Assembly: GCA_964369045.1 (NCBI GenBank) | Contig: CAYJDY010000001.1 | Location: 1-63,499 of the forward strand | Reading direction: 5' to 3' | DNA length: 63,499 nucleotides | Origin: an uncultured Candidatus Saccharibacteria bacterium | GTDB lineage: Bacteria; Patescibacteriota; Saccharimonadia; Saccharimonadales; AWTP1-31 | Shown here: piece by piece, positions 1-63,499 of the stretch | How positions within the stretch are numbered: the first letter of the stretch is position 1 | Layout: the number at the start of each line of letters is the position of its first letter | Made by a program: the position numbers and the translations under genes | Notes under the pieces: model-generated | What the model saw: the letters and a program-made list of their open reading frames with translations, nothing else | Told to the model about the DNA's origin: nothing | The model's database searches: none

Positions 1-990
1 CCTCTCGTTAACAGGCACAGACTACAGGCGATTATTTTGTTTTTTGTACTCATTGGCCTTATTACGATTTTCACTACACGCGCTGCAACGCCAGGCGCAT
101 CAATTGAAGCAGAGAGTGGAACACTGACCGGCGGATCGGCCACGAAAGTTTCGCAGAGTGGTGCATCGGGTACTGCCGTGAAGTTTGCAGCTGGAACAAC
201 GAGTGGAATCACGCAACCAAATATAACACCCTCAGCAGGGAAGACCTGGAGTCTCAATTTTTCGGAAGAATTCTCAGGAACAGCGGTCGACCTCAATAAG
301 TGGACTACCTGTTTCTCGTGGGCTTGGGACTATGCGAACTGCACCTACTCATTTAATAATGGCAAGGAAGACTATCGATCAAGCCAGGTTCGATATTCAA
401 ACGGTACGGCAAAATTGGTAGCAGAACCATCGGGTAGCAAGTATATTTCGGGTTTGCTTTCAACAACGAATAAACCTAACAGTCTCACTGGAGGAGTCCA
501 GGGACCAAGTCTCTATAAGTTTAAATACGGCTACGTCGAAGCCAGACTTAAATTACCACCGCAGAAGGGCTTCTTCTCGGCGTTCTGGCTCTTGCCGACA
601 TCTACTGCGGCCAGTGGGTACTCGTATCCTTACGAAGTAGATATATTAGAAAACTTAGGCGGTGGTGATACGCCCCTGTTTCAGACAATTCACTACGCGG
701 GGCGCGGGACGTCGTGGAGCCCATACCCATCAGGAAATTGTTCACCGAGCGTTGATCCATTTACCGGGTTCCACACGTACGGTGTTGACTGGCAAGCTAG
801 CTACCTTGACTTTTATATAGACGGTAAAAAGTGCGGACGCTTTACGAGCGAGGTATGGTCAGGTGATATGGAAATAATCTTGAATCTCATGGTCGATGTG
901 CAATGGCAGAGCGCATACCCATCTCTTTACGGTGCAACTGGAACAGGTACTCTGGAAGCCGATTACGTACGCGTCTGGCAACAACAGTAG
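1..990 (+). CDS. Secreted glycoside hydrolase family 16 (beta-glucanase/laminarinase-like); 5' end runs off the window
   Basis: Frame is open from nt 1, with no stop before the listed TTG at 37. Hydrophobic signal-anchor followed by RAATPGASIEAESGT module. GH16 catalytic signature ExDxxE seen as EVDILE. Paralog of 29173..30135. Confidence 0.8.
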   Translation, partial: PLVNRHRLQAIILFFVLIGLITIFTTRAATPGASIEAESGTLTGGSATKVSQSGASGTAVKFAAGTTSGITQPNITPSAGKTWSLNFSEEFSGTAVDLNKWTTCFSWAWDYANCTYSFNNGKEDYRSSQVRYSNGTAKLVAEPSGSKYISGLLSTTNKPNSLTGGVQGPSLYKFKYGYVEARLKLPPQKGFFSAFWLLPTSTAASGYSYPYEVDILENLGGGDTPLFQTIHYAGRGTSWSPYPSGNCSPSVDPFTGFHTYGVDWQASYLDFYIDGKKCGRFTSEVWSGDMEIILNLMVDVQWQSAYPSLYGATGTGTLEADYVRVWQQQ

Positions 991-1000
991 CCTCATATTT

Positions 1001-1021
1001 GTGAGAGGTCCGTCCTCTCAC
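1001..1021. repeat. Hairpin-forming palindromic element, copy 1 (GTGAGAGG-TCCGT-CCTCTCAC)
   Basis: 8-bp perfect stem with 5-nt loop, 11 nt after the GH16 stop. Its reverse complement recurs at 1067..1087 and 33154..33174. Confidence 0.8.
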
Positions 1022-1066
1022 TCAAAATACATATAGTTGCGCAACTTCCAAACACATGTTAGTCAA

Positions 1067-1087
1067 GTGAGAGGACGGACCTCTCAC
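1067..1087. repeat. Hairpin-forming palindromic element, copy 2 (GTGAGAGGACGGACCTCTCAC), inverted relative to copy 1
   Basis: Exact reverse complement of 1001..1021. Identical to 33154..33174. Confidence 0.8.
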
Positions 1088-1134
1088 AAGGGGACAGGGG
1101 TGAGATGAAATTTACAGGGGTCATGATATACTAG

Positions 1135-2358
<1,224 letters not shown>

Positions 2359-2368
2359 GTTTACTGGT

Positions 2369-2932
2369 CTATTTATTTTTTGGCTTGAAGCTATCAATAG
2401 TGCGGTGCTCGCGCATACGGGTAAATAGGATTCGATCGTACCAGTAGTCACTACCGTTCGGTTTGACTAGAATTGTAAACATGCCAGCTCGGTTGCCACC
2501 ATATACGTCGGCACGCAATTTGTCGCCAATCATCACACATTTCTTTGGATCAGCACGAAGCTCAGTAAGTATCCGGCTGTAAAAGGCTTGGTTCGGTTTA
2601 CGAATCAGTCGTAGTCCTCGCCAGAATGGCTGGAAGATATGCGCTTGCAGTGGAATACCATAACGATCTAGGTTGAGCATGTTATTGCTCGCTATGCTGA
2701 TCGATTGGAATTTATATTTTTTAAAATTGTCTATGAGGAACTTGTTCACTCTCGGTTCAAGCTGACGAGTCATTTTTTTGCGAAGCGTCAAATCAAGATC
2801 GACCAGAATATGACGGATACCGAGTTTGTGCAAAGCTTGAAAATCGATGTCCAATATATGTTCTGCCGTAAAATCAGGCACGAAAAGTGGGCGTAAATCT
2901 TTGGTGATACCGGCAGTAATGTCAGATTTCAT
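2369..2932 (-). CDS. HAD-superfamily phosphatase, YqeG-like (subfamily IIIA)
   Basis: HAD motif I as VDLDLTL. C-terminal MIGDKLRADVYGGNRAGMFTILV matches the YqeG-type motif. Confidence 0.7.
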   Translation of the reverse strand: MKSDITAGITKDLRPLFVPDFTAEHILDIDFQALHKLGIRHILVDLDLTLRKKMTRQLEPRVNKFLIDNFKKYKFQSISIASNNMLNLDRYGIPLQAHIFQPFWRGLRLIRKPNQAFYSRILTELRADPKKCVMIGDKLRADVYGGNRAGMFTILVKPNGSDYWYDRILFTRMREHRTIDSFKPKNK

Positions 2933-3024
2933 ACGGTCTTAGTATACTGGATTACTCTAGGGGTGGCTACCATAGTTGTGATTGTAATCACATGCACCAA
3001 TAATGCTCGTGCTACTATAGTTCT

Positions 3025-3636
3025 ATGTCAAAAATATTTCGCATGCCAAAAACGCTCGAACAGGCTATTGGATATATTCTTACGATAGGTGGTTCGATAG
3101 GTTTTCTAGCAGCCTTCACGCTGACTATCGAAAAAATCCAAATGCTCAAAGACCCAGCGTTTGTACCAAGCTGTAATTTGAGCCCGTTACTTAGTTGTGG
3201 CTCGGTAATGATCACTGATCAAGCGTCTGTATTCGGTTTTGCTAATTCACTGATTGGAATTACCGGATTTGCTGTGGTAGTAACGATTGGAATGGGCCTT
3301 CTGGCAGGTGCAAAGTATAAGCGCTGGTTCTGGCTTGGACTGCAAGCTGGAACAATATTCGGTATAGCCTTCGTGCACTGGTTGATGTACCAGAGCATTT
3401 TTGTCATTGGCAAATTGTGCCCATACTGCATGGTTGTTTGGAGCATTATGCTGCCGATTTTCTTCTATACTACCCTGTATAATCTTCGAGTTAGTAATAT
3501 CAAGACAGCTGGAAAGTTAAAACAATTCTCTGGGTTTGTTCAACGGCATCATGGCGACATTCTTATTCTGTGGTACCTGCTTATTATCGGAACGATACTC
3601 GTGCGTTTCTGGGACTACTGGCAGACACTTATTTAG
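3025..3636 (+). CDS. Vitamin K epoxide reductase (VKOR) family membrane protein
   Basis: Multi-TM protein. Loop cysteines in PSCNLSPLLSCGS and redox CxxC seen as CPYC in a TM helix. Confidence 0.75.
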   Translation: MSKIFRMPKTLEQAIGYILTIGGSIGFLAAFTLTIEKIQMLKDPAFVPSCNLSPLLSCGSVMITDQASVFGFANSLIGITGFAVVVTIGMGLLAGAKYKRWFWLGLQAGTIFGIAFVHWLMYQSIFVIGKLCPYCMVVWSIMLPIFFYTTLYNLRVSNIKTAGKLKQFSGFVQRHHGDILILWYLLIIGTILVRFWDYWQTLI

Positions 3637-3676
3637 TTTTGATGACGCCCTTGTTGTGATACAATTAAGTCCTAGT

Positions 3677-4309
3677 ATGGATAAAAATAATCTAGCTAGC
3701 CGAGAAGCCAAGACGATACCACCAACAGGTGGTATTTTTTTATGCCCGCAAGAACTTGTGCCTACATTTGTCGCCGATATCGTGGGCAACCTAGGGTTAA
3801 TAAAGGCGAATAGTACGGAAGCGCGTCAACGCCTCATGAGCGAGATGGACTTTTGGCACAGCGAAAAGCTACAGGGTAATCGAATGACATATGGCAAGGA
3901 ACTGGAACAATTTGTATACGATGAAAGTAAGGAGCCTGGCCAAAAAAAATTGCAACCACCATCTATACGCGAAGAAGTCATAGTCATGGAAGCCTTGCAC
4001 GAGCAGGCGAGTCGTTATCATGATGCCTGTGCTACCATACGCAAAACCGCTCATGGAATAGGCGCAGAAATAGGAACACAAATGAATGCTGGTGACGGAT
4101 TGGAACTTGGAGAGAATACTTACACTATGGCGGTTGGACCGTTTGGATATACATTCTTCTGCAAGGTATCAGATTATGAGGACCAGCTCACTATCTTTGA
4201 TTGGGCAGGTGAGGTCGATCCGCAGTACTTTAGACATGCAGAGCTCTATGATCAAATAAGTCTGATCAGAGATGTATTGTCGAGCGTAGCTACGCCAAAC
4301 GTGTCTTAA
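3677..4309 (+). CDS. Hypothetical protein
   Basis: The listed ORF 3536..4309 overlaps VKOR. The first ATG past the VKOR stop (3677, MDKNN...) is preferred. No motif recognised. Confidence 0.45.
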   Translation: MDKNNLASREAKTIPPTGGIFLCPQELVPTFVADIVGNLGLIKANSTEARQRLMSEMDFWHSEKLQGNRMTYGKELEQFVYDESKEPGQKKLQPPSIREEVIVMEALHEQASRYHDACATIRKTAHGIGAEIGTQMNAGDGLELGENTYTMAVGPFGYTFFCKVSDYEDQLTIFDWAGEVDPQYFRHAELYDQISLIRDVLSSVATPNVS

Positions 4310-4326
4310 CTGCTAGAATTATATTT

Positions 4327-5244
4327 ATGCTTAACCTAAATCTTGAGCCTGGTACGTACGTGCTAGCTATCTCTGGCGGTGTTGATTCGGTAAGTCTCCT
4401 GCATGCACTACAAGACTTTAAAATGCAAGGCAAAGCCTCTAAGGAATCAGGCAACTACCAATTTGTTGTGGCACATTATGATCATGGCATACGCGATGAC
4501 TCAGCCATGGATCGTAAACTAGTGGCGTCGCTGGCAAATAAATATCGAGTACCATTTGTGTACGAGAATGGACGTTTAGGGGCCGGAGTCAGCGAGGATG
4601 CTGCCCGGATTGCACGGTATGACTTTTTGCAAAAAGTGCAACGCGCCGTTAAGGCACAGTCAATTGTCACAGCGCACCATCAGGACGATATGATCGAAAC
4701 TGCCATCTTCAATATCTTACGAGGAACGGGCAGGAAGGGGGTCAGCGCCCTTGCCGATCGACCGCACTTGCGCAGGCCGCTACTGCACGTCAGCAAGTCA
4801 GATATTCGAGACTATGCACGAGATCAAGGTCTCGTTTGGCGAGAGGATAGTACCAACGCAAACACTGCCATCACCCGAAACTATATTAGGCATGTATTGC
4901 TACCAAAGATTGGTGAGCGTGGGCGGGCTTCTCTGCTCGATAGTATCAATCATATTAAAGTGCTAAACAAAGCAATCGATAATGATTTGCTGGTGTATCT
5001 TCATTCTCAGCCAGCTCGCCAAACGCTCGACAGGCATATGTTCATCCAATTACCACACAATGTGGCACTTGAAGTCATGGCCGCTTGGCTCAGGAGTCAC
5101 GGTGTTGCTACTTTCGATAGCAAGATGCTCGACAGACTCGTCATTCAGTGCAAGACACTTTTCCCTGGCAAACAAATCGATATAAATGCCGAGTATCGAA
5201 TACTAGTCGGACAAGAAGTGTTGGTACTAACCAGGCGAACGTAA
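4327..5244 (+). CDS. tilS: tRNA(Ile)-lysidine synthetase
   Basis: PP-loop SGGVDS near the N-terminus (LAISGGVDSVSLL). HYDHGIR and AHHQDD blocks typical of TilS. Confidence 0.88.
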   Translation: MLNLNLEPGTYVLAISGGVDSVSLLHALQDFKMQGKASKESGNYQFVVAHYDHGIRDDSAMDRKLVASLANKYRVPFVYENGRLGAGVSEDAARIARYDFLQKVQRAVKAQSIVTAHHQDDMIETAIFNILRGTGRKGVSALADRPHLRRPLLHVSKSDIRDYARDQGLVWREDSTNANTAITRNYIRHVLLPKIGERGRASLLDSINHIKVLNKAIDNDLLVYLHSQPARQTLDRHMFIQLPHNVALEVMAAWLRSHGVATFDSKMLDRLVIQCKTLFPGKQIDINAEYRILVGQEVLVLTRRT

Positions 5245-5290
5245 ATACTACACCTGTTTTATTGGTATAAAAGTACGAAAGTCCTATATA

Positions 5291-7165
5291 ATGAAAAAAC
5301 GTATGGACAAAAAATCTTTCAAATCGAGTCAGAAACCAGGTGGAGCAAAACGGTCAGGAATGAAGAACGCTGGTTTTATAGCCTTGCTAATCTTGTTCGG
5401 ACTCGTAATATTTACGGCAGTTGGCCAACAAGATCCCAAGCTAAAAAACGTACCTTTCTCGGAAGTTATCACCAGGGCAAACAGCGGCGAGATTAAGCAG
5501 ATCACCATTAAAGGCACCAGCCTGGAGGTGGTACCCAAGGGTGAAGACAAAGCTACCGAGAAGTCGAATAAAGAAGCTGGAAGTAGCATTTACGAACAGG
5601 GACTCAAGAACCGTGATGTGATTGTCGATGTCAAACCCGAATCTGGCGGTAGTAGTTTTTGGCTCAGCCTGGCCAGCGGTGTCATTCCAGTGATTCTTAT
5701 AAGTGCCGTATTATTCTTTATGCTTCGTAGTGCACAGGGTCAGGGCAATCAGGCTATGAGCTTTGGCAAGAGCAAGGCGCGTTTGTACGGTAACGAAAAA
5801 GACAAAGCAACCTTCAAAGATATTGCCGGTAGCGAAGAAGCCAAAATTGATCTGCAAGAAGTTGTTGAATTCCTAAAGTATCCAAAGAAGTTCGAATCAG
5901 TTGGCGCCAAAATTCCAAAAGGTGTTCTGCTCGTTGGCCCTCCCGGAACAGGTAAAACTATGTTGGCACGCGCAGTCGCTGGTGAAGCTAACGCACCATT
6001 CTTTAGTATCTCTGGTTCTGAATTCGTCGAAATGTTCGTTGGTGTCGGTGCCTCACGTGTTCGTGATTTATTTGCCAAGGCCAAGAAGAACGCGCCATGT
6101 ATTATCTTCATCGATGAAATTGATGCCGTTGGACGTAAGCGCGGTAGTGGTATGGGTGGTGGTCATGACGAGCGTGAACAAACGCTCAATCAGATTCTTG
6201 TCGAGATGGATGGTTTCGAACAGGGGACTAACGTTATTGTTCTTGCCGCAACCAACCGCTCCGATGTACTAGATTCTGCGTTGCAACGTCCAGGCCGATT
6301 TGACCGTCGCGTCAACATTGACCTGCCAGATCGCAAAGATCGCGAAGCGATTCTAAAAGTTCACTTTGCCAAAAAGCCACTCGCTAAGGGCGTGGATCTC
6401 GATGCTTTGGCAGCCAAGTCTGCCGGATCATCTGGCGCGGATCTCGCAAACATTGCTAATGAATCTGCCATTATTGCTGCTCGAAATAGTCGAAAAGAGA
6501 TTATTCAAGACGATGTCACTCAGGCGTTCGAAAAGGTCGCCATCGGTCCTGAGCGTAAGAGCAAGATCATGAGCGAGAAAGAAAAAGAAATAACTGCATA
6601 TCATGAAGCGGGGCACGCAATTGTCGGACACGTACTGCCAGAGAGTGACATGGTTCATAAGGTTACCATTATTCCACGTGGTGGAACGGGCGGTGTTACC
6701 TGGTTCATTCCACCAGAGGATAAGAGTTATCACTCTATTCTCGAATTCAAAGACATTCTGGCACGAATGCTTGGTGGTCGTATTGCCGAAGAAGTAATTT
6801 ACGGACGCGATCGTGTTACGACGGGTGCTGGAAATGACCTGCAAAAAGCAGCAGAGCTTGCTCGAGATATGGTGATCAATCAGGGAATGGGTACAAAGTT
6901 GCGTGACCAAGTTTTTCATGTTGACGAAGGAATGATGATGGAACGAATGGTTCACGAAAAACAATACAGCGACGAAACAGCCAAAGTTATTGATGATGAA
7001 GTAGAGAACCTGATTACCGAAGCCGCAAAGCGAGCCCGAGAGGTCATCAAAGCTAATCGTGATAAGTTGGAAGATCTCAAAGACCGGCTTATTAAAAAAG
7101 AAACTGTCGAAGCCGAAGAAGTCCTGGAAGTCCTTAAGGGCTCTAAACTCCCCGCAAACATTTAA
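5291..7165 (+). CDS. ftsH: ATP-dependent zinc metalloprotease FtsH
   Basis: Walker A GPPGTGKT, Walker B IIFIDEID, second region of homology, Zn motif HEAGHA, and N-terminal TM segments. Confidence 0.97.
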
Positions 7166-7311
7166 CAAAAATTCTTGTTAGTAACTTACTGTCGTTTACC
7201 TCGTAAGAGCCACGATGTTTTGCCCATGATTGTCCACAGTTATAGTCAAAATAGATGCAATATTGCTATTGTACTGGATACCTATCGTAGGACTGCTTAT
7301 AATGAAGGTGA

Positions 7312-8913
7312 ATGAATCGAATACTCCGAAAAGCTAACAGGCGATTATCGCTTGGCAATACGGCGGCGTTGCTTGTCACAACTTCGCTCATTGGCCAAGT
7401 ACTTGGTTTTTTGCGCGTAAAGCTGATCAACGCCAACTTCTCCGCGCTCGGCCCAAATAGTACCGATGCTTTTTTTGCAGCGTCAAAAATCCCGGATTTC
7501 TTTTACTTTACTATCGCAGCCGGTGCTCTAGGCGTGGCGTTTATGCCAGTGCTCGCAGACCACCTTCAGAAGCATGACCGTAAGGGTGTCTGGGAGCTAT
7601 CAACCAGCTTACTTAACTTCTTGGCACTTATTATGTTTGTTGTAGGGCTTGGGATTTTTATCTTTGCTGAGCCGATCATACATGGACTCGTTGCTCCGAA
7701 TCTAGAACCAAAACAGCTCAGTAACGCCGTGATCATCATGCGTTTGATTGCGTTTAATCCGTTGCTTTTCACGATTTCTGGAATATTGATGAGCGTGCAG
7801 CAGACCTTTGGTCGGTTCTTTTATTTTGCTGTAGCTCCGCTAATCTACAACACATCAATTATTCTGAGCATCTTCCTATTCCGAGACAATATTGGTTTGA
7901 TTGGACTCGGAGTGGGCGCCTTGATTGGCGCTTTATTGCAACTTGGAATTGCCACAATAGGACTACGGGGTATTCAGTTTAAATACCATAGGTTGATTAA
8001 CTTTAAAGCTCCTGACTTTCAGAAGATTCTGCGACTGGTACCACCCCGTTCGATTGATCAAGGTATCACGTCGATCAACAGTATCGTGGCAACTAACTTT
8101 GCTCGGCGTCTTGGTACTGGTAACGTCAGTTTTTATGAAAACGCCTATACTCTTCATACGGCACCGACACTACTGATAGGTACATCTATTTCTACAGCCA
8201 TTTTCCCGAAACTAAACAACCTGGTGGCACGCGGTAATATGACAGCATTCAGACAAGAATTCCTAAAAGTGCTGAGGATTATTATCTGGGTTTCTGTACC
8301 GGTTGTAGTGGTATGTTTCTTTGGCCGTGGATACTTAGCACGTATGATCTTTAGCCGTAACGCACCAGAGATTGCTGCAATATTTGGCTTCTTAACAGCT
8401 GCAATATTTTTCCGAACGGTATACACTATCGTCTCACGTTACTTCTACGCACAGAAAGACACTTGGACGCCACTTATTGACACTCTCTTTGCATTCGTAC
8501 TATTTATATACTTAGTATCGGTCTTTTCGAAGCCAACAAGTTACGGAATCACAGGCATCGCCCTAGCTGAGTCTACGGTAGCCGGTCTGCAATTGTTGAT
8601 ACTCACTACCATCATGGTTATTCGTGATCATAAACTGATTGATAAAAAATTCCTTGGAGGTATTGGTAAGATAATATCGGTAACTGGATTTAGCGTCGTC
8701 GCTGCATATATCATGGTTAGCCTATTCCCACTCGGAAGCAACGACACAGGCTTCATCACACTAACCGCCAAGATGAGTCTAATTGCTGGCGTGACATTTG
8801 CAGTCTACCTCTTCTTCTCCTCACTGTTCAGCTTGGAGGAGGCCGTGCCTGTGTTTAGAAAAATGCGCTCTATTTGGCGCACTATATTGCGTCCCGTTAA
8901 GGTTGAGACCTAA
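7312..8913 (+). CDS. murJ: Lipid II flippase MurJ/MviN
   Basis: 533 aa with about 14 TM helices. N-terminus SLIGQVLGFLRVKLINANF is typical of MurJ. Confidence 0.8.
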   Translation: MNRILRKANRRLSLGNTAALLVTTSLIGQVLGFLRVKLINANFSALGPNSTDAFFAASKIPDFFYFTIAAGALGVAFMPVLADHLQKHDRKGVWELSTSLLNFLALIMFVVGLGIFIFAEPIIHGLVAPNLEPKQLSNAVIIMRLIAFNPLLFTISGILMSVQQTFGRFFYFAVAPLIYNTSIILSIFLFRDNIGLIGLGVGALIGALLQLGIATIGLRGIQFKYHRLINFKAPDFQKILRLVPPRSIDQGITSINSIVATNFARRLGTGNVSFYENAYTLHTAPTLLIGTSISTAIFPKLNNLVARGNMTAFRQEFLKVLRIIIWVSVPVVVVCFFGRGYLARMIFSRNAPEIAAIFGFLTAAIFFRTVYTIVSRYFYAQKDTWTPLIDTLFAFVLFIYLVSVFSKPTSYGITGIALAESTVAGLQLLILTTIMVIRDHKLIDKKFLGGIGKIISVTGFSVVAAYIMVSLFPLGSNDTGFITLTAKMSLIAGVTFAVYLFFSSLFSLEEAVPVFRKMRSIWRTILRPVKVET

Positions 8914-10697
8914 TCACGCTTCAGCATTACGGTAAATGCTTCGGCAGGGATATCGACTTTTCCAAAGCGCTTCATACGCTTTTTCCCTTTGGCTTGTTTT
9001 GCTAGCACTTTCTTTTTTCGTGAAACATCACCACCGTAAAGTCCAGTAGTCACATCTTTTCGATAGGCAGATATATCTTCGCGGGCAATGAACTTGCCAC
9101 CGATTCCAGCCTGCAGGGCAACCTGGAAGTTTTGCCTTGGTATAACTTCTTTGAGCTTGCCGACAATCTCACGCCCGAGTCGCTGAGATTCACTACGGTG
9201 AACCATGACGCTGAGCGCTTCTACTGGTTCACCAGCAACATAAAAATCGACCTTCACGAGGTCTTCCGCTCGGTAATCATCGAGTTCGTAATTGAAGCTA
9301 CCATAGCCACTCGTCACGCTCTTTAGTTGGTCATAAAAATCTGTTAAAAGGTTAGCGAGTGGGGCTTCGAATGATACGAGTGCGAGCTGAGCGTCTACGT
9401 AGCTGAGGTTCTTCTGGATACCCCGCTTGCCCGATATCAATTGGATCACGGCACCTACGTAGTCTTTTGGCACCACAACCTCGCCCTTAATCCAAGGTTC
9501 ACGTACCTCTACGATCTGAGAAGGATCGGGCAGGTCGCTGGCACTTTTGATAGTTACTTCATCGCCATTATTGAGTGTAAGCTGATAGTCGGTCGAGGGG
9601 TTGGTAATGACCAGGTCGAGGTCGTACTCTCTCTCCAGTCGCTCACGTACGATGTCCATGTGCAGTAGGCCCAAGAACCCGATTCGCACACCAAACCCAA
9701 GGACAGAAGAGTTTTCTGGCGTAAACTGCAGTGCTGAGTCGCTGAGAGAAAGTTTTTCGATGGCATCTTTTAGTAGTTGATAATTTTCATTGCTGTCGGG
9801 GAAGAAGCCTGCGTATACAAATGGTTTTACATCTTTATAGCCTGGTAGTGATTCTTTTGCTGGATCAGCAACCAATGTTACCGTATCGCCAACTTTCGCC
9901 TCACGAGTACTCCGGAGGTTGGTCACGATATAGCCGATCTCGCCAGTCTTCATCTGTGGGGCAGGAGAGAGAGTAGGGGATAGCGACCCAACTTCGAGTG
10001 CCAATCCATTAGCACTGGTCGCCATCATTCGGATTTCATCACCCTTCTTTATGGCGCCGTCTACAATACGAACGTAGAGAACAACCCCTCGGTAGTCATC
10101 ATAATAGCTGTCAAAGATTAGGGCACGAGCAGACTGAGCCTTGTCGTCTCCGCCAGTTGGTTCAGGGATGTCACGCACAATGCGGTCTAGTACTGCGTCA
10201 ACACCTTGCCCGGTCTTGGCGCTGATATGCAAGATGTCTTCTTTCTTGCAACCGAGCAATGCGATGACTTCAGCACTAACTTTATCGACATCTGCAGCAG
10301 GTAAGTCGATTTTGTTTAGAACTGGGATGATAGCTAAATCGGCCGCCATAGCTAGGTATACATTGGCGAGCGTTTGGGCCTGAATGCCCTGGCTTGCATC
10401 AACAACTAATATGGCGCCTTCACATGCCTCTAAGCTACGTGAAACTTCATAGCTGAAGTCAACATGTCCGGGCGTATCAATAAGGTTGAGCTCGTAGTCC
10501 TGATAGCGCATGCGTACAGGGGCTAGCTTGATAGTGATCCCTCGTTCACGTTCCAAATCCATCTTATCGAGTAATTGAGACTTCATGTCACGTTTTTGTA
10601 CGGTACCAGTGATTTCCAATAGTCGATCGGCCAGGGTACTTTTACCATGGTCAATGTGCGCAATAATACAGAAGTTTCGAATATGAGCCTGATTCAC
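8910..10697 (-). CDS. lepA: Elongation factor 4 (LepA)
   Basis: IRNFCIIAHIDHGKSTLADRLL G1 motif, DTPGHVDF, NKID, and the LepA C-terminal domain. GTG start preceded by GAGGA 9 nt upstream. Confidence 0.96.
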   Translation of the reverse strand: MNQAHIRNFCIIAHIDHGKSTLADRLLEITGTVQKRDMKSQLLDKMDLERERGITIKLAPVRMRYQDYELNLIDTPGHVDFSYEVSRSLEACEGAILVVDASQGIQAQTLANVYLAMAADLAIIPVLNKIDLPAADVDKVSAEVIALLGCKKEDILHISAKTGQGVDAVLDRIVRDIPEPTGGDDKAQSARALIFDSYYDDYRGVVLYVRIVDGAIKKGDEIRMMATSANGLALEVGSLSPTLSPAPQMKTGEIGYIVTNLRSTREAKVGDTVTLVADPAKESLPGYKDVKPFVYAGFFPDSNENYQLLKDAIEKLSLSDSALQFTPENSSVLGFGVRIGFLGLLHMDIVRERLEREYDLDLVITNPSTDYQLTLNNGDEVTIKSASDLPDPSQIVEVREPWIKGEVVVPKDYVGAVIQLISGKRGIQKNLSYVDAQLALVSFEAPLANLLTDFYDQLKSVTSGYGSFNYELDDYRAEDLVKVDFYVAGEPVEALSVMVHRSESQRLGREIVGKLKEVIPRQNFQVALQAGIGGKFIAREDISAYRKDVTTGLYGGDVSRKKKVLAKQAKGKKRMKRFGKVDIPAEAFTVMLKRD

Positions 10698-10840
10698 TAT
10701 TTGTCATCCTCGGGGAAGAGCAACCCGACAAAATGTATTCCATTTTGCCGGCGTGTTGAGAAACCCGGAACGGGTGTCTCAAAAGCGGAGCGCTCATTAT
10801 GCGCAATAATACAGAAGTTTCGAATATGAGCTTGGTTCAT
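10697..10840 (-). CDS. 47-codon upstream ORF whose first 14 codons duplicate the lepA N-terminus; its TAG overlaps the lepA GTG by 1 nt
   Basis: Hand translation: MNQAHIRNFCIIAHNERSAFETPVPGFSTRRQNGIHFVGLLFPEDDK*. ATG at 10840 lies 8 nt downstream of a TATAAT box. Below the 60-aa cutoff of the ORF track. Confidence 0.45.
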   Translation of the reverse strand: MNQAHIRNFCIIAHNERSAFETPVPGFSTRRQNGIHFVGLLFPEDDK

Positions 10841-10976
10841 TGAGCTCTATTATAACAGAGGTAAGGGCGAAAGTCGCCTCGGATGAGTAGGGTGCTCGTT
10901 AGGAGAGGGCCGCGGGGTTTTGATTTTAGCATAACTGTAATCCTTGATATTGTAATAGGAGCTATATTGTAAGGTC

Positions 10977-12485
10977 ATGAAGGTAACAATTATCAAGAAA
11001 TCATCAGGTGGGTATGCAAGAAGAGTCTCGTTGCTAGGAGCGCTATTAAGCATATTCCTCTCACTCGGGGCTCTGTACTATTCCGGCTCTGCTTTGGCTT
11101 CACCCCTGGAAGAGAGTAGTTATGGAGTTACAAGTGCAGGTTCAAGTGTTCCATCTTTCAGTATCCCTATGGCAATCGTGTTTAGCCTACCATTTGTACT
11201 AATGTTAGTACTGTTGGTCGTCGCTTCTGTTTATTCTTGGCAGACGCTTCGTCGTCACGGTGAATTCAGTATCCGACACAAAAATATTACTAAAATCCTG
11301 ACAACCAAAGAAGCCGTTAACGATTATCTGGCAGTCACTACTCATTACCTCAATACGCTTGTGGCGCGCATGAGTAACAACCTAGACATGTTGCTTTCAC
11401 TGAAGAGGATTACTGCAGCTCGTGCTGAGTCTTTAAGGTCAGACGTAAGACGTTTTAGTACCGAATCAGAGCGTTTGCTTGTAGCCAATCAGGTCTCTAG
11501 TGCGCAGTCTACAAATAATGATAAAACTCTCAAAGCGACACAGAAAAATCCGCTACTCGTCAAGGAGGTGTGGGTACCCTCCGTTATCGTATTTATTCTA
11601 ATTGTAGCTGCCAACATATTGTTTCGGTATAGCAGTGCTTTTATTATTTCTCCAGTCCGGGTTGGTGTCGAGATGGCGCTTTATGTTTTGAGCGTACTTC
11701 TGGTGGCCGCTGCTTATAGCTACCGCGAATTTCTGCAAATTAGTAATATGCTTGCTGATAAACAGCTGAGGGTAGAGTCTGAATTGTATATACGACGTCA
11801 GCAATTCATTCCAGAAGCCGTTAAGGTGACAAGCGAATCTTTACGATTTCTGAAGGAAGCATCAAAGTCACTCGATAATATCCAAGAAGCAAAATCATTC
11901 CACAAGTCAGTCACTACGCTCGGAGGCATTAATCAGGGCCTTGTATCCTTGCAAGAATTTGCAGATTTTGACAATAACCCGCCACTATTTGACATTACAA
12001 CCTATGCCCGAAAATCAGCAGAAAAGTTTAAGAGTCTTGCCGAGGAAAAGCATATTACGATCGAGACAAAGGTCGATACCGGCCTGGTGGCTCGCATTCA
12101 GCCAGGAGTCATTCGACAGCTTATAGATTCATTGCTCGAAAATAGCATCAAGTTTAGTGACAAAGAACAACCAGTAACACTGTCGGTGTATCGGCGGTTT
12201 AATAAGATCGTCATAGTGGTAAGCGACAAAGGCATCGGGATACCGGAGCATAAGCTACCGAGTTTGCTGAAGCCGTTTAGTCGTGGTGCAGATTCAATGC
12301 AAGATAACAGCGAAGGTGTCGGACTGGGCCTTTATGCCGATAAAGTTATTGTCGAAAAACTGGGCGGAACCATACATATCACAAGCAAATTAAACCAGGG
12401 TACGACCACCACGGTAGTTATTCCTACGAACTATGATAGAAAAGCAAACGCCCCCGTTTTGACACGGCCAAGACCTGGTGGCTAA
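10977..12485 (+). CDS. Membrane histidine-kinase-like protein with intact HATPase_c but no recognisable phospho-acceptor His box
   Basis: N box LLENSIKFS, G1 SDKGIGIP, F box KPFSRG, G2 GVGLGLY. Where the H box FxxxxSHELRTPL is expected, the sequence reads FIPEAVKVTSESL. Confidence 0.7.
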   Translation: MKVTIIKKSSGGYARRVSLLGALLSIFLSLGALYYSGSALASPLEESSYGVTSAGSSVPSFSIPMAIVFSLPFVLMLVLLVVASVYSWQTLRRHGEFSIRHKNITKILTTKEAVNDYLAVTTHYLNTLVARMSNNLDMLLSLKRITAARAESLRSDVRRFSTESERLLVANQVSSAQSTNNDKTLKATQKNPLLVKEVWVPSVIVFILIVAANILFRYSSAFIISPVRVGVEMALYVLSVLLVAAAYSYREFLQISNMLADKQLRVESELYIRRQQFIPEAVKVTSESLRFLKEASKSLDNIQEAKSFHKSVTTLGGINQGLVSLQEFADFDNNPPLFDITTYARKSAEKFKSLAEEKHITIETKVDTGLVARIQPGVIRQLIDSLLENSIKFSDKEQPVTLSVYRRFNKIVIVVSDKGIGIPEHKLPSLLKPFSRGADSMQDNSEGVGLGLYADKVIVEKLGGTIHITSKLNQGTTTTVVIPTNYDRKANAPVLTRPRPGG

Positions 12486-12494
12486 CGATTCATT

Positions 12495-12953
12495 CTATTT
12501 TTGTAACTCAGTAAGATCATTAATAATCTCTACGGCATGCTTTGCTGGGTTGACCCCTAAGTATTCTTTTACGATGATCCCCTTCGGATCGATGATGTAG
12601 GTGTTACGCTTGATCCCTTCGTACTCTCGTCCCATAAACTTCTTTAATCCCCATGAGCCATAGGCTGATATCGTCTCGTGGTTTTCATCGCTCAACAGAG
12701 TGAAATTGAGATTATGTTTTTCTGCAAATTTGGCATGACTTTTGACGCTGTCTTTGCTGATACCTACTACAACGGCGTTGCCGAGCGAAGCAATCGAGTC
12801 ACGTACATCACGGAAGTTACAAGCTTCTTTAGTGCATCCGGGCGTATCGTCTTTTGGATAAAAATAAAGTACTATCCACTGCCCTTTAAACTCGTCTAGA
12901 GTTTGCAATTGTCCATTTTGATCTGGTAGTGAAAAACTTGGTGCTTGACGCAA
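12495..12953 (-). CDS. bcp: Thiol peroxidase / peroxiredoxin Bcp
   Basis: FYPKDDTPGCTKEAC peroxidatic Cys motif. TTG start with AGGAG 8 nt upstream. Confidence 0.9.
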   Translation of the reverse strand: MRQAPSFSLPDQNGQLQTLDEFKGQWIVLYFYPKDDTPGCTKEACNFRDVRDSIASLGNAVVVGISKDSVKSHAKFAEKHNLNFTLLSDENHETISAYGSWGLKKFMGREYEGIKRNTYIIDPKGIIVKEYLGVNPAKHAVEIINDLTELQK

Positions 12954-12997
12954 GAGGTTAACTCCTATAATGTTATATATTCACTACTAAATATACT

Positions 12998-13711
12998 ATG
13001 AATACGCTTAAACACGCTGCACAATTCAAAGACGTTTTGAAAAACTACAAGATGTCTGATCAAAGTATTCAGATTCTGAATCAAACAGAGTTTGTGATGC
13101 TGTCTGCAGTTAGCTCTTCGGGTCGAAACACGATTATACGTGAATTGCTTAAGAGTGATGATTTTTACTACATCGTTTCTGATACGACACGTCCGATGCG
13201 CGTAAATGATGGGGTAAAAGAACAAAACGGTGTTGAATATTGGTTCCGATCAGAAGAAGAGGTCTTGGAGGATCTTAAGCAAGGCAAGTTCGTCGAGGCT
13301 GCACTTATTCATGATCAGCAAGTATCTGGCGTGAGTATCCGTGAATTATCTACAGCCCAGCAAAAAGGGAAGATCGCTATTAGTGATATTGATGTGCAGG
13401 GAGTCCATACTATCATGCAGCATTCGAGTCTCGCGGTTCCTGTATTTGTACTTCCGCCAAATTATGAGGAATGGATGCGTCGCTGGAAGAAGCGGGGCAC
13501 GATAAGTGACCAAGAATTTACGAACCGCAAGCAAAGTGCTCGCCAAGAGCTATCTGTTGCTCTATCAGAAGACTACTACCATTTTATTATCAACGACGAT
13601 CTAGAAGAAGTTGTAAAAGGCGTTTGTCAGATCGCAAAGGGTATTGTCAGTAAACAACACGATCAAGAAGGGCGCGCTGTCGCCGAAAATATATTGCAAC
13701 GACTTTCCTGA
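12998..13711 (+). CDS. Guanylate kinase family protein with degenerate P-loop
   Basis: SDTTRPMR, EYWF, FVEAA and DIDVQG blocks align to Gmk. The P-loop reads AVSSSGRNT instead of GPSGxGKST, and the YYGT block is absent. Confidence 0.6.
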   Translation: MNTLKHAAQFKDVLKNYKMSDQSIQILNQTEFVMLSAVSSSGRNTIIRELLKSDDFYYIVSDTTRPMRVNDGVKEQNGVEYWFRSEEEVLEDLKQGKFVEAALIHDQQVSGVSIRELSTAQQKGKIAISDIDVQGVHTIMQHSSLAVPVFVLPPNYEEWMRRWKKRGTISDQEFTNRKQSARQELSVALSEDYYHFIINDDLEEVVKGVCQIAKGIVSKQHDQEGRAVAENILQRLS

Positions 13712-13748
13712 ACGAGTATTCTGTTCCCATACAAACGAAGGAGAGAAG

Positions 13749-14273
13749 ATGGCTATACGGGATACCGGTTTAGATGGTAGGTATGAGGGTGCGAATTTGC
13801 CGCCTTTTGCGCTGGGCAAAAACGAAGCCATTACAGAGTCAAGAAAAGGGTGGCTTGACGGTGTGCAAAGAGGACTAAAACGTGCCTATGTTGGCAATCG
13901 TGTTGCGCATAATGCCAGGCTTGTCACATCTTTATTGGCGCAAGATGAAACCCGTGACGCAGAGTATGTGCTTGCCGGAGGTGCAGTGCTTACAATTCGG
14001 GACATAAGTCTGCGTGGTGAGCGTATTTACGAAGCAAGCTTTGACCCACGTAGCAGTAATGGTCGGAAATTCGCAGCTTTCTTTGATATGACCGATGTAA
14101 GTTTTGGTGCTAGCCCTGATTGTAGAGCCAACATCGGTGACTTTGGCGCTGAGGGTTCTCGTAGCTTTGATGCGTCATCGGCAGAATTTCTCGAACAGAG
14201 TTTTGGTGCTATTCGGCGTGACCTATCGGGTATTCAAGTTGTTCTTGATGAAGCGGTGGCAGGCCGCACGTAA
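13749..14273 (+). CDS. Hypothetical protein
   Basis: ATG at 13749 with GGAG about 6 nt upstream. The listed longer ORF (13644) overlaps the previous gene. No motif recognised. Confidence 0.5.
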   Translation: MAIRDTGLDGRYEGANLPPFALGKNEAITESRKGWLDGVQRGLKRAYVGNRVAHNARLVTSLLAQDETRDAEYVLAGGAVLTIRDISLRGERIYEASFDPRSSNGRKFAAFFDMTDVSFGASPDCRANIGDFGAEGSRSFDASSAEFLEQSFGAIRRDLSGIQVVLDEAVAGRT

Positions 14274-14287
14274 CACGAATACCAAGA

Positions 14288-14314
14288 CTGGCACTCTTGA
14301 TGTGCAAGTGCTAG
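14288..14314. promoter_or_regulatory. Degenerate CIRCE-like inverted repeat overlapping the hrcA promoter
   Basis: CTGGCACTC-N9-AAGTGCTAG versus the consensus TTAGCACTC-N9-GAGTGCTAA (7/9 + 7/9). TAGAAT box at 14312..14317, 6 nt before the hrcA ATG. Confidence 0.5.
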
Positions 14315-14323
14315 AATAGGTCT

Positions 14324-15034
14324 ATGTTAACCGACAGACAACAACGAATCCTTCAGGCAATCGTTGAACAGTATGCCGAAGTTGCTAGCCCCGTAGGGTC
14401 TAGCCTGATGGCAAAAGTATTCAACGTTTCGTCAGCAACCATTCGTTCCGAAATGGCAGAGCTGGAACGCCATGGCTTTATCAAGCAACCACATACCAGT
14501 GCCGGACGTATTCCGACCGACAAGGGGTATCGATTTTATGTAAATAATATTGCCGAAAACTCACCGGAGACACCGGCGGAGCGAAGAGCAGAAAAAGCAC
14601 TTGCGAACCGCGTTTCTAGCGGTGGCGTTACCGACCACGTTATCAAGAATGCAGTCGATACGCTTGTTGAACTTACACATAATCTAGGACTGGCTACGAT
14701 TGGTGACCAACTATATATGAGCGGCCTGTCTAATCTTTTTGGACAGCCAGAGTTTATGAATAATGGTCAGGTGCGCGAAGTAGCGAGTTTGCTCGATAAT
14801 CTAGAGCCATGGTTGTATGAAGCTGCACCAAACGAGCCGTTGAGTGTATACATCGGGCAAGAGAATCCAATTGGCAGAAGTGCTGGATGTTCATTGATTG
14901 TAAGCCGATTTCGTAGTAATTACAGTGACCGTAGCTACATAGGTGTACTTGGCCCAACCCGACAGAGCTACAGGGACGTTATGATGCTCGTCCGCCGTAC
15001 TGGCGAAGCACTCGAAGAAGTACTGTATACCTAG
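14324..15034 (+). CDS. hrcA: Heat-inducible transcription repressor HrcA (short, 236 aa)
   Basis: N-terminal winged helix: LTDRQQRILQAIVEQY...ATIRSEMAELERHGFIKQPHTSAGRIPTDKGYRFYV. Confidence 0.9.
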   Translation: MLTDRQQRILQAIVEQYAEVASPVGSSLMAKVFNVSSATIRSEMAELERHGFIKQPHTSAGRIPTDKGYRFYVNNIAENSPETPAERRAEKALANRVSSGGVTDHVIKNAVDTLVELTHNLGLATIGDQLYMSGLSNLFGQPEFMNNGQVREVASLLDNLEPWLYEAAPNEPLSVYIGQENPIGRSAGCSLIVSRFRSNYSDRSYIGVLGPTRQSYRDVMMLVRRTGEALEEVLYT

Positions 15035-15055
15035 GGAAGAATAAAAAGGAGAGAT

Positions 15056-15538
15056 ATGACTAAAAAAGCCAAAGCAGATGATCAATTCGATGAAGTAAAG
15101 GAGCAGCTTGCTACTGAAGTCGCCCAGCTTACCGAGAGTTTACAGCGCGAGCGTGCCGATGCCATCAATATCCGAAGACGTCATGATGAACAGATCGCTG
15201 GGCTCAAAGGAGTTATAAAAGCGAATGTCATTGAGGAACTATTGCCAGTTATCGATAACTTTGAACGAGCACTCAAACATGTACCTGAAGATCTAGTAGA
15301 CAATGATTATATAAAAGGTGTGCAGGGAGTGGTCAAGCAGTTTGAGTCAACGCTAAGCAGTATGGGTGTACTGCGAATTAATACTATTGGCGAGCCCTTC
15401 GATCCACAAGTACACGAGGCAGTTGGCGTAGAAGAGGGCGATGGCGACCAAGAAGTCGTCAGCGAAGAACTACAGGCTGGCTATCAAATAGGTGACCGCG
15501 TCATCCGTCACGCCATGGTTAAAGTTTCTCGAAAATAG
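15056..15538 (+). CDS. grpE: Nucleotide exchange factor GrpE
   Basis: Coiled N-terminus and LLPVIDNFERAL motif. AAGGAG RBS. Sits directly after hrcA. Confidence 0.9.
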   Translation: MTKKAKADDQFDEVKEQLATEVAQLTESLQRERADAINIRRRHDEQIAGLKGVIKANVIEELLPVIDNFERALKHVPEDLVDNDYIKGVQGVVKQFESTLSSMGVLRINTIGEPFDPQVHEAVGVEEGDGDQEVVSEELQAGYQIGDRVIRHAMVKVSRK

Positions 15539-15553
15539 CATAATCATTTTATA

Positions 15554-15583
15554 TTGACGTTCCTCTCGCTTAGGGCTTATACT
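15554..15583 (+). promoter_or_regulatory. Candidate sigma70-type promoter for the cohesin/dockerin gene cluster
   Basis: TTGACG (15554..15559), 18-nt spacer, TATACT (15578..15583). ATG follows 11 nt later. Confidence 0.45.
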
Positions 15584-15594
15584 TAAAGCAAATT

Positions 15595-16554
15595 ATGCGA
15601 CATGCAATGCGCCCCAGTATTAAACACTTCCTAGTTTACCCAGTTATTATATTGAGTTTAGTCGTAGCATTCTTCCCTGTTAGCCCAGCGCATGTGAGCG
15701 CTGCAGCCTGTACAGCACCATCAACCGATTACGGCACAGTAACTTCATCAGCTACTTCGCAAATATCGATTCCGGCAACAGGTACGTATCGTGTCTGGAG
15801 TAGGATCCAGATTCCAAGCTCAGCAGCAAACTCATATCTGCTGGAGATTGACGGTACATCCTGCTATACCGTTGGTGGTAACACGGCTATGGCAACCAAC
15901 ACCTGGACCTGGGTTGATTATCAGGGTGGCAATACTGCCAGTAAGATCAACGCTACTCTATCTGCAGGTAACCACTCTTACAAGTTAATTGGAAACGCCG
16001 AAGGCGTATTGTTAGACAGAATTATATTCACGCAAGATACGTCTGGCTCGAACTGTAACCCGCCACCAGGAACCGGCGATAATTGTGCGAACCCACCAAA
16101 TGTTGCTCCAACAATCGGTCTCAGTGCCTCTCCTACGAGTGGTACCGCTCCACTGACTACGACACTCACAGCAACCCCAGCAGATTCTGACGGCACAGTT
16201 GCAAGTGTAGAATTCTTTAGGAATGGAACATCTCTTGGAACTGCAAAGACGAGCGCGCCATGGACACTTACACAAACAGGCCTTGCTGCCGGTACATATA
16301 GCTATACCGCCAAGGTAACCGATAATAGTGGAGTTTCTACTACCTCTTCGGCCGTCACAGTGACTGTGACCGGCACGGCAACCCCGAAGGCAGGTGACGT
16401 AAACAATGATGGTGCTGTCAACTCTGGTGACCTTGCAGTTCTGTCGTTCAACTGGCTCAAAACTGGTATGACCAGGGCACAGGGTGATCTGTCTGGTGAC
16501 GGTACGGTTAACTCTGCAGACCTCGCAACACTAAGCTTTAACTGGTTGAAATAA
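15595..16554 (+). CDS. Secreted protein: beta-sandwich (CBM-like) domain, Ig-like domain, C-terminal type-I dockerin
   Basis: Signal peptide ending AHVSAAA. C-terminus GDVNNDGAVNSGDLAVLSFNWLK...GDLSGDGTVNSADLATLSFNWLK forms two Ca-binding dockerin repeats. Confidence 0.75.
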   Translation: MRHAMRPSIKHFLVYPVIILSLVVAFFPVSPAHVSAAACTAPSTDYGTVTSSATSQISIPATGTYRVWSRIQIPSSAANSYLLEIDGTSCYTVGGNTAMATNTWTWVDYQGGNTASKINATLSAGNHSYKLIGNAEGVLLDRIIFTQDTSGSNCNPPPGTGDNCANPPNVAPTIGLSASPTSGTAPLTTTLTATPADSDGTVASVEFFRNGTSLGTAKTSAPWTLTQTGLAAGTYSYTAKVTDNSGVSTTSSAVTVTVTGTATPKAGDVNNDGAVNSGDLAVLSFNWLKTGMTRAQGDLSGDGTVNSADLATLSFNWLK

Positions 16555-16568
16555 TTGGATACAAGAAA

Positions 16569-17894
16569 ATGACAAATAAACTGAAGACAACTAACAAGAA
16601 AACCAAAAGTATCATCATAGTAACTGCGCTATTTGCCGTCATTGGCGCAGGTATACTTATCTTTGCCAATGCTGCTACGGGTACCGCTACACTCTCACTG
16701 ACCCCTAACAGTGGTAGCTACGATATCTCGTCCAACTTTACACTGGGTATCTATGCAAACTCAGGCACTACTGCTGCGAGCACCGTGGACGTTAAGCTGA
16801 GCTATGATGCGACCAAGCTTGATTATGTATCAGTCGACGGAACTGGCGGAGCATTCACGACTTGTACTGAGAACAGTGGAGGAGCTGGAACGGTAAGCCT
16901 CGTGTGTGCTCTTCTTGGTAACTCTGTGAGCGGCAATCAAAAGGTCGGTAATGTTACCTTTAAAGCCAAAGTTGGCACGGGGACAACCCCGGTTAGTTTT
17001 GCAGCTGGTTCACATATTTGGTCTTATGCTGCTAGCCCTGTTGATTTGTGGAATGGCGTGACAACGGGTGGTACATACACACTGACAACACCTGATACAA
17101 CACCGCCATCGGTGACCATTACAGCACCGTCAGTATCGGGTTCAACAGTATCAGGCAATGCGGTACCGCTTCAGGCAAACGTCACCGATAGTGCCGGAAC
17201 GATCACAAGAGTAGAGTTTGTTGTCAATGGAGTTGTTAAGGACACCAAAACATCAGGCACAAGCCCTTATTCATATACATGGGACTCGACAACTCTGCCT
17301 GACGGTACGTACCCAGTTGTTGTCAATGCCTGGGATAATGCCCCAACACCGAACAAGGGAACAGCCACTACGAGCGTAGTAGTTAAGAATAGTAAACCAA
17401 ACCTCGTGGTATCTGGCCTAACTATAACACCAGCAGCCCCTACCCCGGGCAGTGTGGTGACATTTAGCGCAACGGTTACCAATAACGGTACCGCTGCCAC
17501 TACAGCCGGAACCTCAGTTGTGACAGGTTTCTCGGTAGACTCGGTAGCGATCACTTCACCCGCAGCTGACACTGCGTCACTCGCAGTTGGGGCTAGTCGT
17601 GTAGTAACGGCAACCTGGACAGCTACACTTGGGTCACATACCGTTGTGGCAACAGCAGACAAGAACAACACAGTTATCGAACTCAACGAGACTGATAACA
17701 CGAGATCACAAAGCTTCTCGGCATATAAACCGGGTGATGCTAACAATGATAACCTTGTTAACTCCGGTGACCTAGCAGTTATATCCTTTAACTGGCTCAA
17801 GACAGGCATGACATTTGCTCAGGGCGACTTCAATGGAGATGGTACAATAAACTCTGCAGACCTCGCAACACTAAGCTTTAACTGGTTGAAATAA
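16569..17894 (+). CDS. Secreted protein: cohesin-like N-domain, Ig-like domain, CARDB-like domain, C-terminal dockerin
   Basis: Signal-anchor. VDVKLSYDATKLDYVSVDG block is cohesin-like. PNLVVSGLTITPAAPTPGSVVTFSATVTNNG is CARDB-like. Dockerin repeats GDANNDNLVNSGDLAVISFNWLK and GDFNGDGTINSADLATLSFNWLK. Confidence 0.7.
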   Translation: MTNKLKTTNKKTKSIIIVTALFAVIGAGILIFANAATGTATLSLTPNSGSYDISSNFTLGIYANSGTTAASTVDVKLSYDATKLDYVSVDGTGGAFTTCTENSGGAGTVSLVCALLGNSVSGNQKVGNVTFKAKVGTGTTPVSFAAGSHIWSYAASPVDLWNGVTTGGTYTLTTPDTTPPSVTITAPSVSGSTVSGNAVPLQANVTDSAGTITRVEFVVNGVVKDTKTSGTSPYSYTWDSTTLPDGTYPVVVNAWDNAPTPNKGTATTSVVVKNSKPNLVVSGLTITPAAPTPGSVVTFSATVTNNGTAATTAGTSVVTGFSVDSVAITSPAADTASLAVGASRVVTATWTATLGSHTVVATADKNNTVIELNETDNTRSQSFSAYKPGDANNDNLVNSGDLAVISFNWLKTGMTFAQGDFNGDGTINSADLATLSFNWLK

Positions 17895-17908
17895 TTGGAT
17901 ACAAGAAA

Positions 17909-19198
17909 ATGACACATAAACTAAAAACACTCAATAAAAAAAATAAAACTGCACTAGTTGTCACTGCGCTATTTGCCGTCATTGGCGCAGGTATACTCAT
18001 CTTTGCCAATGCAGCCACACCTCCGCAAACAGGAACAGTCACGACATTAGCTGGCGGGAATGTTGGCTTCAGTCTATCGCCTGCAAGTGGAACATTCGGT
18101 GCTTCAACGAATGTTGCTGGAACGATTAATGTAAATGCTGGAACCTCTGAAATAAGTACGGTAGATGTGAAGCTAAGTTATGACACAACAAAACTGGATT
18201 TTGTATCTATCGACGGAAGTGGCGGAGCATTCTCTACCTGTACTGAAAACAGTGGTGGTGGTGGCACGGCAAGCTTGGTATGTACTAAGCTTGGCGGCTC
18301 GGTGAATGGTACTCAAAAGGTTGGCAACGTTACATTCAAAACCAAGACAGTTGCAGGTGCAGCTTCCGTAAGTTTTGCAGGAAGCTCACACGTATGGTCA
18401 TACGCCGCATCACCAGCAGATCTATGGAATGGTGTAGCTACAGCTGCAACCTATACAGTATCTATTCCGTCTAGCGGTGGAGGTGGTGGTGGAGGCACTG
18501 GTGGTTCAGGTGGAACACCGACTACTCCAACAACAACCACCACTCCAAAGACCACAACTGGTGGATCATCAACTCCAACAACAACCACTACTCCAAAGAC
18601 CACAACTGGTGGATCATCAACTCCTACTACCACGGCGCCTACTGCTGCCGGTACCGAGAACGTGACAACAACTACATCTGGCGGTCAGGTTATTGTAAAA
18701 CTCGTCGACGACAAAGGTGCACCCCTTACAGGTATTAGCGTGTCTCTTGGAACACTTTCTGCGATCACTGATTCCTATGGTCTCGCCAACTTTTCTGGTG
18801 TAGTTGCCGGTACGTATACAGTGTCAGCTAAAACCGACAAAGGTCAGGCAAAGGTTAAGATTCAAGTTAAAGCAGATAGCCCAACAACCGCACAACAATT
18901 CCAACTCCAGGTTAAGCCAAAATCAATGATCATACTCTATGTTGTCATAGCAGTCGGTGTCATTGCAGCAGTAGTTGCAGGTGGTGTGGCCTTTGTACGA
19001 CAGCAGAGAAAGAGTAAGTTCAACCGTTCACATGGTCTCGGTAACTCAGCAGTCATCTTCGATGCCAACTCGTCAGCACCAAGTCCCGTGGAGCAAGCAC
19101 CAATCATTGCGCCACAACCACCAGCAACAAAAGGACCAGAGGGTAGCATCATTACCCCTTCGGCAGAAGCTCCAAAATCAGACGATACCCCTTCGTAG
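17909..19198 (+). CDS. Membrane-anchored cohesin-like protein with Gly/Thr/Pro linker and CarboxypepD_reg-like domain
   Basis: N-terminus paralogous to 16569. VDVKLSYDTTKLDFVSIDG cohesin-like block. GGGGGGTGGSGG and TTTTPKTTTGGSS repeats. C-terminal TM helix IILYVVIAVGVIAAVVAGGVAFV followed by RQQRKSK. Confidence 0.7.
   Translation: MTHKLKTLNKKNKTALVVTALFAVIGAGILIFANAATPPQTGTVTTLAGGNVGFSLSPASGTFGASTNVAGTINVNAGTSEISTVDVKLSYDTTKLDFVSIDGSGGAFSTCTENSGGGGTASLVCTKLGGSVNGTQKVGNVTFKTKTVAGAASVSFAGSSHVWSYAASPADLWNGVATAATYTVSIPSSGGGGGGGTGGSGGTPTTPTTTTTPKTTTGGSSTPTTTTTPKTTTGGSSTPTTTAPTAAGTENVTTTTSGGQVIVKLVDDKGAPLTGISVSLGTLSAITDSYGLANFSGVVAGTYTVSAKTDKGQAKVKIQVKADSPTTAQQFQLQVKPKSMIILYVVIAVGVIAAVVAGGVAFVRQQRKSKFNRSHGLGNSAVIFDANSSAPSPVEQAPIIAPQPPATKGPEGSIITPSAEAPKSDDTPS
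18524..18619 (+). repeat. 2 x 48-nt in-frame tandem repeat (TPTTTTTPKTTTGGSS) in the linker
   Basis: 18524..18571 and 18572..18619 differ at 1 nt. Confidence 0.9.
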
Positions 19199-19204
19199 AA
19201 ATGA

Positions 19205-19510
19205 ATGAAAAGTACCAGCAGATCAGACATAACTGTTCCTGACAGGATCATCTATTCACAGATGTTCTTGTTCCTGCAGTCACGTAGTCAGGGTATCGAG
19301 GGACAGCGGTTAAAATCATTCGGTGCATTTCTTATCTGGTTTGCATTATCAGGACTCAATATGTGGCTACTCAGTTTGATTCTTTCTCCTAAGTTAGCAC
19401 TACCTCTCATGATCTTAGTTGTGTTCGTATTCTTTGTTTGTCCGTTTGTGTTATTGTGGCCGGTTGTCGCCACGACTATCGTTCGTGCAGACCTCGAACG
19501 TCTTAAATAA
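19205..19510 (+). CDS. Hypothetical small membrane protein
   Basis: Two predicted TM helices. Start uncertain. No motif recognised. Confidence 0.35.
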   Translation: MKSTSRSDITVPDRIIYSQMFLFLQSRSQGIEGQRLKSFGAFLIWFALSGLNMWLLSLILSPKLALPLMILVVFVFFVCPFVLLWPVVATTIVRADLERLK

Positions 19511-19537
19511 TTAGCACTCAAAGTACTTGAGTGCTAA
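19511..19537. promoter_or_regulatory. Perfect CIRCE operator (HrcA binding site) overlapping the dnaK-operon promoter
   Basis: TTAGCACTC-AAAGTACTT-GAGTGCTAA. Candidate -35 TTGAGT (19526..19531) and -10 TACAAT (19548..19553). An extra TTAGCACTC half-site at 19559..19567. Confidence 0.9.
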
Positions 19538-19596
19538 TTATTTTATGCTACAATTGTATTAGCACTCTAACAGTGCAATTGCCAGAAAGGGAGCCT

Positions 19597-19857
19597 ATGC
19601 AGGCCGTTGAAATGCCTGAGATAATACGTGGAATAACCGAATTCGACGAAGGAGTTCATGTATCAACTGGACGTTATCCTGCTCTTGGTGAAGGGGTCGA
19701 AGTCGTAGAAGTGATGCATGCTTATAAGCTTGCTCATCTCGGAGACAGATGGCCTGTATTCACGAGGCTAATAAGCAAAGAATTGTTAGAGCAAAGGAGG
19801 CTAGATTACTCTAGTGATCCAGAAACATTTAAAGAAGAACATCTAAGAAATTTATAG
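19597..19857 (+). CDS. Hypothetical 86-aa protein, first gene of the CIRCE-controlled dnaK operon
   Basis: ATG at 19597 with AAGGGAG upstream. The listed longer ORF would start inside the CIRCE/promoter. No motif recognised. Confidence 0.5.
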
Positions 19858-19867
19858 GAGAAGTAAA

Positions 19868-21778
19868 ATGGGGAAAATAATTGGAATTGATCTAGGAACA
19901 ACAAACTCAGCTATGGCTGTAATGCAATCAGGAAAGCCTGAAATTATTGCGAACTCAGAAGGAGCCCGAACAACGCCTAGTGTTGTTGCTCTAAACAAAA
20001 ACGGCGAACGACTCGTTGGCCAGGTTGCAAGACGCCAAATGGTGACTAATCCAAGCAACACGATTTATGAAGTAAAACGACTTATCGGACGAAGCTGGGA
20101 AGATAAGGAAGTACAACGCGATATCAAGCTCATGGGTTACGAAATGGTCAAGAGCGGTAAAAGCGTCAAGGTAAAAATGGGTGACAAAGAATACAGCCCA
20201 GAAGAAATTAGCGCTATGATCCTCAGCAAACTAAAGGCCGACGCAGAAGCCTTTACTGGCGGTCCTGTAACCGAAGCGGTTATTACAGTTCCGGCGTATT
20301 TCGATGACTCACAACGACAAGCAACTAAAGATGCTGGTAAAATTGCCGGACTAGAAGTGAAGCGTATTATTAACGAACCAACGGCGGCTGCTCTTGCGTA
20401 TGGCTTGGATAAAGGTAGCAAGAAAGACGAAAAGATCGCTGTATTCGACCTTGGTGGTGGAACGTTTGACGTATCGATCCTCGAGCTTGGTGATGGTGTT
20501 TTCGAAGTAAAAAGTACAAATGGTGATACGCACCTTGGTGGTGCTGACTTCGATCGTGTCATCGTGAATTACCTCGTAGAAGAGTTCAAAAAAGACAGTG
20601 GTGTGAACGTTATTGATGACAAAGCTGCTATGCAACGACTCCGTGACGAGGCTGAAAAAGCTAAGATCGAACTGTCAACTACCAACGAAGTAGACATTAA
20701 CCTACCGTTTCTTACAGCTGATGCAGATGGTCCAAAACACTTTGAGCACAAGCTGAGTCGCGCGAAGCTGGAAAGCTTGGTTGCTGACCTTATCGATAAG
20801 ACTGCTATTCCATGCGAAAAGGCGCTTAAGGACGCGAAGCTTAAGAGCAGTGATATTGATGCAGTTGTACTCGTCGGTGGTATGACGCGTATGCCTGCTG
20901 TTGTCGAGAAGGTTAAAAAGATATTTGGTCGTGATCCAATGCAGGGTGTGAACCCTGACGAAGTTGTGGCGATCGGTGCAGCAATCCAGGGTGGAGTATT
21001 GCAAGGTGACGTCAAAGACGTATTACTACTTGATGTTACCCCACTCAGTCTTGGTATCGAGACGCTCGGCGGAGTTGCAACTAAGCTGATCGAGCGAAAT
21101 ACAACCATTCCAAGCAGTAAGAGCGAAGTATTTAGTACGGCGGCCGATAATCAGAACCAAGTAGAAATCCATGTTGTACAAGGTGAGCGTGAGTTTGTGA
21201 ACGATAACAAGAGCCTAGGCCGATTCGTGCTCGACGGTATTCCTCCAGCACCACGTGGTGTTCCTCAGGTCGAAGTCACCTTTAACCTCGACGCTAACGG
21301 AATCTTGAACGTTTCTGCTAAGGACAAAGGTTCTGGCAAAGAACAGAGCATTACCATTCAAGGTAGCAGTGGCCTGAGCAAAGAAGAAGTCGAGAAGATG
21401 GCCAAAGAAGCTGAAGCTCATGCCGAAGAGGACAAGCTAAAGCGTGAGAGTATCGAAGCTCGCAACCAACTAGACAGTGCAATCTACCAAGCTGACAAGA
21501 TGAAGTCTGATAACAAAGACAAGATTAGTGAGGATGATGTTAAGAAAATCGATGAAGCAGTAGAGTCTGCAAAGAAAGTTGTTGCCGACGAAAAGGCAGA
21601 CAAAGAGACACTCGAAAAAGCAGCAAAGGAACTGACCGAAGCCATTATGCCAATCGGCGCTAAGATGTACGAAGAAGCAGCAAAAGCTGAAGGTGCTGAA
21701 GCTGAGGCTGGTGAGAAAAAAGCCGATGAGCCAGTCGAAGGTGAAGTTGTCGACGAAGACACTAAGAAAGAGGACTAA
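19868..21778 (+). CDS. dnaK: Molecular chaperone DnaK (Hsp70)
   Basis: [18 protein letters not shown] and [10 protein letters not shown] signatures. AGGAG RBS. Confidence 0.98.
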
Positions 21779-21783
21779 CAGCC

Positions 21784-21996
21784 ATGCCTGGCGACAGCAC
21801 AGAAAAAAGCCCGGAATGGAAAGCTGTTGCGCGTGAAAGCCTCGAGGAGTGGTCGAGCAATCCCAAAAACTTGGGCGAATCGGACGGTGCAGAGATGCCT
21901 ACACTTCGTTTCTTCGAAACCCCGGGTGCAGAAATACTACCGGCAACCCAGCGTAAAATTGACGAGCACACAAACCCTGAGCCTCCAGTAAGTTAG
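21784..21996 (+). CDS. Hypothetical 70-aa acidic protein between dnaK and dnaJ
   Basis: Only an ORF with a GAGGA about 9 nt upstream. No motif recognised. Confidence 0.3.
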   Translation: MPGDSTEKSPEWKAVARESLEEWSSNPKNLGESDGAEMPTLRFFETPGAEILPATQRKIDEHTNPEPPVS

Positions 21997-22034
21997 CAGG
22001 CCATTAACGAAACTGCTAAAATAAACGGATATAT

Positions 22035-23150
22035 ATGAGCAAAAGAGATTACTACGAACTACTCGGCATCAGCAAATCAGCCAGTGATGATGAGATCAAG
22101 AAAGCCTTTCGCAAAAAGGCCATCGAACATCACCCCGACAAAGCAGGTGGCGATGAGGCAAAGTTTAAGGAAATAAACGAAGCCTACGAAGTACTGAAGG
22201 ACGAGCGAAAGCGTCAGCGTTATGACCAGTTCGGTCACGCTGGCGTTGGTAGCAGTGCTGCTAGTGATGGGGCCGGTGGTAACCCATACGCCGGCTTCGG
22301 CGGAGGAAGTCAGAACTTTGATTTTGGCGATTTAGGACTTGGCGATATATTTGGTAGTTTTTTTGGTGGTGGGCAGGGCTTTGGTGGTGGTCAACGAAGT
22401 CAGAGCGCTCGCGGACGCGATGTTGAAACAGACGTTGACCTAACATTCGAGCAAGGAATATTCGGAGTAGAGCATAAACTAAAAATAACCCTGCAAGATA
22501 CCTGTGAACACTGTAAAGGCACAACTGCTGAGCCGGGCTATGAACTAAAGACTTGCGATACATGTAAGGGGAGCGGACAAACTGTTCGTGTAACGCGCAC
22601 GGTATTTGGGGATATTCAGCAGGCAACAGTCTGCAATACCTGCAAGGGAACTGGTAAGGTGCCCGAAAAAGTCTGCACAGTCTGTCACGGTAAAGGGACG
22701 CAACAAAAAGCTCAGAATATCACACTCAAAATTCCAGCTGGCATTGATGATGGCGCAACCATCCGTCTTCGTGAACAAGGTGAAGCTGTGGCCAATGGGC
22801 CAAAGGGCGATCTTTATGTAAATATTCGTGTGAAGCCTCACAAACATTTTACTCGTGAGGGTGACCTTATACTCAGCGAAGCTCATGTCTCCATGATTGA
22901 TGCATCCCTGGGAACAGAAATTGATGTCGAAACTGTCGACGGACCAATCAGGATGAAAGTGCCTGCCGGCACGCAAAGTGGTACTGATTTCAAACTATCT
23001 GGACACGGTGTCCCACATCTAAAAGGCTCAGGTCGTGGTGCCCATATCGTCACACTAATTGTTGATACTCCAACAAAACTTAGCAAGCACCAACAAGAAT
23101 TACTTCGTGATTTTCAGCAATCATCTGGCAAACGAGGTTTGTTTAGCTAG
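22035..23150 (+). CDS. dnaJ: Co-chaperone DnaJ (Hsp40)
   Basis: J domain with HPDK, a G/F-rich region and four CxxCxGxG zinc-finger repeats. Confidence 0.97.
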   Translation: MSKRDYYELLGISKSASDDEIKKAFRKKAIEHHPDKAGGDEAKFKEINEAYEVLKDERKRQRYDQFGHAGVGSSAASDGAGGNPYAGFGGGSQNFDFGDLGLGDIFGSFFGGGQGFGGGQRSQSARGRDVETDVDLTFEQGIFGVEHKLKITLQDTCEHCKGTTAEPGYELKTCDTCKGSGQTVRVTRTVFGDIQQATVCNTCKGTGKVPEKVCTVCHGKGTQQKAQNITLKIPAGIDDGATIRLREQGEAVANGPKGDLYVNIRVKPHKHFTREGDLILSEAHVSMIDASLGTEIDVETVDGPIRMKVPAGTQSGTDFKLSGHGVPHLKGSGRGAHIVTLIVDTPTKLSKHQQELLRDFQQSSGKRGLFS

Positions 23151-23152
23151 TT

Positions 23153-23683
23153 CTAGTTTTCGTCTGTAAATTCGAGTGAAGCAAGAATCTCGTTGTCCAT
23201 AGACTTAAGGGCTTCTTTGGTGGCGAATCTCCATGCCACCAGATTGCGCTGCGTCATCATATTCGTCAGTTTACCTTCGTAGGCTACAATTGATCTCAGT
23301 GTCATATCAACGAATGTAGCAGGACTACTTGGTGCAAGCCCATAGGCCTGTTGGAACTCGATCTTTCGTCTTGATTTAATTTCTTCCTCGGACGGGTCCG
23401 GCATGTAGTCGTTCACTCGTGCAAGGCCGCTTGCTACTCGGTGGTGAGTGTAGCGTGCAAGTAAAAGTACAGATTCTTGGCAGGCGTCCCTGTTCTCTGG
23501 TAAAACGGGTACTTCTTCTATAAGGTGGGGAACGTAGTTTACTGTCACCTCGAACATTGAGGCATTAAAATCAGCACCATTAAACGGACGACCTTGCAGG
23601 GAGCTGACTGCGCCATTAAAAATATCAAGCTCCGCAGAGGGCTGAAATTCGAATTCTGGAAATGGTGAGTCTGGCCTTGTCAT
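23153..23683 (-). CDS. Hypothetical protein
   Basis: 176-aa ORF convergent with dnaJ. No motif recognised. Confidence 0.45.
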   Translation of the reverse strand: MTRPDSPFPEFEFQPSAELDIFNGAVSSLQGRPFNGADFNASMFEVTVNYVPHLIEEVPVLPENRDACQESVLLLARYTHHRVASGLARVNDYMPDPSEEEIKSRRKIEFQQAYGLAPSSPATFVDMTLRSIVAYEGKLTNMMTQRNLVAWRFATKEALKSMDNEILASLEFTDEN

Positions 23684-23746
23684 AGATAAACCTTATGGCT
23701 ATATTCTACAAGAAATACGCTAGTATGTCAATAATTCGCTGGAAGG

Positions 23747-26700
23747 CTAAAGTTGGCCAGTAACTTCGGTGAAAGCGTCTTGGTAGGTTTTTACAGCTAT
23801 ACCACTGGATTGTATTGCAGTAAGGTGTTCGGCAAAGATATTTGTGTAGGTATCATATGGGCCTGGATCGCTGGCGATTCGGTGATAGACCAGAATAAGC
23901 CATGTGTTGTCTGCCTTGGCTTGCTCTATCCAAATTTTAACCTGGTTGGCAGATGTTGTGTCGAGTACATTCTGTACACGCAGTCTGTATGGGTCAAAGT
24001 TGTCCTTGCTGTTATAGCCTTCGTCTACCGTTCGGTGTGATTGATAGTACGTCTTGATGGCGTTGTTGACGGTGGCGTTATAGTCACCATAAGGAGAAGC
24101 GAAGTTTAATACTGGCTGCCCTATGATGCTCTCAAGGTACTGCTTCGAATGCTGCAACTCATAGTTCAGTGTGACTGGATCGAGTGTGGTCATGAATGGA
24201 TGTGTAACGGTGTGTGAACATATTTCATGGCCACTATTCTTGAACTTCAGGATATCACTAACTGCCTGGGCGTTTCCTTCGATGAAGGTTGTCGCATAAC
24301 ACTGCGTAGACTTGAAGCCGTACTGGTTGAGTAGTGGCAATGCAGTCGTAACGTTGTCTTCGTGTCCATCGTCAAATGTCATAGACAATAGTGGTCGGTT
24401 AAAACCAGTCGGCTTGTATTCGGTAATACTGTAGTCGTCAGTCTGAATCCATCCGTTTTGGTTGGCATACATGAACACCGATACGCTCACTGCATCGAGG
24501 GGGACACTAAAGGTGTCTGAGTATTGTTGCCAGTTACCACTCCCATTTGGTTGTGCTGCAGGCATACCAAAGTATTGCTCTGTACCATCGGCACGGATAA
24601 ACATAGCTACTGGATGAGGCACTATGTTTGTTTTGTACCAAGCGTTGAATCTGTATTGTTTGCCAGGCGTTAAGGTCTTGATAGGGTCGAAGAACCACTT
24701 TGCATCACCGTCGGTGTAATTACTGACAGTTACCTTCAGGCTCTTTGATCCAGTGTGCCCATCGTTGGTGACATATTGGAAGGCTGATGTGTTTGTACCC
24801 CATGAACCACTCTGCCAGCCAGTTGGCAGCATTGTGCCCGTTTCGACTGAACCATTTGGAATGACAATATCAGCAGTAGGGGTTGGAGGTGTCGCAACCT
24901 GCATGTAAGCATCATCAATGGTGAGCGAACCGATGCTATCGATAAGGTGGAATACAGTCGCCTTGACTGCGCCGGTTGGGGCGGTGAAGCTACCTTGATA
25001 CTGTGCCCAAGTATTTGCTGTTGGCGCACCGCCAAGCTCTAGATAAGTATAGGCGCCGTTTGCATCAATAAATGCTACAACTACTCGTGTTGGTACGGTT
25101 GATTTGTAGTAGTCACGGTAAAGGTAGCTCTTGCCAGCCAGTACCGATGTGGGATCGAAGTACCATTTTGCATCACCATCAGTAATTGCGGTTACCTTTG
25201 CTGTGACGCTACGGCTACCTGTTCGAGCACCACTAGAGTCGTAGGAAAAGCTTACGGTATTGGTTCCCCATTTGTTTGAAGACCAGACACTTGGCTTGGC
25301 ACTGTTTGCTGGATCAACGGTTTCTACCGATGGATTGGCTATAACGTTCTCGTTATCAATTGGCGGAACGACAGGGTTGTTTACAGTTACAGTTACGGCA
25401 GAAGAGGTAGCAGTCAGGCTGTTACTACTTCTAACCACAGCAGTTAGCGAATGACTGGCGTTAGTAGCAGCCAAGGTGTCCCAAGATACTTCATAAGGAG
25501 CAGTCGTATCCTCAGTGCCAAGGTTGACACCGTCTACCTTGAACTGGACGCCTGCAACACTAGCACCAGAGCTGGCAGCCGTGGCTGCGATATTCTTAGT
25601 ACCGCTGATTGATGCATTGTTAACAGGATCAGAAATGCTAACCGTAGGTGCGACAGGGTTATTAACGGTAACCGTTAATGGGGTAGAAGTCGTGCTCAAA
25701 CCATTTGTACTCCTTACATCAGCAGTAAGTATATGTGATGCATTGGTGGTAAGGGTAGTGTCCCAGGTTACCTCGTATGGTGCTGTTGTATCTTCGGCAC
25801 CAAGGTTGACACCGTCTACCTTGAACTGGACGCCTGCAACACTAGCACCAGAGCTGGCAGCGTTGGCGGTGATTTTTTGTTGCCCTGTAACTGTCGCGTT
25901 GGCGGATGGTGCCACGATACTCACCGTTGGAGTGACAGGAGCAACAGGGTTGCTGACCGTTACGGTTCGGGCGGCAGATGTAGTGCTGAGCCCGTTGGAA
26001 CTGCGCACCACAGCCGTAATATTGTGCGTAGCGTTGGTTGCCAACTTTGTATCCCAAGATGTCTCATATGGTGCTGTTGTATCCTCAGAACCAAGGTTGA
26101 TGCCGTCAACTTTGAACTGAACCCCTGCAACACTGGCACCAGAGCTGGCAGCCGTGGCAGTGATCGTTTGTGTACCAGCGACGATTCCATTGGTAGTAGG
26201 CTTCGTAATACTTACTGTTGGCGCCACCGCAACGGGAGGTGCGGTAGATGTTAGGCCGAAGAATACGTCGTCGGTCTGGAGCCAGCCAACTTTATTGATA
26301 ACATGGAAGATAGTTGCTGTTTTGGCGTTTGTAGGCATTGTGAGCGTTCCAGAAGTCTGAACCCACGATGCTGATTTAGCAGGACTCTTGATCGATTTGT
26401 AAGAAAGCGCACCAGTTGTACTGGTGATCTCAGCAACAATCTCGGTCGCTACGGTTGATTTGTAATAGGTACTATATGTATAGCTTTGTCCCGGAGTAAC
26501 GGTAACAGGCTTAAAATACCATTTTGCGTCACCACTCGAGCGGGTATTCATAGTTGTTTTGACGCTTTTCTGGCCAGTCATTGCGTCATTGGTTACGTAC
26601 TGGAATGATGCAGTATTTGTGCCCCACTGGTCAGTTAACCAGTCTTGCGGGCTCGTTGTTGGAGAGCCTGCAGTCTCTACGGAAGGGTTAGAAACGAGGT

Positions 26701-26803
26701 TGGTTCCAACGGCGACGACCTTCACGAGAGGTATAAGGGGCACAGCCATGAGAATAAAGGCCAAAAATACGAGTAATAACTTCTTCAAACTAGACATATG
26801 CAT
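23747..26803 (-). CDS. Large secreted polysaccharide deacetylase: 3 CBM4/9-like modules, 3 tandem Ig-like repeats, C-terminal NodB domain
   Basis: Signal peptide. NodB motifs TFDDG and HTVTHP near the C-terminus. Repeated GDAKWYF beta-sandwich modules. GGAGG lies 6 nt before the second ATG (26797), so the start may be 26797. Confidence 0.85.
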   Translation of the reverse strand: MHMSSLKKLLLVFLAFILMAVPLIPLVKVVAVGTNLVSNPSVETAGSPTTSPQDWLTDQWGTNTASFQYVTNDAMTGQKSVKTTMNTRSSGDAKWYFKPVTVTPGQSYTYSTYYKSTVATEIVAEITSTTGALSYKSIKSPAKSASWVQTSGTLTMPTNAKTATIFHVINKVGWLQTDDVFFGLTSTAPPVAVAPTVSITKPTTNGIVAGTQTITATAASSGASVAGVQFKVDGINLGSEDTTAPYETSWDTKLATNATHNITAVVRSSNGLSTTSAARTVTVSNPVAPVTPTVSIVAPSANATVTGQQKITANAASSGASVAGVQFKVDGVNLGAEDTTAPYEVTWDTTLTTNASHILTADVRSTNGLSTTSTPLTVTVNNPVAPTVSISDPVNNASISGTKNIAATAASSGASVAGVQFKVDGVNLGTEDTTAPYEVSWDTLAATNASHSLTAVVRSSNSLTATSSAVTVTVNNPVVPPIDNENVIANPSVETVDPANSAKPSVWSSNKWGTNTVSFSYDSSGARTGSRSVTAKVTAITDGDAKWYFDPTSVLAGKSYLYRDYYKSTVPTRVVVAFIDANGAYTYLELGGAPTANTWAQYQGSFTAPTGAVKATVFHLIDSIGSLTIDDAYMQVATPPTPTADIVIPNGSVETGTMLPTGWQSGSWGTNTSAFQYVTNDGHTGSKSLKVTVSNYTDGDAKWFFDPIKTLTPGKQYRFNAWYKTNIVPHPVAMFIRADGTEQYFGMPAAQPNGSGNWQQYSDTFSVPLDAVSVSVFMYANQNGWIQTDDYSITEYKPTGFNRPLLSMTFDDGHEDNVTTALPLLNQYGFKSTQCYATTFIEGNAQAVSDILKFKNSGHEICSHTVTHPFMTTLDPVTLNYELQHSKQYLESIIGQPVLNFASPYGDYNATVNNAIKTYYQSHRTVDEGYNSKDNFDPYRLRVQNVLDTTSANQVKIWIEQAKADNTWLILVYHRIASDPGPYDTYTNIFAEHLTAIQSSGIAVKTYQDAFTEVTGQL
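25373..26221 (-). repeat. Three in-frame tandem repeats of about 280-290 nt (Ig-like domains) inside the deacetylase gene
   Basis: Protein repeats ...SSGASVAGVQFKVDG(I/V)NLG.EDTTAPYE..WDT... occur 3 times. The identical DNA stretch caaggttgacaccgtctaccttgaactggacgcctgcaacactagcaccagagctggcagc occurs at about 25520 and about 25802. Confidence 0.9.
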
Positions 26804-26902
26804 CCTCCCGATGATATTTGTGTTTAAATTACCACTTTATTAGTTGTATGTCAACTGTAAGAAAACATAAGCGGGCTAAGCACAAGCACTTATATAACAT
26901 AC

Positions 26903-26930
26903 TTTACAAAAGTGCATAAATATGTATAAT
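26903..26930 (+). promoter_or_regulatory. Candidate promoter for the mini LPATG gene
   Basis: TTTACA (26903..26908), 16-nt spacer, TATAAT (26925..26930). Confidence 0.45.
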
Positions 26931-27009
26931 ACGCGCGTAGAAGGGTTTGTCTGCCGCTCCTTTAGTAGTGGTAGGATAGATTCTTTTGTTAACAAAAGGA
27001 GTTCTTACT

Positions 27010-27171
27010 ATGTACGGACCACAAGTTTTGGGAAGCAGCGTCACCGTTGGTGCCGCAGCTGTACTTCCTGCAACAGGAAACAACACTGCTCTGTTTATTA
27101 CAGCAGCTGTATTGTTTGTTGCAGGACTAGCAACTTTGGTCGTCTCTAAGCTCGTAGCCAACAAAGGCTAA
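27010..27171 (+). CDS. 53-aa protein consisting essentially of a sortase sorting signal (LPATG, hydrophobic helix, basic tail)
   Basis: MYGPQVLGSSVTVGAAAVLPATGNNTALFITAAVLFVAGLATLVVSKLVANKG. AAGGAG lies 8 nt upstream of the ATG at 27010. Immediately upstream of a sortase gene. Confidence 0.7.
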   Translation: MYGPQVLGSSVTVGAAAVLPATGNNTALFITAAVLFVAGLATLVVSKLVANKG

Positions 27172-27250
27172 GGGCAGAGAAGGACCTCTGTTTACAAAGG
27201 GCGGCTGAGGCGTTAAGCCTTGAGTCGCTCTTTGTACTTTAAAGATCATT

Positions 27251-27847
27251 ATGAAGACGAATAAAAAACTATTTTCTGTTGGACTCCTAGCCTGCCTCAT
27301 AGGTCTTGCAGGGCTTATTCCAAGTTTCTATTTTTGGTATCAGACCAAGCAGATTACGCATGTTGCGGCACAAGGCGCCGGCGAAACGGTCACCAAGCCT
27401 ACCGTAGTCCAGGTCCCAGCGGTCGTTACTGGTAAACCAGCTCAGCTCGTTATTCCGTCACTCAACCTTAATCTACACATTGAGGACGGTGTTTTTAATC
27501 CTCGTACTGGACAGTGGACATTATCAAACAACAATGTGCACTATGCGCTCATTACTGTCCAACCAAATGATAAGCGGGGAAATACGCTCATATATGGGCA
27601 CTACCGACCTGGCGTTTTCTCAACGCTAAAGTCTATCAAGCCAGGTGAGCTGGTTGAGGTTAGGACTGAAAACGGACTGGTATTCACATATCGTTTTACA
27701 AGCAGTCAGGTCGTAAGTCCTGCAGATGGATCAATCTTCGATTACACTGGCAAACCAATGCTAACGCTCCAAACCTGCACAGGCACATTTATGCAGAATC
27801 GACAATTCTTCCATTTTGACTTTGTAAGCGTATCAGAAGTTAATTAG
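27251..27847 (+). CDS. Sortase (membrane-anchored transpeptidase)
   Basis: N-terminal TM helix, catalytic His in LIYGHY, TLQTC active-site Cys motif, downstream Arg in QNRQF. Confidence 0.85.
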   Translation: MKTNKKLFSVGLLACLIGLAGLIPSFYFWYQTKQITHVAAQGAGETVTKPTVVQVPAVVTGKPAQLVIPSLNLNLHIEDGVFNPRTGQWTLSNNNVHYALITVQPNDKRGNTLIYGHYRPGVFSTLKSIKPGELVEVRTENGLVFTYRFTSSQVVSPADGSIFDYTGKPMLTLQTCTGTFMQNRQFFHFDFVSVSEVN

Positions 27848-29103
27848 GCAGCATCACGCAAAGCGTTTTGATCGAGCTTGTAGCGACGACCTTCCGTACC
27901 CCACCCACGTATCTCTGCTCGGAACTTGCGGAGTATATAGATTTCTACAAACGCTATAACGAAGATGATGATCTCTACCCAGCGAAGGAAATAGAAGTAT
28001 GGAAGTGCACCGATCAAATTCCAGCGCTTTATGATAACTGACGATGCCAATGTAATGACACCATTAACTACGAAGTCAGCCGCCAGTACAAACGGTAGTA
28101 CGATCCAGTTGCCCGTGGTGTAGATAATGTAGGGGATCAGAACCAGCATCTGGAACAGATAGAAGAGTGCTTGGGTGACTTGCCATCCAATGCTTACATC
28201 GATTGCCTGTGGGCGAAGCCCAATGCGGTATTTCTTCACACCCTGGAAGAACCCACGTTGCCAGCGCATATTTTGCTTGCAGAAGTCACGGAATGTTTGT
28301 GGATCTTGTGTGTAATTCACTGCGCTTGGTATGTACAATATTTTTCCGAGCTTCTGACGATGCACCTGCAGAGTAATATCAAAATCTTCCGTCAGTGTGT
28401 TTGCTTCAAAATCCAGTTTGCTTAGTATGTCTGTTCGAAAGCAAGTGATTGGACCAGGGAAGACAGATATCATACCGAGTTTTGATTGAATACGGCGGTT
28501 GACGTGCTGACTGTAGGTATAGCTGGCAGCGCGGTACGTGCTAATCCAGTTACCTCGTAGGCTTTGCACAAAACCAACAGCAACAGCGTACTTTTTAGGG
28601 TTGATCTTTTTACGGTAAATTTTGAAGTAATGTGCACCGAATACACTATCTGCATCTGCAATGTGAAGCCACTGATAACGCGTATCGAGCTCGAATTTTT
28701 TAATAGCTTTTTTGACAGCCAGCGCTTTTCCGCTTCGGCGAACTGTCAGTACGTGATCCTTGCCAAGCAATGCTACAGCTTCTCTTCGGGTCTTGTCGGA
28801 TGAGCAGTCATCGACTACATATATATCAGATAGCTTCTGCCCAGCAGCGACGGCAGAACGGATGGTAGTGGCAATAATCAGTTCTTCGTTATGGCCAGGT
28901 AAGAGTAGGCAGAGTTTCTTCTGCTTTCGCTTGTCGATAATTGGATGCTGGTCCTGGTCAACAAGTTTAATCTTGCTTTTTGTCTGCGCACTAACAGGAC
29001 TCGTCTGAGTCTTAGCAGGGCGTTTAAACCAGTTCAAAAAGCTTTTCATAACAGTTTGGGTACGAAAAAATCTCACCTCTTTAATTCCGCGATATATTAC
29101 CAT
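27844..29103 (-). CDS. Processive family-2 glycosyltransferase (PgaC/IcaA/NodC/chitin- or cellulose-synthase-like)
   Basis: VVDDCSSD, DADS, TEDFD and Q-x-x-RW (QNMRWQRG) motifs, plus C-terminal TM helices. Confidence 0.85.
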   Translation of the reverse strand: MVIYRGIKEVRFFRTQTVMKSFLNWFKRPAKTQTSPVSAQTKSKIKLVDQDQHPIIDKRKQKKLCLLLPGHNEELIIATTIRSAVAAGQKLSDIYVVDDCSSDKTRREAVALLGKDHVLTVRRSGKALAVKKAIKKFELDTRYQWLHIADADSVFGAHYFKIYRKKINPKKYAVAVGFVQSLRGNWISTYRAASYTYSQHVNRRIQSKLGMISVFPGPITCFRTDILSKLDFEANTLTEDFDITLQVHRQKLGKILYIPSAVNYTQDPQTFRDFCKQNMRWQRGFFQGVKKYRIGLRPQAIDVSIGWQVTQALFYLFQMLVLIPYIIYTTGNWIVLPFVLAADFVVNGVITLASSVIIKRWNLIGALPYFYFLRWVEIIIFVIAFVEIYILRKFRAEIRGWGTEGRRYKLDQNALRDAA

Positions 29104-29172
29104 AAAACATTAAAAAAAGCAATGCATGACTTTGCGTTAATGCTATAAACGTGTAAAAATGGTGTCACGTCT

Positions 29173-30135
29173 ATGTCGCGTAAGAAAATAGTATTACTAC
29201 TTGTTGGGGTGGCTACAACTACTCTGATGGGAGTGGCAGTCCATGTTCGTGCCGATAAAAGTAATCAATCAACTGCCAAATCAAACTCCCGCGCTAGCAG
29301 TAGAAATAAAACGGCCGTAACTCCTATAAAAGCCAAAGCGAAAGTAATGACCAAAACGAATACTGTTAAGGCAGAAACTCCGCAAACATCAGTTGCTCCA
29401 GTAAAGACGGTTGCTTGGCAAGAAAACTTTGCTAGCTATACGACCAACGTGCCCAACCCAGCATATTGGAATACTGCAGGTGCTAACCAACCGATATATA
29501 ACGAAGAGGCGCAGAAGTACGATGCCAGTACGCAGAGCGTACGAATTGAGGGTGGTAACTTAGTCATCGAGGCACGCAAAACACCAACTGGATATACATC
29601 GGGCATGGTCGACACGAAAGGTAAAGTTAAGATTACGCAAGGTAGTCGACTAGAGGCGCGTATCAAATTACCAAAAGGTCGCGGTGTATGGCCAGCATTT
29701 TGGTTATTATCTGATAACCAACCATACACCAGTGCTCTAAATCCAACTGCCACTGATTGGGATTCAGAGCGGTTCTATATGCATGACGGGGAAGTCGACA
29801 TTATGGAATCTTATGGTACCTACCCTGGTGTGGTCGAAGCAACACTACATACATTTGCCCAAAGTACTGAACGTTCAGTTTCTTCAATCGACAACAACTT
29901 TCATACCTATTGGATGGAATGGACAGAAGAAAAACTCGTTATGGGTGTTGATGATAAAGTGATTAGCTCAATTCCGGCAAACCCGGACCCTACCAAGTGG
30001 CCACTTACCAGCAGTAATCAGATGTATGTCATTTTGAACCTTGCTTTGGGTGGAACCGGTGGCGGGCAGATTATTCCCGCCGTTGGCGACAACTGGCAAA
30101 TGCAAGTCGCCTCAATTAATTATCAACGGCTATAG
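29173..30135 (+). CDS. Secreted glycoside hydrolase family 16
   Basis: Signal-anchor, GVWPAFWLL, and catalytic ExDxxE as EVDIME. Paralog of 1..990. Confidence 0.85.
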   Translation: MSRKKIVLLLVGVATTTLMGVAVHVRADKSNQSTAKSNSRASSRNKTAVTPIKAKAKVMTKTNTVKAETPQTSVAPVKTVAWQENFASYTTNVPNPAYWNTAGANQPIYNEEAQKYDASTQSVRIEGGNLVIEARKTPTGYTSGMVDTKGKVKITQGSRLEARIKLPKGRGVWPAFWLLSDNQPYTSALNPTATDWDSERFYMHDGEVDIMESYGTYPGVVEATLHTFAQSTERSVSSIDNNFHTYWMEWTEEKLVMGVDDKVISSIPANPDPTKWPLTSSNQMYVILNLALGGTGGGQIIPAVGDNWQMQVASINYQRL

Positions 30136-31653
30136 TTCGTTTAGGACGGTGATGCGTGCGCCAAGGCTGTTGAGTCGTTCGGCCAAATCCTCGTAACCAC
30201 GGTTGATGGTATACACGTTTCGGAGTATTGATGTGCCTTCTGCAGCAAGCATCCCGATGAGTAGTAGACTTGCGGGGCGAAGTGCTGGCGGACAAACAAC
30301 ATCGGCATTGGTGAATTTAGTTGGACCCTGTACGTAGATTCGGTGTGGATCTGCTAGTTCAACGTTCGCACCAATCTTAGTTAGCTCGGTGTAGTAAATG
30401 GCTCGGTTCTCGAACATCCAATCGTGGATGAGTGTTCGGCCTTTCGCCACCGCAACAATTGGTACAAAATAAGGTATGTTATCTGGGTTGATACCTGGCC
30501 ATAAATTTGGATGCAGTTTGTCGGCGAGAGCCACCAAGTTGCCGTTATGTTTGTTAATTGTCAGATCAACGAGATCGATAACACCGTTATTTGCTTTGTA
30601 ACGTTCCGAGGTATGGAAGACAAGCCCCATTATTTTTAGCTTAAATAGCTCTAGCCCGATCCAATCAATTGGAACTCGCTCGATAACGATATGCGAGTTA
30701 GTAGTCACTGCGGCAGATATAAAGAACATCGCCTCAATTGGATCTTCTGTCGGTGCGTAGGTAATATTTTTCTTGATTGATGCAACGCCAGTTACTGTCA
30801 AGGTAGAAGAGCCTATGCCAGTGATCTTAATACCGAGCTTTTGCAGGAATAGACATAGGTCTTGCACCATGTAATCAGCGCTAGCGTTTTGAATAACGGT
30901 TGTCCCATGAGTTCGTGCAGCCGCCATTAGAGCGTTATTAGTTACTGTGTTCCCCGCCTCGTATAAAATCACATGTTCAGAAGGGACCTTTTTATCGACG
31001 ACCACGTCATAGCGACCTGTTCGTGCTTTTACTCCAACACCGAAGTGCTCTAGAGCAAGTAAGTGTGGCTCAACGGTTCGTGTGCCAAGTTTACAACCAC
31101 CAGCGTAAGGAATCTTGAACGACGTATAGTCGTGCATGAGTGGGCCAAGTAGCATTAGTACGCTACGAGTTTTTCGGGCAGACAGCGCGTTAATCTTGGA
31201 TAGATCGAGTTTTGCAGGGCGACGAATCTCGAGGTCGTTATTTGGTTGCCACTTTACTTTCACACCGATGCTCTCTAGCACTTCAATGATTCGGTTTACT
31301 TCCTCAATACGCGGAAAGGCTTTGAAACGTGTAACTCCGTAGTTAAGCAAGCTGGCACAAAGCAGGGCAACGGCCGCATTTTTACTGGTCTTTAGTGGGA
31401 TAGAGCCATGGAGTTCGTGACCACCTTCGATTCGGAGGTTTACACCACCTTTACCAATTTGGATCAGTGGTTTATTTAGCACATCACTAATTCGGCCAAG
31501 CGTTTCCAGGCTAAGGTTCTGTTTACCATGTTCTATACGGTTAACCGCAGACTGGCTGGTGCCAAGCTGTTTGGCAAAAGCGGCCTGCGTGAGGCCTCTC
31601 TCTTGTCGTATTTGGTAAATAAGAGTGCCAATCTTCTCGTTAGTTGTCGACAT
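30130..31653 (-). CDS. murA: UDP-N-acetylglucosamine 1-carboxyvinyltransferase (MurA) fused to an N-terminal XRE-type HTH domain
   Basis: Residues 1-65 are IRQERGLTQAAFAKQLGTSQSAVNRIEHGKQNLSLETL (Cro/C1 HTH). The rest is MurA-like, with the active-site region YAGGCKLGTRTVEPH. 507 aa, about 70-85 aa longer than typical MurA (about 420-440 aa). Confidence 0.85.
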   Translation of the reverse strand: MSTTNEKIGTLIYQIRQERGLTQAAFAKQLGTSQSAVNRIEHGKQNLSLETLGRISDVLNKPLIQIGKGGVNLRIEGGHELHGSIPLKTSKNAAVALLCASLLNYGVTRFKAFPRIEEVNRIIEVLESIGVKVKWQPNNDLEIRRPAKLDLSKINALSARKTRSVLMLLGPLMHDYTSFKIPYAGGCKLGTRTVEPHLLALEHFGVGVKARTGRYDVVVDKKVPSEHVILYEAGNTVTNNALMAAARTHGTTVIQNASADYMVQDLCLFLQKLGIKITGIGSSTLTVTGVASIKKNITYAPTEDPIEAMFFISAAVTTNSHIVIERVPIDWIGLELFKLKIMGLVFHTSERYKANNGVIDLVDLTINKHNGNLVALADKLHPNLWPGINPDNIPYFVPIVAVAKGRTLIHDWMFENRAIYYTELTKIGANVELADPHRIYVQGPTKFTNADVVCPPALRPASLLLIGMLAAEGTSILRNVYTINRGYEDLAERLNSLGARITVLNEL

Positions 31654-31834
31654 ATTGCTCCAATATATACTTTATAAGGTATTAGTGCAAGTAACCTTAT
31701 TCTTTTTGTCTTTTTGAAACTGTAGTGTTATTTTACTCCATCTCTATCTATCTTGGTAGTGCGTAAGGTATGATAAAAGGTATGATCTGATGAAAACCTA
31801 CCTTCTGCCAAAAATTATGAAACGGAGTTAAATT

Positions 31835-33115
31835 ATGAACGATAAAGCGATTGCTGATCTAATAAAAGCCGAAGAAAAAAGGCAACGTGAAGGGCTAGAG
31901 TTAATTCCGAGTGAAAACTATGTGAGCCGAGACGTATTAACGGCGATGGGGAGTGTCTACACAAACAAATACTCCGAAGGTTATCCAGGAAAGCGCTACT
32001 ACGGCGGACAAATAAATACTGATAAGGTCGAGACTATCGCCATCGATCGCGCCAAGAAAATCTTTGGAGCTGACCATGCAAATGTCCAACCACATTCGGG
32101 TGCGCCAGCTAATATAGCCGTGTACCAGGCCTGGCTCAATCCAGGTGATACCGTTATGGCTATGCGCCTCGATCATGGTGGCCACCTTACACACGGTCAT
32201 CCAGTAACCAGTAGTGCCAAACTATACAACTTTGTTCGCTATGGCATCAAGGACATCGAAACAGGTGAGATCGACTACGAGGCCATGCGTGAAGTAGCCA
32301 TGAAAGAACGCCCAAAAATAATCCTAGCTGGCTTTAGTGGTTTTCCACGCTCCCTCGATTACAAAAAGTTTGCCGAGATCGGGAACGAGTGTGGGGCAGT
32401 CCTGATGGCTGATATGGCACATATTGCCGGACTAATTGCCGGTAAGGTGCTACCAAATCCGTTCGACTATGGCTTCCACATCATTACCACTACCACACAC
32501 AAAACACTGCGCGGACCACGTGGTGGTCTGATACTTACCAAGGGAACAGCAGGCAATACCCTGAAGGCACCAGAAAAAACCATAGAAAATCTGCCAACAC
32601 TCATTGACCGTGAGATTTTCCCTGGGTTCCAAGGCGGGCCTCACATGCATACTATTGCAGCTAAGGCGGTCGCTTTCCGCGAAGCACTACAGCCTGAGTT
32701 CAAAACATATGCCCAGGCAATAGTCGATAATGCCAGCAAGTTGGCTGATGAACTTCAGGCGAAAGGCTTCAAGTTGGTTACAAATGGAACCGATAACCAC
32801 ATGATTATGATCGATATGCCTAAGAGCTTTGAAGGCGTGACGGGCCGTGACGCGCAGGATATTCTGGACGAAATAGGGCTGAATGCTAACTGTAATGCTG
32901 TTCCTGACGATCCTTTGCCACCATACCGACCGAGCGGACTGCGTCTTGGTACCCCGGCCATTACAACTCGTGGGCTAAAAGAAAAAGACATGGCGCAAGT
33001 TGCCGAGTGGATGCACTCAGCAATCAAGCATCGCAAAGATGCTAAAAAGTTGAAGACCCTTGCGCAGGAGGTCAAAGAGTTCGCACTGCAGTTCCCGCTA
33101 CCCAGCGATATCTAG
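31835..33115 (+). CDS. glyA: Serine hydroxymethyltransferase
   Basis: LIPSENY, and the TTTHKTLRGPRGG PLP-lysine motif. Confidence 0.97.
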   Translation: MNDKAIADLIKAEEKRQREGLELIPSENYVSRDVLTAMGSVYTNKYSEGYPGKRYYGGQINTDKVETIAIDRAKKIFGADHANVQPHSGAPANIAVYQAWLNPGDTVMAMRLDHGGHLTHGHPVTSSAKLYNFVRYGIKDIETGEIDYEAMREVAMKERPKIILAGFSGFPRSLDYKKFAEIGNECGAVLMADMAHIAGLIAGKVLPNPFDYGFHIITTTTHKTLRGPRGGLILTKGTAGNTLKAPEKTIENLPTLIDREIFPGFQGGPHMHTIAAKAVAFREALQPEFKTYAQAIVDNASKLADELQAKGFKLVTNGTDNHMIMIDMPKSFEGVTGRDAQDILDEIGLNANCNAVPDDPLPPYRPSGLRLGTPAITTRGLKEKDMAQVAEWMHSAIKHRKDAKKLKTLAQEVKEFALQFPLPSDI

Positions 33116-33153
33116 TCAGTAAGTTGCAAATAACCCAAATCATGTCATTTGAG

Positions 33154-33174
33154 TGAGAGGACGGACCTCTCACA
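33154..33174. repeat. Hairpin-forming palindromic element, copy 3, between convergent glyA and murB
   Basis: GTGAGAGGACGGACCTCTCAC, identical to 1067..1087. Flanks AGTGAGAGG...CTCACA are also shared. Confidence 0.8.
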
Positions 33175-33207
33175 TCCGTCTTCTGTCTTCTATCTTCCAC
33201 TGTAGGA

Positions 33208-34245
33208 CTATGAAGAAATTAATTCTGGTTCTTGACGCAGCGTAATGCCAAATTCGTGATGCACATCGCGAATGATTCGGTCCCGAAATATAATTAGGTC
33301 AGCGGTATGGGTCGCCTTCTCATTGACCAGGACTAGTGATTGGGTCGGCCAGGTTGCCATGCCTGTTTTGGAATCGTGGAAGTTTTTGAATCCAACTTTT
33401 TCGATGAGCCACGCGGCTGAAACTTTTACTCTACCATCGCTTGTTGGCCAACCAGGAATAGTGCTATATTTTTTGGAAATTTTATCGAAGAGGACCTTCG
33501 AAATTATTGGGTTGCCGAAGAATGAGCCGTTGTTGGCGATCTTCTTGGGGTCCGGTAGTTTTCGACTTCGCACATCAATCACTGCATCGCGAATAATCTG
33601 TGGAGTATACTTTTTGACGCCAGCCTCATCCAACGTCTTTTGAAGTGTTGGATAAAAGGGCGGGGTGGGTAAGTCAGTGCTTAGGAGAAATTTGAGTGAA
33701 GTAATAAAGAAGCGTGATCGGTCGGTCGTATTGAACCGGCTCGTTCGGTAACCGAATTTGCATTGTTCGCCCAAGATCGTCACGAATGCTTTTTTGTGAC
33801 TGTCATAGGCCTCGATACTGACAAGCGTATCGGCTACTTCTTGGCCGTATGCTCCAACATTTTGCACAGGAGTTGCACCTACAGTACCTGGGATAAGTGA
33901 TAACGCTTCGATACCGTGTAGCCCAGCTTTAGTGGACTGTAGTACTATTTTGTCCCAGTTTTCACCTGCCCCAACTTCTAAATATGACGATTCGGAGTCC
34001 ACTTTTGTGATCTTTATTCCGCGAATTTTATTAACCAATACGAGTCCGTCAAAACCATCATCACTCCAGACGATATTGCTGCCAATACCGATCATTATGA
34101 CCGGTAGTTTTTTTTCTTCAGCCCATTCTAGCGCATTTGGTATGTCCGATTTGTCGCTAATGTTGGCTAAGTACTTAGCATTACCACCAAGTCGCATAGT
34201 TGAGTGTGCGCTCAGTGAAACGTTGGTTTGCAGGTTCATGTACAC
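33208..34245 (-). CDS. murB: UDP-N-acetylenolpyruvoylglucosamine reductase
   Basis: FAD-binding N-domain (TMRLGGNAKY, IGIGSNIV) and MurB C-terminal domain (GSFFGNP). Confidence 0.9.
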   Translation of the reverse strand: MYMNLQTNVSLSAHSTMRLGGNAKYLANISDKSDIPNALEWAEEKKLPVIMIGIGSNIVWSDDGFDGLVLVNKIRGIKITKVDSESSYLEVGAGENWDKIVLQSTKAGLHGIEALSLIPGTVGATPVQNVGAYGQEVADTLVSIEAYDSHKKAFVTILGEQCKFGYRTSRFNTTDRSRFFITSLKFLLSTDLPTPPFYPTLQKTLDEAGVKKYTPQIIRDAVIDVRSRKLPDPKKIANNGSFFGNPIISKVLFDKISKKYSTIPGWPTSDGRVKVSAAWLIEKVGFKNFHDSKTGMATWPTQSLVLVNEKATHTADLIIFRDRIIRDVHHEFGITLRQEPELISS

Positions 34246-34343
34246 ATCATACTTTAATTGCTAATGCTTCGTACAGCTTAGGCCGGCGCGAGTCATATTA
34301 GCGTTGTACTCTTGTTCCTGTTGCCTCCAAGGAGTAAAATAGA

Positions 34344-34916
34344 ATGGTGAGCGAGAATAAAAGACTAGAACAACCATACCTGAATCTTGGAAAAAAACTT
34401 AAAGCTGTACGCGTAGAGCTAAAGCGGAGCGTATCAGAAGTTTCTGGCGCAGTCGAAATAGATAACAGTACTCTGGAACAAATCGAACGTGGTGAACAGC
34501 GACCTGCAGAAGAAATCCTGGCTCTACTCATTAGTTACTTTGAATTGAAAGATGATGCTGCTAGCAAGCTTTGGAAACTAGCTGGCTATGAAGATAAAAA
34601 TCCATTATCACAAACGACGTTTGAGCTTGGGCAGCCAATTGCCATGATGATGCCTATGGACTTGCGTGTTGTTTATACGGATATGGTTCACGTTATGATC
34701 AATAATTACGGTGTAGTTATGAACTTCATGCAGGGCGCTGGCCAAGGTGGTCAACCACTGGCAGTTGCACGGATCGGAATGAGTAAGGAGCACGCACGCT
34801 CAGTACTCGAGATCCTTGATGAATCGCTAAAACAAGCCGAGAAAAAAGACGCACCAAAGCTATTAAACTCTGCCAAAAAGAAAACAGACCAAGCAGACAA
34901 TAAAAAAGAGAAGTAG
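34344..34916 (+). CDS. XRE-family HTH protein with DUF3467-like C-terminal domain
   Basis: HTH LGKKLKAVRVELKRSVSEVSGAVEIDNSTLEQIERGE. The C-terminal VVMNFMQ...ARIGMSKEHARSVLEIL resembles DUF3467. AAGGAG RBS. Confidence 0.6.
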   Translation: MVSENKRLEQPYLNLGKKLKAVRVELKRSVSEVSGAVEIDNSTLEQIERGEQRPAEEILALLISYFELKDDAASKLWKLAGYEDKNPLSQTTFELGQPIAMMMPMDLRVVYTDMVHVMINNYGVVMNFMQGAGQGGQPLAVARIGMSKEHARSVLEILDESLKQAEKKDAPKLLNSAKKKTDQADNKKEK

Positions 34917-34926
34917 ACCCTTTCGC

Positions 34927-35100
34927 TCAGGAATCGATATAATTGTTAATGAGGGTGTACACCCATATGCCAACGCCCAGCCCGACGATTCCCCCAATTA
35001 TTCCCCATATAGAGAAGTAGCTGGCATGCCAGAGTGATGGTATCCAGGAGCCGAGGCCCGAAAAGATGGTGATCGAACCGTAAAGTACGATTTTATTCAT
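34927..35100 (-). CDS. 57-aa small membrane protein (not in the ORF track)
   Basis: Hand translation: MNKIVLYGSITIFSGLGSWIPSLWHASYFSIWGIIGGIVGLGVGIWVYTLINNYIDS*. TACAAT box lies 6 nt upstream of the ATG. Confidence 0.45.
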   Translation of the reverse strand: MNKIVLYGSITIFSGLGSWIPSLWHASYFSIWGIIGGIVGLGVGIWVYTLINNYIDS

Positions 35101-35327
35101 AACCACATTGTAACGCTAAGAGCACGAAGAACTATAATTAGGTTGTGAGTTACTCGATTGTAGCGTATAATCACCCCTGTTCTAACTTTATATTTGGGTA
35201 TGTCCTAATCGTGAAAAGAGAGGATTCTTTTCACGAAAGAGGAGGCGCAGTGGTATGCTAGTTAGCTGGACGAACGTAGATTCATTCTAGGTTCGTCGGA
35301 TTGCTAGCATCGAGCTATCGCCGACGA

Positions 35328-35404
35328 GCACTCGTAGCTCAGCTGGATAGAGCATCTGTCTTCGGAACAGAGGGTCGGGGGTTCGAATCCCTCCGAGTGC
35401 ACCA
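35328..35404 (+). tRNA. tRNA-Arg (anticodon UCG), CCA encoded
   Basis: Cloverleaf folded by hand: acceptor GCACTCG/CGAGTGC, D arm GCTC/GAGC, anticodon arm TCTGT-CTTCGGA-ACAGA, T arm GGGGG-TTCGAAT-CCCTC. Confidence 0.9.
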
Positions 35405-35919
35405 AGTTTGACTTTATGTTCTTGCACGTCAATCAAACACCGGTAAAACGGGTCGATTTGAGTGTTCGAATAGCCTGGGTAGCTCCAGTTGAGTCCTTCA
35501 GGAAATATCGAACACATTAGGACTCTTTTCTGTTTTAACAGGGATGATTCAAATGTATCATTTAAATTCGTGAACTTGTTTTGAATGAATATTGTAATAG
35601 TTTCCAAATTGTATTTATCAATCACTGAGTCGCTTTTAGCTGCCTGTAAGCCGCCAATCTTTTCTTCTAGTAACTTATTCTGTTCTTTGAAGATATCGTC
35701 TGAATAGACGCCATTCAAGTTTTTTTGGATTAGTGATTGACGAAGTTCATAGATTTTTTTCAGTTCAGTATCTGCTTCTTCGCGCTTATTACGTAGTGCT
35801 CCTAGACGTAGGAAGTAGGTTTGCTTTAGGTAGGCATTAATCAGCTTCACTGTTTCTGGTTGTAAGCTAATCCTATCGAGTAGCTGCGAAGTTGTGTCTT
35901 CAATTACTTTAACTGGCAC
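35405..35919 (-). pseudogene. Remnant of a recombinase gene (C-terminal coiled-coil portion only), abutting the tRNA-Arg 3' end
   Basis: The ORF has no catalytic N-terminal domain, and its frame opens only at 35952. Its 3' end reads through the antisense of the tRNA. The Lys/Glu-rich coiled-coil and FPEGLNW-type tail resemble C-termini of large serine recombinases, judged from memory only. Confidence 0.35.
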
Positions 35920-35964
35920 TGAAGAACCAGTACCGCAGTATCGCCAGACCCTTTAAACGGTAAC

Positions 35965-37755
35965 TTGCTGATCGAACTTAATGGTAGTAATGCAGGGGTT
36001 GCTGCCGAAGGCTTTCAATTTAGCGGTGGAGCATCTGGAGGGGCTGGAAGTAGTGTCCGCGGATTGGTCATAAATAATTTCAGCGGCTCAGGATTTATAA
36101 TAGGTGCTAATGATGTAACGGTAGCTGGTACCTATATCGGGACTGATACAGATGGCTTGATAGATCAAGGAAACTTAGGAGCGGGGATAACTACAAACGG
36201 CGGGTCAGTTGCTGCCCGAGGTGCAACAATCGGTGGCCTTAATCCGGCTGATCGCAATTTAATTAGTGGTAATGAAGACTCAGCAGCGTATCCCCTTTCT
36301 GACTGGGTTATCCAGGGTAACTACATAGGACTAGACGTTACCGGAGAATCTGCGCTTCCAAATTCGTCCACGCAGGCCTCGGGCGCGTTCTCGATTGACA
36401 ACTGTTCTGACGTTACGATTGGCGGAACAGTTGTTGGGGCAACTAACGTCATCTCCGGAAATGCGAGCCACGGTCTAGCTCCAGACAATTCACCAGGAAT
36501 AGTAATCGAGGGTAACTTGATTGGCACTGACTGGACTGGACAAGTCGCAATTCCAAATCAGTCAGGAGTTACCATTTCTGGCGATCAAACAGGATCAGTT
36601 ATCGGAGGGACGACTCCAGAGGCGCGCAATATTATTTCTGGAAATAGTATCGCGGGTATTATCGCGGGAGCTACGGGAGGGCCACACATCGAAGGTAACT
36701 ATGTAGGTCTAAATATCGATGGCGACACACCAATTCCAAACGAAACCGGTATTCTTGCTGCAGGGTCAGACATAATTATAGGAGGTGGAAGTACGAGTAC
36801 CCGAAACGTTGTATCTGGAAATATTGCCTTCAATGTTTCAGTTCAAGGGATTCTTGCACCGACAGTTGATAACGAGGTAAGGGGCAACTATATTGGCACG
36901 AATGCGGCAGGTGACGTTGATTCAGCGATAACAAGCGTACAGGGTGAAGGTGTTCGGATAGCGGGTGATTCTTCGGACAACATCGTTACTGGTAATCGTA
37001 TTGCTGGAAATCGTGATAGCGGCGTCGGAGTAAGGTCTTTGACGATAACACAATTCTCGGCAACTGCAACGCCAGGTAATAATGCAATTTTGGGAAACGA
37101 AATTTATTCCAACATACCTGGTGGCACTATAAATGATGGTGAAGGTAGTGGCATCGATATATATACGGCAACAGTTGCCAGCCTAGGCTTTCCTGCAGAT
37201 ATTCTAGCCGATAGCTACACGGAACGTGGTAATACTGTTAACGATCCAACGGATGTAGATACGGGCCCAAATGGATTCATGAATACCCCGATCATTAACA
37301 CTGCCACACAGAATGGCGCTGAGTTGACGGTCAATTTTGATCTTTATGCGGCAGATAGCCCTGTCGATCAGTACAGAGTCGAGTTTTTTGCAAACGATAC
37401 TGCCGATTATGGTTCTGGCAAGGCATACCTTGGGGCAATAACCTCCGCCAATGGTGATAGCCAGAATGAGTCTTTTACGTTGCCGGCCAGCTATAATACG
37501 CAAGGTAAATATATCAGTGCAACAACTACAGCGCTAAATGCGAGCACTAACTCAGGGTTCGGTAGTACATCAGAATTTTCAGGTAATGTTTTGGCGAGCG
37601 TCACCACTGCACCAGTGACTGCAGTGGCCAACAACGGAGCTTTGGCTAAGACAGGTGATGAAATCTCAAATTACATACTCATGGGCGTAGGGGCATCGGC
37701 CACAGGCCTAGCTATTGCACTGGGTCGCAAGCGTTTCGTCAAATATCGGGTTTAA
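35965..37755 (+). CDS. Parallel beta-helix repeat surface protein with LAKTG sortase signal; N-terminally truncated (no signal peptide)
   Basis: Many G-x-N-x-I-S-G-N repeats (PbH1-like). C-terminus LAKTG, then a hydrophobic helix, then RKRFVKYRV. The frame opens at 35923, right at the recombinase-remnant junction. Confidence 0.65.
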   Translation: MLIELNGSNAGVAAEGFQFSGGASGGAGSSVRGLVINNFSGSGFIIGANDVTVAGTYIGTDTDGLIDQGNLGAGITTNGGSVAARGATIGGLNPADRNLISGNEDSAAYPLSDWVIQGNYIGLDVTGESALPNSSTQASGAFSIDNCSDVTIGGTVVGATNVISGNASHGLAPDNSPGIVIEGNLIGTDWTGQVAIPNQSGVTISGDQTGSVIGGTTPEARNIISGNSIAGIIAGATGGPHIEGNYVGLNIDGDTPIPNETGILAAGSDIIIGGGSTSTRNVVSGNIAFNVSVQGILAPTVDNEVRGNYIGTNAAGDVDSAITSVQGEGVRIAGDSSDNIVTGNRIAGNRDSGVGVRSLTITQFSATATPGNNAILGNEIYSNIPGGTINDGEGSGIDIYTATVASLGFPADILADSYTERGNTVNDPTDVDTGPNGFMNTPIINTATQNGAELTVNFDLYAADSPVDQYRVEFFANDTADYGSGKAYLGAITSANGDSQNESFTLPASYNTQGKYISATTTALNASTNSGFGSTSEFSGNVLASVTTAPVTAVANNGALAKTGDEISNYILMGVGASATGLAIALGRKRFVKYRV

Positions 37756-37830
37756 GCCCAAGTACGCAATAGTGGGGTTTGCAAGCCATTTAGGCTTGCA
37801 GATTCTGTGCAAAATGTGGATAGTAGAGCC

Positions 37831-38925
37831 ATGATAGAAAAAATTGGGATAGTAGGTGGTGGTCAGTTAGGTCAAATGTTAACACAAGCCGCACAACCAA
37901 TGGGTTTTGAGGTAACGGTCGTAGAGAAAGCACTGGATTGTCCGGCTGCCCAAGCAGGTGCCAAGCAAATCCAGGGAGCAATAACCGACCAAGATGCTAT
38001 TCATCGTCTTGCTGAGAGTACAGACGTTTTGACATGGGAGATCGAGCATATTCCCGCAGATTTCCTGGTAAAGCTAAAAGAAGAGGGTGTAAACGTACAA
38101 CCTGATCCAGCCACGCTCGTAACGTTGCAAGATAAGCTGACCCAAAAGCAGTTGCTGCGCGCGAACGGTGTGCCAGTTGGCCCCTTTGCCGGTAGTATGA
38201 TGAGTCCGCTCAAAGGTCCTTATGTAGTCAAGAGTCGTAGAGGCGGCTATGATGGCCGTGGAAATCTAGTTGTTGATGATTTGGGTGATCCACGGATCAA
38301 TGAGCAGTTTGATGGTCAACCAGTGTATGTAGAATCAAAATTGGACTTCGACCGCGAACTATCTGTTGTCGCTGCTCGGGACATGCTGGGGAATATAGCT
38401 GTCTATCCTGTGGTGGAGACCCGCCACGTAGATAATATTTGCCACACTGTCGTCTCGCCCGCCGAAATACCCGAGGCAAGTCGAGATGCAGCTACTGAAA
38501 TTGCACATGAAACATTGAAGCTACTTGGCGGCGCAGGAGTATTTGCAATCGAAATGTTTGATGTAGATGGAGAGATATTAGTAAATGAAATTGCACCTCG
38601 AGTTCATAATTCAGGACACCATACCATAGAAGCCTCTGCAACTTCACAATTTCAACAGCACATCAGAGCTATAACAGGTATGCCCCTTGGTTCAACTGAG
38701 CAGATAGTGGACTCAGCAGTCATGGTCAATATACTAGGCAAAGAAGAAGGTCCCCTAACTCTTGATGGGTTAGAGTTAGCACTGAGCATGGAAGGGGTTA
38801 GCGTGCACTTTTACGGTAAGACTCCCCGCCCCCAGCGTAAAATTGGACACGTTACTGCTGTCGGCTCCGGGTCGTTCAATACGGCTGTTCGAGCTCAGGC
38901 TGCACGTATGGCATTGTCAGTCTAG
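37831..38925 (+). CDS. purK: N5-carboxyaminoimidazole ribonucleotide synthase-like ATP-grasp enzyme
   Basis: IGIVGGGQLGQM N-terminus and ATP-grasp PRVHNSGHHTIE. Alternative GTG start at 37807. Confidence 0.75.
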   Translation: MIEKIGIVGGGQLGQMLTQAAQPMGFEVTVVEKALDCPAAQAGAKQIQGAITDQDAIHRLAESTDVLTWEIEHIPADFLVKLKEEGVNVQPDPATLVTLQDKLTQKQLLRANGVPVGPFAGSMMSPLKGPYVVKSRRGGYDGRGNLVVDDLGDPRINEQFDGQPVYVESKLDFDRELSVVAARDMLGNIAVYPVVETRHVDNICHTVVSPAEIPEASRDAATEIAHETLKLLGGAGVFAIEMFDVDGEILVNEIAPRVHNSGHHTIEASATSQFQQHIRAITGMPLGSTEQIVDSAVMVNILGKEEGPLTLDGLELALSMEGVSVHFYGKTPRPQRKIGHVTAVGSGSFNTAVRAQAARMALSV

Positions 38926-38975
38926 GTTATTCTGCGCACTTCCTGCTATCATGAGATTGTAATAAGGAGCTAACA

Positions 38976-39368
38976 ATGAGCAACTTCAAAGCAGCATTCA
39001 GTGGTTTTTCTGTCGATAATCTCGACAAAGCCAAGCAATTTTATATCGATAAACTCGGCCTAGAACTACTAGATGAGAACATGGGGCTGAATATAGAGCT
39101 TCCCTTGGGCAGCCGTGTTTTTGTATATGAAAAGAACGACCATCAGCCAGCAGAGTATACGATGCTCAACTTTGTTGTAGATGACATTGATGCAACCGTT
39201 GATGATCTTGTAGATAAGGGCATTGAATTCGAGAGATACGACATGGGCAATGGTGTAAAACAAGACGATCGTGGCGTGCTTCGCGGACTTTCTGCCAATA
39301 TGGGTCCAGATATCGCTTGGTTCAAAGATCCTGCAGGCAATATTCTTGCAATACTGCAAGAGAAGTAG
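38976..39368 (+). CDS. VOC/glyoxalase-bleomycin resistance family protein
   Basis: 130 aa. Paired beta-alpha-beta-beta-beta pattern, F..KLGL N-terminus and DPAGNIL C-terminus. AAGGAG RBS. Confidence 0.65.
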   Translation: MSNFKAAFSGFSVDNLDKAKQFYIDKLGLELLDENMGLNIELPLGSRVFVYEKNDHQPAEYTMLNFVVDDIDATVDDLVDKGIEFERYDMGNGVKQDDRGVLRGLSANMGPDIAWFKDPAGNILAILQEK

Positions 39369-39375
39369 TTGATGT

Positions 39376-39930
39376 ATGGCAGATCCGTGGCAATTATTTG
39401 ACGAAGACGGCAACGCAATCGCAGACAAAGGGGCTGGCAAGGAAGAAGTATTTGGTCGTGGTCTACTGCATGGCGCATCGCACGTTTGGATTTGGCGTCG
39501 AACAGCTAAAGGCGTAGAGGTATTATTACAGAAAAGGGCGGCCAACAAACGAACGTGGCCGAACAAACTTGACATATCAGCAGCGGGTCATATCGATATT
39601 GGTGAAAATGCCATAATAGCAGCGCAGAGGGAAACAAAAGAAGAGATTGGTCTCGATGTGAGCCCAGAAGAACTAGAGGCTATTGGTCGATTACGCGCTC
39701 ATATGGTCGCCTCAAATGGCTCCATCGAAAATGAGTTCCAATGGCTATATCTTTTTGAACTTATGTCTGACCAGAAAATGGAACTTGAAGAATCGGAAGT
39801 GGAATCAGTACAGTGGAAAGCGTACCAAGATTTTAAGCGCGAAGTAACATCCGACGTACTGCTCACTGCCTATGTACCTCATTCTGCAGATTATTTTAGG
39901 TTACTTCTCGAAAATCTTGATAGATTATGA
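39376..39930 (+). CDS. NUDIX hydrolase
   Basis: Nudix box GHIDIGENAIIAAQRETKEEIGL. Confidence 0.85.
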   Translation: MADPWQLFDEDGNAIADKGAGKEEVFGRGLLHGASHVWIWRRTAKGVEVLLQKRAANKRTWPNKLDISAAGHIDIGENAIIAAQRETKEEIGLDVSPEELEAIGRLRAHMVASNGSIENEFQWLYLFELMSDQKMELEESEVESVQWKAYQDFKREVTSDVLLTAYVPHSADYFRLLLENLDRL

Positions 39931-40374
39931 CTTGAGTTTTGCAGGCAGAAGGGAGATATCGCCGTTGAGTATAATCGGGTTCACGCCCATCAGCTCTTCT
40001 AAGTAGGCAGAATCTTTCGGCAGATCATTAAGCACGACGATCGGCTTCTTCAAATAAAAGGCAACCGCCATTTCCATCAGTACATTTCCACCTATGTAGT
40101 TGGCGATGCCACGCTTTTCATAGTTAAGAATCAGTGTTACATCGCCTCGCGCTATCTCGTCAAAGTGATCGCTCATGAGTTTTGTTTTTTTGTGATAGTC
40201 ATTCGCATCTTGAAACCACGTCTGGTAGTGCGTAACATCAAAGTCCCCAGATTCCTTCATGACTTTTGCATTAGACGGGATGATCACGCTGTATCCCATA
40301 TCAATAAGTTGCTCTTCTGTGTCGACAACCTGTCGATAAAAGTGTGCGCTGGAACAGATTGTGATAGTTTTCAT
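39925..40374 (-). CDS. Hypothetical protein, possibly nucleoside 2-deoxyribosyltransferase-like fold
   Basis: Rossmann-like MKTITICSS start and GGNVLMEMAVAFYLKKPIVVL block. Weak, based on memory only. Confidence 0.3.
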   Translation of the reverse strand: MKTITICSSAHFYRQVVDTEEQLIDMGYSVIIPSNAKVMKESGDFDVTHYQTWFQDANDYHKKTKLMSDHFDEIARGDVTLILNYEKRGIANYIGGNVLMEMAVAFYLKKPIVVLNDLPKDSAYLEELMGVNPIILNGDISLLPAKLKS

Positions 40375-40460
40375 ACCGATAGTATACGACAGGCGCAGCA
40401 GTTAAACATAAATAAGATAGAAGTATTGAAAATAAGCAGAAAAAGTTAGATAATACTATT

Positions 40461-41018
40461 ATGTCACAGCATAATGAAGTCTACAGGGCTCGTTATATGA
40501 CCCCTGATAATATCGAATTTTTGGATCTGCTCAGTGCAGAGATGAAACAGTACATTGCTGAAGCAGAATGTGAGCAGGGGTATTTGTATTGGGGTATTGG
40601 CAGGGGTATTGGCGAAATTGCAATTTGTGCTGGTCATGATTCACAAAACGGTACGAAATTTTATGGCTTGGCTAAGAATGAAATAAATGAAGATAGTCTC
40701 GACAGTGTCTTGCACACGCAGATACATCCGGTAATTGGTGGTTGGTCACCAATTGTTCGGCTAGAATCCGTGCCAGAAGGTATGGATCGCCACCAGACCA
40801 TGGAATGGCTACTCGGCAAACACATAGAAGTAGTGGAGCTTCGGCTAGACTGGCTTGCCTGTATGCCTGCGCACCTACGAGGCACGGCTTCTTATGAGCC
40901 GGTTGTTAGTGAGAACGAAGCACTTCTTGCGTCCCTAGTACAAGAACAACGTGCCGGATTTAAATATGCACCAGAAACTAACTCTGGCGATACACTCTCC
41001 CAAAGTGAAGCAGCCTAG
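40461..41018 (+). CDS. Hypothetical protein
   Basis: 185-aa ORF. No motif recognised. Confidence 0.45.
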   Translation: MSQHNEVYRARYMTPDNIEFLDLLSAEMKQYIAEAECEQGYLYWGIGRGIGEIAICAGHDSQNGTKFYGLAKNEINEDSLDSVLHTQIHPVIGGWSPIVRLESVPEGMDRHQTMEWLLGKHIEVVELRLDWLACMPAHLRGTASYEPVVSENEALLASLVQEQRAGFKYAPETNSGDTLSQSEAA

Positions 41019-41963
41019 TTAACTAGTTTTTCGTACTTTTCGAATCACCGCACCGATAACACCGAGTTGTATAGCAGCAAAGACGATGATGATACAGCCA
41101 AGAGCACCCATGTATGCTAGCTGTGTATTAAATGGAGCTATAAATCCATCATACAAATTTCCGAGCACAATGCGGGCATTTGCATTACCGACCAGGCTAA
41201 GCACCGGCGGACGCACGAGCGGTCCGGTTACGAGTCCTATGCCTGCAACAGCAACCAGCATAAGTCCGATTTGCAGTAGTACTTTATAGATTCGACTTCT
41301 CCCGCTATATAGCAAATAACCTAGCAATCCGATCGACAAAAAGATACTGAGTGGGGCGAGGAATAAAAGTGTCTGGTTTATCTGGTACAAGTCAGGAATG
41401 TTGTTGCGGTCCAGTAGTACGATTGAGTCAGGGATTTGGGAAGCTTCAACATCAATCGGTTTGTCGACTCTCTCTGCAATTGCGCTAATAACAACCAGCC
41501 CTTTTTTAAGAGGGACCAGGTTGAACGTGACAGGATCGCGTTTCTTTGACGTCAGGATGGTTTGAATTTTTTCGGTTGATTTCTCGATGGCGTTATTTGC
41601 CTGATCGGTTGCTAGAAGTCCTGAGATTAATTTGATAGCACTTTTACCAAGGGTTGCCTGCAATACTGGACGTCCAGAAAAACTTTGACTGACGATTTCT
41701 TTGGCAATAGCATCTCGGCTACTCTCACTCGTTAATGCAGTGGCAGTAATCTGTGAGAATTGAGCCGAGTCATAGACAGTATGGCTTACCCACCAAGCGG
41801 TTTGGGTGATAGTAAGCAGTATTCCAACGACGATTAGAATAATAGCTGTGCGTGCACGTTGCCACCAATTTTTCGATTGTGACTTATGCGCTAAAGGCGC
41901 ACTGACTTTGATGGTTTTTGTTGCTGCTTTCGTTGCTTTTTTTGGTGCTGGACGACTCTTCAT
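41019..41963 (-). CDS. Hypothetical membrane protein
   Basis: Basic N-terminus, one N-terminal and several C-terminal TM helices. Confidence 0.5.
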   Translation of the reverse strand: MKSRPAPKKATKAATKTIKVSAPLAHKSQSKNWWQRARTAIILIVVGILLTITQTAWWVSHTVYDSAQFSQITATALTSESSRDAIAKEIVSQSFSGRPVLQATLGKSAIKLISGLLATDQANNAIEKSTEKIQTILTSKKRDPVTFNLVPLKKGLVVISAIAERVDKPIDVEASQIPDSIVLLDRNNIPDLYQINQTLLFLAPLSIFLSIGLLGYLLYSGRSRIYKVLLQIGLMLVAVAGIGLVTGPLVRPPVLSLVGNANARIVLGNLYDGFIAPFNTQLAYMGALGCIIIVFAAIQLGVIGAVIRKVRKTS

Positions 41964-42109
41964 GGTTTTGACCCCGGCTACTTATTTTGGGGTTAGTATA
42001 GTATCAAAATCAATATAATACAATAATTCTACTTGTTTGAAAAAAGTAACCGATTAACAGATAATGGTTTTCTTTCCGTTGCCAAGCATAACCAGTATAA
42101 TAACTGATT

Positions 42110-43783
42110 ATGGCAATAGCCGCTCAAAACAGTGAACAAGATTCGTTTGTATCTCCAAAAGTAGTTACGCCAGCCGCACTTGGCATTGCTGCTTTGATTG
42201 TACTCAATTTCTTCACCGGCAAAACGTATAGCGATAATGTATGGTTAGTCTTGGGGTTTGTCGCGGTACTTAGTGTGTTCGCCATTAGTCACTTTGTGCC
42301 CCGTTTTAACTTCGGGAAAGCTCACGCCTTCTATCTTTATTCGTACCATTGGCTTCTGGCATTCGCGTTGATCTTTATCGTGCCAACCATGTCGTACTAC
42401 CTGTATTTGTGGGTAATGTTGCTGTACATGACGGAATATTTTTACCAAGCAAAGGGTGTGATACTTAGCTCTGCTGCGCTAATTGTAGCGATGCTGATGG
42501 GTGTACTGTACCAGAATAACGGGCTTACCTGGCCCCTTTTGGAACAGATTATCCCCGAAGTTGTAATTATAATAACCGTGAATCTTGTTATGTCGCGTCT
42601 TGCTTTTGGCAACCGACAGCAACGCAAGGAAATGGCTACCAAAATTGTTCGTGCTGAGTATGAGCACGGAAGGTTAGTAGCATTGATTAACTCCATGAGT
42701 GACGCTGTTATAGCTACTGATGAGAACGGAAAGATCTTGACGTATAACGCAGCCGCGCTAGATCTGCTCAACACCAACATGACGTTGTCCGATATGCCAG
42801 TCAGCAAGGTCATGAAACTCATTGATTCTAAGGGCAATGTGGTTGATGCACTAAACATTGCGCGTGGTACCTCGTATTTGCAACGCCGTTCTGACTTGAG
42901 TATTCCAATCAGCAAAGATGACAAAGTCGATCTGGACATGAGCATTAGCCGTATCGCTCAGTCGACATTGCTTGCTAAACAACAGGGCTATACCTTCTTG
43001 ATCCGTGATATTACTGAGCAGAAGTCGCTTGATGAAGAGCGCGATCTGTTTATCTCTGAGGTTAGCCATGAACTACGAACACCAATTACCATTGCAGAGG
43101 GTGATACATCTATGGCGGTGTTGCTAATAGACAAACCAAATCCGAAGATTAGTGAGATCAAAGATTCAGTAGAAAAAGCACACGAACAGATTATATTCCT
43201 GGCAGACATGGTTAACGACCTGTCAGCACTTTCACGCGCTCAGCGCGAGGACAAGAGCATGGAAGTAGAAACCTTTATGATCGAAGAGGTTATGAAAGAA
43301 CTCGAGCAAACATATAGACCACAGGCCGAAAAGAAGGGGCTATCATTTAAGCTTGATATTGCACCATCGGTACCTTCGATGACAACTTCTAGGCTGTACT
43401 TTAGAGAGATCATGCAGAACTTCATTACCAATGCAATTAAATACACTGAAAAGGGTGGTATCACTATCAAGGCGCAGGCCATTGACCGCGATAATATTAT
43501 TGTGGGAGTAAGCGATACCGGCGCGGGTATAGCGAAGAGCGAGCAAAACAAGGTATATCAGAAATTCTGGCGCTCAGAAGATCCATATACCCGTTCAACT
43601 TCTGGTACGGGACTGGGGCTTTTTATTACAGCTAAGCTCACGCACCGTTTGGGTGGCACTCTGAAGCTCGACTCTAAACTCAAAGAAGGGTCAACTTTCT
43701 CGATCATACTGCCAACGAAGGCATTCAAAACTGTAGATCAACATAACGCTGTTAAGAATGAAGTTGCGCACCTGTTTGATTAG
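42110..43783 (+). CDS. Sensor histidine kinase (multi-TM, PAS, HisKA, HATPase_c)
   Basis: H box SEVSHELRTPIT, N box NFITNAIKYT, G1 SDTGAGI, G2 GTGLGLF. No response regulator gene in the window. Confidence 0.9.
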   Translation: MAIAAQNSEQDSFVSPKVVTPAALGIAALIVLNFFTGKTYSDNVWLVLGFVAVLSVFAISHFVPRFNFGKAHAFYLYSYHWLLAFALIFIVPTMSYYLYLWVMLLYMTEYFYQAKGVILSSAALIVAMLMGVLYQNNGLTWPLLEQIIPEVVIIITVNLVMSRLAFGNRQQRKEMATKIVRAEYEHGRLVALINSMSDAVIATDENGKILTYNAAALDLLNTNMTLSDMPVSKVMKLIDSKGNVVDALNIARGTSYLQRRSDLSIPISKDDKVDLDMSISRIAQSTLLAKQQGYTFLIRDITEQKSLDEERDLFISEVSHELRTPITIAEGDTSMAVLLIDKPNPKISEIKDSVEKAHEQIIFLADMVNDLSALSRAQREDKSMEVETFMIEEVMKELEQTYRPQAEKKGLSFKLDIAPSVPSMTTSRLYFREIMQNFITNAIKYTEKGGITIKAQAIDRDNIIVGVSDTGAGIAKSEQNKVYQKFWRSEDPYTRSTSGTGLGLFITAKLTHRLGGTLKLDSKLKEGSTFSIILPTKAFKTVDQHNAVKNEVAHLFD

Positions 43784-43800
43784 CGGGCATATTTTGGATG

Positions 43801-44547
43801 TTAGTTAGTTGTAGAGGGTTTATTGAGCAGACTGCCTATTATCGCTGATCCACCTATAAGAATAAAGACAGTCGATAGGATTAAATCTCTTAGCTCAAAA
43901 TTGTTGGACAATGGGATTGAAGGCATAGCTATTAATACGAGTGAAGCAAATAAAAACGTGATACTCAGTGCCCGTATTCGGAGTCTCTGACCACTGTTTG
44001 GCGCACCATTTCCTTGTTTCCAAAAGTAAAAACTGAGCAGGAAGAGTGAAATGCTATTGATACCTACCAATATGGAATAGCGCAGTGATCCAGCAAATAT
44101 GATGTCGGAGGTATTACTTGTGACAGCAACTAAATTTGTGCTGTATGGCAGGCGCAGGTTACGCACAAATGAATCAACAAAGCTGCCAATAGCCAAAGCG
44201 ATTACGACGCAATTAGCGACAAACATAGTTTTTGGTTTGTTACTTAGAAATGCACGGATCGATAAGAGCCACATGAACAGTAATGCAGAAGCTAGCATGC
44301 AATCACCGATGAACGTAAACAAACTAAGTATCCGTGGGTTGCTGGTGAAAAGTGCGGGGAACCCAAAACAGAACATTGTTATCGACATCCAAAGACTGGC
44401 ATATGCAAGGTAAAGCGTAGATACATTTTGATTCTTGCGGTACCTTCTATACGAATCGTAGGCCAGCCATAGCAGCACTGGGAACCCAATAAAGAAGTGA
44501 CTGTCGTAAATGGGTATTTGCATAAGCATCATTATACACTTAAACAA
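43801..44547 (-). CDS. Hypothetical polytopic membrane protein
   Basis: About 7 TM helices. No motif recognised. Confidence 0.5.
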   Translation of the reverse strand: MFKCIMMLMQIPIYDSHFFIGFPVLLWLAYDSYRRYRKNQNVSTLYLAYASLWMSITMFCFGFPALFTSNPRILSLFTFIGDCMLASALLFMWLLSIRAFLSNKPKTMFVANCVVIALAIGSFVDSFVRNLRLPYSTNLVAVTSNTSDIIFAGSLRYSILVGINSISLFLLSFYFWKQGNGAPNSGQRLRIRALSITFLFASLVLIAMPSIPLSNNFELRDLILSTVFILIGGSAIIGSLLNKPSTTN

Positions 44548-44634
44548 CAGATTGTATTATATTCATCCACTCTCTGCGGCGTTTTAACTGCGTGAATCTC
44601 GTTACACTGCAAGTCACTATGTTACAGTGGTCAT

Positions 44635-45906
44635 ATGCAGTCAAACATCACGAGCATTAAACAAGCCGAAGCATACCTTGCTAGCTTTGTGCCAAAGAAC
44701 GTCAAAATGACTGGCTCTTACAATCTAGACACTATGAAGACGATTATGTCGGCACTTGGGAACCCGCAGGAGAATTACAAAGTCATCCACGTCGCTGGAA
44801 CATCAGGCAAGACATCGACAGCCTATTTTGCCTCAGCCTTACTTATTCAGACTGGCGTGAAGGTGGGACTTTCTGTGTCTCCACACGTTGATTCAGTGGA
44901 GGAACGCGTTCAAATACAGGGCAAAATCTTACCCGAAGCAGAGTACTGCGCAGCGTTGAATGAGTTTATCAAGATTATCGACACGCTATCAGTTAAACCT
45001 ACATATTTTGAGCTTCTCGTAGCTTTTACGTTTTGGGAGTTTGATCGAGCTAAAGTGGACTATGCTGTGATCGAAGTTGGCATGGGTGGTCTACTGGACG
45101 GTACAAATGTGATCAATCGAGCAGATAAGGTATGTATAATTACCGATATTGGGTTAGACCATACCGAATTTTTAGGCGATACATTGAGTCAGATTGCGGC
45201 TCAAAAAGCAGGCATAATTCACACGGGCAACCAGGTTTTTACATATCAACAAGGTCAAGAAGTCGATGAAACAATTGAGCAAACAACTAACGAGAACCAA
45301 GGTGTACTACATATCGTCCCACAGCCCCACCCAGAAAAAAATCCAGAACTCCCACTTTTTCAACGGCGCAATTTATTTCTAGCCGAGTCGGCAGTTAACT
45401 TTGTTATTGACCGCGACGGGCTTACGTTACGCGACGGTTCATCTGGTTCAAATCCGGCTGGAGTGTATATCCCCGCAAGGATGGAAGAGATACAACTGGA
45501 CGGCAGAATACTCATTCTGGATGGTTCGCATAACGGTCAAAAGATGAACACACTCGTAAGAAGCGTCCAACTTAAATATCCAGAAGCACTCTTCACGATA
45601 ATGATGGCACTCACGAGCGGTAAGGATGTAGATGCTGTGCTTGCAGAATTACAGCCAATTGTCGAGCACCTGATTCTCACGAAGTTTTCTGGTCAGCAAG
45701 ATTTACCTAAAAAAGCTATTGATCCACAGATCATTGCCGACGCAGCAGGAACCGCAGGTATTAATTCATTTGAAATTATCGAAAATCCTGAACAGGCTTT
45801 CGATGCTCTCCAGCAATCAAATAGTAAGTTCGCGCTCGTTACTGGGTCATTCTTTTTACTTAACCATGTCCGACCAAAACTAAGAGAGCAGGGGGCGATT
45901 ACATGA
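44635..45906 (+). CDS. folC: Folylpolyglutamate synthase / dihydrofolate synthase (Mur ligase family)
   Basis: P-loop HVAGTSGKTST and a Mur-ligase middle domain. Overlaps folA by 4 nt. Confidence 0.8.
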   Translation: MQSNITSIKQAEAYLASFVPKNVKMTGSYNLDTMKTIMSALGNPQENYKVIHVAGTSGKTSTAYFASALLIQTGVKVGLSVSPHVDSVEERVQIQGKILPEAEYCAALNEFIKIIDTLSVKPTYFELLVAFTFWEFDRAKVDYAVIEVGMGGLLDGTNVINRADKVCIITDIGLDHTEFLGDTLSQIAAQKAGIIHTGNQVFTYQQGQEVDETIEQTTNENQGVLHIVPQPHPEKNPELPLFQRRNLFLAESAVNFVIDRDGLTLRDGSSGSNPAGVYIPARMEEIQLDGRILILDGSHNGQKMNTLVRSVQLKYPEALFTIMMALTSGKDVDAVLAELQPIVEHLILTKFSGQQDLPKKAIDPQIIADAAGTAGINSFEIIENPEQAFDALQQSNSKFALVTGSFFLLNHVRPKLREQGAIT

Positions 45907-46376
45907 TTCGATTCATCGCTGCATTGGATAATAAACGCGGAATCGCGAATGACCATGGTATACCATGGCAAGGTAAAATTCCGACTGATGTCGCGTATTT
46001 CAGAGACAAAACAACAGGTAGCTCGGTAATGATGGGTGCCGGCTGGTACAAGGAGCAACAGCTTCCGCTACCAAATCGCAGGAACCTTGTTGCCACCAAA
46101 GACCCTGAACCGCTACGTGGTGGGTTCGACAAGGTTACGGATGCACACAGCTTTTTACAGTCAGTCAATGAAGATATTTGGGTCGGTGGTGGTGCTGGGC
46201 TATTCGCAAGCACACTAGACCTTGCAGATGAACTATATCTAACACTTATTGACGCAGATTTTGATTGCACTAAGTTCTTTCCAGAATATCAAAAAGAATT
46301 CATACGTACTGATTCAAATCAGCCAATTACCGAAAACGGTATTACATATACCTTTACAGTTTGGCGCCGTAAGTAA
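45903..46376 (+). CDS. folA: Dihydrofolate reductase
   Basis: IAALDNKRGIANDHGIPW...D..YFRDKT...VMMG pattern. 157 aa. Confidence 0.75.
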   Translation: MIRFIAALDNKRGIANDHGIPWQGKIPTDVAYFRDKTTGSSVMMGAGWYKEQQLPLPNRRNLVATKDPEPLRGGFDKVTDAHSFLQSVNEDIWVGGGAGLFASTLDLADELYLTLIDADFDCTKFFPEYQKEFIRTDSNQPITENGITYTFTVWRRK

Positions 46377-46381
46377 CATTG

Positions 46382-46410
46382 TTGCCAAAACAGAGGTAAC
46401 ATGCTAATAT
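46382..46410 (+). promoter_or_regulatory. Candidate promoter about 170 nt upstream of tRNA-Lys
   Basis: TTGCCA (46382..46387), 17-nt spacer, TAATAT (46405..46410). Confidence 0.45.
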
Positions 46411-46587
46411 TCTCCCTGTTATCCGGCTTTCAATATGCTTGTCGTCATCAATTTTTTTAAATCATGAGTCGATTCATTCGACTCGAATGTTTGAATAATT
46501 GAGAGGAGTAGCAGCAGATTTGCTGGAGAGAGGAGACAGTAACTTAGCTTTTGTCTCATCTCGCAAGCGTCGAGCTTGCTACGACGA

Positions 46588-46664
46588 GGGCCAGTAGCTC
46601 AGCTGGTTAGAGCACCTGCCTCTTAAGCAGGGTGTCGAGGGTTCGAGTCCCTCCTGGCCCTCCA
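46588..46664 (+). tRNA. tRNA-Lys (anticodon CUU), CCA encoded
   Basis: Acceptor GGGCCAG/CTGGCCC, D arm GCTC/GAGC, anticodon arm CCTGC-CTCTTAA-GCAGG, T arm GAGGG-TTCGAGT-CCCTC. Confidence 0.92.
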
Positions 46665-46673
46665 ACTAAGAAC

Positions 46674-46696
46674 GCCATCCATCGGATGGCTTTTTT
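46674..46696 (+). terminator. Rho-independent terminator after tRNA-Lys
   Basis: GCCATCC-atc-GGATGGC followed by TTTTTT. Confidence 0.7.
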
Positions 46697-46818
46697 AGTT
46701 GGTCGTTCCAGTCTGGTTTCTGAACCCGAATGAGTGAGCGTAGCGAACGGGGGTTCGGCGTAGCGAGGACGCGCGCAGGTGCTTGCACCGAGCACGCCGC
46801 AGAGGAGGAGCAAAGCGA

Positions 46819-46836
46819 TCCCTCCTGGCCCTCCAA
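46819..46836 (+). repeat. 18-nt perfect direct repeat of the tRNA-Lys 3' end (TCCCTCCTGGCCCTCCAA), att-like scar
   Basis: Identical to 46648..46665. Separated from it by a terminator and a GC-rich segment. Confidence 0.85.
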
Positions 46837-46893
46837 TACTGGCTATGCTTAAACTCCCAGTATAAGGGAATTTTTATTTGATATAGTTAAGCA

Positions 46894-47451
46894 ATGAACA
46901 AAACCATAATTGATTCAGCAATGACAATTGATGAAGCTAAGAAACAAAACCCTAAGCTCCTCTGCTCCAAAGAGATACTAAATAATATTGTTGTTGTTGA
47001 TGTTGAGTATTATTCCTTCGATGGACAAATTCATAAAGGACAGATAGCAATTCATAGAGATCTTGCCGATGATGTAAGGGGAGCTTTCGAACTACTGTTA
47101 GACGAAAAGTTTCCAGTTGGTACAGTCATACCTATTTCAGACATTAAATTTGTATGGGATGACAACTTATCTACGGCTGCGAATAATACGTCCGCATTTA
47201 ACTATCGTTTCGTTAGGGGTACAGAAATTATGTCCAATCATGCGGAAGGTCGGGCAATTGATATTAATCCTAAGCTCAACCCATACTTTCCCGGTGGAAA
47301 AGTATTCCCACCTCATGCTTCTTACGACCCCAGCATTCTCGGCACAATCCCTGTCAATAGTAAGCTAGTTGCTTATTTTGAAAAACTCGGTTGGCGTTGG
47401 GGCGGTAGTTGGGATGAGGATCTAGACTACCAACATTTCGAGAAGCTTTAA
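46894..47451 (+). CDS. Peptidase M15 (VanY / D-Ala-D-Ala carboxypeptidase or endolysin-like LAS metallopeptidase)
   Basis: SNHAEGRAIDINP (H-x6-D) and WGGSWDEDLDYQHFE motifs. Confidence 0.7.
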   Translation: MNKTIIDSAMTIDEAKKQNPKLLCSKEILNNIVVVDVEYYSFDGQIHKGQIAIHRDLADDVRGAFELLLDEKFPVGTVIPISDIKFVWDDNLSTAANNTSAFNYRFVRGTEIMSNHAEGRAIDINPKLNPYFPGGKVFPPHASYDPSILGTIPVNSKLVAYFEKLGWRWGGSWDEDLDYQHFEKL

Positions 47452-47453
47452 AA

Positions 47454-47486
47454 ATAGTTCCAATAGCTTCTACGATGGCCTTCCAA
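47454..47486 (+). repeat. 33-nt direct repeat, copy A (ATAGTTCCAATAGCTTCTACGATGGCCTTCCAA)
   Basis: 28/33 identical to 48754..48786, exactly 1300 nt downstream. Confidence 0.8.
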
Positions 47487-47502
47487 TCCCGAACAAACAT
47501 AA

Positions 47503-47526
47503 ACTCCTCATCCCGAGGAGTTTTTC
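47503..47526 (+). terminator. Rho-independent terminator after the M15 peptidase gene
   Basis: ACTCCTC-atccc-GAGGAGT followed by TTTTT. Confidence 0.65.
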
Positions 47527-47543
47527 TTTGGTATGATGTAGGT

Positions 47544-48029
47544 ATGCCTAAAAAGCTTAAGTTAGTTGTCGTCGGCTTGATCATACTTATTTCTTTTGGC
47601 TCTGTTTACTTTTTTGCTACTAGAGGTAATCAAGAAAATTCGCAGCCGAACTCAACTAGCCCGACACTCTCTAATGAGTCGAGTACTCCCAGCACACCCA
47701 CCGCTAGCGCCACAGACCCAGCTCCAGGAACATACTTAGAATACTCGGAAGACTTACTGGCGACTACAAAGGACACAAAGATTCTCTTCTTTCACGCTCC
47801 TTGGTGTTCGCAATGTAGGGCTTTAGAAAGTAGCATCAAAAGCGGCACTATCCCAAATAACGTGACCATCTTTAAAGTGGATTACGATTCAAATAATAGG
47901 CTTCGACAAAAATATGGTGTTACAATTCAAACTACACTGGTAAAAATAAGTGATACTGGTGATGAGTTGAAGAAGTTTGTTGCATATGACGATCCTAGTT
48001 TGTCGGCAATAACTAAAGAATTACTCTGA
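47544..48029 (+). CDS. Membrane-anchored thioredoxin-like protein
   Basis: N-terminal TM helix, Ser/Thr/Pro linker, and WCSQC redox motif in FFHAPWCSQCRALE. Start moved to 47544 because the listed N-terminal extension spans a terminator. Confidence 0.75.
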   Translation: MPKKLKLVVVGLIILISFGSVYFFATRGNQENSQPNSTSPTLSNESSTPSTPTASATDPAPGTYLEYSEDLLATTKDTKILFFHAPWCSQCRALESSIKSGTIPNNVTIFKVDYDSNNRLRQKYGVTIQTTLVKISDTGDELKKFVAYDDPSLSAITKELL

Positions 48030-48757
48030 TGCATCTTCTTGTTGTTTCATTCCTTGCAGGCATCCTCACGGCAGCAGCGCCGTGTATTTTGCCATTGTTG
48101 CCGGTTATTATTGGGGGAACTTTACCCGATGAGAAAAAGAGCAACCAGTGGTACAAGCCACTTGTTGTAGTTGTGAGCCTGGCGGCTTCGGTCGTGGTTT
48201 TCTCGTTACTGCTCAAGGCAACAACCGCCTTCCTTGGTGTACCTCAATTTGTCTGGAATGTGATATCTGGGATCATTGTACTCACACTAGGTTTAAGCAT
48301 GCTTTTCCCCCGTGTTTGGGAAAAGATTGCATTACAGACTGGGTTGTACCTGAAATCTAACGAACTGATGCAGTACTCAACAAAAAAACGCGGACTTACT
48401 AGGGATGTTCTAATAGGTGCATCGCTCGGACCAGTCTTTTCGAGTTGCAGTCCGACCTATGCATTGATCGTGGCTGTCATCTTGCCCCAATCTTTCGCGA
48501 AGGGGTTTATATATCTGATTGCCTATGCGCTTGGTTTGGCATCTATTCTTTTACTTATCGCTCTGGCTGGGCGGACAATTACTAGTCGAATGGGTTGGTT
48601 AAGTAACCCATCAGGGAATTTCAAAAAAGTAATCGGCGTGTTATTTCTGATAGTCGGCATAGCTGTGCTGACGGGATATGATCGTAAGCTTCAGACATAT
48701 GTTTTGGAGCAAGGTTGGTATGACCCAATAATGAAGATCGAGCAGACATTAGAATAG
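48029..48757 (+). CDS. ccdA: Cytochrome c biogenesis / thiol-disulfide electron transporter CcdA (DsbD family)
   Basis: 6 TM helices. Conserved Cys in AAAPCILPLLPV and in FSSCSPTY. Confidence 0.75.
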   Translation: MHLLVVSFLAGILTAAAPCILPLLPVIIGGTLPDEKKSNQWYKPLVVVVSLAASVVVFSLLLKATTAFLGVPQFVWNVISGIIVLTLGLSMLFPRVWEKIALQTGLYLKSNELMQYSTKKRGLTRDVLIGASLGPVFSSCSPTYALIVAVILPQSFAKGFIYLIAYALGLASILLLIALAGRTITSRMGWLSNPSGNFKKVIGVLFLIVGIAVLTGYDRKLQTYVLEQGWYDPIMKIEQTLE

Positions 48758-48786
48758 TTCCAATAGAGTCCACGATGGACCTCCAA
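48754..48786 (+). repeat. 33-nt direct repeat, copy B (ATAGTTCCAATAGAGTCCACGATGGACCTCCAA)
   Basis: Pairs with 47454..47486. Contains the ccdA stop codon. Confidence 0.8.
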
Positions 48787-48840
48787 GCATAGGCAATATG
48801 AAAGCCTTCTTCGGGAGTATTATTTGTTATAGTGTTTAAC

Positions 48841-49389
48841 ATGTCTGTCGAACTAGCTTTTCCGGATAACCCTCTCGTTGAAGCCATTTGCGAATCTCCC
48901 GCATTGGACTTGCAATCACAACAACGCCAAACAATCTTGGCAGGTATTATAGAAAACGACTTTAGTCGTGAGGCGCTATCCAATAGACTCCAGTTGGTCA
49001 CTGGTACCGTACGCAGCCGTATGCGCACCATTCATCAGCGACTTGGTACCAAAAGCGCGGCGCAAGTACTTGACACTGTCTTTTCAACACTTGCAGTACA
49101 CGAACTATCCGACGCAGAAATTAATCAAGGACTGCGTGACATAAAGTCTCCTGAAGTTAGTGACATAAGTTTATTTCAAGTAGAGGTTGATGCCATACGC
49201 TTCACTGCATCCGCAGGAAGCTGCAAAGATGCCGCAATAATTTTAGGCAAAACAGAGGGTACCGTCAGAAACCAGCTTGCAGAAACATACGATAGGCTGT
49301 GCGCAACTACGCCCAAGTACCTGCGGAGCCTGCCTCTTGCCTACCTGACTCTTCGAAAACTAGATATACTACCCGTCGGCACTGAATAA
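48841..49389 (+). CDS. Protein with two LuxR/GerE-like HTH repeats
   Basis: Two segments resemble GerE HTH: SREALSNRLQLVTGTVRSRMRTIHQRLG and CKDAAIILGKTEGTVRNQLAETYDRL. Confidence 0.4.
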   Translation: MSVELAFPDNPLVEAICESPALDLQSQQRQTILAGIIENDFSREALSNRLQLVTGTVRSRMRTIHQRLGTKSAAQVLDTVFSTLAVHELSDAEINQGLRDIKSPEVSDISLFQVEVDAIRFTASAGSCKDAAIILGKTEGTVRNQLAETYDRLCATTPKYLRSLPLAYLTLRKLDILPVGTE

Positions 49390-49408
49390 TTAATGTTATC
49401 CTTAGTTC

Positions 49409-49843
49409 ATGAAACGAAGCGCAAGTGTTTTTAATTCGAAACAATTGTTGTTCAAAGAGGTCTTTGTTGGGACCCTGATTTATGCTGTTGTACTTGCATT
49501 CTTTAACGACTATACGTCGCTCGTATATGCCAAAAGCTTCTCAACCATTTTTTACGCATCAATAGTATTGGAGGTGCTTACGTATCTTGCGTTATTTCTG
49601 AAAGATACGATCATAAAATCACTCATAGGCAAAACGGCTGTTGTATATCGAATAGTAATGTTCTTTTGCGTATGGTTGGTTATGTTTATATCGAAGTTTA
49701 TTTTTGTCTGGGTAATTGACTTGATATTTGGTAGTTACATAAATATTAAGGGCTTCTTTGGAATACTAAGCGTAGTCGTAATCGTAACACTGACGCATAA
49801 AGTAGCTGACAGAATTTTTATAATGCTCGGCGACAATAAGTAG
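49409..49843 (+). CDS. Hypothetical membrane protein
   Basis: 4 TM helices. No motif recognised. Confidence 0.45.
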   Translation: MKRSASVFNSKQLLFKEVFVGTLIYAVVLAFFNDYTSLVYAKSFSTIFYASIVLEVLTYLALFLKDTIIKSLIGKTAVVYRIVMFFCVWLVMFISKFIFVWVIDLIFGSYINIKGFFGILSVVVIVTLTHKVADRIFIMLGDNK

Positions 49844-49929
49844 ACATTCAATCCCCAGGAGGAAGTAACACGAGTACCGCTATTGAGCTATTGATTTAAG
49901 TATACTTATGTTGTACAGTATATGACTCA

Positions 49930-50580
49930 ATGTCTATAGAGTTTGTTACACCAGATATGATTGCGGTCAACGGGTATGTTGCGGAAATACGAGACACGCG
50001 TGCACCTGATATTTTTGATGTTCAGACAACAGCGCATAATGCAGCCTTGCAGGCTACCTATGCAAATACGTTACAGGATATGGAAATTGACCTGCATCGT
50101 GGCACACTACCACTAGTTCAAATCGATCCAGTGGCAGCTGCATATCAACAGATACCACGCCTTATAGATCTAGCACAAAAAGCAGCCAATGAACATGCCG
50201 TATCTTACCGGGGCTTTAATGTTGGAGCATCGGCGTATGTAGTATCCACAGAACATCAGCGAGCCGGCTTTCTGTTTGGCGGTAATCTAACTCCGTACAA
50301 AGGCGCCCCAAAACGATGCGCTGAGCTTGAGGTAGTCACCAAAGCAAGGCAACGTGGCTTTGATCGTGTTGTCGCACTGGCTACTTTCGGCCCTTCAGAC
50401 TACGGTGATGTGAATGCCGTCCAGAGTCCAACACTTCATCCGTGCGCGGAATGTCGCACCATGCTTAACGATGAGCCAATAGTTCCAGACGACACGCTCA
50501 TCATCACGGGTAACGAAAAGGGCGATGTTGAGCTCATGCTCAAGAGTGAACTCTTAGCGCTACACACGCCTCTGAAATAG
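49930..50580 (+). CDS. Cytidine-deaminase-fold protein with about 75-aa N-terminal extension
   Basis: Zn-ligand motifs CAE (KRCAELEV) and PCxxC (HPCAECRTML). FNVGASA block resembles Cdd. Confidence 0.55.
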   Translation: MSIEFVTPDMIAVNGYVAEIRDTRAPDIFDVQTTAHNAALQATYANTLQDMEIDLHRGTLPLVQIDPVAAAYQQIPRLIDLAQKAANEHAVSYRGFNVGASAYVVSTEHQRAGFLFGGNLTPYKGAPKRCAELEVVTKARQRGFDRVVALATFGPSDYGDVNAVQSPTLHPCAECRTMLNDEPIVPDDTLIITGNEKGDVELMLKSELLALHTPLK

Positions 50581-50643
50581 TCAGTTTTATTCCTGTTCTG
50601 CTATGATTAATCTAAAGACGTATTAATTAAAAGGAGTATAAAA

Positions 50644-51057
50644 ATGTTGGAAATTACGGGAACAAATTTCTGGGCCGTGGCAGTGGTCTGGTTTGTGTAT
50701 GTAGTGGTTGGAGCGTACTGGTACTCGCCAGCCGGCTTTTCTAAACAGTGGACTAGGCACACCGGCATCGACATCATGAAGATGCCAAAAAAAGATGCGA
50801 ATAACGCCATTGGCTTTGTCGCCCTATCTGCTTTTGTTCAAGCCCTAACACTGGGTGTTGTCCTGAACTCACTTGCTGTAACTACGGCCATGAGTGGGCT
50901 TGTTACTGGATTAGTATTGTGGCTTGGCCTCACAGCCGCAACTACAGTCGGTGTTACATTATATTCAAGAAAAAGCTGGAAATTCCTTTGGCTCAACACT
51001 AGTTACTTCTTGGTTGTGATGACTATCGGCTCTGTGATTCTTGCTATTTGGCAGTAG
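50644..51057 (+). CDS. DUF1761-like membrane protein
   Basis: N-terminus ...VVGAYWYSPAGFSKQW and 4 TM helices. AAGGAG RBS. Confidence 0.5.
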   Translation: MLEITGTNFWAVAVVWFVYVVVGAYWYSPAGFSKQWTRHTGIDIMKMPKKDANNAIGFVALSAFVQALTLGVVLNSLAVTTAMSGLVTGLVLWLGLTAATTVGVTLYSRKSWKFLWLNTSYFLVVMTIGSVILAIWQ

Positions 51058-51103
51058 ATAACTTACTTATGCTTGCATAAATACGAGTGCATAAGTAATC
51101 TAA

Positions 51104-51664
51104 ATGAATATGTTGCAGCCCGCATCTAACCAAGAGTTCCTTGTTGGAATTTACAGAAACACCCCAGAACAACTTCCTTGGTTGAGTGCCATAGCTGATG
51201 TGGCTTCAGGTTTGGAGTGTGATATAAAAATGTTAGCACCAGATAAAGTACGACTGCATTTGTATGGGCGCAGGGAACTGGGAAGTTTATCGATTGGTAG
51301 TTTTACCGAAGCAGAGGAACTGCGCAAAGAGCTTCTGGATAGTGTCACTCCAAGCTTTCACGACGAGGTACCAGTTGAGATAGCTGGGCTTGTTATAGAT
51401 CAAATCGGCCATAGTGGACCTCGTTCGCTCATGATGTGCACTAAACCTGTCCCGACTTTAGTCCGTGAGCGTGACGATATGATGCAGGTACTTCCGTGGC
51501 CCGACTGTGATACTGAAACAGAGCATGCAAAAATGAAATTTCGCCTGCGCCTTGGCGCGGTCCTCTCGGGTACGATATCGCCACGTGACCTTCAGGAAAA
51601 ATTACGTCCAGCTGCCCCTAAGAATCTTAGATTGCAAAAAGGCAAAGTCAAGACCGTACAGTAG
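51104..51664 (+). CDS. Hypothetical protein
   Basis: 186-aa ORF. No motif recognised. Confidence 0.45.
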   Translation: MNMLQPASNQEFLVGIYRNTPEQLPWLSAIADVASGLECDIKMLAPDKVRLHLYGRRELGSLSIGSFTEAEELRKELLDSVTPSFHDEVPVEIAGLVIDQIGHSGPRSLMMCTKPVPTLVRERDDMMQVLPWPDCDTETEHAKMKFRLRLGAVLSGTISPRDLQEKLRPAAPKNLRLQKGKVKTVQ

Positions 51665-51704
51665 TTCTCGTATAGTAATCGCCAAAATTTGGTAACATTA
51701 GTGT

Positions 51705-52028
51705 ATGGCACAAAAATCAAAATATATAAAAATCTCACTGGCGGAATATAAGAAGCTGTTACCTAACGAATGGCGATCAAAATTTGATAAGCTCATTGTT
51801 ATTCTGGGACTCGTTAATGTCGCTGCAACCGTTCCACAGCTGTATGAAATGTGGAATACTAGGGATGCTGGCGGTGTTTCGATATTGACGTGGGCCTACT
51901 ACGTTGTTTTTACGGCTATTCTCTTGGTGTATGCCATCCTTATAAAGTCAAAACCCATGACTATTATGTATACCGGCAATACCATCGTCTATAGTCTCGT
52001 ACTAGCGAGTGCAATCATTCTGAAGTAG
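51705..52028 (+). CDS. SemiSWEET / PQ-loop family 3-TM transporter
   Basis: 107 aa with 3 TM helices and a PQ motif in TM1 (AATVPQLYEMW). Confidence 0.55.
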   Translation: MAQKSKYIKISLAEYKKLLPNEWRSKFDKLIVILGLVNVAATVPQLYEMWNTRDAGGVSILTWAYYVVFTAILLVYAILIKSKPMTIMYTGNTIVYSLVLASAIILK

Positions 52029-52051
52029 AGTGTTAATAAAAGAGGAGCAGC

Positions 52052-52330
52052 ATGTCATTCCAAGCATATCTAGATAATATCGAGGATAAAACGGGTAAAA
52101 CACCAAATGAATTCATCGCACTAGCAAAAGAAAAAGGCTTTAACGAGCATACAAAGTCAGGTGACATTGTGCAGTGGCTGAAAGATGATTTTGATCTTGG
52201 TCGTGGGCACGCTACGGCCTTGGTGCACGTTATAAAGAATGGCCCAAAGATTAGTGATAAACATGTTGGCACAGCTGGGCCACACAGTGACACCTCTGAT
52301 ACATTAAAGCTCGACGGTAAGAACAGATAG
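52052..52330 (+). CDS. DUF4287-like protein
   Basis: MSFQAYLDNIEDKTGKTP...GHATALV pattern. GAGGAG RBS. Confidence 0.55.
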   Translation: MSFQAYLDNIEDKTGKTPNEFIALAKEKGFNEHTKSGDIVQWLKDDFDLGRGHATALVHVIKNGPKISDKHVGTAGPHSDTSDTLKLDGKNR

Positions 52331-52372
52331 TTAAAGTTTAGACAAAACAACCCTGGTTGCTACAATGCGTAC

Positions 52373-52771
52373 ATGAAAGTTGTAGGTTGCTTTTTAGAGT
52401 ATGATGGTAGGTTTCTGATTTTGCTCCGGCACAGCAACAAACCTGCAGGTGATACGTGGGGCTTACCTGCTGGAAAAGTCGAGCCTGGTGAAACCGGGCA
52501 AGGAGCCATTATTAGAGAGGTTAGAGAAGAAACGGGATATCCAGCCGAAGAGCGAGAGCTCGAAAATCTCGGTACGTACGATTTTGATAACGAAAGAACC
52601 TATAGTTTTGTTACGTATCGGATTAAGCCCAGCAAACTACCAGATATCATCCTGGAGGACGGGGCGCACACTGATTACATGTGGGTGACTGCACAGGAAT
52701 GCTTGGCAATGAAAAACTTGATCCCAGACTTCCCTGAGTTACTTCAGTTAACCGGGTACGTGAACGTCTAA
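52373..52771 (+). CDS. NUDIX hydrolase
   Basis: Nudix box GKVEPGETGQGAIIREVREETGY. Confidence 0.85.
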   Translation: MKVVGCFLEYDGRFLILLRHSNKPAGDTWGLPAGKVEPGETGQGAIIREVREETGYPAEERELENLGTYDFDNERTYSFVTYRIKPSKLPDIILEDGAHTDYMWVTAQECLAMKNLIPDFPELLQLTGYVNV

Positions 52772-52789
52772 TTTGGTATTATAAAGTCA

Positions 52790-53383
52790 ATGAATGAAAT
52801 CCTAGGTTACCTTATTGGAATAATTTTGGTCGTTGGATTTATTCCGTACTTCCGTGATATTTTGAAAGGCACCACCAAACCCGAGCGAGCGAGCTGGCTA
52901 ATATGGAGCGTATTAACAACCATCGCCTTCTTCTCTCAGCTTGCCTCAGGTGCTGGCTGGTCGCTGATGCTTACCGGCGTGGATACATTGGTTGTCATCC
53001 TGATATTCTTGCTATCAATAAAATACGGGGTTGGCGGCGTCACCAGGCGCGACAAACTATCACTCGTGTTCGCTGCGATAGGACTGTTAGTATGGTATAT
53101 AACTAATTCTCCAACTATAGCATTAGTCCTTATTATCGCCATTGATGCCGTCGGAGCATACTTAACAGTATACAAAACGTACAAAGACCCAGATACAGAG
53201 ACAACGTTTTCTTGGGTCATGACGAGTATTGCTGGATTTTTGGCGATAGTTATTGTTGGAGAATGGAATGTCTCGCTAATAATTTATCCATTTTATATTT
53301 TTATTGCCAATTCCACTGTGGTTGCAACGATTTTGATCGCAAAGTATCAACGTAAACAAATAGAGAAGAGCCATGCTCGGTAA
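52790..53383 (+). CDS. Hypothetical 6-TM membrane protein with apparent internal 3-TM duplication
   Basis: The two halves each carry a loop of the type (Y/F)..(K/T).K.P(E/D).(A/T)S/FSW after the first helix. Confidence 0.4.
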   Translation: MNEILGYLIGIILVVGFIPYFRDILKGTTKPERASWLIWSVLTTIAFFSQLASGAGWSLMLTGVDTLVVILIFLLSIKYGVGGVTRRDKLSLVFAAIGLLVWYITNSPTIALVLIIAIDAVGAYLTVYKTYKDPDTETTFSWVMTSIAGFLAIVIVGEWNVSLIIYPFYIFIANSTVVATILIAKYQRKQIEKSHAR

Positions 53384-53840
53384 TATTATCAAAATTGCAT
53401 TTTTGTGCATCGTGGTTGGAAGTGCGTCGATCCCTATAAGCTTCACCATAAATAGTTCACCAATGGTGGTATGGGTTGGTAATGCGCTCGGTTCACTTCT
53501 ATCAGCCTTTGTAGTGATCTATATTGGCGACAGGCTTACCGACAAGCGCTTTATGGAAAGAATGAGTAAACATCGTGCAACTCGTAAGATCGAAAAAGTT
53601 TTTGACCAAAAAGAAGAAAGTAAGAAGACACAAAAAGCACAGTCATTTATTAACAAACATGGGCTTCGAATATTCTCTCTGCTCTGCCCAATTTTTCCAG
53701 GCGTGTTGTTATCTACGTCGGTAGTATATATACTTGGGCTCGATCGTAAAACCTACAAGCGCTGGATGCTTACAGGTGTAGTGTTCATCAGCGGTGCTTA
53801 CGTATATGCCTATTGGTGGATGTTTGTTCGAGTAGTTTAA
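53373..53840 (+). CDS. Hypothetical membrane protein
   Basis: 4 TM helices with a basic central loop. Overlaps the previous gene by 11 nt. Confidence 0.45.
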   Translation: MLGNIIKIAFLCIVVGSASIPISFTINSSPMVVWVGNALGSLLSAFVVIYIGDRLTDKRFMERMSKHRATRKIEKVFDQKEESKKTQKAQSFINKHGLRIFSLLCPIFPGVLLSTSVVYILGLDRKTYKRWMLTGVVFISGAYVYAYWWMFVRVV

Positions 53841-54637
53841 GCTTTGGAATTGACGATTGTCGTACCAACAGCCTCACCAGTTTCGAGATCGATTGCCCTG
53901 ACAGCAAGTGAGACAACATTCTCGCTGTTGAGCGTATTCCACAACATATGAGCTGTATCAACTGTGTTTCTTCCGAAGGGGATAGCCCATGGTTCTCGAT
54001 CGAATGATGGTAGGGGGTTACCGTTTCCATTGTAGGTCTGGACACCAAAGCCTACACCAGATTCCAGCTCATCAAGATCTGTGGTATAAACGGCGTAGTC
54101 AGGTTCACCGGTCTCTTGGTTTTTCGATACCACAGCGAGCCCAAAGGGTGTAGGCGTAGATGGGCGTAGATCTATAACGCCAGTAATTCGCGGTGTGAAG
54201 TTAGGGCTGTCTGGCTCGTATGCGGCCAGATCGATATCCTCGAGATCGGTACCTTTGACGGTTGGCGCTTGACGCGCCGCCTCTTCGAGCGAGAATCCGT
54301 ACAAAATATCGTCCAGAATAGGGTCGGTTTGTGCACCGTTCGAGACAACGTGTACATTACCAACGCTCCCTAGCGCTCGATAAAATATGAGATTTGAATT
54401 TTTGGTGGCTGCCATTTCCTCGGGAGTTTTTCGCGGAGCTGTAGTGCGAATAGATGTACCATCTTGTACGAAGATTCTGTCGCGTGATTCCTCGCTGCGA
54501 CCCATAATAGCGTAGGCTTGCAGAGCTATATCTCCATCCAACCCAATGCCCATCATTGCCACACGTCCTGGATATTCATTACTACGTAGATCAGATAACC
54601 CTGATCCTAAATCCCGATTTTGACTCCATTCCGACAT
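53837..54637 (-). CDS. IMP cyclohydrolase-like protein (PurO-type)
   Basis: YPGRVAMMGIGLDGDIALQAYAIMGRSEESRDRIF resembles the PurO-family N-terminal signature (..YPGRG...GRSENSRNR..), recalled from memory. Confidence 0.5.
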   Translation of the reverse strand: MSEWSQNRDLGSGLSDLRSNEYPGRVAMMGIGLDGDIALQAYAIMGRSEESRDRIFVQDGTSIRTTAPRKTPEEMAATKNSNLIFYRALGSVGNVHVVSNGAQTDPILDDILYGFSLEEAARQAPTVKGTDLEDIDLAAYEPDSPNFTPRITGVIDLRPSTPTPFGLAVVSKNQETGEPDYAVYTTDLDELESGVGFGVQTYNGNGNPLPSFDREPWAIPFGRNTVDTAHMLWNTLNSENVVSLAVRAIDLETGEAVGTTIVNSKA

Positions 54638-54717
54638 GATTTCTCCTTCAAATTAGCTATTGAAATCAAGTATCGTCGTCATCTACCAGTTTTGCAAGAA
54701 TAAGAAATACAACGCGT

Positions 54718-55653
54718 CTATTTAATCTCTATCACAATCTTGCCACGTACGGTTCCACCTTCGCGGGCTTCGAAGGCTGTTTTGATGTCAGATAATGGAA
54801 AGACTTTGTCTACGTGTGGGGTTACAATCTTATCTTCAATAAGTTTTGTCAGTTCATCGAGCGCTTCGGTCGTAACATGTGTACTCTGGGTGATCGCCGT
54901 AACAGCGTGCTCTTTGGCTTTTGCGTCGTCTGCGTGTGCAATCATTGATACTGCAATACCACCTTGCTTAAGTACGGTTAACGTCTTATCGAAGTCGTCA
55001 CCACCAACAGTATCGAATACTGCATCGTAGTCTTTAATTTCTTGCACAAAATCGGACGCCTTGTAATCAATTACTGTGTCAGCACCTAGCTTTTTAACGT
55101 AATCAATGCGCTCACCGGTAGCAGTTGTTGCGACAAACGCACCGATACTTTTAGCAATCTGAATTGCAACTGTTCCGATTCCGCCGGCTCCACCATGAAT
55201 AAATATCTTCTGGCCAGACTGAAGGTTAATGTGTTCTTTTATCGCCTGTAGGGCACTTACTCCAACCAAGGGAAGAGAAGCAGCAGTCTTGTAGTCTAGA
55301 TTCTCTGGCATTTTTGCAACCTGGGTGGCGATTGTCACGCTAAACTGAGCGAATGCTCCGCTATTTCCTGCAACAACATTTGCCTGGCCGTAGACTTTGT
55401 CTCCGACAGATAGTGTTGTTACGCCCTCCCCAAGTTCAGAGACCACGCCGGCGATATCGCCGCCAAGTGTTACGGGAAAGGTCAGGGGGATCATCTCCTT
55501 CATATATCCAGCACGTATTGCTGTATCGAATGGGTTCAGGCTAGAAGCATGTACCTCAACTAAAACTTGCCCCTCTTTTGGCACTGGCTTATCGATCTCA
55601 TCGACTGTTATAACTGATGTATCACCATATTCATTAATTTGCGCTGCCCTCAT
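54718..55653 (-). CDS. NADPH:quinone oxidoreductase / zeta-crystallin-like MDR dehydrogenase
   Basis: GroES-like N-domain and Rossmann motif HGGAGGIGTVAIQIAK. Confidence 0.8.
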   Translation of the reverse strand: MRAAQINEYGDTSVITVDEIDKPVPKEGQVLVEVHASSLNPFDTAIRAGYMKEMIPLTFPVTLGGDIAGVVSELGEGVTTLSVGDKVYGQANVVAGNSGAFAQFSVTIATQVAKMPENLDYKTAASLPLVGVSALQAIKEHINLQSGQKIFIHGGAGGIGTVAIQIAKSIGAFVATTATGERIDYVKKLGADTVIDYKASDFVQEIKDYDAVFDTVGGDDFDKTLTVLKQGGIAVSMIAHADDAKAKEHAVTAITQSTHVTTEALDELTKLIEDKIVTPHVDKVFPLSDIKTAFEAREGGTVRGKIVIEIK

Positions 55654-55736
55654 TAGTGTTTCCCCTCTATTAGTGCTATAATTTATGTAGTAACAATAGT
55701 ATAGGTCACTATAATTTTTATAGCAAATATAATTCT

Positions 55737-56057
55737 ATGAACAGTACAAGCACCTCATCTACAACCTGTATTAGCACCATGAAACTCCTCGGTGACTACT
55801 GGACGCTGCGCATTATCGACACGTTAAAATCCGGTGAAACCCGGTTTTGCGATTTACAACGAAGCATCGACAACGTCAACCCCGTTACGCTCACCAGTCG
55901 GTTAAAAAAGCTTGAGACTGCGCACTTGATTGTTCGCAGTGAAAAGTTGCCTGATAAAATCGCTGTCTCGTATTCATTATCCAATCTCGGTCGAGAAGTC
56001 TTGCCAGTCATCATGGCGCTCGATCAGTTTTCGGTCAAGGCCAAAGTAACCGCCTAA
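55737..56057 (+). CDS. HxlR-family transcriptional regulator
   Basis: LLGDYWTLRII..L..GETRFCDLQRSI..VNPVTLTSRLKKLE. Divergent from the oxidoreductase gene, which is the usual arrangement. Confidence 0.85.
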   Translation: MNSTSTSSTTCISTMKLLGDYWTLRIIDTLKSGETRFCDLQRSIDNVNPVTLTSRLKKLETAHLIVRSEKLPDKIAVSYSLSNLGREVLPVIMALDQFSVKAKVTA

Positions 56058-56137
56058 AATAGCATAAGCTTCTCTGATACAATTAATCTTATGGTTAGTA
56101 TTACAACTTTGTCATCAAGGCAATGTAAAGGGACGCA

Positions 56138-57715
56138 ATGAAGAAAAATAGTCGTAATCTATTTTGGGACAAACGAAAGTCACGAATACTCGTTGTAGTT
56201 TTGGTTGCAGTTGTTGGCGTGGTGTTGTTGTCTGTCTCCCGAGCAGCTACGCCGTCAGCTTCGATTGAATCAGAATCTGGAACCATTAGTAGTTGCGCAA
56301 AAACTGTCCCCAGTTCAGATGCATCCAATGGGCAGTCGGTGAAGTTTGGATGTACTACTGGAGCTGAAGCTTTCGTACACCCCGGAATACTAGTTAGTAA
56401 AGCTCAGCTTGACTTTGTAAAAGCAAAAATTAAAGCGGGCCAGCAACCCTGGCTTGGTGCGTATCAGGCTATGTCTGGCAATAGGCTTGCCAGTAAAACG
56501 TATACACCGCATCCAGTTCCGGAAGTTAAGTGTTCGACTGGAGCCTATATAACAACCTTCGCCTCAACACAGGCTGGTTGTCCAGCTATGCGAGATGATT
56601 CTTCTGCGGTGTATACACAGGCGCTTATGTGGTACTTTTCCGACGATCCAGTGTACGCGCAAAATGCTGTTAAAATAATAAATGCGTGGACTTCTGTTCA
56701 TACCAAGACTTGGTTTGAACAACCAAGAGTAGTTAATGGTGCAATCGTATACGGTAATCCGGGAGACAACACGACGACGTGCTCGGGTGGTGGATGCCCT
56801 CAAGCATATGGCAGTGGACTACTCGATACTGCCTGGAGTACCGAGACAATGACACGGGGCTTGGAGATTATCCGCTACACGTATAGTGGCTGGAATACAT
56901 CCGACATCGCAAAGGCGGAAAACTACTTTAAGACAGTTGCTATGGATGCACTTGGATCAGGCTGGACCAGGACGACCAACTGGGAAACGAGCGTCGCCGA
57001 AGCCTGGACAAACATTGGTATATTCACTAATGATAGGGCAATCTACGATAAAGGCCTGGCCTACTGGCGGCAAGAAGTTCCCCGATATATTTATGTGACA
57101 TCTGATGGTGCTTTGCCGCTGACACCGTTCAAGAGCGTGACATGGCTGACAGGATCCAATGGCCTCAAATACTATGTCACTGCGCCCAAGACAGTTGATG
57201 CTAAGACTCTCAAGGAGAGTGGCTGGTATAACGCCAACAGCTACATCAGTGGCCTTAGTAATGAAACCTGTCGCGACATTGGGCATACAATGATGGGCTT
57301 TGGCGCAATGATTAACTCTGCAGAAAGTGCACGAATCCAGGGGGATGATCTCTATGGTGAGCAGAAAGATCGTATCGTGACTGCCTATGAACTGCATGCT
57401 CAGTACACCAACATACTTGCTGATCGTCTGGTTGCTGCCGGCAAGCCACTTACCAACGATACAAATCTCGGTAATAACATAAGTGCTGTTGCTGTCAGCG
57501 GTGGGGCGCCCACGGGAGTTCCGTGGGTGTGCCCTAGCTTTAATGGCGGTGGCGGTAGTGCTTTTGCAGGGTTTGAACTCGCTTATAACCACTATGCCAA
57601 CAGAAAGGCAATTGCAATGCCCAACACCAAGAAAGCTGCAGAGCGACTCCGTAATCCGCCTATTGGCAATGCTCTCTTCTGGGAGACGCTAACACACGCC
57701 AACAACCCCAATTAA
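56138..57715 (+). CDS. Secreted polysaccharide lyase, alginate-lyase-like (alpha/alpha toroid)
   Basis: Signal-anchor and SRAATPSASIESESGT module shared with the GH16 at 1..990. HPGILVSKAQLDFVKAKIKAGQQPW is typical of the alginate-lyase family N-terminus. Confidence 0.5.
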   Translation: MKKNSRNLFWDKRKSRILVVVLVAVVGVVLLSVSRAATPSASIESESGTISSCAKTVPSSDASNGQSVKFGCTTGAEAFVHPGILVSKAQLDFVKAKIKAGQQPWLGAYQAMSGNRLASKTYTPHPVPEVKCSTGAYITTFASTQAGCPAMRDDSSAVYTQALMWYFSDDPVYAQNAVKIINAWTSVHTKTWFEQPRVVNGAIVYGNPGDNTTTCSGGGCPQAYGSGLLDTAWSTETMTRGLEIIRYTYSGWNTSDIAKAENYFKTVAMDALGSGWTRTTNWETSVAEAWTNIGIFTNDRAIYDKGLAYWRQEVPRYIYVTSDGALPLTPFKSVTWLTGSNGLKYYVTAPKTVDAKTLKESGWYNANSYISGLSNETCRDIGHTMMGFGAMINSAESARIQGDDLYGEQKDRIVTAYELHAQYTNILADRLVAAGKPLTNDTNLGNNISAVAVSGGAPTGVPWVCPSFNGGGGSAFAGFELAYNHYANRKAIAMPNTKKAAERLRNPPIGNALFWETLTHANNPN

Positions 57716-57730
57716 CGCAAGAGTAAATAC

Positions 57731-57964
57731 TTAAATTTTCATGAACTGCAGTAAGTAATAGACTAAGAAAGCCAGCCAAAAGATGGCTTTAATAAACGCC
57801 ATTACAACGAGTTTGAATGTTCCAGAATGAAAATGTAGGTAGTACACTAGTGTGCCTACAAATCCCAGAAACCAAACACCACCAGCACCACCATGATTAC
57901 CGATACTCTGATAATTTGTCTTATCTTTTTTCACGCTGTTCCCTTCCTTATTCTTTTTTATCAT
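57731..57964 (-). CDS. Hypothetical small membrane protein (2 TM)
   Basis: 77-aa ORF with a basic N-terminus and two hydrophobic helices. Confidence 0.45.
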   Translation of the reverse strand: MIKKNKEGNSVKKDKTNYQSIGNHGGAGGVWFLGFVGTLVYYLHFHSGTFKLVVMAFIKAIFWLAFLVYYLLQFMKI

Positions 57965-58008
57965 ACTCCTGCGCGCAATAAATAAACAGGACTTGGTATA
58001 CTAGGGTC

Positions 58009-58350
58009 ATGAATGAAATAGATGAATATTTAGACAAAATTGAACAACCACAAAAGGGTGAACTACAGAGGATTCGCAAGCTAATACAAGGTGTTGTGCC
58101 TGACGCAACTGAAGGTATAAGCTACGGCATGCCAGGATTTAAGTACAAGGGTAAGTACCTGATTACGTACTCTGCATTCAAAGATCATATGAGCCTGTTT
58201 CCTGGAGCTGAAGCAATTGCCGAGCTTGGTAATAAGCTGGATGGTTACAAAACGTCTAAGGGAACTGTCCAGTTTACAATAGAGCACCCTCTTTCTGATG
58301 CAACAGTGCATGAGATGATCCAACTTCGAGTAGCGGCGATAGACAAATAA
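58009..58350 (+). CDS. DUF1801 (YdhG-like) domain protein
   Basis: EGISYGMPGFKYKGKYL...FKDHMSLFP pattern. Confidence 0.6.
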   Translation: MNEIDEYLDKIEQPQKGELQRIRKLIQGVVPDATEGISYGMPGFKYKGKYLITYSAFKDHMSLFPGAEAIAELGNKLDGYKTSKGTVQFTIEHPLSDATVHEMIQLRVAAIDK

Positions 58351-58385
58351 TCATTGCTCGTCCTTACTGCTTACGGTAATCTATA

Positions 58386-59789
58386 GTGAGGAAACATAAC
58401 TCATTGAATGATGCAGATTATATAGACATTTGGCTCGAACGATACGGCGGGTGGTCGCTGATTATTCTTTTTAGTGCCATACCTGTGTTTGCATTGATGC
58501 TAAGCGGTGGGTTCTGGACAAATACTGGCTCTTGGTACGGCATTGCATCGAGCCTCGGAAAAATGGCAGGACTTGTCGGGTTTGTTCTGTATGCGATTAA
58601 CATGGTCCTCAGCATTAGGCGTCACTGGCTAGAGCGATTTTTTAACGGATTAAACCGCGTTTATATTGCACACCATCTAACAGGAGGAATCGCTCTAATT
58701 CTGTTAGCTATACATCCTGTGTTACTGGCTGTACGTTATATAGAACCGAGCGCAATGTCTACACTCAGGTTGGCCGCCTTGGCATTATTGCCAAGAGCCA
58801 TAACTCTTAACGAAAATTTTCAAGTTGTTCAACAACAAGTAGCAATAAATTTTGGCTTTATTGCGTTTACTGGCATGGTAGTTCTGCTCATCTTGACGTT
58901 TTTCATTAAGCTCCCGTACCGCGTTTGGTTATTCACTCATAAATTCTTGGGACCTGCTTTTTTCTTTGCAGCCCTACACGTGCTATTTATTAGTTCTGAT
59001 GTCGACCGCATGCCACTGCTAAAGCTGTATATGCTGTTCTGGGCGGTCGTAGGTCTAGGGGCATTCACCTATCGAACGCTATTTGGTAGTATTTTTGTCC
59101 GTCGATACCCATTTCAGGTGACTAAGGTTGCGCTGTTGCCAAAGGGTGTCGTCTCGATTGACCTCAAAGCAGTTGAAGATCGAATGCCGTTTCAGGCTGG
59201 GCAGTTTGTATTTGTAAGATTCCTCTGGCAAAAACATCATGGAATCTTGCCGGAGGTACATCCGTTTTCCATTGCTTCAAGTCCATCGGAAGGCGTAGTT
59301 CGTGTCGTCGTAAAAGCACTGGGAGATCATACCAAATCGCTACTCACTCTCCCTGTTGGTACCGTTGCCGAGGTGGAGGGAGCATTCGGTAAATTTAACT
59401 ACCAGCGGTTTGCAAATGCTGATCAAATTTGGGTTGCGGGCGGTATCGGAATAACGCCCTTCCTAAGCATGGCAGCTACACTCGACAAAACTTCACCGCC
59501 AATCTCTTTGTTTTACAGCGTTGTTAGTAAAGATGAACTCATTGGTGACAAGGTCTTTGCCGGTATAAACCCTGCCAAAGTTGATTCGTTTAAGTATATT
59601 CCATTTATTACAGACGAAACCAAGAAGTTCATCGACGCTAATTTCCTAGAAGAAAAATCAGGAAATCTAAAGGGTAAAGAAATTTTCTTATGTGGCCCAC
59701 CGCCCATGATGAAAGCCCTACGTAAACAGCTCAGAGCTAAGGGGGTGAAGTCGATCAATATTCATTCAGAGGAATTTACAATGTCATGA
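58386..59789 (+). CDS. NOX/FRE-type ferric reductase: bis-heme TM domain fused to FAD/NAD(P)H dehydrogenase
   Basis: His pairs HHLTGGIALILLAIH and HKFLGPAFFFAALH (H-x13-H / H-x12-H). FAD motif HPFSIAS. NAD(P)H motifs GGIGITP and LCGPPPM. Confidence 0.8.
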   Translation: MRKHNSLNDADYIDIWLERYGGWSLIILFSAIPVFALMLSGGFWTNTGSWYGIASSLGKMAGLVGFVLYAINMVLSIRRHWLERFFNGLNRVYIAHHLTGGIALILLAIHPVLLAVRYIEPSAMSTLRLAALALLPRAITLNENFQVVQQQVAINFGFIAFTGMVVLLILTFFIKLPYRVWLFTHKFLGPAFFFAALHVLFISSDVDRMPLLKLYMLFWAVVGLGAFTYRTLFGSIFVRRYPFQVTKVALLPKGVVSIDLKAVEDRMPFQAGQFVFVRFLWQKHHGILPEVHPFSIASSPSEGVVRVVVKALGDHTKSLLTLPVGTVAEVEGAFGKFNYQRFANADQIWVAGGIGITPFLSMAATLDKTSPPISLFYSVVSKDELIGDKVFAGINPAKVDSFKYIPFITDETKKFIDANFLEEKSGNLKGKEIFLCGPPPMMKALRKQLRAKGVKSINIHSEEFTMS

Positions 59790-60676
59790 ACAAAATTCTA
59801 AAATATCTAACACTAAAGAATACAGTTGCCGTTACGCTTATCTCTTGTGGGGTACTGACCGTACTAATCTTATTTACTGGTCTGGTTTTTGGAAGCAAGA
59901 CACTAGATAAGATCGGCAACGAATCGTCTATCCAAACTGGCAGTGAATCCAATTCAGACTCGTCTGGACTGCAGTCTAGCGATGTTACAAGTACTGGTGC
60001 TTCAAGTCAAGGATCACAGACAAACGATACTGGATCGTCAGCATCTAATAGTACAGGAGGTGGAACGAGTAGCAATAAATCCGCAACAGGAAGTAGTAAC
60101 AGTGGCGCAACAAATAGCACAGGAACAAAAACAGGCACAACCTCAGGCGGTGGATCAACAACCGCAACGGCCACGATTAGCAATTTTTCTGCATCTCCCT
60201 CGTCGATAAGCTACAACAGTGCATCGACATTATCATGGACTTCAGCTAACGCAACATCATGCAGTATTTCCACGCTTGGTGCAGTTGCCACCAGTGGTAC
60301 CAAATCCACCGGTAACCTTACCAGTACAAAGACGTTTACGCTTACTTGCGGAACCGCAACAAAACAAGTAACCGTAACGGTAGGCAATGCTCCTGTTGCT
60401 TGTGGGCAGTCTGGTGGAACGTGCACGAATGCACAAGTTGCCGCACACGCGAGTCAGAGTGACTGCTGGATGATCTATAACGGCTACTACTATATTGTTA
60501 CAGCGTATGTAAACAATCATCCAGGCGGTAAAGGGGTGTTTAACTCATCATCCTGTGGGCACGATATTACGAGCTATATGAATGGCTCGGCCAGCACGGG
60601 TGGTAGACAACATTCGCATGGCTCGAGTGCATACAGTGTACTTAACAGTTACAGAGTGGGACAGGTACAAGGATAA
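59786..60676 (+). CDS. Membrane-anchored exported protein with Ser/Thr/Gly-rich linker, Ig-like module and C-terminal cytochrome b5-like heme domain
   Basis: DCWMIYNGYYYIVTAYVNNHPGG...GHDITSYM...HSHGSSAY matches the Cyt-b5 domain with both His ligands. Start overlaps the reductase stop (ATGA). Confidence 0.7.
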   Translation: MNKILKYLTLKNTVAVTLISCGVLTVLILFTGLVFGSKTLDKIGNESSIQTGSESNSDSSGLQSSDVTSTGASSQGSQTNDTGSSASNSTGGGTSSNKSATGSSNSGATNSTGTKTGTTSGGGSTTATATISNFSASPSSISYNSASTLSWTSANATSCSISTLGAVATSGTKSTGNLTSTKTFTLTCGTATKQVTVTVGNAPVACGQSGGTCTNAQVAAHASQSDCWMIYNGYYYIVTAYVNNHPGGKGVFNSSSCGHDITSYMNGSASTGGRQHSHGSSAYSVLNSYRVGQVQG

Positions 60677-61233
60677 TGGAAACAAACGAAAAACATAAAA
60701 AACATCGTATTCGTCGACCTATTGCGGCAAAACACAAAGAACCGATTGCAGCAGTCAGTGGTGGTATTCTACTGGTAGTGTTGTTAATCATATTCGGGCT
60801 TGGGGTATTTATGATCAGGGACTATATCAATTATGATGAAGATCAAGTTAGCAAAGTTAGCCAATCTCAGACAAACGCACCAGCGACAAAAATACCTCCA
60901 CTCGTAGCAATAATTAGTTCTGTTTCGTATAGCGATGGTGACCCTGCGTTTCAGCCGATGCCGGGCCAACATTATGCTATTGTCGATGTCGATGTCGTAC
61001 ATAATCTGGATGCACCAACGTGGTTATCACCACTTCTTCAGTCATTTATTGTGGACGCTGCAGGAAAAAAATATGAGCTATCACCAATTACGTTGGAGCA
61101 ACCTTTTGATGCTCGTGAATATAAGATCGGCGAGCACGCAACAGGTGAACTTAGTTACATGATTCCCGAAAATGTTAATGGTCTAAACTGGTGCTACGAG
61201 ATCAAAACATTAAAAGTGTGTAAGCCACTATAA
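60676..61233 (+). CDS. Membrane-anchored extracytoplasmic protein, DUF4352-like
   Basis: N-terminal TM helix. HYAIVDVDVVHNL...FIVDAAGKKYE resembles DUF4352. Start overlaps the previous stop by 1 nt. Confidence 0.4.
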   Translation: METNEKHKKHRIRRPIAAKHKEPIAAVSGGILLVVLLIIFGLGVFMIRDYINYDEDQVSKVSQSQTNAPATKIPPLVAIISSVSYSDGDPAFQPMPGQHYAIVDVDVVHNLDAPTWLSPLLQSFIVDAAGKKYELSPITLEQPFDAREYKIGEHATGELSYMIPENVNGLNWCYEIKTLKVCKPL

Positions 61234-61236
61234 GTT

Positions 61237-61614
61237 ATGGCTAAGAACAAAAAGCATTTACGTAGACATCGATGGTTTATATTTAAAGAGTTTGTTCTCG
61301 GTGCTCTGGCGCTATTAAGCATAGGGCTGGTATTATTTGAGTTTTTTTCCAATCCATCTCCTCAGATGCTGAAGAGCCTCAACCATATTGATATCGTAAT
61401 TGCTTGTATATTTTTGGCCGATTTTTGCCTAAGTCTTATTCTCACTCATGATAGACGGAAGTACCTACGTCATAACTGGTACTTCATTTTTGCCGCTATT
61501 CCTCTTTCTGATTCGATTGCAGAAGCTTTGCGAGGAATTCGAGTATTACGCCTCGTACGCCTTATCAGGGCGGGTGAGCATCTGGATTACAGCGCGACTA
61601 TTAAAAAACGCTAA
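61237..61614 (+). CDS. Voltage-sensor-domain-only protein (S1-S4 of the Ion_trans family, no pore domain)
   Basis: Four helices. S2 is IACIFLADFCLSLIL. S4 is LRGIRVLRLVRLIRAG, with 5 Arg at every third position. The ORF ends 15 aa after S4 and the next gene is on the other strand. Confidence 0.65.
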   Translation: MAKNKKHLRRHRWFIFKEFVLGALALLSIGLVLFEFFSNPSPQMLKSLNHIDIVIACIFLADFCLSLILTHDRRKYLRHNWYFIFAAIPLSDSIAEALRGIRVLRLVRLIRAGEHLDYSATIKKR

Positions 61615-61618
61615 AAGC

Positions 61619-62401
61619 TCAGGTCAACCGCACACTTAATCCCAAGCCCTTGAAATCCTGGCAGACAAATACTGGTTCCGATAGCGTACTGAGCGATGTA
61701 TCGTAGCTGTATCCGAGGTCATTAAAGCCTGCCAAACTTTTCGTGTCTTGTACCTGATTCTGGATAAGCCAGCGGGCAAGCGCCCCTCGGGCAATCTTGG
61801 CATGCACGACAACGAAAGTTGGCTCTTTTGTTTTTGGATTCATGGTCAAGAAACGCGGACTAATAACTCGGCTTGGATCAACGTAGTCTGTTACAACCTT
61901 GGAATACTCTACTGAACTGAGGTTCATAATGGTCCCACTTGCAGGGAGTTGTTTGACTATATCATCACCCCAGAACTGGTAGAGACTCGTGGTTGTAAAA
62001 CCAGAGAGCCGGTAGGCCATTTCGAGTCGATATGGGCGAATGCCATCGAGTGGTCTGATTAGGCCATAAAGCCCAGATAGAATAATAAGCGTTTTGTCGG
62101 CATACTGCCGATCATTTGCAGAAAAAGATCCAACTTGCAGTCCGCTGTAGATATCTCCTAAGAAGGTGTCAATTGCAGTCACCTGTTCTGATGGTCTAGT
62201 ATTCCAATTCGCAATAGTACGAGTCGTTTTTACCGCCAAATCTGGTTTGATTTTCATGATCTTTGCAATCTGTTTATCGTCGAGCGACTTGAGATAGCCT
62301 GCAAGAATCTCGGCCTTAGGTAGTAGTAAAGGCTGATGGCTAGGCTTACTGTGATGCGCGGTGGTACGCATGGTTTTCGAAGAGTGCAGTAGAATGATCA
62401 C
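61619..62401 (-). CDS. yaaA: Peroxide stress protein YaaA (DUF328/UPF0246)
   Basis: GTG start gives (M)IILLHSSKTM, matching the YaaA N-terminus MLI.ISPAKT. GDIYSGL and RPYRLEM blocks. The listed ORF extends to 62431. Confidence 0.75.
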   Translation of the reverse strand: MIILLHSSKTMRTTAHHSKPSHQPLLLPKAEILAGYLKSLDDKQIAKIMKIKPDLAVKTTRTIANWNTRPSEQVTAIDTFLGDIYSGLQVGSFSANDRQYADKTLIILSGLYGLIRPLDGIRPYRLEMAYRLSGFTTTSLYQFWGDDIVKQLPASGTIMNLSSVEYSKVVTDYVDPSRVISPRFLTMNPKTKEPTFVVVHAKIARGALARWLIQNQVQDTKSLAGFNDLGYSYDTSLSTLSEPVFVCQDFKGLGLSVRLT

Positions 62402-62424
62402 CTCACTAGTATAGCAATACTTGC

Positions 62425-63333
62425 ATGGCACAAATCGGCTATACTGTTTACATGGTAGACTTTAGTTCGATCACAATTTTGTATAATCCAAAGAGCACTG
62501 GGCCGAGTGAAAAAAATGCTAAGCGTTTTCAGCGCAGGCTGGCACGGACTCGCTACAAAGAGCATACGACTATTGTGCCAACTCGTCATGCTGGGCATGC
62601 AGAAGAACTAGCGCAGGATATTGCAAATCGAGGTGCCCGTCCACTAATCATCTCTTCGAGTGGCGATGGAGGCTATAACGAAGTGATCAACGGGGTATTA
62701 AATGCAAAAGGAGCTGACAGTGCTGTAACAGGTCTACTTCCATCGGGTAATGCCAACGACCATTACAAGCAAATGCACAAGCCTTACGTTATTCGGCAAA
62801 TCCTCCAGGCTAAAGCTCAGAATATTGACACACTAAAACTAACTGCCAGTGTGGATGGCAAGCCTTGGCATCGCTATGCACATTCGTATATTGGCTTTGG
62901 GCTTACTTCTGACATCGGTCAGGCACTGAATGATGCAGACCTCAATTCTAAGAACGAGGCCGTGATATTTATGAAGACGTTAATCAAGGTAAAACCCTTC
63001 TCAGTAGTTATGAAAGGTGAAATTAGTGAGTTCAGTAACATCATACTTAGTAATGTCGGTAAGATGTCCAAAATCTTTTCGTTGTCCAAGACAGCGCGTG
63101 TTGATGATGGTAAGTTCGAAGTGTTTACCACCGATCAGAACAGGGCAAAACTGATTCGTGAAATGCTAAAATCAGCAACTGTCGGGGTGCCTCACGAGGA
63201 GAGAACAGACAAATTCACCTTTCGCACCATCAAGCCTCTACATGTTCAGTTAGATGGTGAGGTGTTCGATATTGATGGTGATTGCAAGGTTACGGTCACT
63301 GTTGCACATCGCGCACTCCAGTGCATCATCTGA
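62425..63333 (+). CDS. Diacylglycerol/lipid kinase family protein (DagK/YegS-like)
   Basis: ILYNPKS, SSSGDGGYNEVINGV (GDGT-type motif) and PSGNANDH. Start may be 62452. Confidence 0.7.
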   Translation: MAQIGYTVYMVDFSSITILYNPKSTGPSEKNAKRFQRRLARTRYKEHTTIVPTRHAGHAEELAQDIANRGARPLIISSSGDGGYNEVINGVLNAKGADSAVTGLLPSGNANDHYKQMHKPYVIRQILQAKAQNIDTLKLTASVDGKPWHRYAHSYIGFGLTSDIGQALNDADLNSKNEAVIFMKTLIKVKPFSVVMKGEISEFSNIILSNVGKMSKIFSLSKTARVDDGKFEVFTTDQNRAKLIREMLKSATVGVPHEERTDKFTFRTIKPLHVQLDGEVFDIDGDCKVTVTVAHRALQCII

Positions 63334-63379
63334 GGTAAAGGTTGTTTTTGAACGACGTGGTGTTTACAATAAGCTTATT

Positions 63380-63493
63380 ATGCTAAAGCTTAAAGACAAT
63401 CAATCTGGCTTTATACCGATGATGCTGACGATATTGGCTATCGTCTTTGCGGTAATAATCTTCTCTTTTTTGCGACTAAGGGCTTCGCAGTAG
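63380..63493 (+). CDS. 37-aa single-TM peptide
   Basis: MLKLKDNQSGFIPMMLTILAIVFAVIIFSFLRLRASQ. TACAAT box lies 9 nt upstream of the ATG. The listed longer ORF overlaps the kinase gene. Confidence 0.35.
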   Translation: MLKLKDNQSGFIPMMLTILAIVFAVIIFSFLRLRASQ

Positions 63494-63499
63494 AGCCTA

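Follow-up and report, generated by a model that had tools for sequence, protein, structure and literature searches.

Between grpE and dnaK, a member of the Saccharibacteria (TM7) with a tiny genome has three co-directional ORFs, within the 63.5-kb stretch of DNA analysed here (the window). They are gene 1 (15595..16554, 319 aa), gene 2 (16569..17894, 441 aa) and gene 3 (17909..19198, 429 aa); these and all features below are on the plus strand. An independent gene caller run on the source contig called the three alike, and the coordinates are exactly those of the initial annotation. Genes 1 and 2, and likewise genes 2 and 3, are separated by 14-nt spacers that share one sequence, an operon-like packing. 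The gene order is hrcA, grpE, cassette, CIRCE, dnaK, dnaJ; the placement of the set inside a heat-shock locus is therefore correct.

Gene 3 is predicted to encode a type I membrane protein: a signal peptide, a cohesin module, a linker, a β-domain, a TM helix and a cytoplasmic tail. The cohesin module (residues ~49-187; 18053..18469) matches the family HMM at E=7.7e-48 and is 63% identical to that of gene 2 (BLASTP). The Thr/Gly/Pro-rich linker (18470..18685; 31 T, 18 G and 8 P among 76 residues) holds a 48-bp tandem repeat of 2.1 copies at 18524-18624; a strain variant (P0002) of 413 aa, shorter by 16 aa (48 nt), is consistent with loss of one repeat copy. Searched against Pfam, gene 3 has no match of its own that reaches significance, and its membrane-proximal β-domain (18686..18913) is sub-threshold (Ig_DR_A0283-like, E=0.0074). 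The orthologue in a relative, L003, matches CarboxypepD_reg (PF13620) at 40.1 bits (cut-off 32.3), and 45 of 116 members of the cohesin family also match PF13620. The TM helix (residues 340-358/362; Kyte-Doolittle score 2.84) and a basic, Pro-rich tail of ~66 aa (18926..19195) complete a layout common to all gene 3 orthologues. Orthologue matches, composition and hydropathy thus bear out the earlier description of a cohesin on a G/T/P linker with a CarboxypepD_reg-like domain and a TM anchor.

Gene 2 combines a signal peptide and a cohesin module (residues ~37-175; 16677..17093) with two spacer domains (17106..17708), Big_7 (residues 180-251, E=1.2e-15) and CARDB (276-380, E=4.7e-15), and a C-terminal dockerin (17721..17891). 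All four modules proposed for it are upheld: the spacers and dockerin by Pfam, the cohesin by profile comparison and by AF2 and Foldseek. The Big_7-CARDB part aligns with the same part of a gene 1-like protein in L003 (30% identity, E=8e-17).

Identification of the cohesins requires more than a family search. The Pfam model (PF00963), suggested beforehand as the check, matches neither gene 2 nor gene 3, even at E<=1; support for the fold comes instead from relatives, solved structures and modelling. Sixty-five of the 116 relatives (those with E<1e-22 to the cohesin domain profile) match PF00963, the best at 1.3e-29, and the gene 3 orthologues in L003 and L011 do so above cut-off. When a profile of 33 family sequences was compared with the PDB, 13 of 14 matches were cohesins; the best, 6KGC, was full length (E=1.1e-5). 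AF2 models gene 2 residues 40-175 with pLDDT >90, and when this model is searched against the PDB with Foldseek, the first 42 matches are cohesins without exception (2VN5, E=8e-9, TM 0.73-0.79). Taken together, these matches and models identify the N-terminal domains of genes 2 and 3 as cohesins.

Gene 1 begins with a signal peptide (a hydrophobic segment at residues 12-30, then VSA|AAC, from a hydropathy scan and the sequence), followed by a β-sandwich, an Ig-like domain and a dockerin. The Ig-like domain (Big_7/PKD-like; 16111..16374) is clear, with a Pfam Big_7 match at E=4.9e-9 and Foldseek matches to FN3, PKD and Ig modules (TM 0.75-0.83). The CBM-like assignment of the β-sandwich (residues ~39-165; 15709..16089) stands only marginally. 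It contains four conserved Cys and an NTWTW motif, AF2 gives pLDDT 77-88 at residues 55-147, and the domain profile (A8) points to CBM6/CBM35-like structures (2WZ8 E=0.0025, 2VZP E=0.015, 1UXZ E=0.11). Foldseek left the fold without a clear assignment; relatives of the domain match Pfam GH115_C (P0181, 24.4 bits; cut-off 24.1). Many homologues consist merely of this domain and a dockerin.

The dockerins, like the CARDB domain, were found by Pfam above cut-off, as anticipated. Dockerin_1 matches gene 1 residues 266-313 at 41.3 bits (cut-off 22.9) and gene 2 residues 388-435 at 35.2 bits; the two dockerins share 84% identity (46/55, BLASTP). Each has two Ca-loop and helix segments: DVNNDGAVNSGDL and DLSGDGTVNSADL in gene 1 (16381..16551), DANNDNLVNSGDL and DFNGDGTINSADL in gene 2. 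The duplicated loop motif originally given for them fits approximately: one position deviates in three of the four segments. The half-sites inside each dockerin are near-identical, a symmetry like that of type I dockerins with a dual binding mode. In AF2 the gene 1 dockerin is well modelled (pLDDT 86-93; helices 277-285 and 307-317); that of gene 2 has pLDDT of about 35, so that the model is uninformative on docking. A strict Ca-loop regex finds one loop in each dockerin and no other match in the six-frame translation of the window; the dockerin HMM, run over all window ORFs, finds none beyond genes 1 and 2. The gene 1 orthologue in L001 has a degenerate dockerin lacking DxNxDG loops.

The set had been credited with its own promoter. 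A match to the consensus, TTGACG-18-TATACT (15554..15583), does lie in the 56-nt spacer between grpE and gene 1 and has the top score in the region (10/12), but the scan as a whole shows no enrichment over shuffles. No terminator-like site was found in the same interval; read-through from hrcA-grpE is thus also possible. Downstream, a perfect CIRCE operator, TTAGCACTC-N9-GAGTGCTAA (19511..19537; 0 mismatches, 0.03 expected by chance), overlaps a promoter-like site at 19527-19554, and CIRCE sits between insert and dnaK in every relative with both an insert and a CIRCE match. The operator marks the downstream boundary of the cassette, leaving dnaK with a predicted HrcA-controlled promoter of its own.

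All three genes occur together in L004 and L011; L048 has genes 2 and 3 at a contig end, and L001 and L003 each have a two-gene version. In about 50 other Saccharibacteria the grpE-dnaK spacer is merely 14-700 nt. Elsewhere, L082 carries a CBM-like plus dockerin gene immediately followed by a cohesin-linker-β-domain-TM gene, adjoining mur genes; in L086, L090 and L091, dockerin or cohesin-plus-dockerin proteins are followed directly by a cohesin protein. The two-gene core, dockerin protein then cohesin anchor, thus recurs at unrelated genomic sites.

Comparison within and between genomes bears on partnership. Cohesins are 63-79% identical within one genome and 40-59% between orthologues; for dockerins the figures are 78-93% and 43-68%. 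In every genome the cohesins agree fully in strand β3 (100% identity), but between genomes identity in this strand is 46%; strands β5, β6 and β8' follow the same pattern. In the dockerins, the four half-sites all change together from genome to genome at positions 10/11 and 17/18 (SG/SA..SF; IY..SL/SI; SA..AF, with SE in one half-site; TK..SL). In solved type I complexes, as Carvalho et al. reportedly found in 2003, these four cohesin strands make up the 8-3-6-5 face that binds dockerin. Between-genome variation falls mainly on strands and helix positions of the canonical interface, with scaffold positions conserved.

Some of this similarity could have another source. The DNA contains a direct repeat of 286 nt (80% identity, period 1340 nt): copy 1 (16393..16678) spans the end of the gene 1 dockerin, the spacer and the start of gene 2; copy 2 (17733..18018) spans the end of the gene 2 dockerin, the spacer and the start of gene 3. 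A block of ~70 nt that takes in the stop codon, the spacer and the start codon is perfectly identical between the copies, and homology runs on through the cohesin; a second perfectly identical block is ~50 nt long. The window's two cohesins resemble each other in blocks: identity is low across β1-β2 and high in β3 and the strands after it. The identical blocks point toward gene conversion or recent duplication, which could account for within-genome similarity in place of selection for shared specificity. Gene 2 itself looks like a chimera: this periodicity, and the Big_7-CARDB-dockerin order of the gene 1-like protein in L003, suggest that it most likely arose by tandem duplication across the junction of two ancestral genes, a dockerin cargo and then a cohesin anchor. 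Such an event would explain why its interaction modules resemble those of both neighbors.

The three genes probably, though far from certainly, encode a non-cellulosomal cohesin-dockerin assembly, complete in itself, at the surface of the Saccharibacteria cell. Gene 3 would be exported, with its leader cleaved at ANA|A, and held in the membrane by its C-terminal helix; its CarboxypepD_reg-like domain and linker of ~70 residues would raise a single cohesin off the membrane. Gene 1 would be secreted and without enzymatic activity, its CBM6/35-like lectin module carried by an Ig-like spacer, with a dockerin at its end. Gene 2, also secreted, would offer a cohesin of the gene 3 type and a dockerin of the gene 1 type, with Big_7 and CARDB between them. 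Ca2+-dependent binding of dockerin to cohesin could then yield g3:g1, g3:g2:g1 or longer g3:(g2)n:g1 stalks; as gene 1 has no cohesin, it would form the distal cap and ligand-binding tip. The likely purpose would be to attach the cell to a glycan, borne either by a host bacterium or by environmental polymer. The division into anchor, adaptor and cargo had been proposed at the outset; synteny, the recurrence of dockerin/cohesin gene pairs and interface co-variation strengthen it.

A second perspective supposes that the cohesins of genes 2 and 3 serve chiefly to bring in hydrolases or lyases that carry a dockerin and are encoded at other places in the genome, with gene 1 as no more than a substrate-targeting CBM; the assembly would then display enzymes for polysaccharide degradation and feeding, and attachment would not be its purpose as such. 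Further dockerin proteins of this genome, enzymes included, may indeed compete for these cohesins. A ‘simple, two-subunit cellulosome’ has been annotated in a soil member of the Saccharibacteria, Candidatus Teamsevenus rhizospherense, with attachment and degradation proposed (Starr et al. 2018, PMC6031116). Secreted enzymes also keep company with the cassette: a GH114 directly follows gene 3 in L004 and L011, GH16, GH71 or GDSL enzymes occupy the grpE-dnaK spacer in other lineages, and the window itself encodes, 4.5 kb further downstream, a secreted CBM_4_9 plus polysaccharide deacetylase protein. However, neither these GH114s nor the deacetylase matches the dockerin HMM; the partners that are conserved and co-vary with the cohesins are genes 1 and 2, both without a catalytic domain; and one cohesin per protein would allow little multiplexing of enzymes. 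The absence of glycoside hydrolase cargo, part of the original description, holds within the window, where no enzyme with a dockerin was found, but not beyond it: a related cohesin cluster in L086 includes a dockerin-bearing Pel9A-like β-helix enzyme. On balance, enzyme display is an unlikely main role.

The three surface proteins might instead act independently. Their cohesin-like and dockerin-like modules would then not bind one another but serve as generic β-sandwich spacers and as Ca2+- or glycan-binding adhesin modules, with local duplication and gene conversion alone explaining their adjacency and likeness. The perfectly identical repeat blocks fit this, as do the failure of the Pfam cohesin model on genes 2 and 3, the reading of dockerins in giant Omnitrophota proteins as adhesins, and the many dockerins outside cellulosomes for which no cohesin partner is known (Peer et al. 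2009, cited in PMC10066038). A local duplication confined to a single lineage would not suffice, however, to make dockerin and cohesin genes adjacent in unrelated contexts across divergent lineages; the clustering of variation at interface positions on a conserved scaffold and the canonical predicted cohesin fold also speak for partnership, and independence seems decidedly improbable. Least probable is a module for envelope stress, co-transcribed with hrcA-grpE, that remodels or protects the surface. Position between grpE and dnaK and the lack of a terminator-like site favor it, and a degenerate CIRCE with four mismatches, noted by eye at 14288-14314, overlaps the hrcA promoter-like site. Yet the cassette is confined to the closest relatives, occurs also away from heat-shock genes (L082), and precedes a dnaK that keeps its own perfect CIRCE and promoter. 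The unrelated secreted enzymes in the same spacer of other lineages point to an insertion hot spot in Saccharibacteria; with dnaK separately controlled, the heat-shock link looks incidental.

The proposed surface assembly has relatives of several kinds. Like the anchoring and adaptor scaffoldins of clostridial cellulosomes (for example Acetivibrio cellulolyticus ScaB/ScaA, Ruminococcus flavefaciens ScaC/ScaE and C. thermocellum OlpC/SdbA), it pairs cohesins of the PF00963 fold with type I-like dockerins (PF00404) and comprises a cell-bound cohesin protein, a cohesin-plus-dockerin adaptor and dockerin-bearing cargo; clostridial cohesins match the gene 2 model at TM 0.7-0.79. It differs in having no enzyme cargo in the window and no CBM3, one cohesin per protein and not arrays, an anchor formed by a C-terminal TM helix and cytoplasmic tail and not by SLH repeats or a sortase LPXTG signal, and an organism from a CPR epibiont lineage and not the cellulolytic Firmicutes. 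Known adaptors switch specificity, whereas the cohesin and dockerin of gene 2 appear to share one specificity group.

Non-cellulosomal cohesin-dockerin systems were reportedly surveyed by Peer et al. in 2009. Clostridium perfringens NagJ/NagH (2OZN, 2JH2) and an Archaeoglobus fulgidus cohesin (2XDH) are, like the cassette, examples of such pairs outside plant-cell-wall degradation; some of their proteins carry both modules, as gene 2 does, and cohesins of both organisms are among the sequence and structure matches of the cassette cohesin. In C. perfringens the modules are parts of large glycoside hydrolase toxins, in contrast to the small lectin-like cargo here; the A. fulgidus proteins are not arranged as an anchor/adaptor/lectin operon, and the cassette anchor differs as an integral membrane protein.

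Within the phylum itself, the Teamsevenus pair apparently has the same two-gene core as L001, L003 and L082. It was identified by annotation and read as cellulose-degrading, whereas the cargo in the window has no catalytic domain, and the window adds a third gene, a homotypic adaptor. SEML1_0315 of Southlakia epibionticum resembles genes 1 and 2 in being a dockerin-bearing surface protein from the Saccharibacteria; Tn-seq showed this envelope protein to be essential for the epibiotic growth typical of Saccharibacteria, and targeting of host glycans was speculated (Wang et al. 2023, PMC10633639). That study names no cohesin partner for it, and its organism is oral and host-associated, in contrast to the environmental lineage here. 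Non-cellulosomal pairs, and a two-subunit case in Saccharibacteria, were thus already known, and the cassette is less novel than the initial annotation implied. It most likely forms a small stalk on the cell surface that binds sugars or host cells, an assembly of a known kind barely studied in Saccharibacteria, to which the co-variation and the evidence for a duplication origin add beyond the Teamsevenus report.

Three consecutive forward-strand genes, g1 (15595-16554), g2 (16569-17894) and g3 (17909-19198), lie between grpE and dnaK exactly where the initial annotation had placed them; an independent gene caller on the source contig (a 209-kb ENA metagenome assembly scaffold encoding the exact g2) yields the same three. 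Gene order runs gmk, an unknown ORF, hrcA (14324-15034; short, 236 aa), grpE (15056-15538), g1, g2, g3, two small ORFs, dnaK (19868-21778) and dnaJ. The closest DnaK sequences are from Candidatus Saccharibacteria/Saccharimonadales MAGs (up to 93% identity), and nearly all of the best 80 loci belong to the same phylum; this relatedness, with the gene order, bears out the description of a reduced genome and of a cassette within the heat-shock locus. Megablast against plasmids found no match to the cassette, and a metagenome scan with g2 as query returned two distant loci only, with no extra cassettes.

The neighborhood holds some further genes. Directly 3′ of g3 is a 101-aa ORF (19205-19510) with two predicted TM segments, called as an 82-aa version on the source contig; a second small ORF (19531-19857; 86-aa ORF, 19597-19857) lies between dnaK and its CIRCE, the HrcA operator. 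Neither is conserved: tblastn against the 80 related loci found no match, and both are therefore left out of the cassette. Some 4.5 kb downstream, a secreted 1018-aa protein (23747-26803, reverse strand) combines three Big_7 domains, CBM_4_9 and a polysaccharide deacetylase, and carries no dockerin.

The dockerins are recognized directly. Pfam Dockerin_1 (PF00404) matches g1 residues 266-313 at 41.3 bits and g2 residues 388-435 at 35.2 bits (cut-off 22.9); Big_7 (PF17957; g2 58.4 bits, g1 37.1 bits) and CARDB (PF07705; g2 56.1 bits) also exceed their gathering scores, so that these assignments, made at first by inspection, all hold. A dockerin HMM run over every ORF of the window found g1 and g2 only, and a strict Ca-loop regular expression, applied to all six reading frames, found a single loop per dockerin in these two and nothing else. 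Each dockerin is a duplicated segment of ~22 residues, an EF-hand-like Ca2+ loop followed by a helix; all four segments have D, N or S at Ca2+-ligand positions 1, 3, 5, 9 and 12, with S at position 3 in one. The AF2 model of g1 places dockerin helices at 277-285 and 307-317 (pLDDT 86-93); in that of full-length g2, the dockerin and middle domains score low (pLDDT 30-50). The g1 orthologue of a related dnaK locus, L001 (7373-8320), has at its C-terminus a duplicated helix pair, KVDLDDLLAVINHW / KVNLDDLLEVLNNW, without canonical DxNxDG Ca loops; neither dockerin HMM matched this protein, and the pair may represent a dockerin variant that has degenerated or does not depend on Ca.

The cohesins are more elusive. 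PF00963 gives no match to g2 or g3 even at E≤1, and NCBIfam likewise gives none, so that recognition depended on a profile of the family and on a structure model. Single-sequence phmmer against PDB reaches only E=0.2-0.7, yet all of its matches are cohesins. A word-index homologue search produced one protein, and an exhaustive HMMER search of representative proteins with a three-sequence profile was used instead; it collected 2,901 at E≤1e-3 (872 at E≤1e-10), some with 2-9 copies of the domain. Among 116 close relatives, PF00963 is found in 65 (best 1.3e-29), CarboxypepD_reg in 45 and Dockerin_1 in 11; the g3 orthologues of loci L003 and L011 themselves score 31.1 and 30 bits for PF00963 (cut-off 24.1). 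When a 33-sequence domain profile was compared with PDB, 13 of 14 matches were cohesins, over the full length, the best being CaCohA2 (6KGC; E=1.1e-5) and the others CipC (1G1K/2VN5), the NagJ cohesin, ScaB (1QZN) and related entries. The AF2 model of g2 residues 40-175 (pLDDT >90) is a nine-stranded flattened β-jelly-roll, as in cohesins; the top 42 Foldseek matches in PDB are all cohesins (E down to 8e-9, TM-target 0.73-0.79), superposing at RMSD 2.4-2.7 Å over ~147 columns and including 2XDH, a non-cellulosomal cohesin from A. fulgidus. The g2 and g3 domains are 63% identical to each other. By transitive homology, profile and model, these N-terminal domains are judged to be divergent but genuine cohesins: the proposed fold stands through relatives, family profile and model, and the direct PF00963 call on g2 and g3 does not.

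The remainder of g3 looks like a tether. Its leader, nearly identical to that of g2, ends ANA|A, an instance of the AxA|AT-type ending seen also on other secreted proteins of the clade. After the cohesin come 76 residues, of which 31 are Thr, 18 Gly and 8 Pro; within them a 48-bp tandem repeat (x2.1, 18524-18624, 98% identical) encodes TPTTTTTPKTTTGGSS. A strain variant that is otherwise nearly identical, P0002 (413 aa), has 16 aa less, which fits one fewer copy of the repeat; the length of the stalk may therefore be polymorphic. Next come a β-domain of ~75 residues, a strong TM segment (residues 340-358) and a basic, Pro-rich tail of ~66 residues. The cohesin, linker and C-terminal anchor described initially are thus all present; the CarboxypepD_reg-like label is carried by the L003 orthologue (PF13620, 40.1 bits against a cut-off of 32.3), with L004 and L001 sub-threshold and g3 itself unmatched. 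This layout is common to all orthologues, and from it g3 is predicted to be a type I membrane protein with a flexible stalk that carries a single cohesin at its tip. A sortase gene lies near the cassette (27251-27847); the g3 anchor is a TM helix, not LPXTG.

The predicted cargo, g1, has no catalytic domain. AF2 models a β-sandwich at residues 55-147 (pLDDT 77-88) and an Ig-like domain at 173-259. A profile of the N-domain matches the CBM35/CBM6 modules 2WZ8 (E=0.0025), 2VZP (E=0.015) and 1UXZ (E=0.11) at marginal values; among its relatives, P0181 matches GH115_C, a CBM-like β-sandwich, at 24.4 bits, and one relative matches CBM_35 at only E=0.088. Foldseek with the g1 model is dominated by the Ig-like domain and gave no clean CBM match. 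The sandwich proposed earlier is thus seen in the model, and the label ‘CBM-like’ is reasonable but marginally supported. Homologues of g1 often consist of the N-domain and dockerin alone (~200 aa). The possibility that g1 is a lipoprotein was rejected: a conserved Cys lies at variable distance after the AxA site, and there is no consistent lipobox across homologues.

An origin for the adaptor is suggested by the junctions, which share identical DNA. A direct repeat (16393-16678 / 17733-18018; period 1340 nt, ~80% identical, with identical blocks of ~70 and ~50 nt) spans the 3′ end of the dockerin, stop codon, 14-nt spacer, start codon and leader, and runs on through the cohesin. The Big_7-CARDB portion of g2 aligns with that of a g1-like protein of L003 (E=8e-17). 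The simplest reading is that g2 would be a chimera, made when an ancestral two-gene system duplicated in tandem across its junction; such an event would automatically supply an adaptor whose cohesin and dockerin match those of its neighbors.

Relatives differ at the same site. In most of the 80 Saccharibacteria dnaK loci with a detectable grpE, the grpE-dnaK spacer is 14-700 nt, and among the 80 only the closest relatives have cassette homologues there. All three genes are present in L004 and L011; in L048, at a contig end, there are g2 and g3; in L001 and L003 the version has two genes and lacks the adaptor. Elsewhere, L082 has a CBM-like plus dockerin gene directly before a cohesin-linker-β-domain-TM gene, adjoining mur genes; in L090 (3169-5615) and L091 (3217-5624), a dockerin-bearing protein is encoded directly upstream of a cohesin protein; L086 (1525-8645) encodes a two-cohesin protein, a cohesin-Big_7x2-dockerin adaptor and a cohesin protein, with a dockerin plus Pel9A-like β-helix enzyme nearby. 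One representative protein, P0021 (2276 aa), has nine cohesin copies. The L086, L090 and L091 clusters, together with P0021, indicate that scaffoldin-like systems of several sizes exist within this largely uncharacterized cohesin family.

Cohesins and dockerins vary together between genomes. The g2 and g3 cohesins are 63-79% identical within a genome, against 40-59% for orthologues across genomes; for the g1 and g2 dockerins the figures are 78-93% and 43-68%. The helix after the Ca loop changes in step in all sampled half-sites of a genome (all four in the window, in L004 and in L011, and in L048 the g2 pair): NSGDLAVLSF / NSADLATLSF in the window, NIYDASILSL / NIYDASILSI in L004, GSADLAIIAF in L011 and DTKDAVILSL in L048. 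Between-genome differences fall at dockerin positions 10, 11, 13, 14, 17 and 18, among which are the classical type I recognition positions. On the cohesin side, strand β3 of the paralogues is 100% identical in every genome and 46% identical between genomes; β5, β6 and β8′ behave like β3, unlike β1 and β2. In solved type I complexes, strands β3, β5, β6 and β8′ make up the dockerin-binding 8-3-6-5 face. For dockerin binding by these cohesins, this co-variation and the adjacency of the genes are indirect evidence.

The account we favor, and hold to be likely on balance, makes g3 the anchor, g1 a lectin-like cargo and g2 an extending adaptor, probably for attachment to glycans or host surfaces; binding, stoichiometry, leader cleavage and ligand are those we infer. 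In outline, g3 would anchor one cohesin on its stalk, g1 would dock through its dockerin, g2 would lengthen the stalk and may polymerize, and g1, having no cohesin, would cap the assembly. The original observation is confirmed, and its interpretation in terms of an attachment scaffold is supported in part. If the g2 dockerin bound cohesins of its own type, the product would be a pilus-like fibre, held together non-covalently and variable in length (g3 anchor-(g2)n-g1 lectin tip), with a recognition code drifting by lineage and serving host-cell glycan capture by ultrasmall epibiotic Saccharibacteria; this homotypic version is a speculation that we think unlikely.

Other accounts weigh the same facts differently. 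The co-variation is what lineage-specific, shared cohesin-dockerin specificity would produce, with gene conversion as the caveat: the identical DNA blocks appear to show ongoing conversion, which alone could explain part of the within-genome similarity. In one rival account, the three products are surface proteins that do not interact and whose likeness comes from duplication and conversion. Such an account draws on the junction repeats and has to accommodate the concentration of change on the binding face and at recognition positions; we find it distinctly improbable. A mini-cellulosome displaying enzymes encoded elsewhere would find precedent in the dockerin-bearing enzyme of L086; within the 63.5-kb window there is no glycoside hydrolase cargo, as had been remarked at the outset, and we give this enzyme-display account a rather poor chance.

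The position within the heat-shock locus might, finally, hint at an envelope module of that regulon. The best promoter-like site of the region (TTGACG-18-TATACT, 15554-15583) does lie just before g1, but the scan as a whole did not exceed shuffled sequence, and between grpE and g1 no terminator-like site is found; the own promoter is a tentative assignment. A perfect CIRCE (19511-19537; 0.03 expected by chance) follows the cassette, overlapping a promoter-like site ~330 nt upstream of dnaK. Of 80 relatives, 56 have a CIRCE, lying upstream of dnaK at a median distance of 60 nt; in every insert-bearing locus with a CIRCE match, it stands between insert and dnaK. By eye, a degenerate CIRCE-like inverted repeat, CTGGCACTC-N9-AAGTGCTAG (14288-14314, four mismatches), overlaps a promoter-like site just upstream of hrcA. 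Other lineages carry unrelated inserts in the same spacer: GH16+Big_7+two fn3 in L002, GH16+BNR proteins of ~1100 aa in L065 and L076, GH71 in L070 and a 1097-aa GDSL protein in L072; in L004 and L011, GH114 follows the cohesin anchor, g3. Unrelated secreted enzymes at one site argue for an insertion hot spot, not a functional heat-shock tie, and the spacer (15539-19867 in the window) looks like such a hot spot for secreted, glycan-directed genes across Saccharibacteria. With the CIRCE of dnaK itself lying after the insert, and unrelated inserts in other lineages, a functional link to heat shock was judged unlikely, and a heat-shock envelope module very improbable indeed.

Type IV pili and a few adhesins, among them the essential dockerin-domain protein of Southlakia, are implicated in how ultrasmall CPR/Saccharibacteria cells recognize and hold on to host or substrate. 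The cassette adds a candidate attachment system of CPR bacteria that is small and open to direct testing; being compact and fully defined, with only three genes, it is tractable: four cohesin-dockerin pairs and one lectin-like domain. It also offers a miniature case of the proposed step in which a cohesin/dockerin gene pair gains an adaptor scaffoldin through one tandem duplication, with interface residues of both partners co-varying between closely related genomes. Should binding prove true, cohesin-dockerin assembly would extend from enzyme organization to lectin display in reduced genomes, and would provide small orthogonal pairs for protein engineering; should the homotypic fibre prove true, CPR bacteria would have a host-attachment organelle of a new class, derived from a two-gene system by one tandem duplication.

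Two published reports come close. A ‘simple, two-subunit cellulosome’ was annotated in a soil Saccharibacteria genome (Starr et al. 2018; PMC6031116), and an essential dockerin-domain envelope protein was described in Southlakia (Wang et al. 2023; PMC10633639). In the literature we found no description of the three-gene form, its co-variation or its origin by duplication. In its predicted working, the cassette resembles the anchor/adaptor/cargo hierarchy of cellulosomes, from which it differs in several respects. Dockerin-bearing CAZyme cargo is absent from the 63.5-kb window, the only dockerins being those of g1 and g2, both without catalytic domain; g2 and g3 have one cohesin each, with no CBM3 match, unlike a primary scaffoldin; and anchoring is by the C-terminal TM helix and cytoplasmic tail of g3, with no SLH Pfam match and no LPXTG visible in the sequence. 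The cellulosome-defining features that could be sought in the window are lacking. The cassette belongs with the non-cellulosomal cohesin-dockerin systems, such as NagJ/NagH of C. perfringens and that of A. fulgidus, of which Peer and colleagues reportedly made a survey in 2009.

Follow-up and report, generated by a model that had tools for sequence, protein, structure and literature searches.

The only MurA found in the genome of this uncultured Candidatus Saccharibacteria bacterium is fused to an N-terminal DNA-binding domain of the XRE type, and the comparative evidence makes it quite probable that the protein, as a dimer, binds a palindrome in the spacer and -10 region of its own promoter, blocks RNA polymerase and thereby represses its own gene. 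That a ligand of the pathway tunes this binding has about an even chance of being right. The window (the whole stretch of DNA that was analysed, 63,499 nucleotides) is contig C1 of a 1.45-Mb assembly that is 93.9% complete and 5.2% contaminated. The gene and its parts were located as follows:

30130 to 31653, minus strand: HTH-MurA fusion gene, 507 aa, from the open reading frame and domain matches; the architecture is common to the best 120 database matches
31465 to 31653, minus strand: XRE/Cro-C1 HTH domain, residues 1-63, recognition helix TSQSAVNRIE, from Pfam HTH_3 and the helices of the structure model
31444 to 31464, minus strand: short variable linker, residues 64-70, from low pLDDT and low identity
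30133 to 31443, minus strand: MurA enolpyruvyl transferase domain, residues 71-507, from residue alignment and Foldseek
31093 to 31095, minus strand: codon of the active-site Cys187 (equivalent to C115), from alignment to E. cloacae MurA

The initial annotation had described a continuous reading frame in which an HTH runs into a full-length MurA, and this description stood: the frame opens with an ATG, contains zero internal stops, and matches Pfam HTH_3 at residues 12-63 (58.4 bits, cut-off 23) and Pfam EPSP_synthase at residues 76-494. The HTH_3 score places the N-terminal domain among XRE / Cro-C1 HTH regulators. A HipB/HigA-type antitoxin was considered and rejected, as TIGR03070 scored 51.1 against 71.65 and the neighbours are a GH16 gene and glyA, not a toxin. 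The AlphaFold model of the fusion reached a mean pLDDT of 92, with the HTH head forming four helices (residues 2-18, 23-30, 34-41, and 49-59) and pLDDT below 50 at linker residues 65-69. The two-lobed EPT fold is present in the modelled protein, and Foldseek matched it to MurA 5u4h at E 3.7e-40, with TM by target of up to 0.95 against solved MurAs; the latter are without a DNA-binding domain and all align from residue 72 of the fusion onward. Identity among homologues was 89% in the HTH, 57% in the linker, and 80% in the enzyme part, and rose to 93% around the recognition helix.

A frameshift or misassembly as the origin of the fusion, which further assemblies might have exposed, was excluded by three lines of evidence: an independent contig from a 2025 wastewater run covers 29000-32352, and thus the whole gene, with 39 substitutions and zero gaps; the best 120 database matches are 506-525 aa long and contain both domains in every case; and relatives carry the fusion in their own genomes. 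The close homologues with names are Patescibacteria/Saccharibacteria. Conservation in relatives, a check proposed at the outset, was found in 37 of 40 genomes, where the fusion is full-length. The exceptions were a piece at a contig end (G036, whose apparent HTH-only form is an artefact of that end), a partial match (G024), and a genome of 81% completeness with no match (G040). The HTH-MurA fusion is genuine and conserved.

The enzyme part retains nine of nine catalytic residues, K91, N92, R163, C187, R192, D391, R417, R459, and R485, which match K22, N23, R91, C115, R120, D305, R331, R371, and R397 of E. cloacae MurA, respectively; the active-site cysteine had been correctly placed in GGCKLGTR. 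The protein shares fold, catalytic residues and pathway context with MurA / MurAA / MurZ (EC 2.5.1.7). It passed NCBIfam PRK09369.1 MurA (323.3 bits, cut-off 297) and fell below the cut-off of TIGR01072 murA (306.7, cut-off 392.7). A second, unfused murA was looked for and not found in the 93.9%-complete genome, where the fusion is the single PF00275 protein (enolpyruvyl transferase). Five Mur-ligase-family genes are also encoded, and the gene for the following step of the pathway lies two genes from the fusion:

33208 to 34245, minus strand: murB, from Pfam FAD_binding_4 and MurB_C

In Southlakia epibionticum, SEML1_0687 (1524 bp) was essential at all three passages of a Tn-seq experiment (PMC10633639, Table S1). 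This gene equals the fusion gene in length, has the same Pfam domain pair and a divergent glyA, and its orthology was set by length, domains, and synteny rather than by sequence alignment; in the same organism, the calls were NE, NE, GD for glyA and GD, ES, ES for murB (PMC10633639, Tables S1 and S2). Because of the catalytic residues, the sole PF00275 copy, the mur genes, and the essential S. epibionticum orthologue, the fusion protein is very probably the housekeeping MurA of the cell, with catalysis judged from residues and context. AroA and NikO identities were rejected (TIGR01356 scored 65 against 287; NikO 67 bits against 184 for MurA). It is highly improbable that the enzyme domain acts on a different, NikO-like enolpyruvate acceptor. 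Changes near the N-acetyl pocket (E190M, R232P, and T304P equivalents) and the low TIGR01072 score point that way, but positions 190 and 232 vary in canonical CPR MurAs too, NikO scores lie far below those of MurAs, and a protein of another function would be hard to reconcile with an essential orthologue and with its place as the sole PF00275 protein beside murB and five Mur-ligase-family genes.

Upstream of the gene, a candidate promoter containing a palindrome was recognised in the region shared with the divergent neighbour:

31667 to 31682, no strand assigned: predicted operator at -29 to -14 from the ATG, a palindrome of 16 bp reading ATACC-TTATAA-AGTAT
31662 to 31667, minus strand: predicted -10 box TATATT, 8 nt before the ATG, from the sequence
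31685 to 31690, minus strand: predicted -35 box TTGCAC, from the sequence; the operator fills the 17-nt spacer
31835 to 33115, plus strand: glyA, the divergent neighbour, whose ATG and the operator are 152 nt apart; it is probably not the conserved target

A sigma-70 consensus scanner missed this promoter, since the -35 box matches at only 3/6 positions; the box reads TTGCAT in independent runs (variant at 31685). The murA transcript is probably leaderless. A contig from an RNA run spans 31446-31701 and, as a contig only, carries no TSS, strand or level information.

The motif ATAYC-N6-GRTAT was common to the upstream regions of relatives, mostly 27-31 nt before the ATG. Operators were scored against a joint consensus, ATMYC-N6-GRKAT, with no more than one mismatch tolerated in the 130 nt upstream; the window's own operator has one mismatch. 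In this comparison the palindrome tracks the recognition helix: 65/69 fused genes that have the TSQS helix carry it, against 1/24 members of the MurA subfamily that lack an HTH and 0/3 fusions whose helix has decayed (L032, L217, L223), counts that overstate significance because the surveyed genomes are kin and not independent events. Shuffled upstream regions gave a match in 2-5% of cases, and the site was present in 33 of the 35 TSQS-helix fusion loci fetched after the consensus had been fixed. At one locus (L014) the site and the adjoining -10 lie together at -101, and one HTH-less gene (L202) retains a perfect site; in the trees, the HTH-less forms branch off at several separate points.

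Streptomyces MurA2 (S. coelicolor SCO5998; S. venezuelae sven5810/vnz_28735) is likewise an HTH-MurA of 507-509 aa, with ~55% identity, the same TSQS helix, and the palindrome ATCTC-N6-GAGAT at the same place. Across Streptomyces/Nonomuraea-type loci this form of the site was present in 80/80 cases, all at -27 to -29, amid divergent GC-rich flanks. A dRNA-seq study (PMC4895711, Supplementary Data 2) lists SCO5998 (murA2, 1530 bp) among the leaderless transcripts, so that the palindrome sits on a real promoter in S. coelicolor. That some other factor binds the palindrome, or that it is mere promoter sequence and the HTH has a role away from DNA (localisation, protein contact), is very unlikely. 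The right half-site does resemble an extended -10 (GRTATAAT), and could be just that, which is why other promoters of the genome were checked: the left half was also present at only 2/53 promoters with the right half. The region upstream of Streptomyces murA2 is bound by BldM-WhiI and has a SigB-type promoter, according to the parts of the two reports consulted (PMC4125116, PMC8346170), but the BldM-WhiI site is described as non-palindromic in the text seen. A different binding factor would also have to explain a site that is common to two phyla and disappears with loss of the HTH or decay of the recognition helix.

If the fusion protein does bind this region, the question is which of the two divergent genes it would control. 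The divergent region shared with glyA had been named as the obvious target, and both the divergent orientation of glyA and a probable binding site in that region were found; glyA itself did not hold up as the target, as the spacing of the site is tied to murA. In 56/65 cases the palindrome precedes the murA ATG by 23-32 nt, whereas the gap between palindrome and glyA ATG varies from 44 to 173 nt among relatives (152 in the window). The site is retained where glyA is > 1 kb off (L003 and L004), where it is not adjacent, and where aconitase or mur genes are the divergent neighbour. Since the spacing to murA is fixed and that to glyA free, comparison of the loci makes murA's own promoter the likely target. 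Control of glyA, or of glyA and murA together, would tie wall synthesis to Gly/Ser and one-carbon supply, and is unlikely: almost every Saccharimonadales locus, and that of S. epibionticum, has glyA in divergent orientation, and where the gap is shortest (73-108 nt) the operator comes to within 44-80 nt of the glyA ATG and could contact the glyA promoter, but in the window the site is ~90-100 nt from the likely glyA -10 (TATGAT at 31770-31775 or 31781-31786), and the S. venezuelae locus (L116) keeps the site although its divergent neighbour is aconitase, as in SCO5998/SCO5999. In a few relatives with very short gaps, there could be a side effect on glyA.

Elsewhere in the genome there are 13 perfect sites, against 6 expected and 3-16 at other spacings; because this is about chance level, specificity needs more than ten bases. 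No excess of spacing-6 sites over other spacings was found across the whole genome. The sole such site at a promoter, that of alaS (C11:14821), was rejected as a second target and attributed to chance, being unconserved and perfect in 1 of 28 relatives, namely the genome itself. A search for a wider regulon in the genome found none, and the regulon looks like murA alone.

Control of MurA is known from feedback inhibition and proteolysis, not from autorepression. BirA, PutA, and NadR each join an active enzyme and a DNA-binding domain in one chain that controls its own pathway, and their control by an effector is shown. HTH-MurA may work like these proteins, with which it would be classed by its predicted DNA binding; folds and pathways differ, and effector control is in the case of HTH-MurA a proposal. 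I know of no bifunctional enzyme-repressor acting on peptidoglycan precursor synthesis. In the proposed mechanism, the C-terminal domain would be a working MurA and the N-terminal XRE domain the DNA binder, which as a dimer would occupy the palindrome between -35 and -10 and keep RNA polymerase off the promoter. The enzyme body would act as the sensor: whether it is open or closed would depend on UDP-GlcNAc, PEP or the feedback inhibitor UDP-MurNAc, and would in turn change the geometry of the dimer and hence operator binding. A likely logic would be repression when MurA is UDP-MurNAc-bound or in excess, and release when flux is needed.

A dimer is expected because the operator is a palindrome. 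The homodimer model scored 0.45, compared with 0.00 for the best control and a mark of 0.42 that was reached by 20/30 solved homodimers and 1/23 monomers; at least 95% of contacts agreed between runs, at a pLDDT of at least 82. Its confident interface involves both lobes of the enzyme body (227-284 and 330-437) and excludes the HTH, and its key residues are shared by HTH-less MurAs and by many of the canonical MurAs of CPR bacteria. The model supports a homodimer through the enzyme body, at a marginal score that may reflect solved MurA crystal contacts. If this dimer is real, closure of the lobes on a ligand could reposition the two HTH heads and so serve as the switch.

Fused relatives that have lost catalysis bear on this sensor role. 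Searching 50%-identity representatives, and searching again with P0127 as query, yielded 12 such proteins; all keep the TSQS helix, and each lacks between three and nine of the nine catalytic residues. A perfect site was present at 6/9 of their loci and a variant palindrome at 2/9, the remaining contig being without the operon start; as helix and palindrome are both kept, head and site outlast catalysis. At three loci (L131, L133, L268) an unfused murA and murB are divergent from the dead gene, which has ddl or a Mur ligase downstream; at two others (L269 and L270, the latter by synteny with the former) the divergent genes are murD-murC-murE-murA, and murF or ddl-murF comes after the dead gene. 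The unfused MurAs beside dead genes keep K22, R91, C115, R120, D305, and R397, the equivalents of R331 and R371 being absent. Locus context suggests that the targets of the dead forms are peptidoglycan genes, and in some relatives the same HTH-MurA module would govern whole mur operons. Eight dead proteins keep the D305 and R331 equivalents, and a subset examined also keeps H125, which hints at a retained ligand pocket. A metagenome scan for dead-form loci found nothing, and among 401 Patescibacteria genomes there was no close relative of a dead form (best 41% identity). The first, quick tree grouped a single dead clade with weak support (80) and long branches.

Autorepression by protein concentration alone, with the enzyme domain serving only dimerisation and no ligand control, is a possible though doubtful account. 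It agrees with a predicted dimer surface that is older than the fusion, but in the dead relatives the enzyme fold of ~430 aa is preserved in full, and the eight that retain D305 and R331 equivalents while losing R91/C115/R120/R371 fit a nucleotide-sugar pocket better than a mere dimer surface; complexes of MurA with UDP-MurNAc have, moreover, been solved (3su9, 3swd).

A comparison for such forms is BzdR of Azoarcus sp. CIB, in which an N-terminal XRE-type domain is likewise joined to an enzyme-derived domain, and which, in the part of the report consulted, is proposed as a model of enzyme-to-regulator evolution (PMC3602430). Residues 6-65 of the fusion match PRK08154 weakly. The effector domain of BzdR is shikimate-kinase-like, whereas the enzyme of the window's fusion looks active; a BzdR-type regulator with a dead enzyme was rejected for the window, where the copy is intact; loss of catalysis is seen in the 12 distant relatives. 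Only the dead relatives P0127, P0133, P0138, and P0287-P0291 are BzdR-like. Because active and BzdR-like dead forms coexist, the HTH-MurA family shows both the enzyme and the regulator stage.

The fusion is the standard MurA of sampled Saccharimonadales; other Patescibacteria mostly have an ordinary MurA, and the fusion occurs among them here and there. Besides S. venezuelae, it was present in only 5/120 sampled Actinomycetota genomes, four of them with a second MurA; the unpublished genomes G194, G240, G250, and G302 count only in the denominator of 120. Streptomyces, too, keep a canonical MurA, in contrast to the Saccharibacteria genome, where the fusion is the only one found. In a tree of the enzyme domain, the actinobacterial clade (98) was nested inside a Saccharimonadales family (99), and forcing it outside was rejected (AU p 2e-47); the trees were quick, were rooted by HTH-less CPR relatives, contained actinobacterial rows of skewed composition, and left out the long dead rows, and two non-Saccharimonadales rows were added to the tested group after the tree had been seen. 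The simplest reading of these sequences, and a reasonably likely one, is that MurA2 was transferred from Saccharibacteria to the host phylum.

The HTH and MurA domain pair is annotated in public databases, including Table S2 of PMC10633639. The literature, in the parts consulted, treats Streptomyces MurA2 just as a second MurA and as a target of BldM-WhiI, SigB or DmdR1, leaving the HTH unmentioned there. Overexpression of murA2 in S. venezuelae failed to reproduce the whiI overexpression phenotype, according to the part of the preprint consulted (10.1101/2023.08.23.554472), a result of little bearing on autoregulation. No paper on HTH-MurA regulation, the MurA2 HTH or its autoregulation was found in the literature searched, most subscription journals lying outside it. 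The fusion is thus common and already annotated, and its regulation is the undescribed part.

Taken as a family, these proteins may be MurA repressors that sense peptidoglycan precursors. Tentatively, and at somewhat less than even confidence, they would have originated in Patescibacteria as an essential, ligand-controlled self-repressor; in some lineages the protein would have lost catalysis and become a dedicated regulator of mur/ddl operons, and the family would have passed from the Saccharibacteria epibionts into actinobacterial hosts, as Streptomyces MurA2. Little is known of direct transcriptional sensing of cytoplasmic wall precursors; MurA catalyses the committed step of the pathway and is the target of fosfomycin. 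A self-repressing MurA would be a simple circuit in two genetically tractable hosts, S. epibionticum and Streptomyces, and a rare predicted regulator-operator pair in the regulator-poor Saccharibacteria. The active-fused, dead-fused, and HTH-less forms side by side offer a natural series for the change from enzyme to regulator, along with a candidate gene transfer from an epibiont to the phylum of its hosts.

In the window, the region directly downstream of murA (23747-30135) encodes a secreted deacetylase-like protein, a sortase, a GT2 synthase and a GH16 protein; the GH16 gene, which has a 6-nt overlap with the murA stop, was absent from the other murA loci compared among relatives. Divergent from murB lies a gene (34344-34916, + strand) whose 190-aa product combines an XRE HTH with a weak match to DUF3467 and is possibly a second local regulator. 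Upstream of glyA, a tandem GGTATGAT repeat with a 12-nt period (31765-31786) has the same sequence as an operator half-site, and is more simply read as duplicated glyA -10 boxes than as operator half-sites.

In L202 (G438:C10), murA lacks the HTH and has no HTH frame upstream, yet carries a perfect match to the predicted operator (ATMYC-N6-GRKAT) at -54; the domain may have been lost recently, or the regulator may be encoded elsewhere. Additional perfect operator matches within the fusion coding sequence were common to sister loci (L025 and L027, +142; L269 and L270, +931), and may be secondary operators or a codon accident. Separately, the alaS promoters of Saccharimonadales (G000:C11:14821-14850, L237; and L238-L265) have common elements, TCTGTTA / TAACAGAT, around the -10 and the start codon, which form inverted pairs in some loci (L255, L265). 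E. coli AlaRS represses its own gene, and the arrangement is reminiscent of this autorepression.

In an actinobacterial genome (G305, locus L141), no MurA other than the fused form was found at E < 1e-25, which suggests that the fusion replaced the native gene.

Operator-bearing HTH-MurA genes whose products have lost catalytic residues (dead fusions) were found at divergent promoters of mur/ddl operons, several of them beside an unfused MurA gene.

Dead fusion proteins, with coordinates of the unfused MurA genes of L131 and L133
L131: dead fusion P0127; unfused MurA at 624-1940, - strand
L132: dead fusion P0133
L133: dead fusion P0138; unfused MurA at 558-1916, - strand
L268: dead fusion P0287
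L269: dead fusion P0290
L270: dead fusion P0289

The unfused MurAs of L131 and L133 form a long branch, with G and Q at the equivalents of R331 and R371 (E. cloacae numbering) and the remaining catalytic residues kept; they may be an odd MurA variant, or the partner of the dead copy. The NUDIX - NTP-transferase - HTH-MurA operon of L134 (686-3554) has a dead fusion as its third gene, and a perfect match to the predicted operator stands at the operon head (-1315); this combination suggests a nucleotide-sugar regulon. The dead HTH-MurA proteins of L131-L133 and L268-L270 are candidates for dedicated regulators of the peptidoglycan pathway.

Follow-up and report, generated by a model that had tools for sequence, protein, structure and literature searches.

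The four genes described here are best explained as an operon, transcribed as one unit, in a genome of the Saccharibacteria (CPR/Patescibacteria), which are tiny symbiotic bacteria. In our preferred reading, to which we give about an even chance of being correct, the operon specifies a minimal transmembrane chain exporting electrons from NAD(P)H to an external cytochrome b5, together with an accessory voltage sensor. The genes lie in the analysed window (the whole stretch of 63,499 nucleotides), are co-directional and are joined by a 4-nt overlap, a 1-nt overlap and a 3-nt gap, exactly as reported in the first-pass annotation of this DNA. They and their convergent neighbour are:

58386-59789, plus strand: SpNOX-type NAD(P)H oxidoreductase (NOX), 467 aa; identified by Pfam, motifs and a match to SpNOX
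59786-60676, plus strand: membrane-anchored cytochrome b5 protein (b5), 296 aa; Pfam Cyt-b5
60676-61233, plus strand: DUF4352 protein, 185 aa; Pfam DUF4352 (1.2e-06)
61237-61614, plus strand: pore-less S1-S4 voltage-sensor protein (VSD), 125 aa; Pfam Ion_trans (6.8e-10)
61619-62431, minus strand: YaaA-family (peroxide-stress) gene; Pfam H2O2_YaaD (1.1e-61)

All Pfam matches of the four operon proteins exceed the curated cut-offs. The VSD gene stops with TAA, and the convergent YaaA gene, a neighbour outside the operon, ends 4 nt beyond this stop, thus excluding a downstream pore domain or exon. The YaaA gene is found at the same position in loci L001, L002 and L009 and is not beside the cassette in L013.

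A proposed electron path to the cell exterior

The NOX protein combines a six-TM bis-heme ferric-reductase domain with a fused FAD/NAD(P)H dehydrogenase domain (Pfam Ferric_reduct, 8.5e-13; FAD_binding_8; NAD_binding_1). Its true start is most likely the TTG at 58404 (461 aa) and not the GTG at 58386: homologues start likewise, and an SD-like GAGGAAA lies upstream of the TTG. The heme motifs H96-x13-H110 and H185-x12-H198, together with HPFS (292-295), GGIGITP (352-358) and CGPP (436-439), do not vary among 19 homologues, which confirms the initial assignment to the NOX/ferric-reductase family. When a profile was searched against the PDB, SpNOX was the best match (8QQ7/8QTA; E = 6e-46), with both the TM and the DH regions covered. 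Bacterial NOX proteins are defined by two bis-histidyl His-x12-14-His heme motifs in two TM helices (PMC5676040); the protein has both bis-His pairs, along with HPFSI (292-296), GIGITP (353-358) and full-length similarity to SpNOX. The protein thus carries the full set of cofactor motifs for drawing electrons from NAD(P)H in the cytoplasm and passing them, by way of FAD and a stacked pair of b hemes, to the outer face of the membrane.

The b5 gene is translationally coupled to that of NOX. Its product consists of an N-terminal TM anchor, a Ser/Thr/Gly-rich linker, a middle region without a Pfam match, lying between linker and heme domain, and, at the C-terminus, the b5 domain (aa 214-294, nt 60425-60667; Pfam 5.9e-12), which the anchor and the long flexible linker place outside the cell. 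Among 38 homologues, conservation is at least 90% for the HPGG His, the second His (HS) and two Cys, and in the PDB the domain matches flavocytochrome b2 and, over its full length, a periplasmic bacterial cytochrome b558 (1CXY; E = 1.6e-8). This b5 is of the classical bis-His type, a predicted heme domain judging by its sequence, in keeping with the exported b5 heme protein originally proposed. The DUF4352 protein, whose exported character had also been recognised, begins with a basic tail, is anchored by one TM segment and has its beta-rich domain outside the cytoplasm. Its conserved residues are solely structural ones of the Pro/Gly type; no conserved His, Cys or Met was found among homologues, and a PDB search returned no sequence relative. 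The protein, which also follows b5 in Saccharibacteria loci L013, L015-L022, L024 and L028, is probably an accessory or scaffold subunit.

The gene for b5 adjoins that for NOX, immediately downstream or overlapping, in about 40 of 80 species-representative loci, and this adjacency spans many CPR phyla, two DPANN loci (L036 and L069) and an Acidimicrobiales MAG (locus L054). NOX and b5 form an ancient and widespread module of CPR bacteria and DPANN archaea. Its occurrence in CPR is not new: the available passages of a 2021 preprint (bioRxiv 10.1101/2021.11.17.468889) already report pFre-cytb5 linkage in 185 CPR genomes, and there the authors postulate a hitherto unknown membrane complex specific to CPR. 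Gene content, the adjacency in about half of the loci and the position of SpNOX as closest solved relative all favour the path from NAD(P)H via FAD and two hemes b to an external b5 that had been inferred at first pass.

In the electron-export reading, b5 would be the natural protein acceptor of the outer NOX heme and would relay electrons one at a time to an acceptor outside the cell, which might be O2, Fe(III) or a redox partner on the host surface, the chain serving as an NAD(P)H sink for an organism without a respiratory chain. Electron flow would be electrogenic and depolarising, with H+ left inside, and the VSD would be a voltage sensor reporting or limiting the depolarisation that electron export causes. 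It would associate with the NOX complex, or with another membrane protein, via its C-terminal AGEH tail or its TM surface, and would not act as an Hv1-type proton-selective channel.

It seems quite unlikely, by comparison, that NOX passes its electrons elsewhere than to b5, either making superoxide from O2 or reducing ferric iron or flavins, with b5 and DUF4352 serving some other purpose such as heme scavenging for a heme-auxotrophic symbiont. This would agree with the lack of an adjacent b5 in about half of the sampled NOX homologues, with Pfam's description of Cyt-b5 as a heme/steroid-binding domain, with the YaaA peroxide-stress gene adjoining in four loci, and with the in vitro activity of SpNOX, which reduces O2 and acts weakly on Fe(III) (PMC11564096). 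However, SpNOX reduces cytochrome c directly and faster than O2 or iron, and the authors of its structure doubt that O2 is the acceptor under physiological conditions; they argue that an as yet unidentified protein takes electrons from the exposed outer heme (PMC11564096). Moreover, both axial His of b5 are kept, as in electron-transfer b5 proteins, and the NOX and b5 genes adjoin, often with the stop codon of one overlapping the start codon of the next, across bacterial and archaeal phyla.

A voltage sensor without a pore

Sequence and modelled fold show the VSD to be a genuine voltage-sensor domain without a pore, descended from K+-channel sensors of the KvAP type. As first described, it is a protein of S1-S4 only, matching positions 6-110 of the 241 in the Ion_trans profile. 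It displays the features of the VSD superfamily: S4 (LRGIRVLRLVRLIRAGEH) has an Arg at every third position (R99, R102, R105, R108 and R111; nt 61522-61581 including the AGEH tail), F59 and D62 form the S2 charge-transfer centre, and D52 and E18 of the outer acidic cluster are conserved too. Across 26 homologues of 122-144 aa, E18, S28, F59, D62, N80, W81 and P89 are invariant, and so are R102, R108, R111 and AGEH. The AGEH tail is cytoplasmic and family-specific and stands where the S4-S5 linker would be; the protein ends 14 residues past S4. The KvAP VSD is closest by sequence (1ORS, 5e-10) and is the top structural match. AF2 modelled the protein with moderate confidence (pLDDT 73.5, S3-S4 below 70), and the AF2 models contain S1, S2 and S4 helices and a broken, lower-confidence S3 region, which fits a four-segment VSD.

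The conservation of the VSD across short homologues rejects the idea, raised at first pass, that it might be a truncated pseudogene of a full channel. A 6-TM voltage-gated K+ channel was likewise set aside, the S5-P-S6 pore and selectivity filter being absent from the polypeptide; apart from a full-length channel in L105, neither a pore-module homologue nor a K+-selectivity signature was detected in the 63.5-kb window or the fetched loci. The VSD belongs to a large set of short prokaryotic VSD-only proteins, characterised by the AGEH hallmark and the usual loss of the S3 acidic residue. Such proteins make up about 100 of the best 150 representatives in a profile search, interleaved with full-length channel relatives such as P0167. 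Recent reviews state that pore-less voltage sensors are absent from bacteria, and a VSD-only protein encoded in an operon runs counter to this statement.

The initial annotation had drawn a parallel with Hv1 and suggested looking for an Hv1-like selectivity Asp. Hv1 selectivity requires Asp112 in S1, according to the available portion of PMC4429351. When the VSD was aligned by hhalign to human Hv1 (the query is identical to 5OQK), the invariant Ser28 fell on D112; the residue at this position is Ser in 111 of 126 family members and Asp in four. The S4 Trp, totally conserved in Hv1 (PMC10377628), is missing, Val107 being found at the Trp207 position, and S4 has five Arg where the RxWRxxR motif of Hv1 has three. 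The hhalign probability was only 20%, and Hv1 structures were absent from the best 60 PDB sequence matches and from the best 50 Foldseek matches of either model, with KvAP first throughout. As judged from sequence and models, Hv1 is not detectably closer to the VSD than any other VSD. The parallel is not supported, and an Hv1-type proton-selective channel is an unlikely identity for the VSD on account of the missing Asp and Trp, the Arg count and the KvAP-like fold.

Linkage of the sensor to the redox module

The order NOX-b5-DUF4352-VSD, with 1-3-nt junctions, is found in the window and in L001/L002, L009, L011/L012 and L013; L094 and L096 contain partial versions of the cassette. Across the cassette loci, identity to the window drops to about 52% for the VSD and 64% for NOX, and in L011 and L013 the cassette stays intact amid different flanking genes. 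The VSD follows NOX-b5-DUF4352 only in a Saccharibacteria subclade with NOX at least 64% identical to the one described here. Of 80 species-representative NOX loci (GTDB), a single one bears the VSD, the other 79 having no VSD after the module, and one member of the subclade itself (L106; NOX 64% identical) has SmpB-NOX-b5-DUF4352 and no VSD. Conservation of the neighbourhood in relatives, on which the first-pass proposal depended, thus extends to a cassette that is kept despite new flanks and not to these 79 loci or to L106. Similarly, of the undescribed NOX/proton-channel pairing then envisaged, the operon linkage of VSD and NOX is real in the subclade, whereas the Hv1-type channel is not supported.

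VSD homologues with 50-57% identity occur unlinked to NOX, alone after a GDSL lipase, SmpB-NUDIX or an acetyltransferase. Linked and unlinked VSDs interleave in an NJ tree (without branch support), and more distant VSD-only genes have heterogeneous neighbours; within the VSD-only family, the sole neighbour seen to recur is NOX-b5-DUF4352. Since most modules have no VSD and close VSD homologues stand alone, the VSD-NOX pairing is clade-restricted and not obligatory. Nor is the AGEH tail NOX-specific, because it is equally conserved in unlinked VSDs. We infer that the VSD is a late addition, in one Saccharibacteria subclade, to the much older NOX-b5-DUF4352 module.

What the VSD contributes admits of other explanations. 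A somewhat unlikely one is that it is functionally independent of the redox module and sits at the end of the NOX operon through inherited gene order, either as an all-purpose sensor of membrane potential or as the sensor half of a channel or transporter split in two, with its partner encoded elsewhere. The stand-alone homologues in unrelated contexts point in this direction, as do the identity of the AGEH hallmark in linked and unlinked members, the size of the wider family with its lack of a recurrent neighbour, and the Na/Ca-exchanger gene that comes next after the VSD in L009. Furthermore, SmpB-NUDIX-VSD in L006 and SmpB-NOX-b5-DUF4352 in L106 look as if a single ancestral locus had lost different parts in the two cases, each remaining part persisting without its former neighbour. 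Against independence, the 1-3-nt junctions in five lineages indicate co-translation of DUF4352 and VSD, the cassette is intact where both flanks change (L013, L011), NOX-b5-DUF4352 is the one neighbour that does recur, and the window and fetched loci yielded no pore-module homologue besides the full-length channel of L105.

A functional link could also take the form of a prokaryotic analogue of Hv1, with a voltage-gated pathway for H+ or another ion through the sensor itself, opening upon NOX-driven depolarisation and cytoplasmic acidification and compensating charge so that electron export continues. We consider this unlikely. In its favour, the VSD stands alone as Hv1 does, its operon linkage with an electrogenic NOX homologue is kept across at least five lineages with varied flanks, S4 continues past the last Arg with non-basic A-G-E, and the hhalign register puts E114 on N214 of Hv1 and R105/R108/R111 on R205/R208/R211. 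Besides, by a general-biophysics estimate, CPR cells are tiny enough for an uncompensated excess of a few hundred charges to move the membrane potential by about 100 mV. Gly or Ser replaces the third Arg in about 20% of the VSD-only family, and changes of this type open gating-pore (omega) currents in other VSDs (PMC13095418); however, NOX-linked members retain R105. Also adverse, beyond the Ser at the Asp112 position, the missing Trp, the five Arg and the poor hhalign score, the crevice would be more hydrophobic, not more hydrated, because the S3 acid is replaced by Phe or Leu. Most NOX-b5 modules have no linked VSD, and under an inward proton-motive force an open H+ path would uncouple the cell unless it were delta-pH-gated like Hv1.

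Broader than the electron-export reading, and in our estimation unlikely, is the proposal that a widespread undescribed family of bacterial pore-less VSDs (KvAP-derived, with AGEH tail) had one member recruited, in one Saccharibacteria lineage, into a NOX-b5 electron-export operon as a voltage-controlled partner. That the recruited VSD gates electron flow or provides a charge/proton shunt is, similarly, a speculative prospect. If true, prokaryotes would have arrived independently at a NOX/voltage-sensor partnership like that of animal NOX2-Hv1.

Comparison with known systems

The NOX protein shares with SpNOX and other bacterial NOX (Hajjar et al. 2017, PMC5676040) the single-chain bis-heme plus dehydrogenase build, and every Hajjar filter motif is present. 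It is about 60 residues longer than SpNOX and, whereas SpNOX has no known b5, DUF4352 or VSD partner, it is encoded with all three. In MsrPQ, too, a member of the FRD superfamily passes electrons across the membrane to a dedicated extracytoplasmic partner (discussed in PMC11564096). MsrQ (YedZ/MsrQ, heme b) differs, however, in having no fused dehydrogenase domain and in drawing electrons from quinol or Fre, and its partner MsrP is a periplasmic molybdoenzyme, not a b5 cytochrome. The CPR pFre-cytochrome b5 clusters have the same PF01794 and PF00173 linkage (bioRxiv 10.1101/2021.11.17.468889). The available preprint passages centre on a tyrosine-ligated MAPR-like b5 (cytb5MY) and two-component systems, whereas the b5 here is bis-His; these passages mention neither DUF4352 nor a voltage sensor and concern CPR, while the adjacency described here extends to DPANN archaea and an Acidimicrobiales MAG.

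With KvAP and other prokaryotic 6-TM Kv channels (structures of the isolated VSD, 1ORS and 2KYH) the VSD has in common the S4 periodicity, the S2 F-x-x-D centre and the S3 N-W/P motif. It differs in having no S4-S5 linker, S5, P-loop or S6 and in the loss of the S3 acid at the position of KvAP E93. The VSDs of TMEM266/HVRP1 and of voltage-sensing phosphatases are likewise sensors that gate no covalently attached pore, and in TMEM266, too, Ser stands in place of the Hv1 selectivity Asp. These proteins differ in being eukaryotic and in having long cytoplasmic domains, and no relationship to the VSD beyond generic VSD-level sequence similarity was found. TMEM266 is described as a functional sensor without an associated pore domain in the available part of PMC6392501. 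Finally, Hv1/VSOP with NOX2 offers the same topology and a comparable genetic association, between an electrogenic NOX-type enzyme and an S1-S4 protein without a pore, and Hv1, like the VSD, has no basic residue past the last S4 Arg. The VSD is unlike Hv1 in having no coiled coil and in its hydrophobic residue at the S3 acidic position; and whereas Hv1 and NOX2 are linked by co-expression in phagocytes, the link here is an operon.

Gene organization at the operon

The first-pass annotation described four tightly packed genes, and their positions, strand and overlaps proved exactly as claimed. The first encodes an oxidoreductase of the SpNOX type (SpNOX being the Streptococcus pneumoniae enzyme), hereafter NOX; the others encode a cytochrome b5 protein (b5), a DUF4352 protein and a 125-aa voltage-sensor domain (VSD). 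Pfam agreed with the families assigned at first pass for all four proteins, every match lying above the curated threshold. These genes and their downstream neighbor are:

58386-59789, + strand: NOX gene; Pfam Ferric_reduct, FAD_binding_8 and NAD_binding_1
59786-60676, + strand: b5 gene; Pfam Cyt-b5, residues 214-294
60676-61233, + strand: DUF4352 gene; Pfam DUF4352
61237-61614, + strand: VSD gene; Pfam Ion_trans, profile positions 6-110 of 241 only (S1-S4)
61619-62431, - strand: YaaA-family gene ("peroxide stress protein"), oriented convergently with the VSD gene

The junctions within the operon are a 4-nt overlap, a 1-nt overlap and a 3-nt gap. As judged from the sequence, the true start of NOX is probably the TTG at 58404 (461 aa, MNDADY...) and probably not the GTG at 58386; the TTG start matches NOX homologues and the gene call of collection protein P0027, and an SD-like GAGGAAA lies upstream (58388-58394). 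In NCBIfam, none of b5, DUF4352 and VSD matched a specific family, and NOX gave only generic FNR-type matches, all far below cut-off. Homologues that carry names assign the window to Candidatus Saccharibacteria (CPR/Patescibacteria). Scanning 57600-62600 for promoters and terminators yielded counts at chance level.

The VSD gene ends with a TAA codon (61612-61614), only 4 nt from the YaaA stop codon. Because the convergent gene ends at 61619, no pore-encoding sequence can follow the VSD gene. YaaA keeps its position next to the VSD in three related loci (L001, 6050-6832; L002, 3690-4091; L009, 7494-8276) and not in a fourth, L013. That a peroxide-stress gene adjoins a NOX-type enzyme could be significant or coincidental. 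In L009, a gene of the Na+/Ca2+-exchanger family (PF01699, 6e-64; 6500-7471, +) lies between VSD and YaaA, 80 nt past the VSD stop. Upstream of the operon, between an alginate-lyase-like gene and a DUF1801 gene, a 77-aa ORF (57731-57964, -) encodes a small Gly-rich membrane protein for which Pfam returned no match. Nearly the same N-terminal motif, RAATP(G/S)ASIE(A/S)ESGT, directly follows the TM/signal segment in two exported proteins of the window (37-990, + and 56138-57715, +), one of them alginate-lyase-like; it could mark the beginning of a common domain or act as a sorting or processing signal specific to the lineage.

The redox module and its distribution

The heme, FAD and NAD(P)H motifs of NOX noted at first pass are all invariant among 19 aligned homologues (H96-x13-H110, H185-x12-H198, HPFS(I), GGIGITP and CGPP), and the protein passes the motif filters that define bacterial NOX proteins (PMC5676040). 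SpNOX is the best solved relative of the NOX profile (E = 6e-46), with both TM and DH domains covered. From its basic N-terminus, the b5 protein continues through a single TM helix, a long linker rich in Ser, Thr and Gly, and a middle region in which no Pfam family was matched, to a C-terminal b5 domain that aligns over its full length with flavocytochrome b2 and with cytochrome b558, a periplasmic bacterial protein (1CXY). Its axial histidines (HPGG; HS) and two cysteines are each conserved in at least 90% of 38 homologues, which fits a predicted role as an extracytoplasmic, disulfide-stabilised, bis-His electron carrier. In the DUF4352 protein, which has no solved relative in the PDB, no His, Cys or Met is conserved as a redox site; the idea of such a site was therefore dropped and the protein is treated as a structural accessory. 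SpNOX reduces cytochrome c directly, faster than O2 or Fe(III) (PMC11564096), and b5 is therefore a natural candidate acceptor of NOX in the operon. The anatomy and conservation of the two proteins support well the path that the first-pass annotation had predicted, and electrons are likely to pass from NAD(P)H to FAD, through two successive hemes and on to external b5.

GTDB species representatives were scanned with the NOX alignment, and the ORFs of the best 80 loci were searched with our own HMMs. In about 40 of the 80, among them loci of Saccharibacteria and of many further CPR phyla, the b5 gene comes immediately after NOX, and the two genes often overlap. The pairing as such is already known: a 2021 preprint (bioRxiv 10.1101/2021.11.17.468889) reports PF00173 within 10 kb in 185 of 1,427 CPR genomes carrying PF01794, describes its function as unknown, and gives the adjacency as confined to CPR bacteria. 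In contrast to that account, the present sample also contains it in DPANN archaea (L036, Pacearchaeota, 8001-9673; L069, Woesearchaeota, 64-1469) and in an Acidimicrobiales MAG (L054, 7782-10054). The next gene after b5 is DUF4352 in L013, L015-L022, L024 and L028, all of them Saccharibacteria loci. Some operons are further extended by a second DUF4352 gene, a gene for a PKD/beta-propeller protein of ~820 aa and a third DUF4352 gene (L018, 8033-11516; L020, 10706-14272; L021, 3156-6298; L028, 4698-7807; L013, 11022-14210). Matches of this surface protein to PKD, beta-propeller or SBBP families are weak, and our b5 HMM matches it in L018 and L020, not in L013, L021 or L028. The extended operons suggest a larger extracellular assembly; the operon in the window carries neither the ~820-aa protein nor further DUF4352 genes.

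A pore-less voltage-sensor family and its linkage to NOX

As the first-pass annotation had it, the VSD comprises S1-S4 without a pore. Its 26 close homologues (122-144 aa, 42-90% identity) have conserved ends, and those with a named source come from Saccharibacteria or Patescibacteria; invariant positions include E18, S28, F59, D62, N80, W81, P89, R102, R108, R111 and the C-terminal A112-G113-E114-H115. Such lengths and invariant positions mark the VSD gene as complete and under selection, as opposed to a truncated channel. A truncated pseudogene, which the annotation had named as a possible refutation, is ruled out by these homologues together with the convergent gene just past the stop. A split channel with its partner nearby was also considered and gained no support: a K+-signature regular expression and an S5-P-S6 HMM built from full-length relatives detected no pore-only partner in the window or across 108 loci, the one exception being a full-length channel; a partner may be encoded elsewhere in the genome.

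When 1.84 billion representative proteins were searched with the VSD profile, 1,471 matches were obtained at E <= 1e-3. About 100 of the best 150 representative-cluster matches are short proteins (100-170 aa), and some 50 full-length 6-TM K+ channels (200-275 aa; for example, P0167, with a TSVGYGD filter) are scattered among them. The channels have an S4-S5 linker where the short family has its AGEH tail, and an acidic S3 residue (E/D at position 83) that the short family mostly replaces with L, F or N. The third S4 Arg (position 105), kept in 48 of the 50 channel relatives, is Gly or Ser in ~20% of the short family (P0147-P0295) and Glu in a few members, NOX-linked members being unaffected; a change of this kind in channel VSDs gives rise to gating-pore (omega) currents (PMC13095418). 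The solved structure nearest in sequence is the voltage sensor of KvAP, a prokaryotic 6-TM Kv channel (1ORS, E = 5e-10), with bacterial Nav channels next. In two AlphaFold models (pLDDT 68.5 and 73.5), S1, S2 and S4 are predicted as long helices, and the S3 region is broken and of lower confidence; Foldseek ranks KvAP (2KYH/1ORS) first, followed by KCNQ, Kv4 and Nav sensors. According to two recent reviews, Hv channels are not found in bacteria or archaea, and in one of them every prokaryotic VSD is described as joined to a pore (PMC10377628; PMC13095418). Prokaryotes do have pore-less sensors, as the window locus and its ~100 short relatives within the best 150 matches demonstrate. A literature search for prokaryotic VSD-only proteins found no description; neither the family nor its association with NOX in an operon seems to have been described before.

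Locus context was viewed within flanks of up to 10 kb. The NOX-b5-DUF4352-VSD cassette, with 1-3-nt junctions, occurs in the window, in L001/L002 (VSD 66% identical), L009 (67%), L011/L012 (53%) and L013 (NOX 64%), and its order is found in part in L094 and L096. In L013 the cassette is flanked by polysaccharide-synthesis genes and an Lnt gene, and the upstream genes of L011 differ; hence the cassette is kept beyond local synteny. NOX-b5-DUF4352 is the only recurrent neighbor found for any VSD-only gene, the more distant ones having heterogeneous neighbors without a common theme (SHOCT/DUF6325, histidine kinase, DoxX, MOSC, competence protein). These observations have to be weighed against the main rival reading, which we consider rather unlikely, that the VSD serves a role unrelated to the redox module and was merely inherited at the end of the operon. 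A VSD lies beside NOX in just one of the 80 species-representative loci (L013) and is absent for all NOX proteins at 55% identity or less. Lone VSDs, 50-57% identical, follow a GDSL lipase gene (L004/L005/L095), an SmpB-NUDIX pair (L006-L008/L093) or an acetyltransferase gene (L010), and linked and unlinked VSDs interleave in a neighbor-joining tree without support values. Locus L106 (NOX 64% identical) has the order SmpB-NOX-b5-DUF4352 (393-3733), and the ~200 nt past DUF4352 contain no VSD; L006 has SmpB-NUDIX-VSD (5953-7372), and the SmpB proteins of the two loci are 67-70% identical. This suggests that L006 and L106 are complementary remnants left by differential loss from one ancestral locus. 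The VSD was thus added to an ancient module late and within a restricted clade, can be dispensed with there, and can persist without NOX beside it. The NOX/VSD pairing proposed at first pass does recur in relatives with differing flanks; it is neither general nor obligatory.

Possible role of the sensor and comparison with Hv1

An electron-export operon with an appended KvAP-type sensor is a picture to which we give even chances. The operon would send electrons from NAD(P)H to the tethered external b5 and then to a further acceptor, and would thereby supply a redox sink to a respiration-less symbiont; this flow would be depolarising. The sensor keeps every element needed for voltage sensing, and would most likely report or limit the depolarisation by contacting other proteins, not by acting as a proton pore. 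Functional coupling of any kind is proposed tentatively, and Hv1-like conduction by the VSD seems improbable. Of the interpretation offered at first pass, the redox path stands, and the analogy to Hv1, the pore-less proton channel of animals, does not hold at sequence level.

The operon offers the first recurrent genomic clue to the function of any prokaryotic pore-less sensor. With b5 it puts forward a concrete candidate for the protein acceptor that has been "missing" for bacterial NOX enzymes, and it suggests a route by which respiration-less CPR symbionts could dispose of reducing equivalents across the membrane. Should the sensor modulate or compensate electron export, the operon would provide a simple bacterial system for the coupling of trans-membrane electron transfer to voltage; should it not, the family would still be a new, minimal, naturally isolated VSD usable in biophysics.

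The Hv1 analogy was examined by comparing the VSD family profile with a human Hv1 segment identical to PDB 5OQK. The hhalign probability was only 20%. In the register obtained, R105/R108/R111 fall on R205/R208/R211, with two more Arg upstream, and E114 falls on N214; the invariant Ser28 occupies the position of the selectivity Asp112, for which the first-pass annotation had proposed to look, and Val107 that of the universally conserved Trp207. No Hv1 entry was present among the best 60 sequence matches or the best 50 fold matches of the VSD. From the alignment and this absence, the family departs from Hv1 at every testable point, and membership is ruled out by three sequence criteria and by both rankings; the resemblance is to KvAP.
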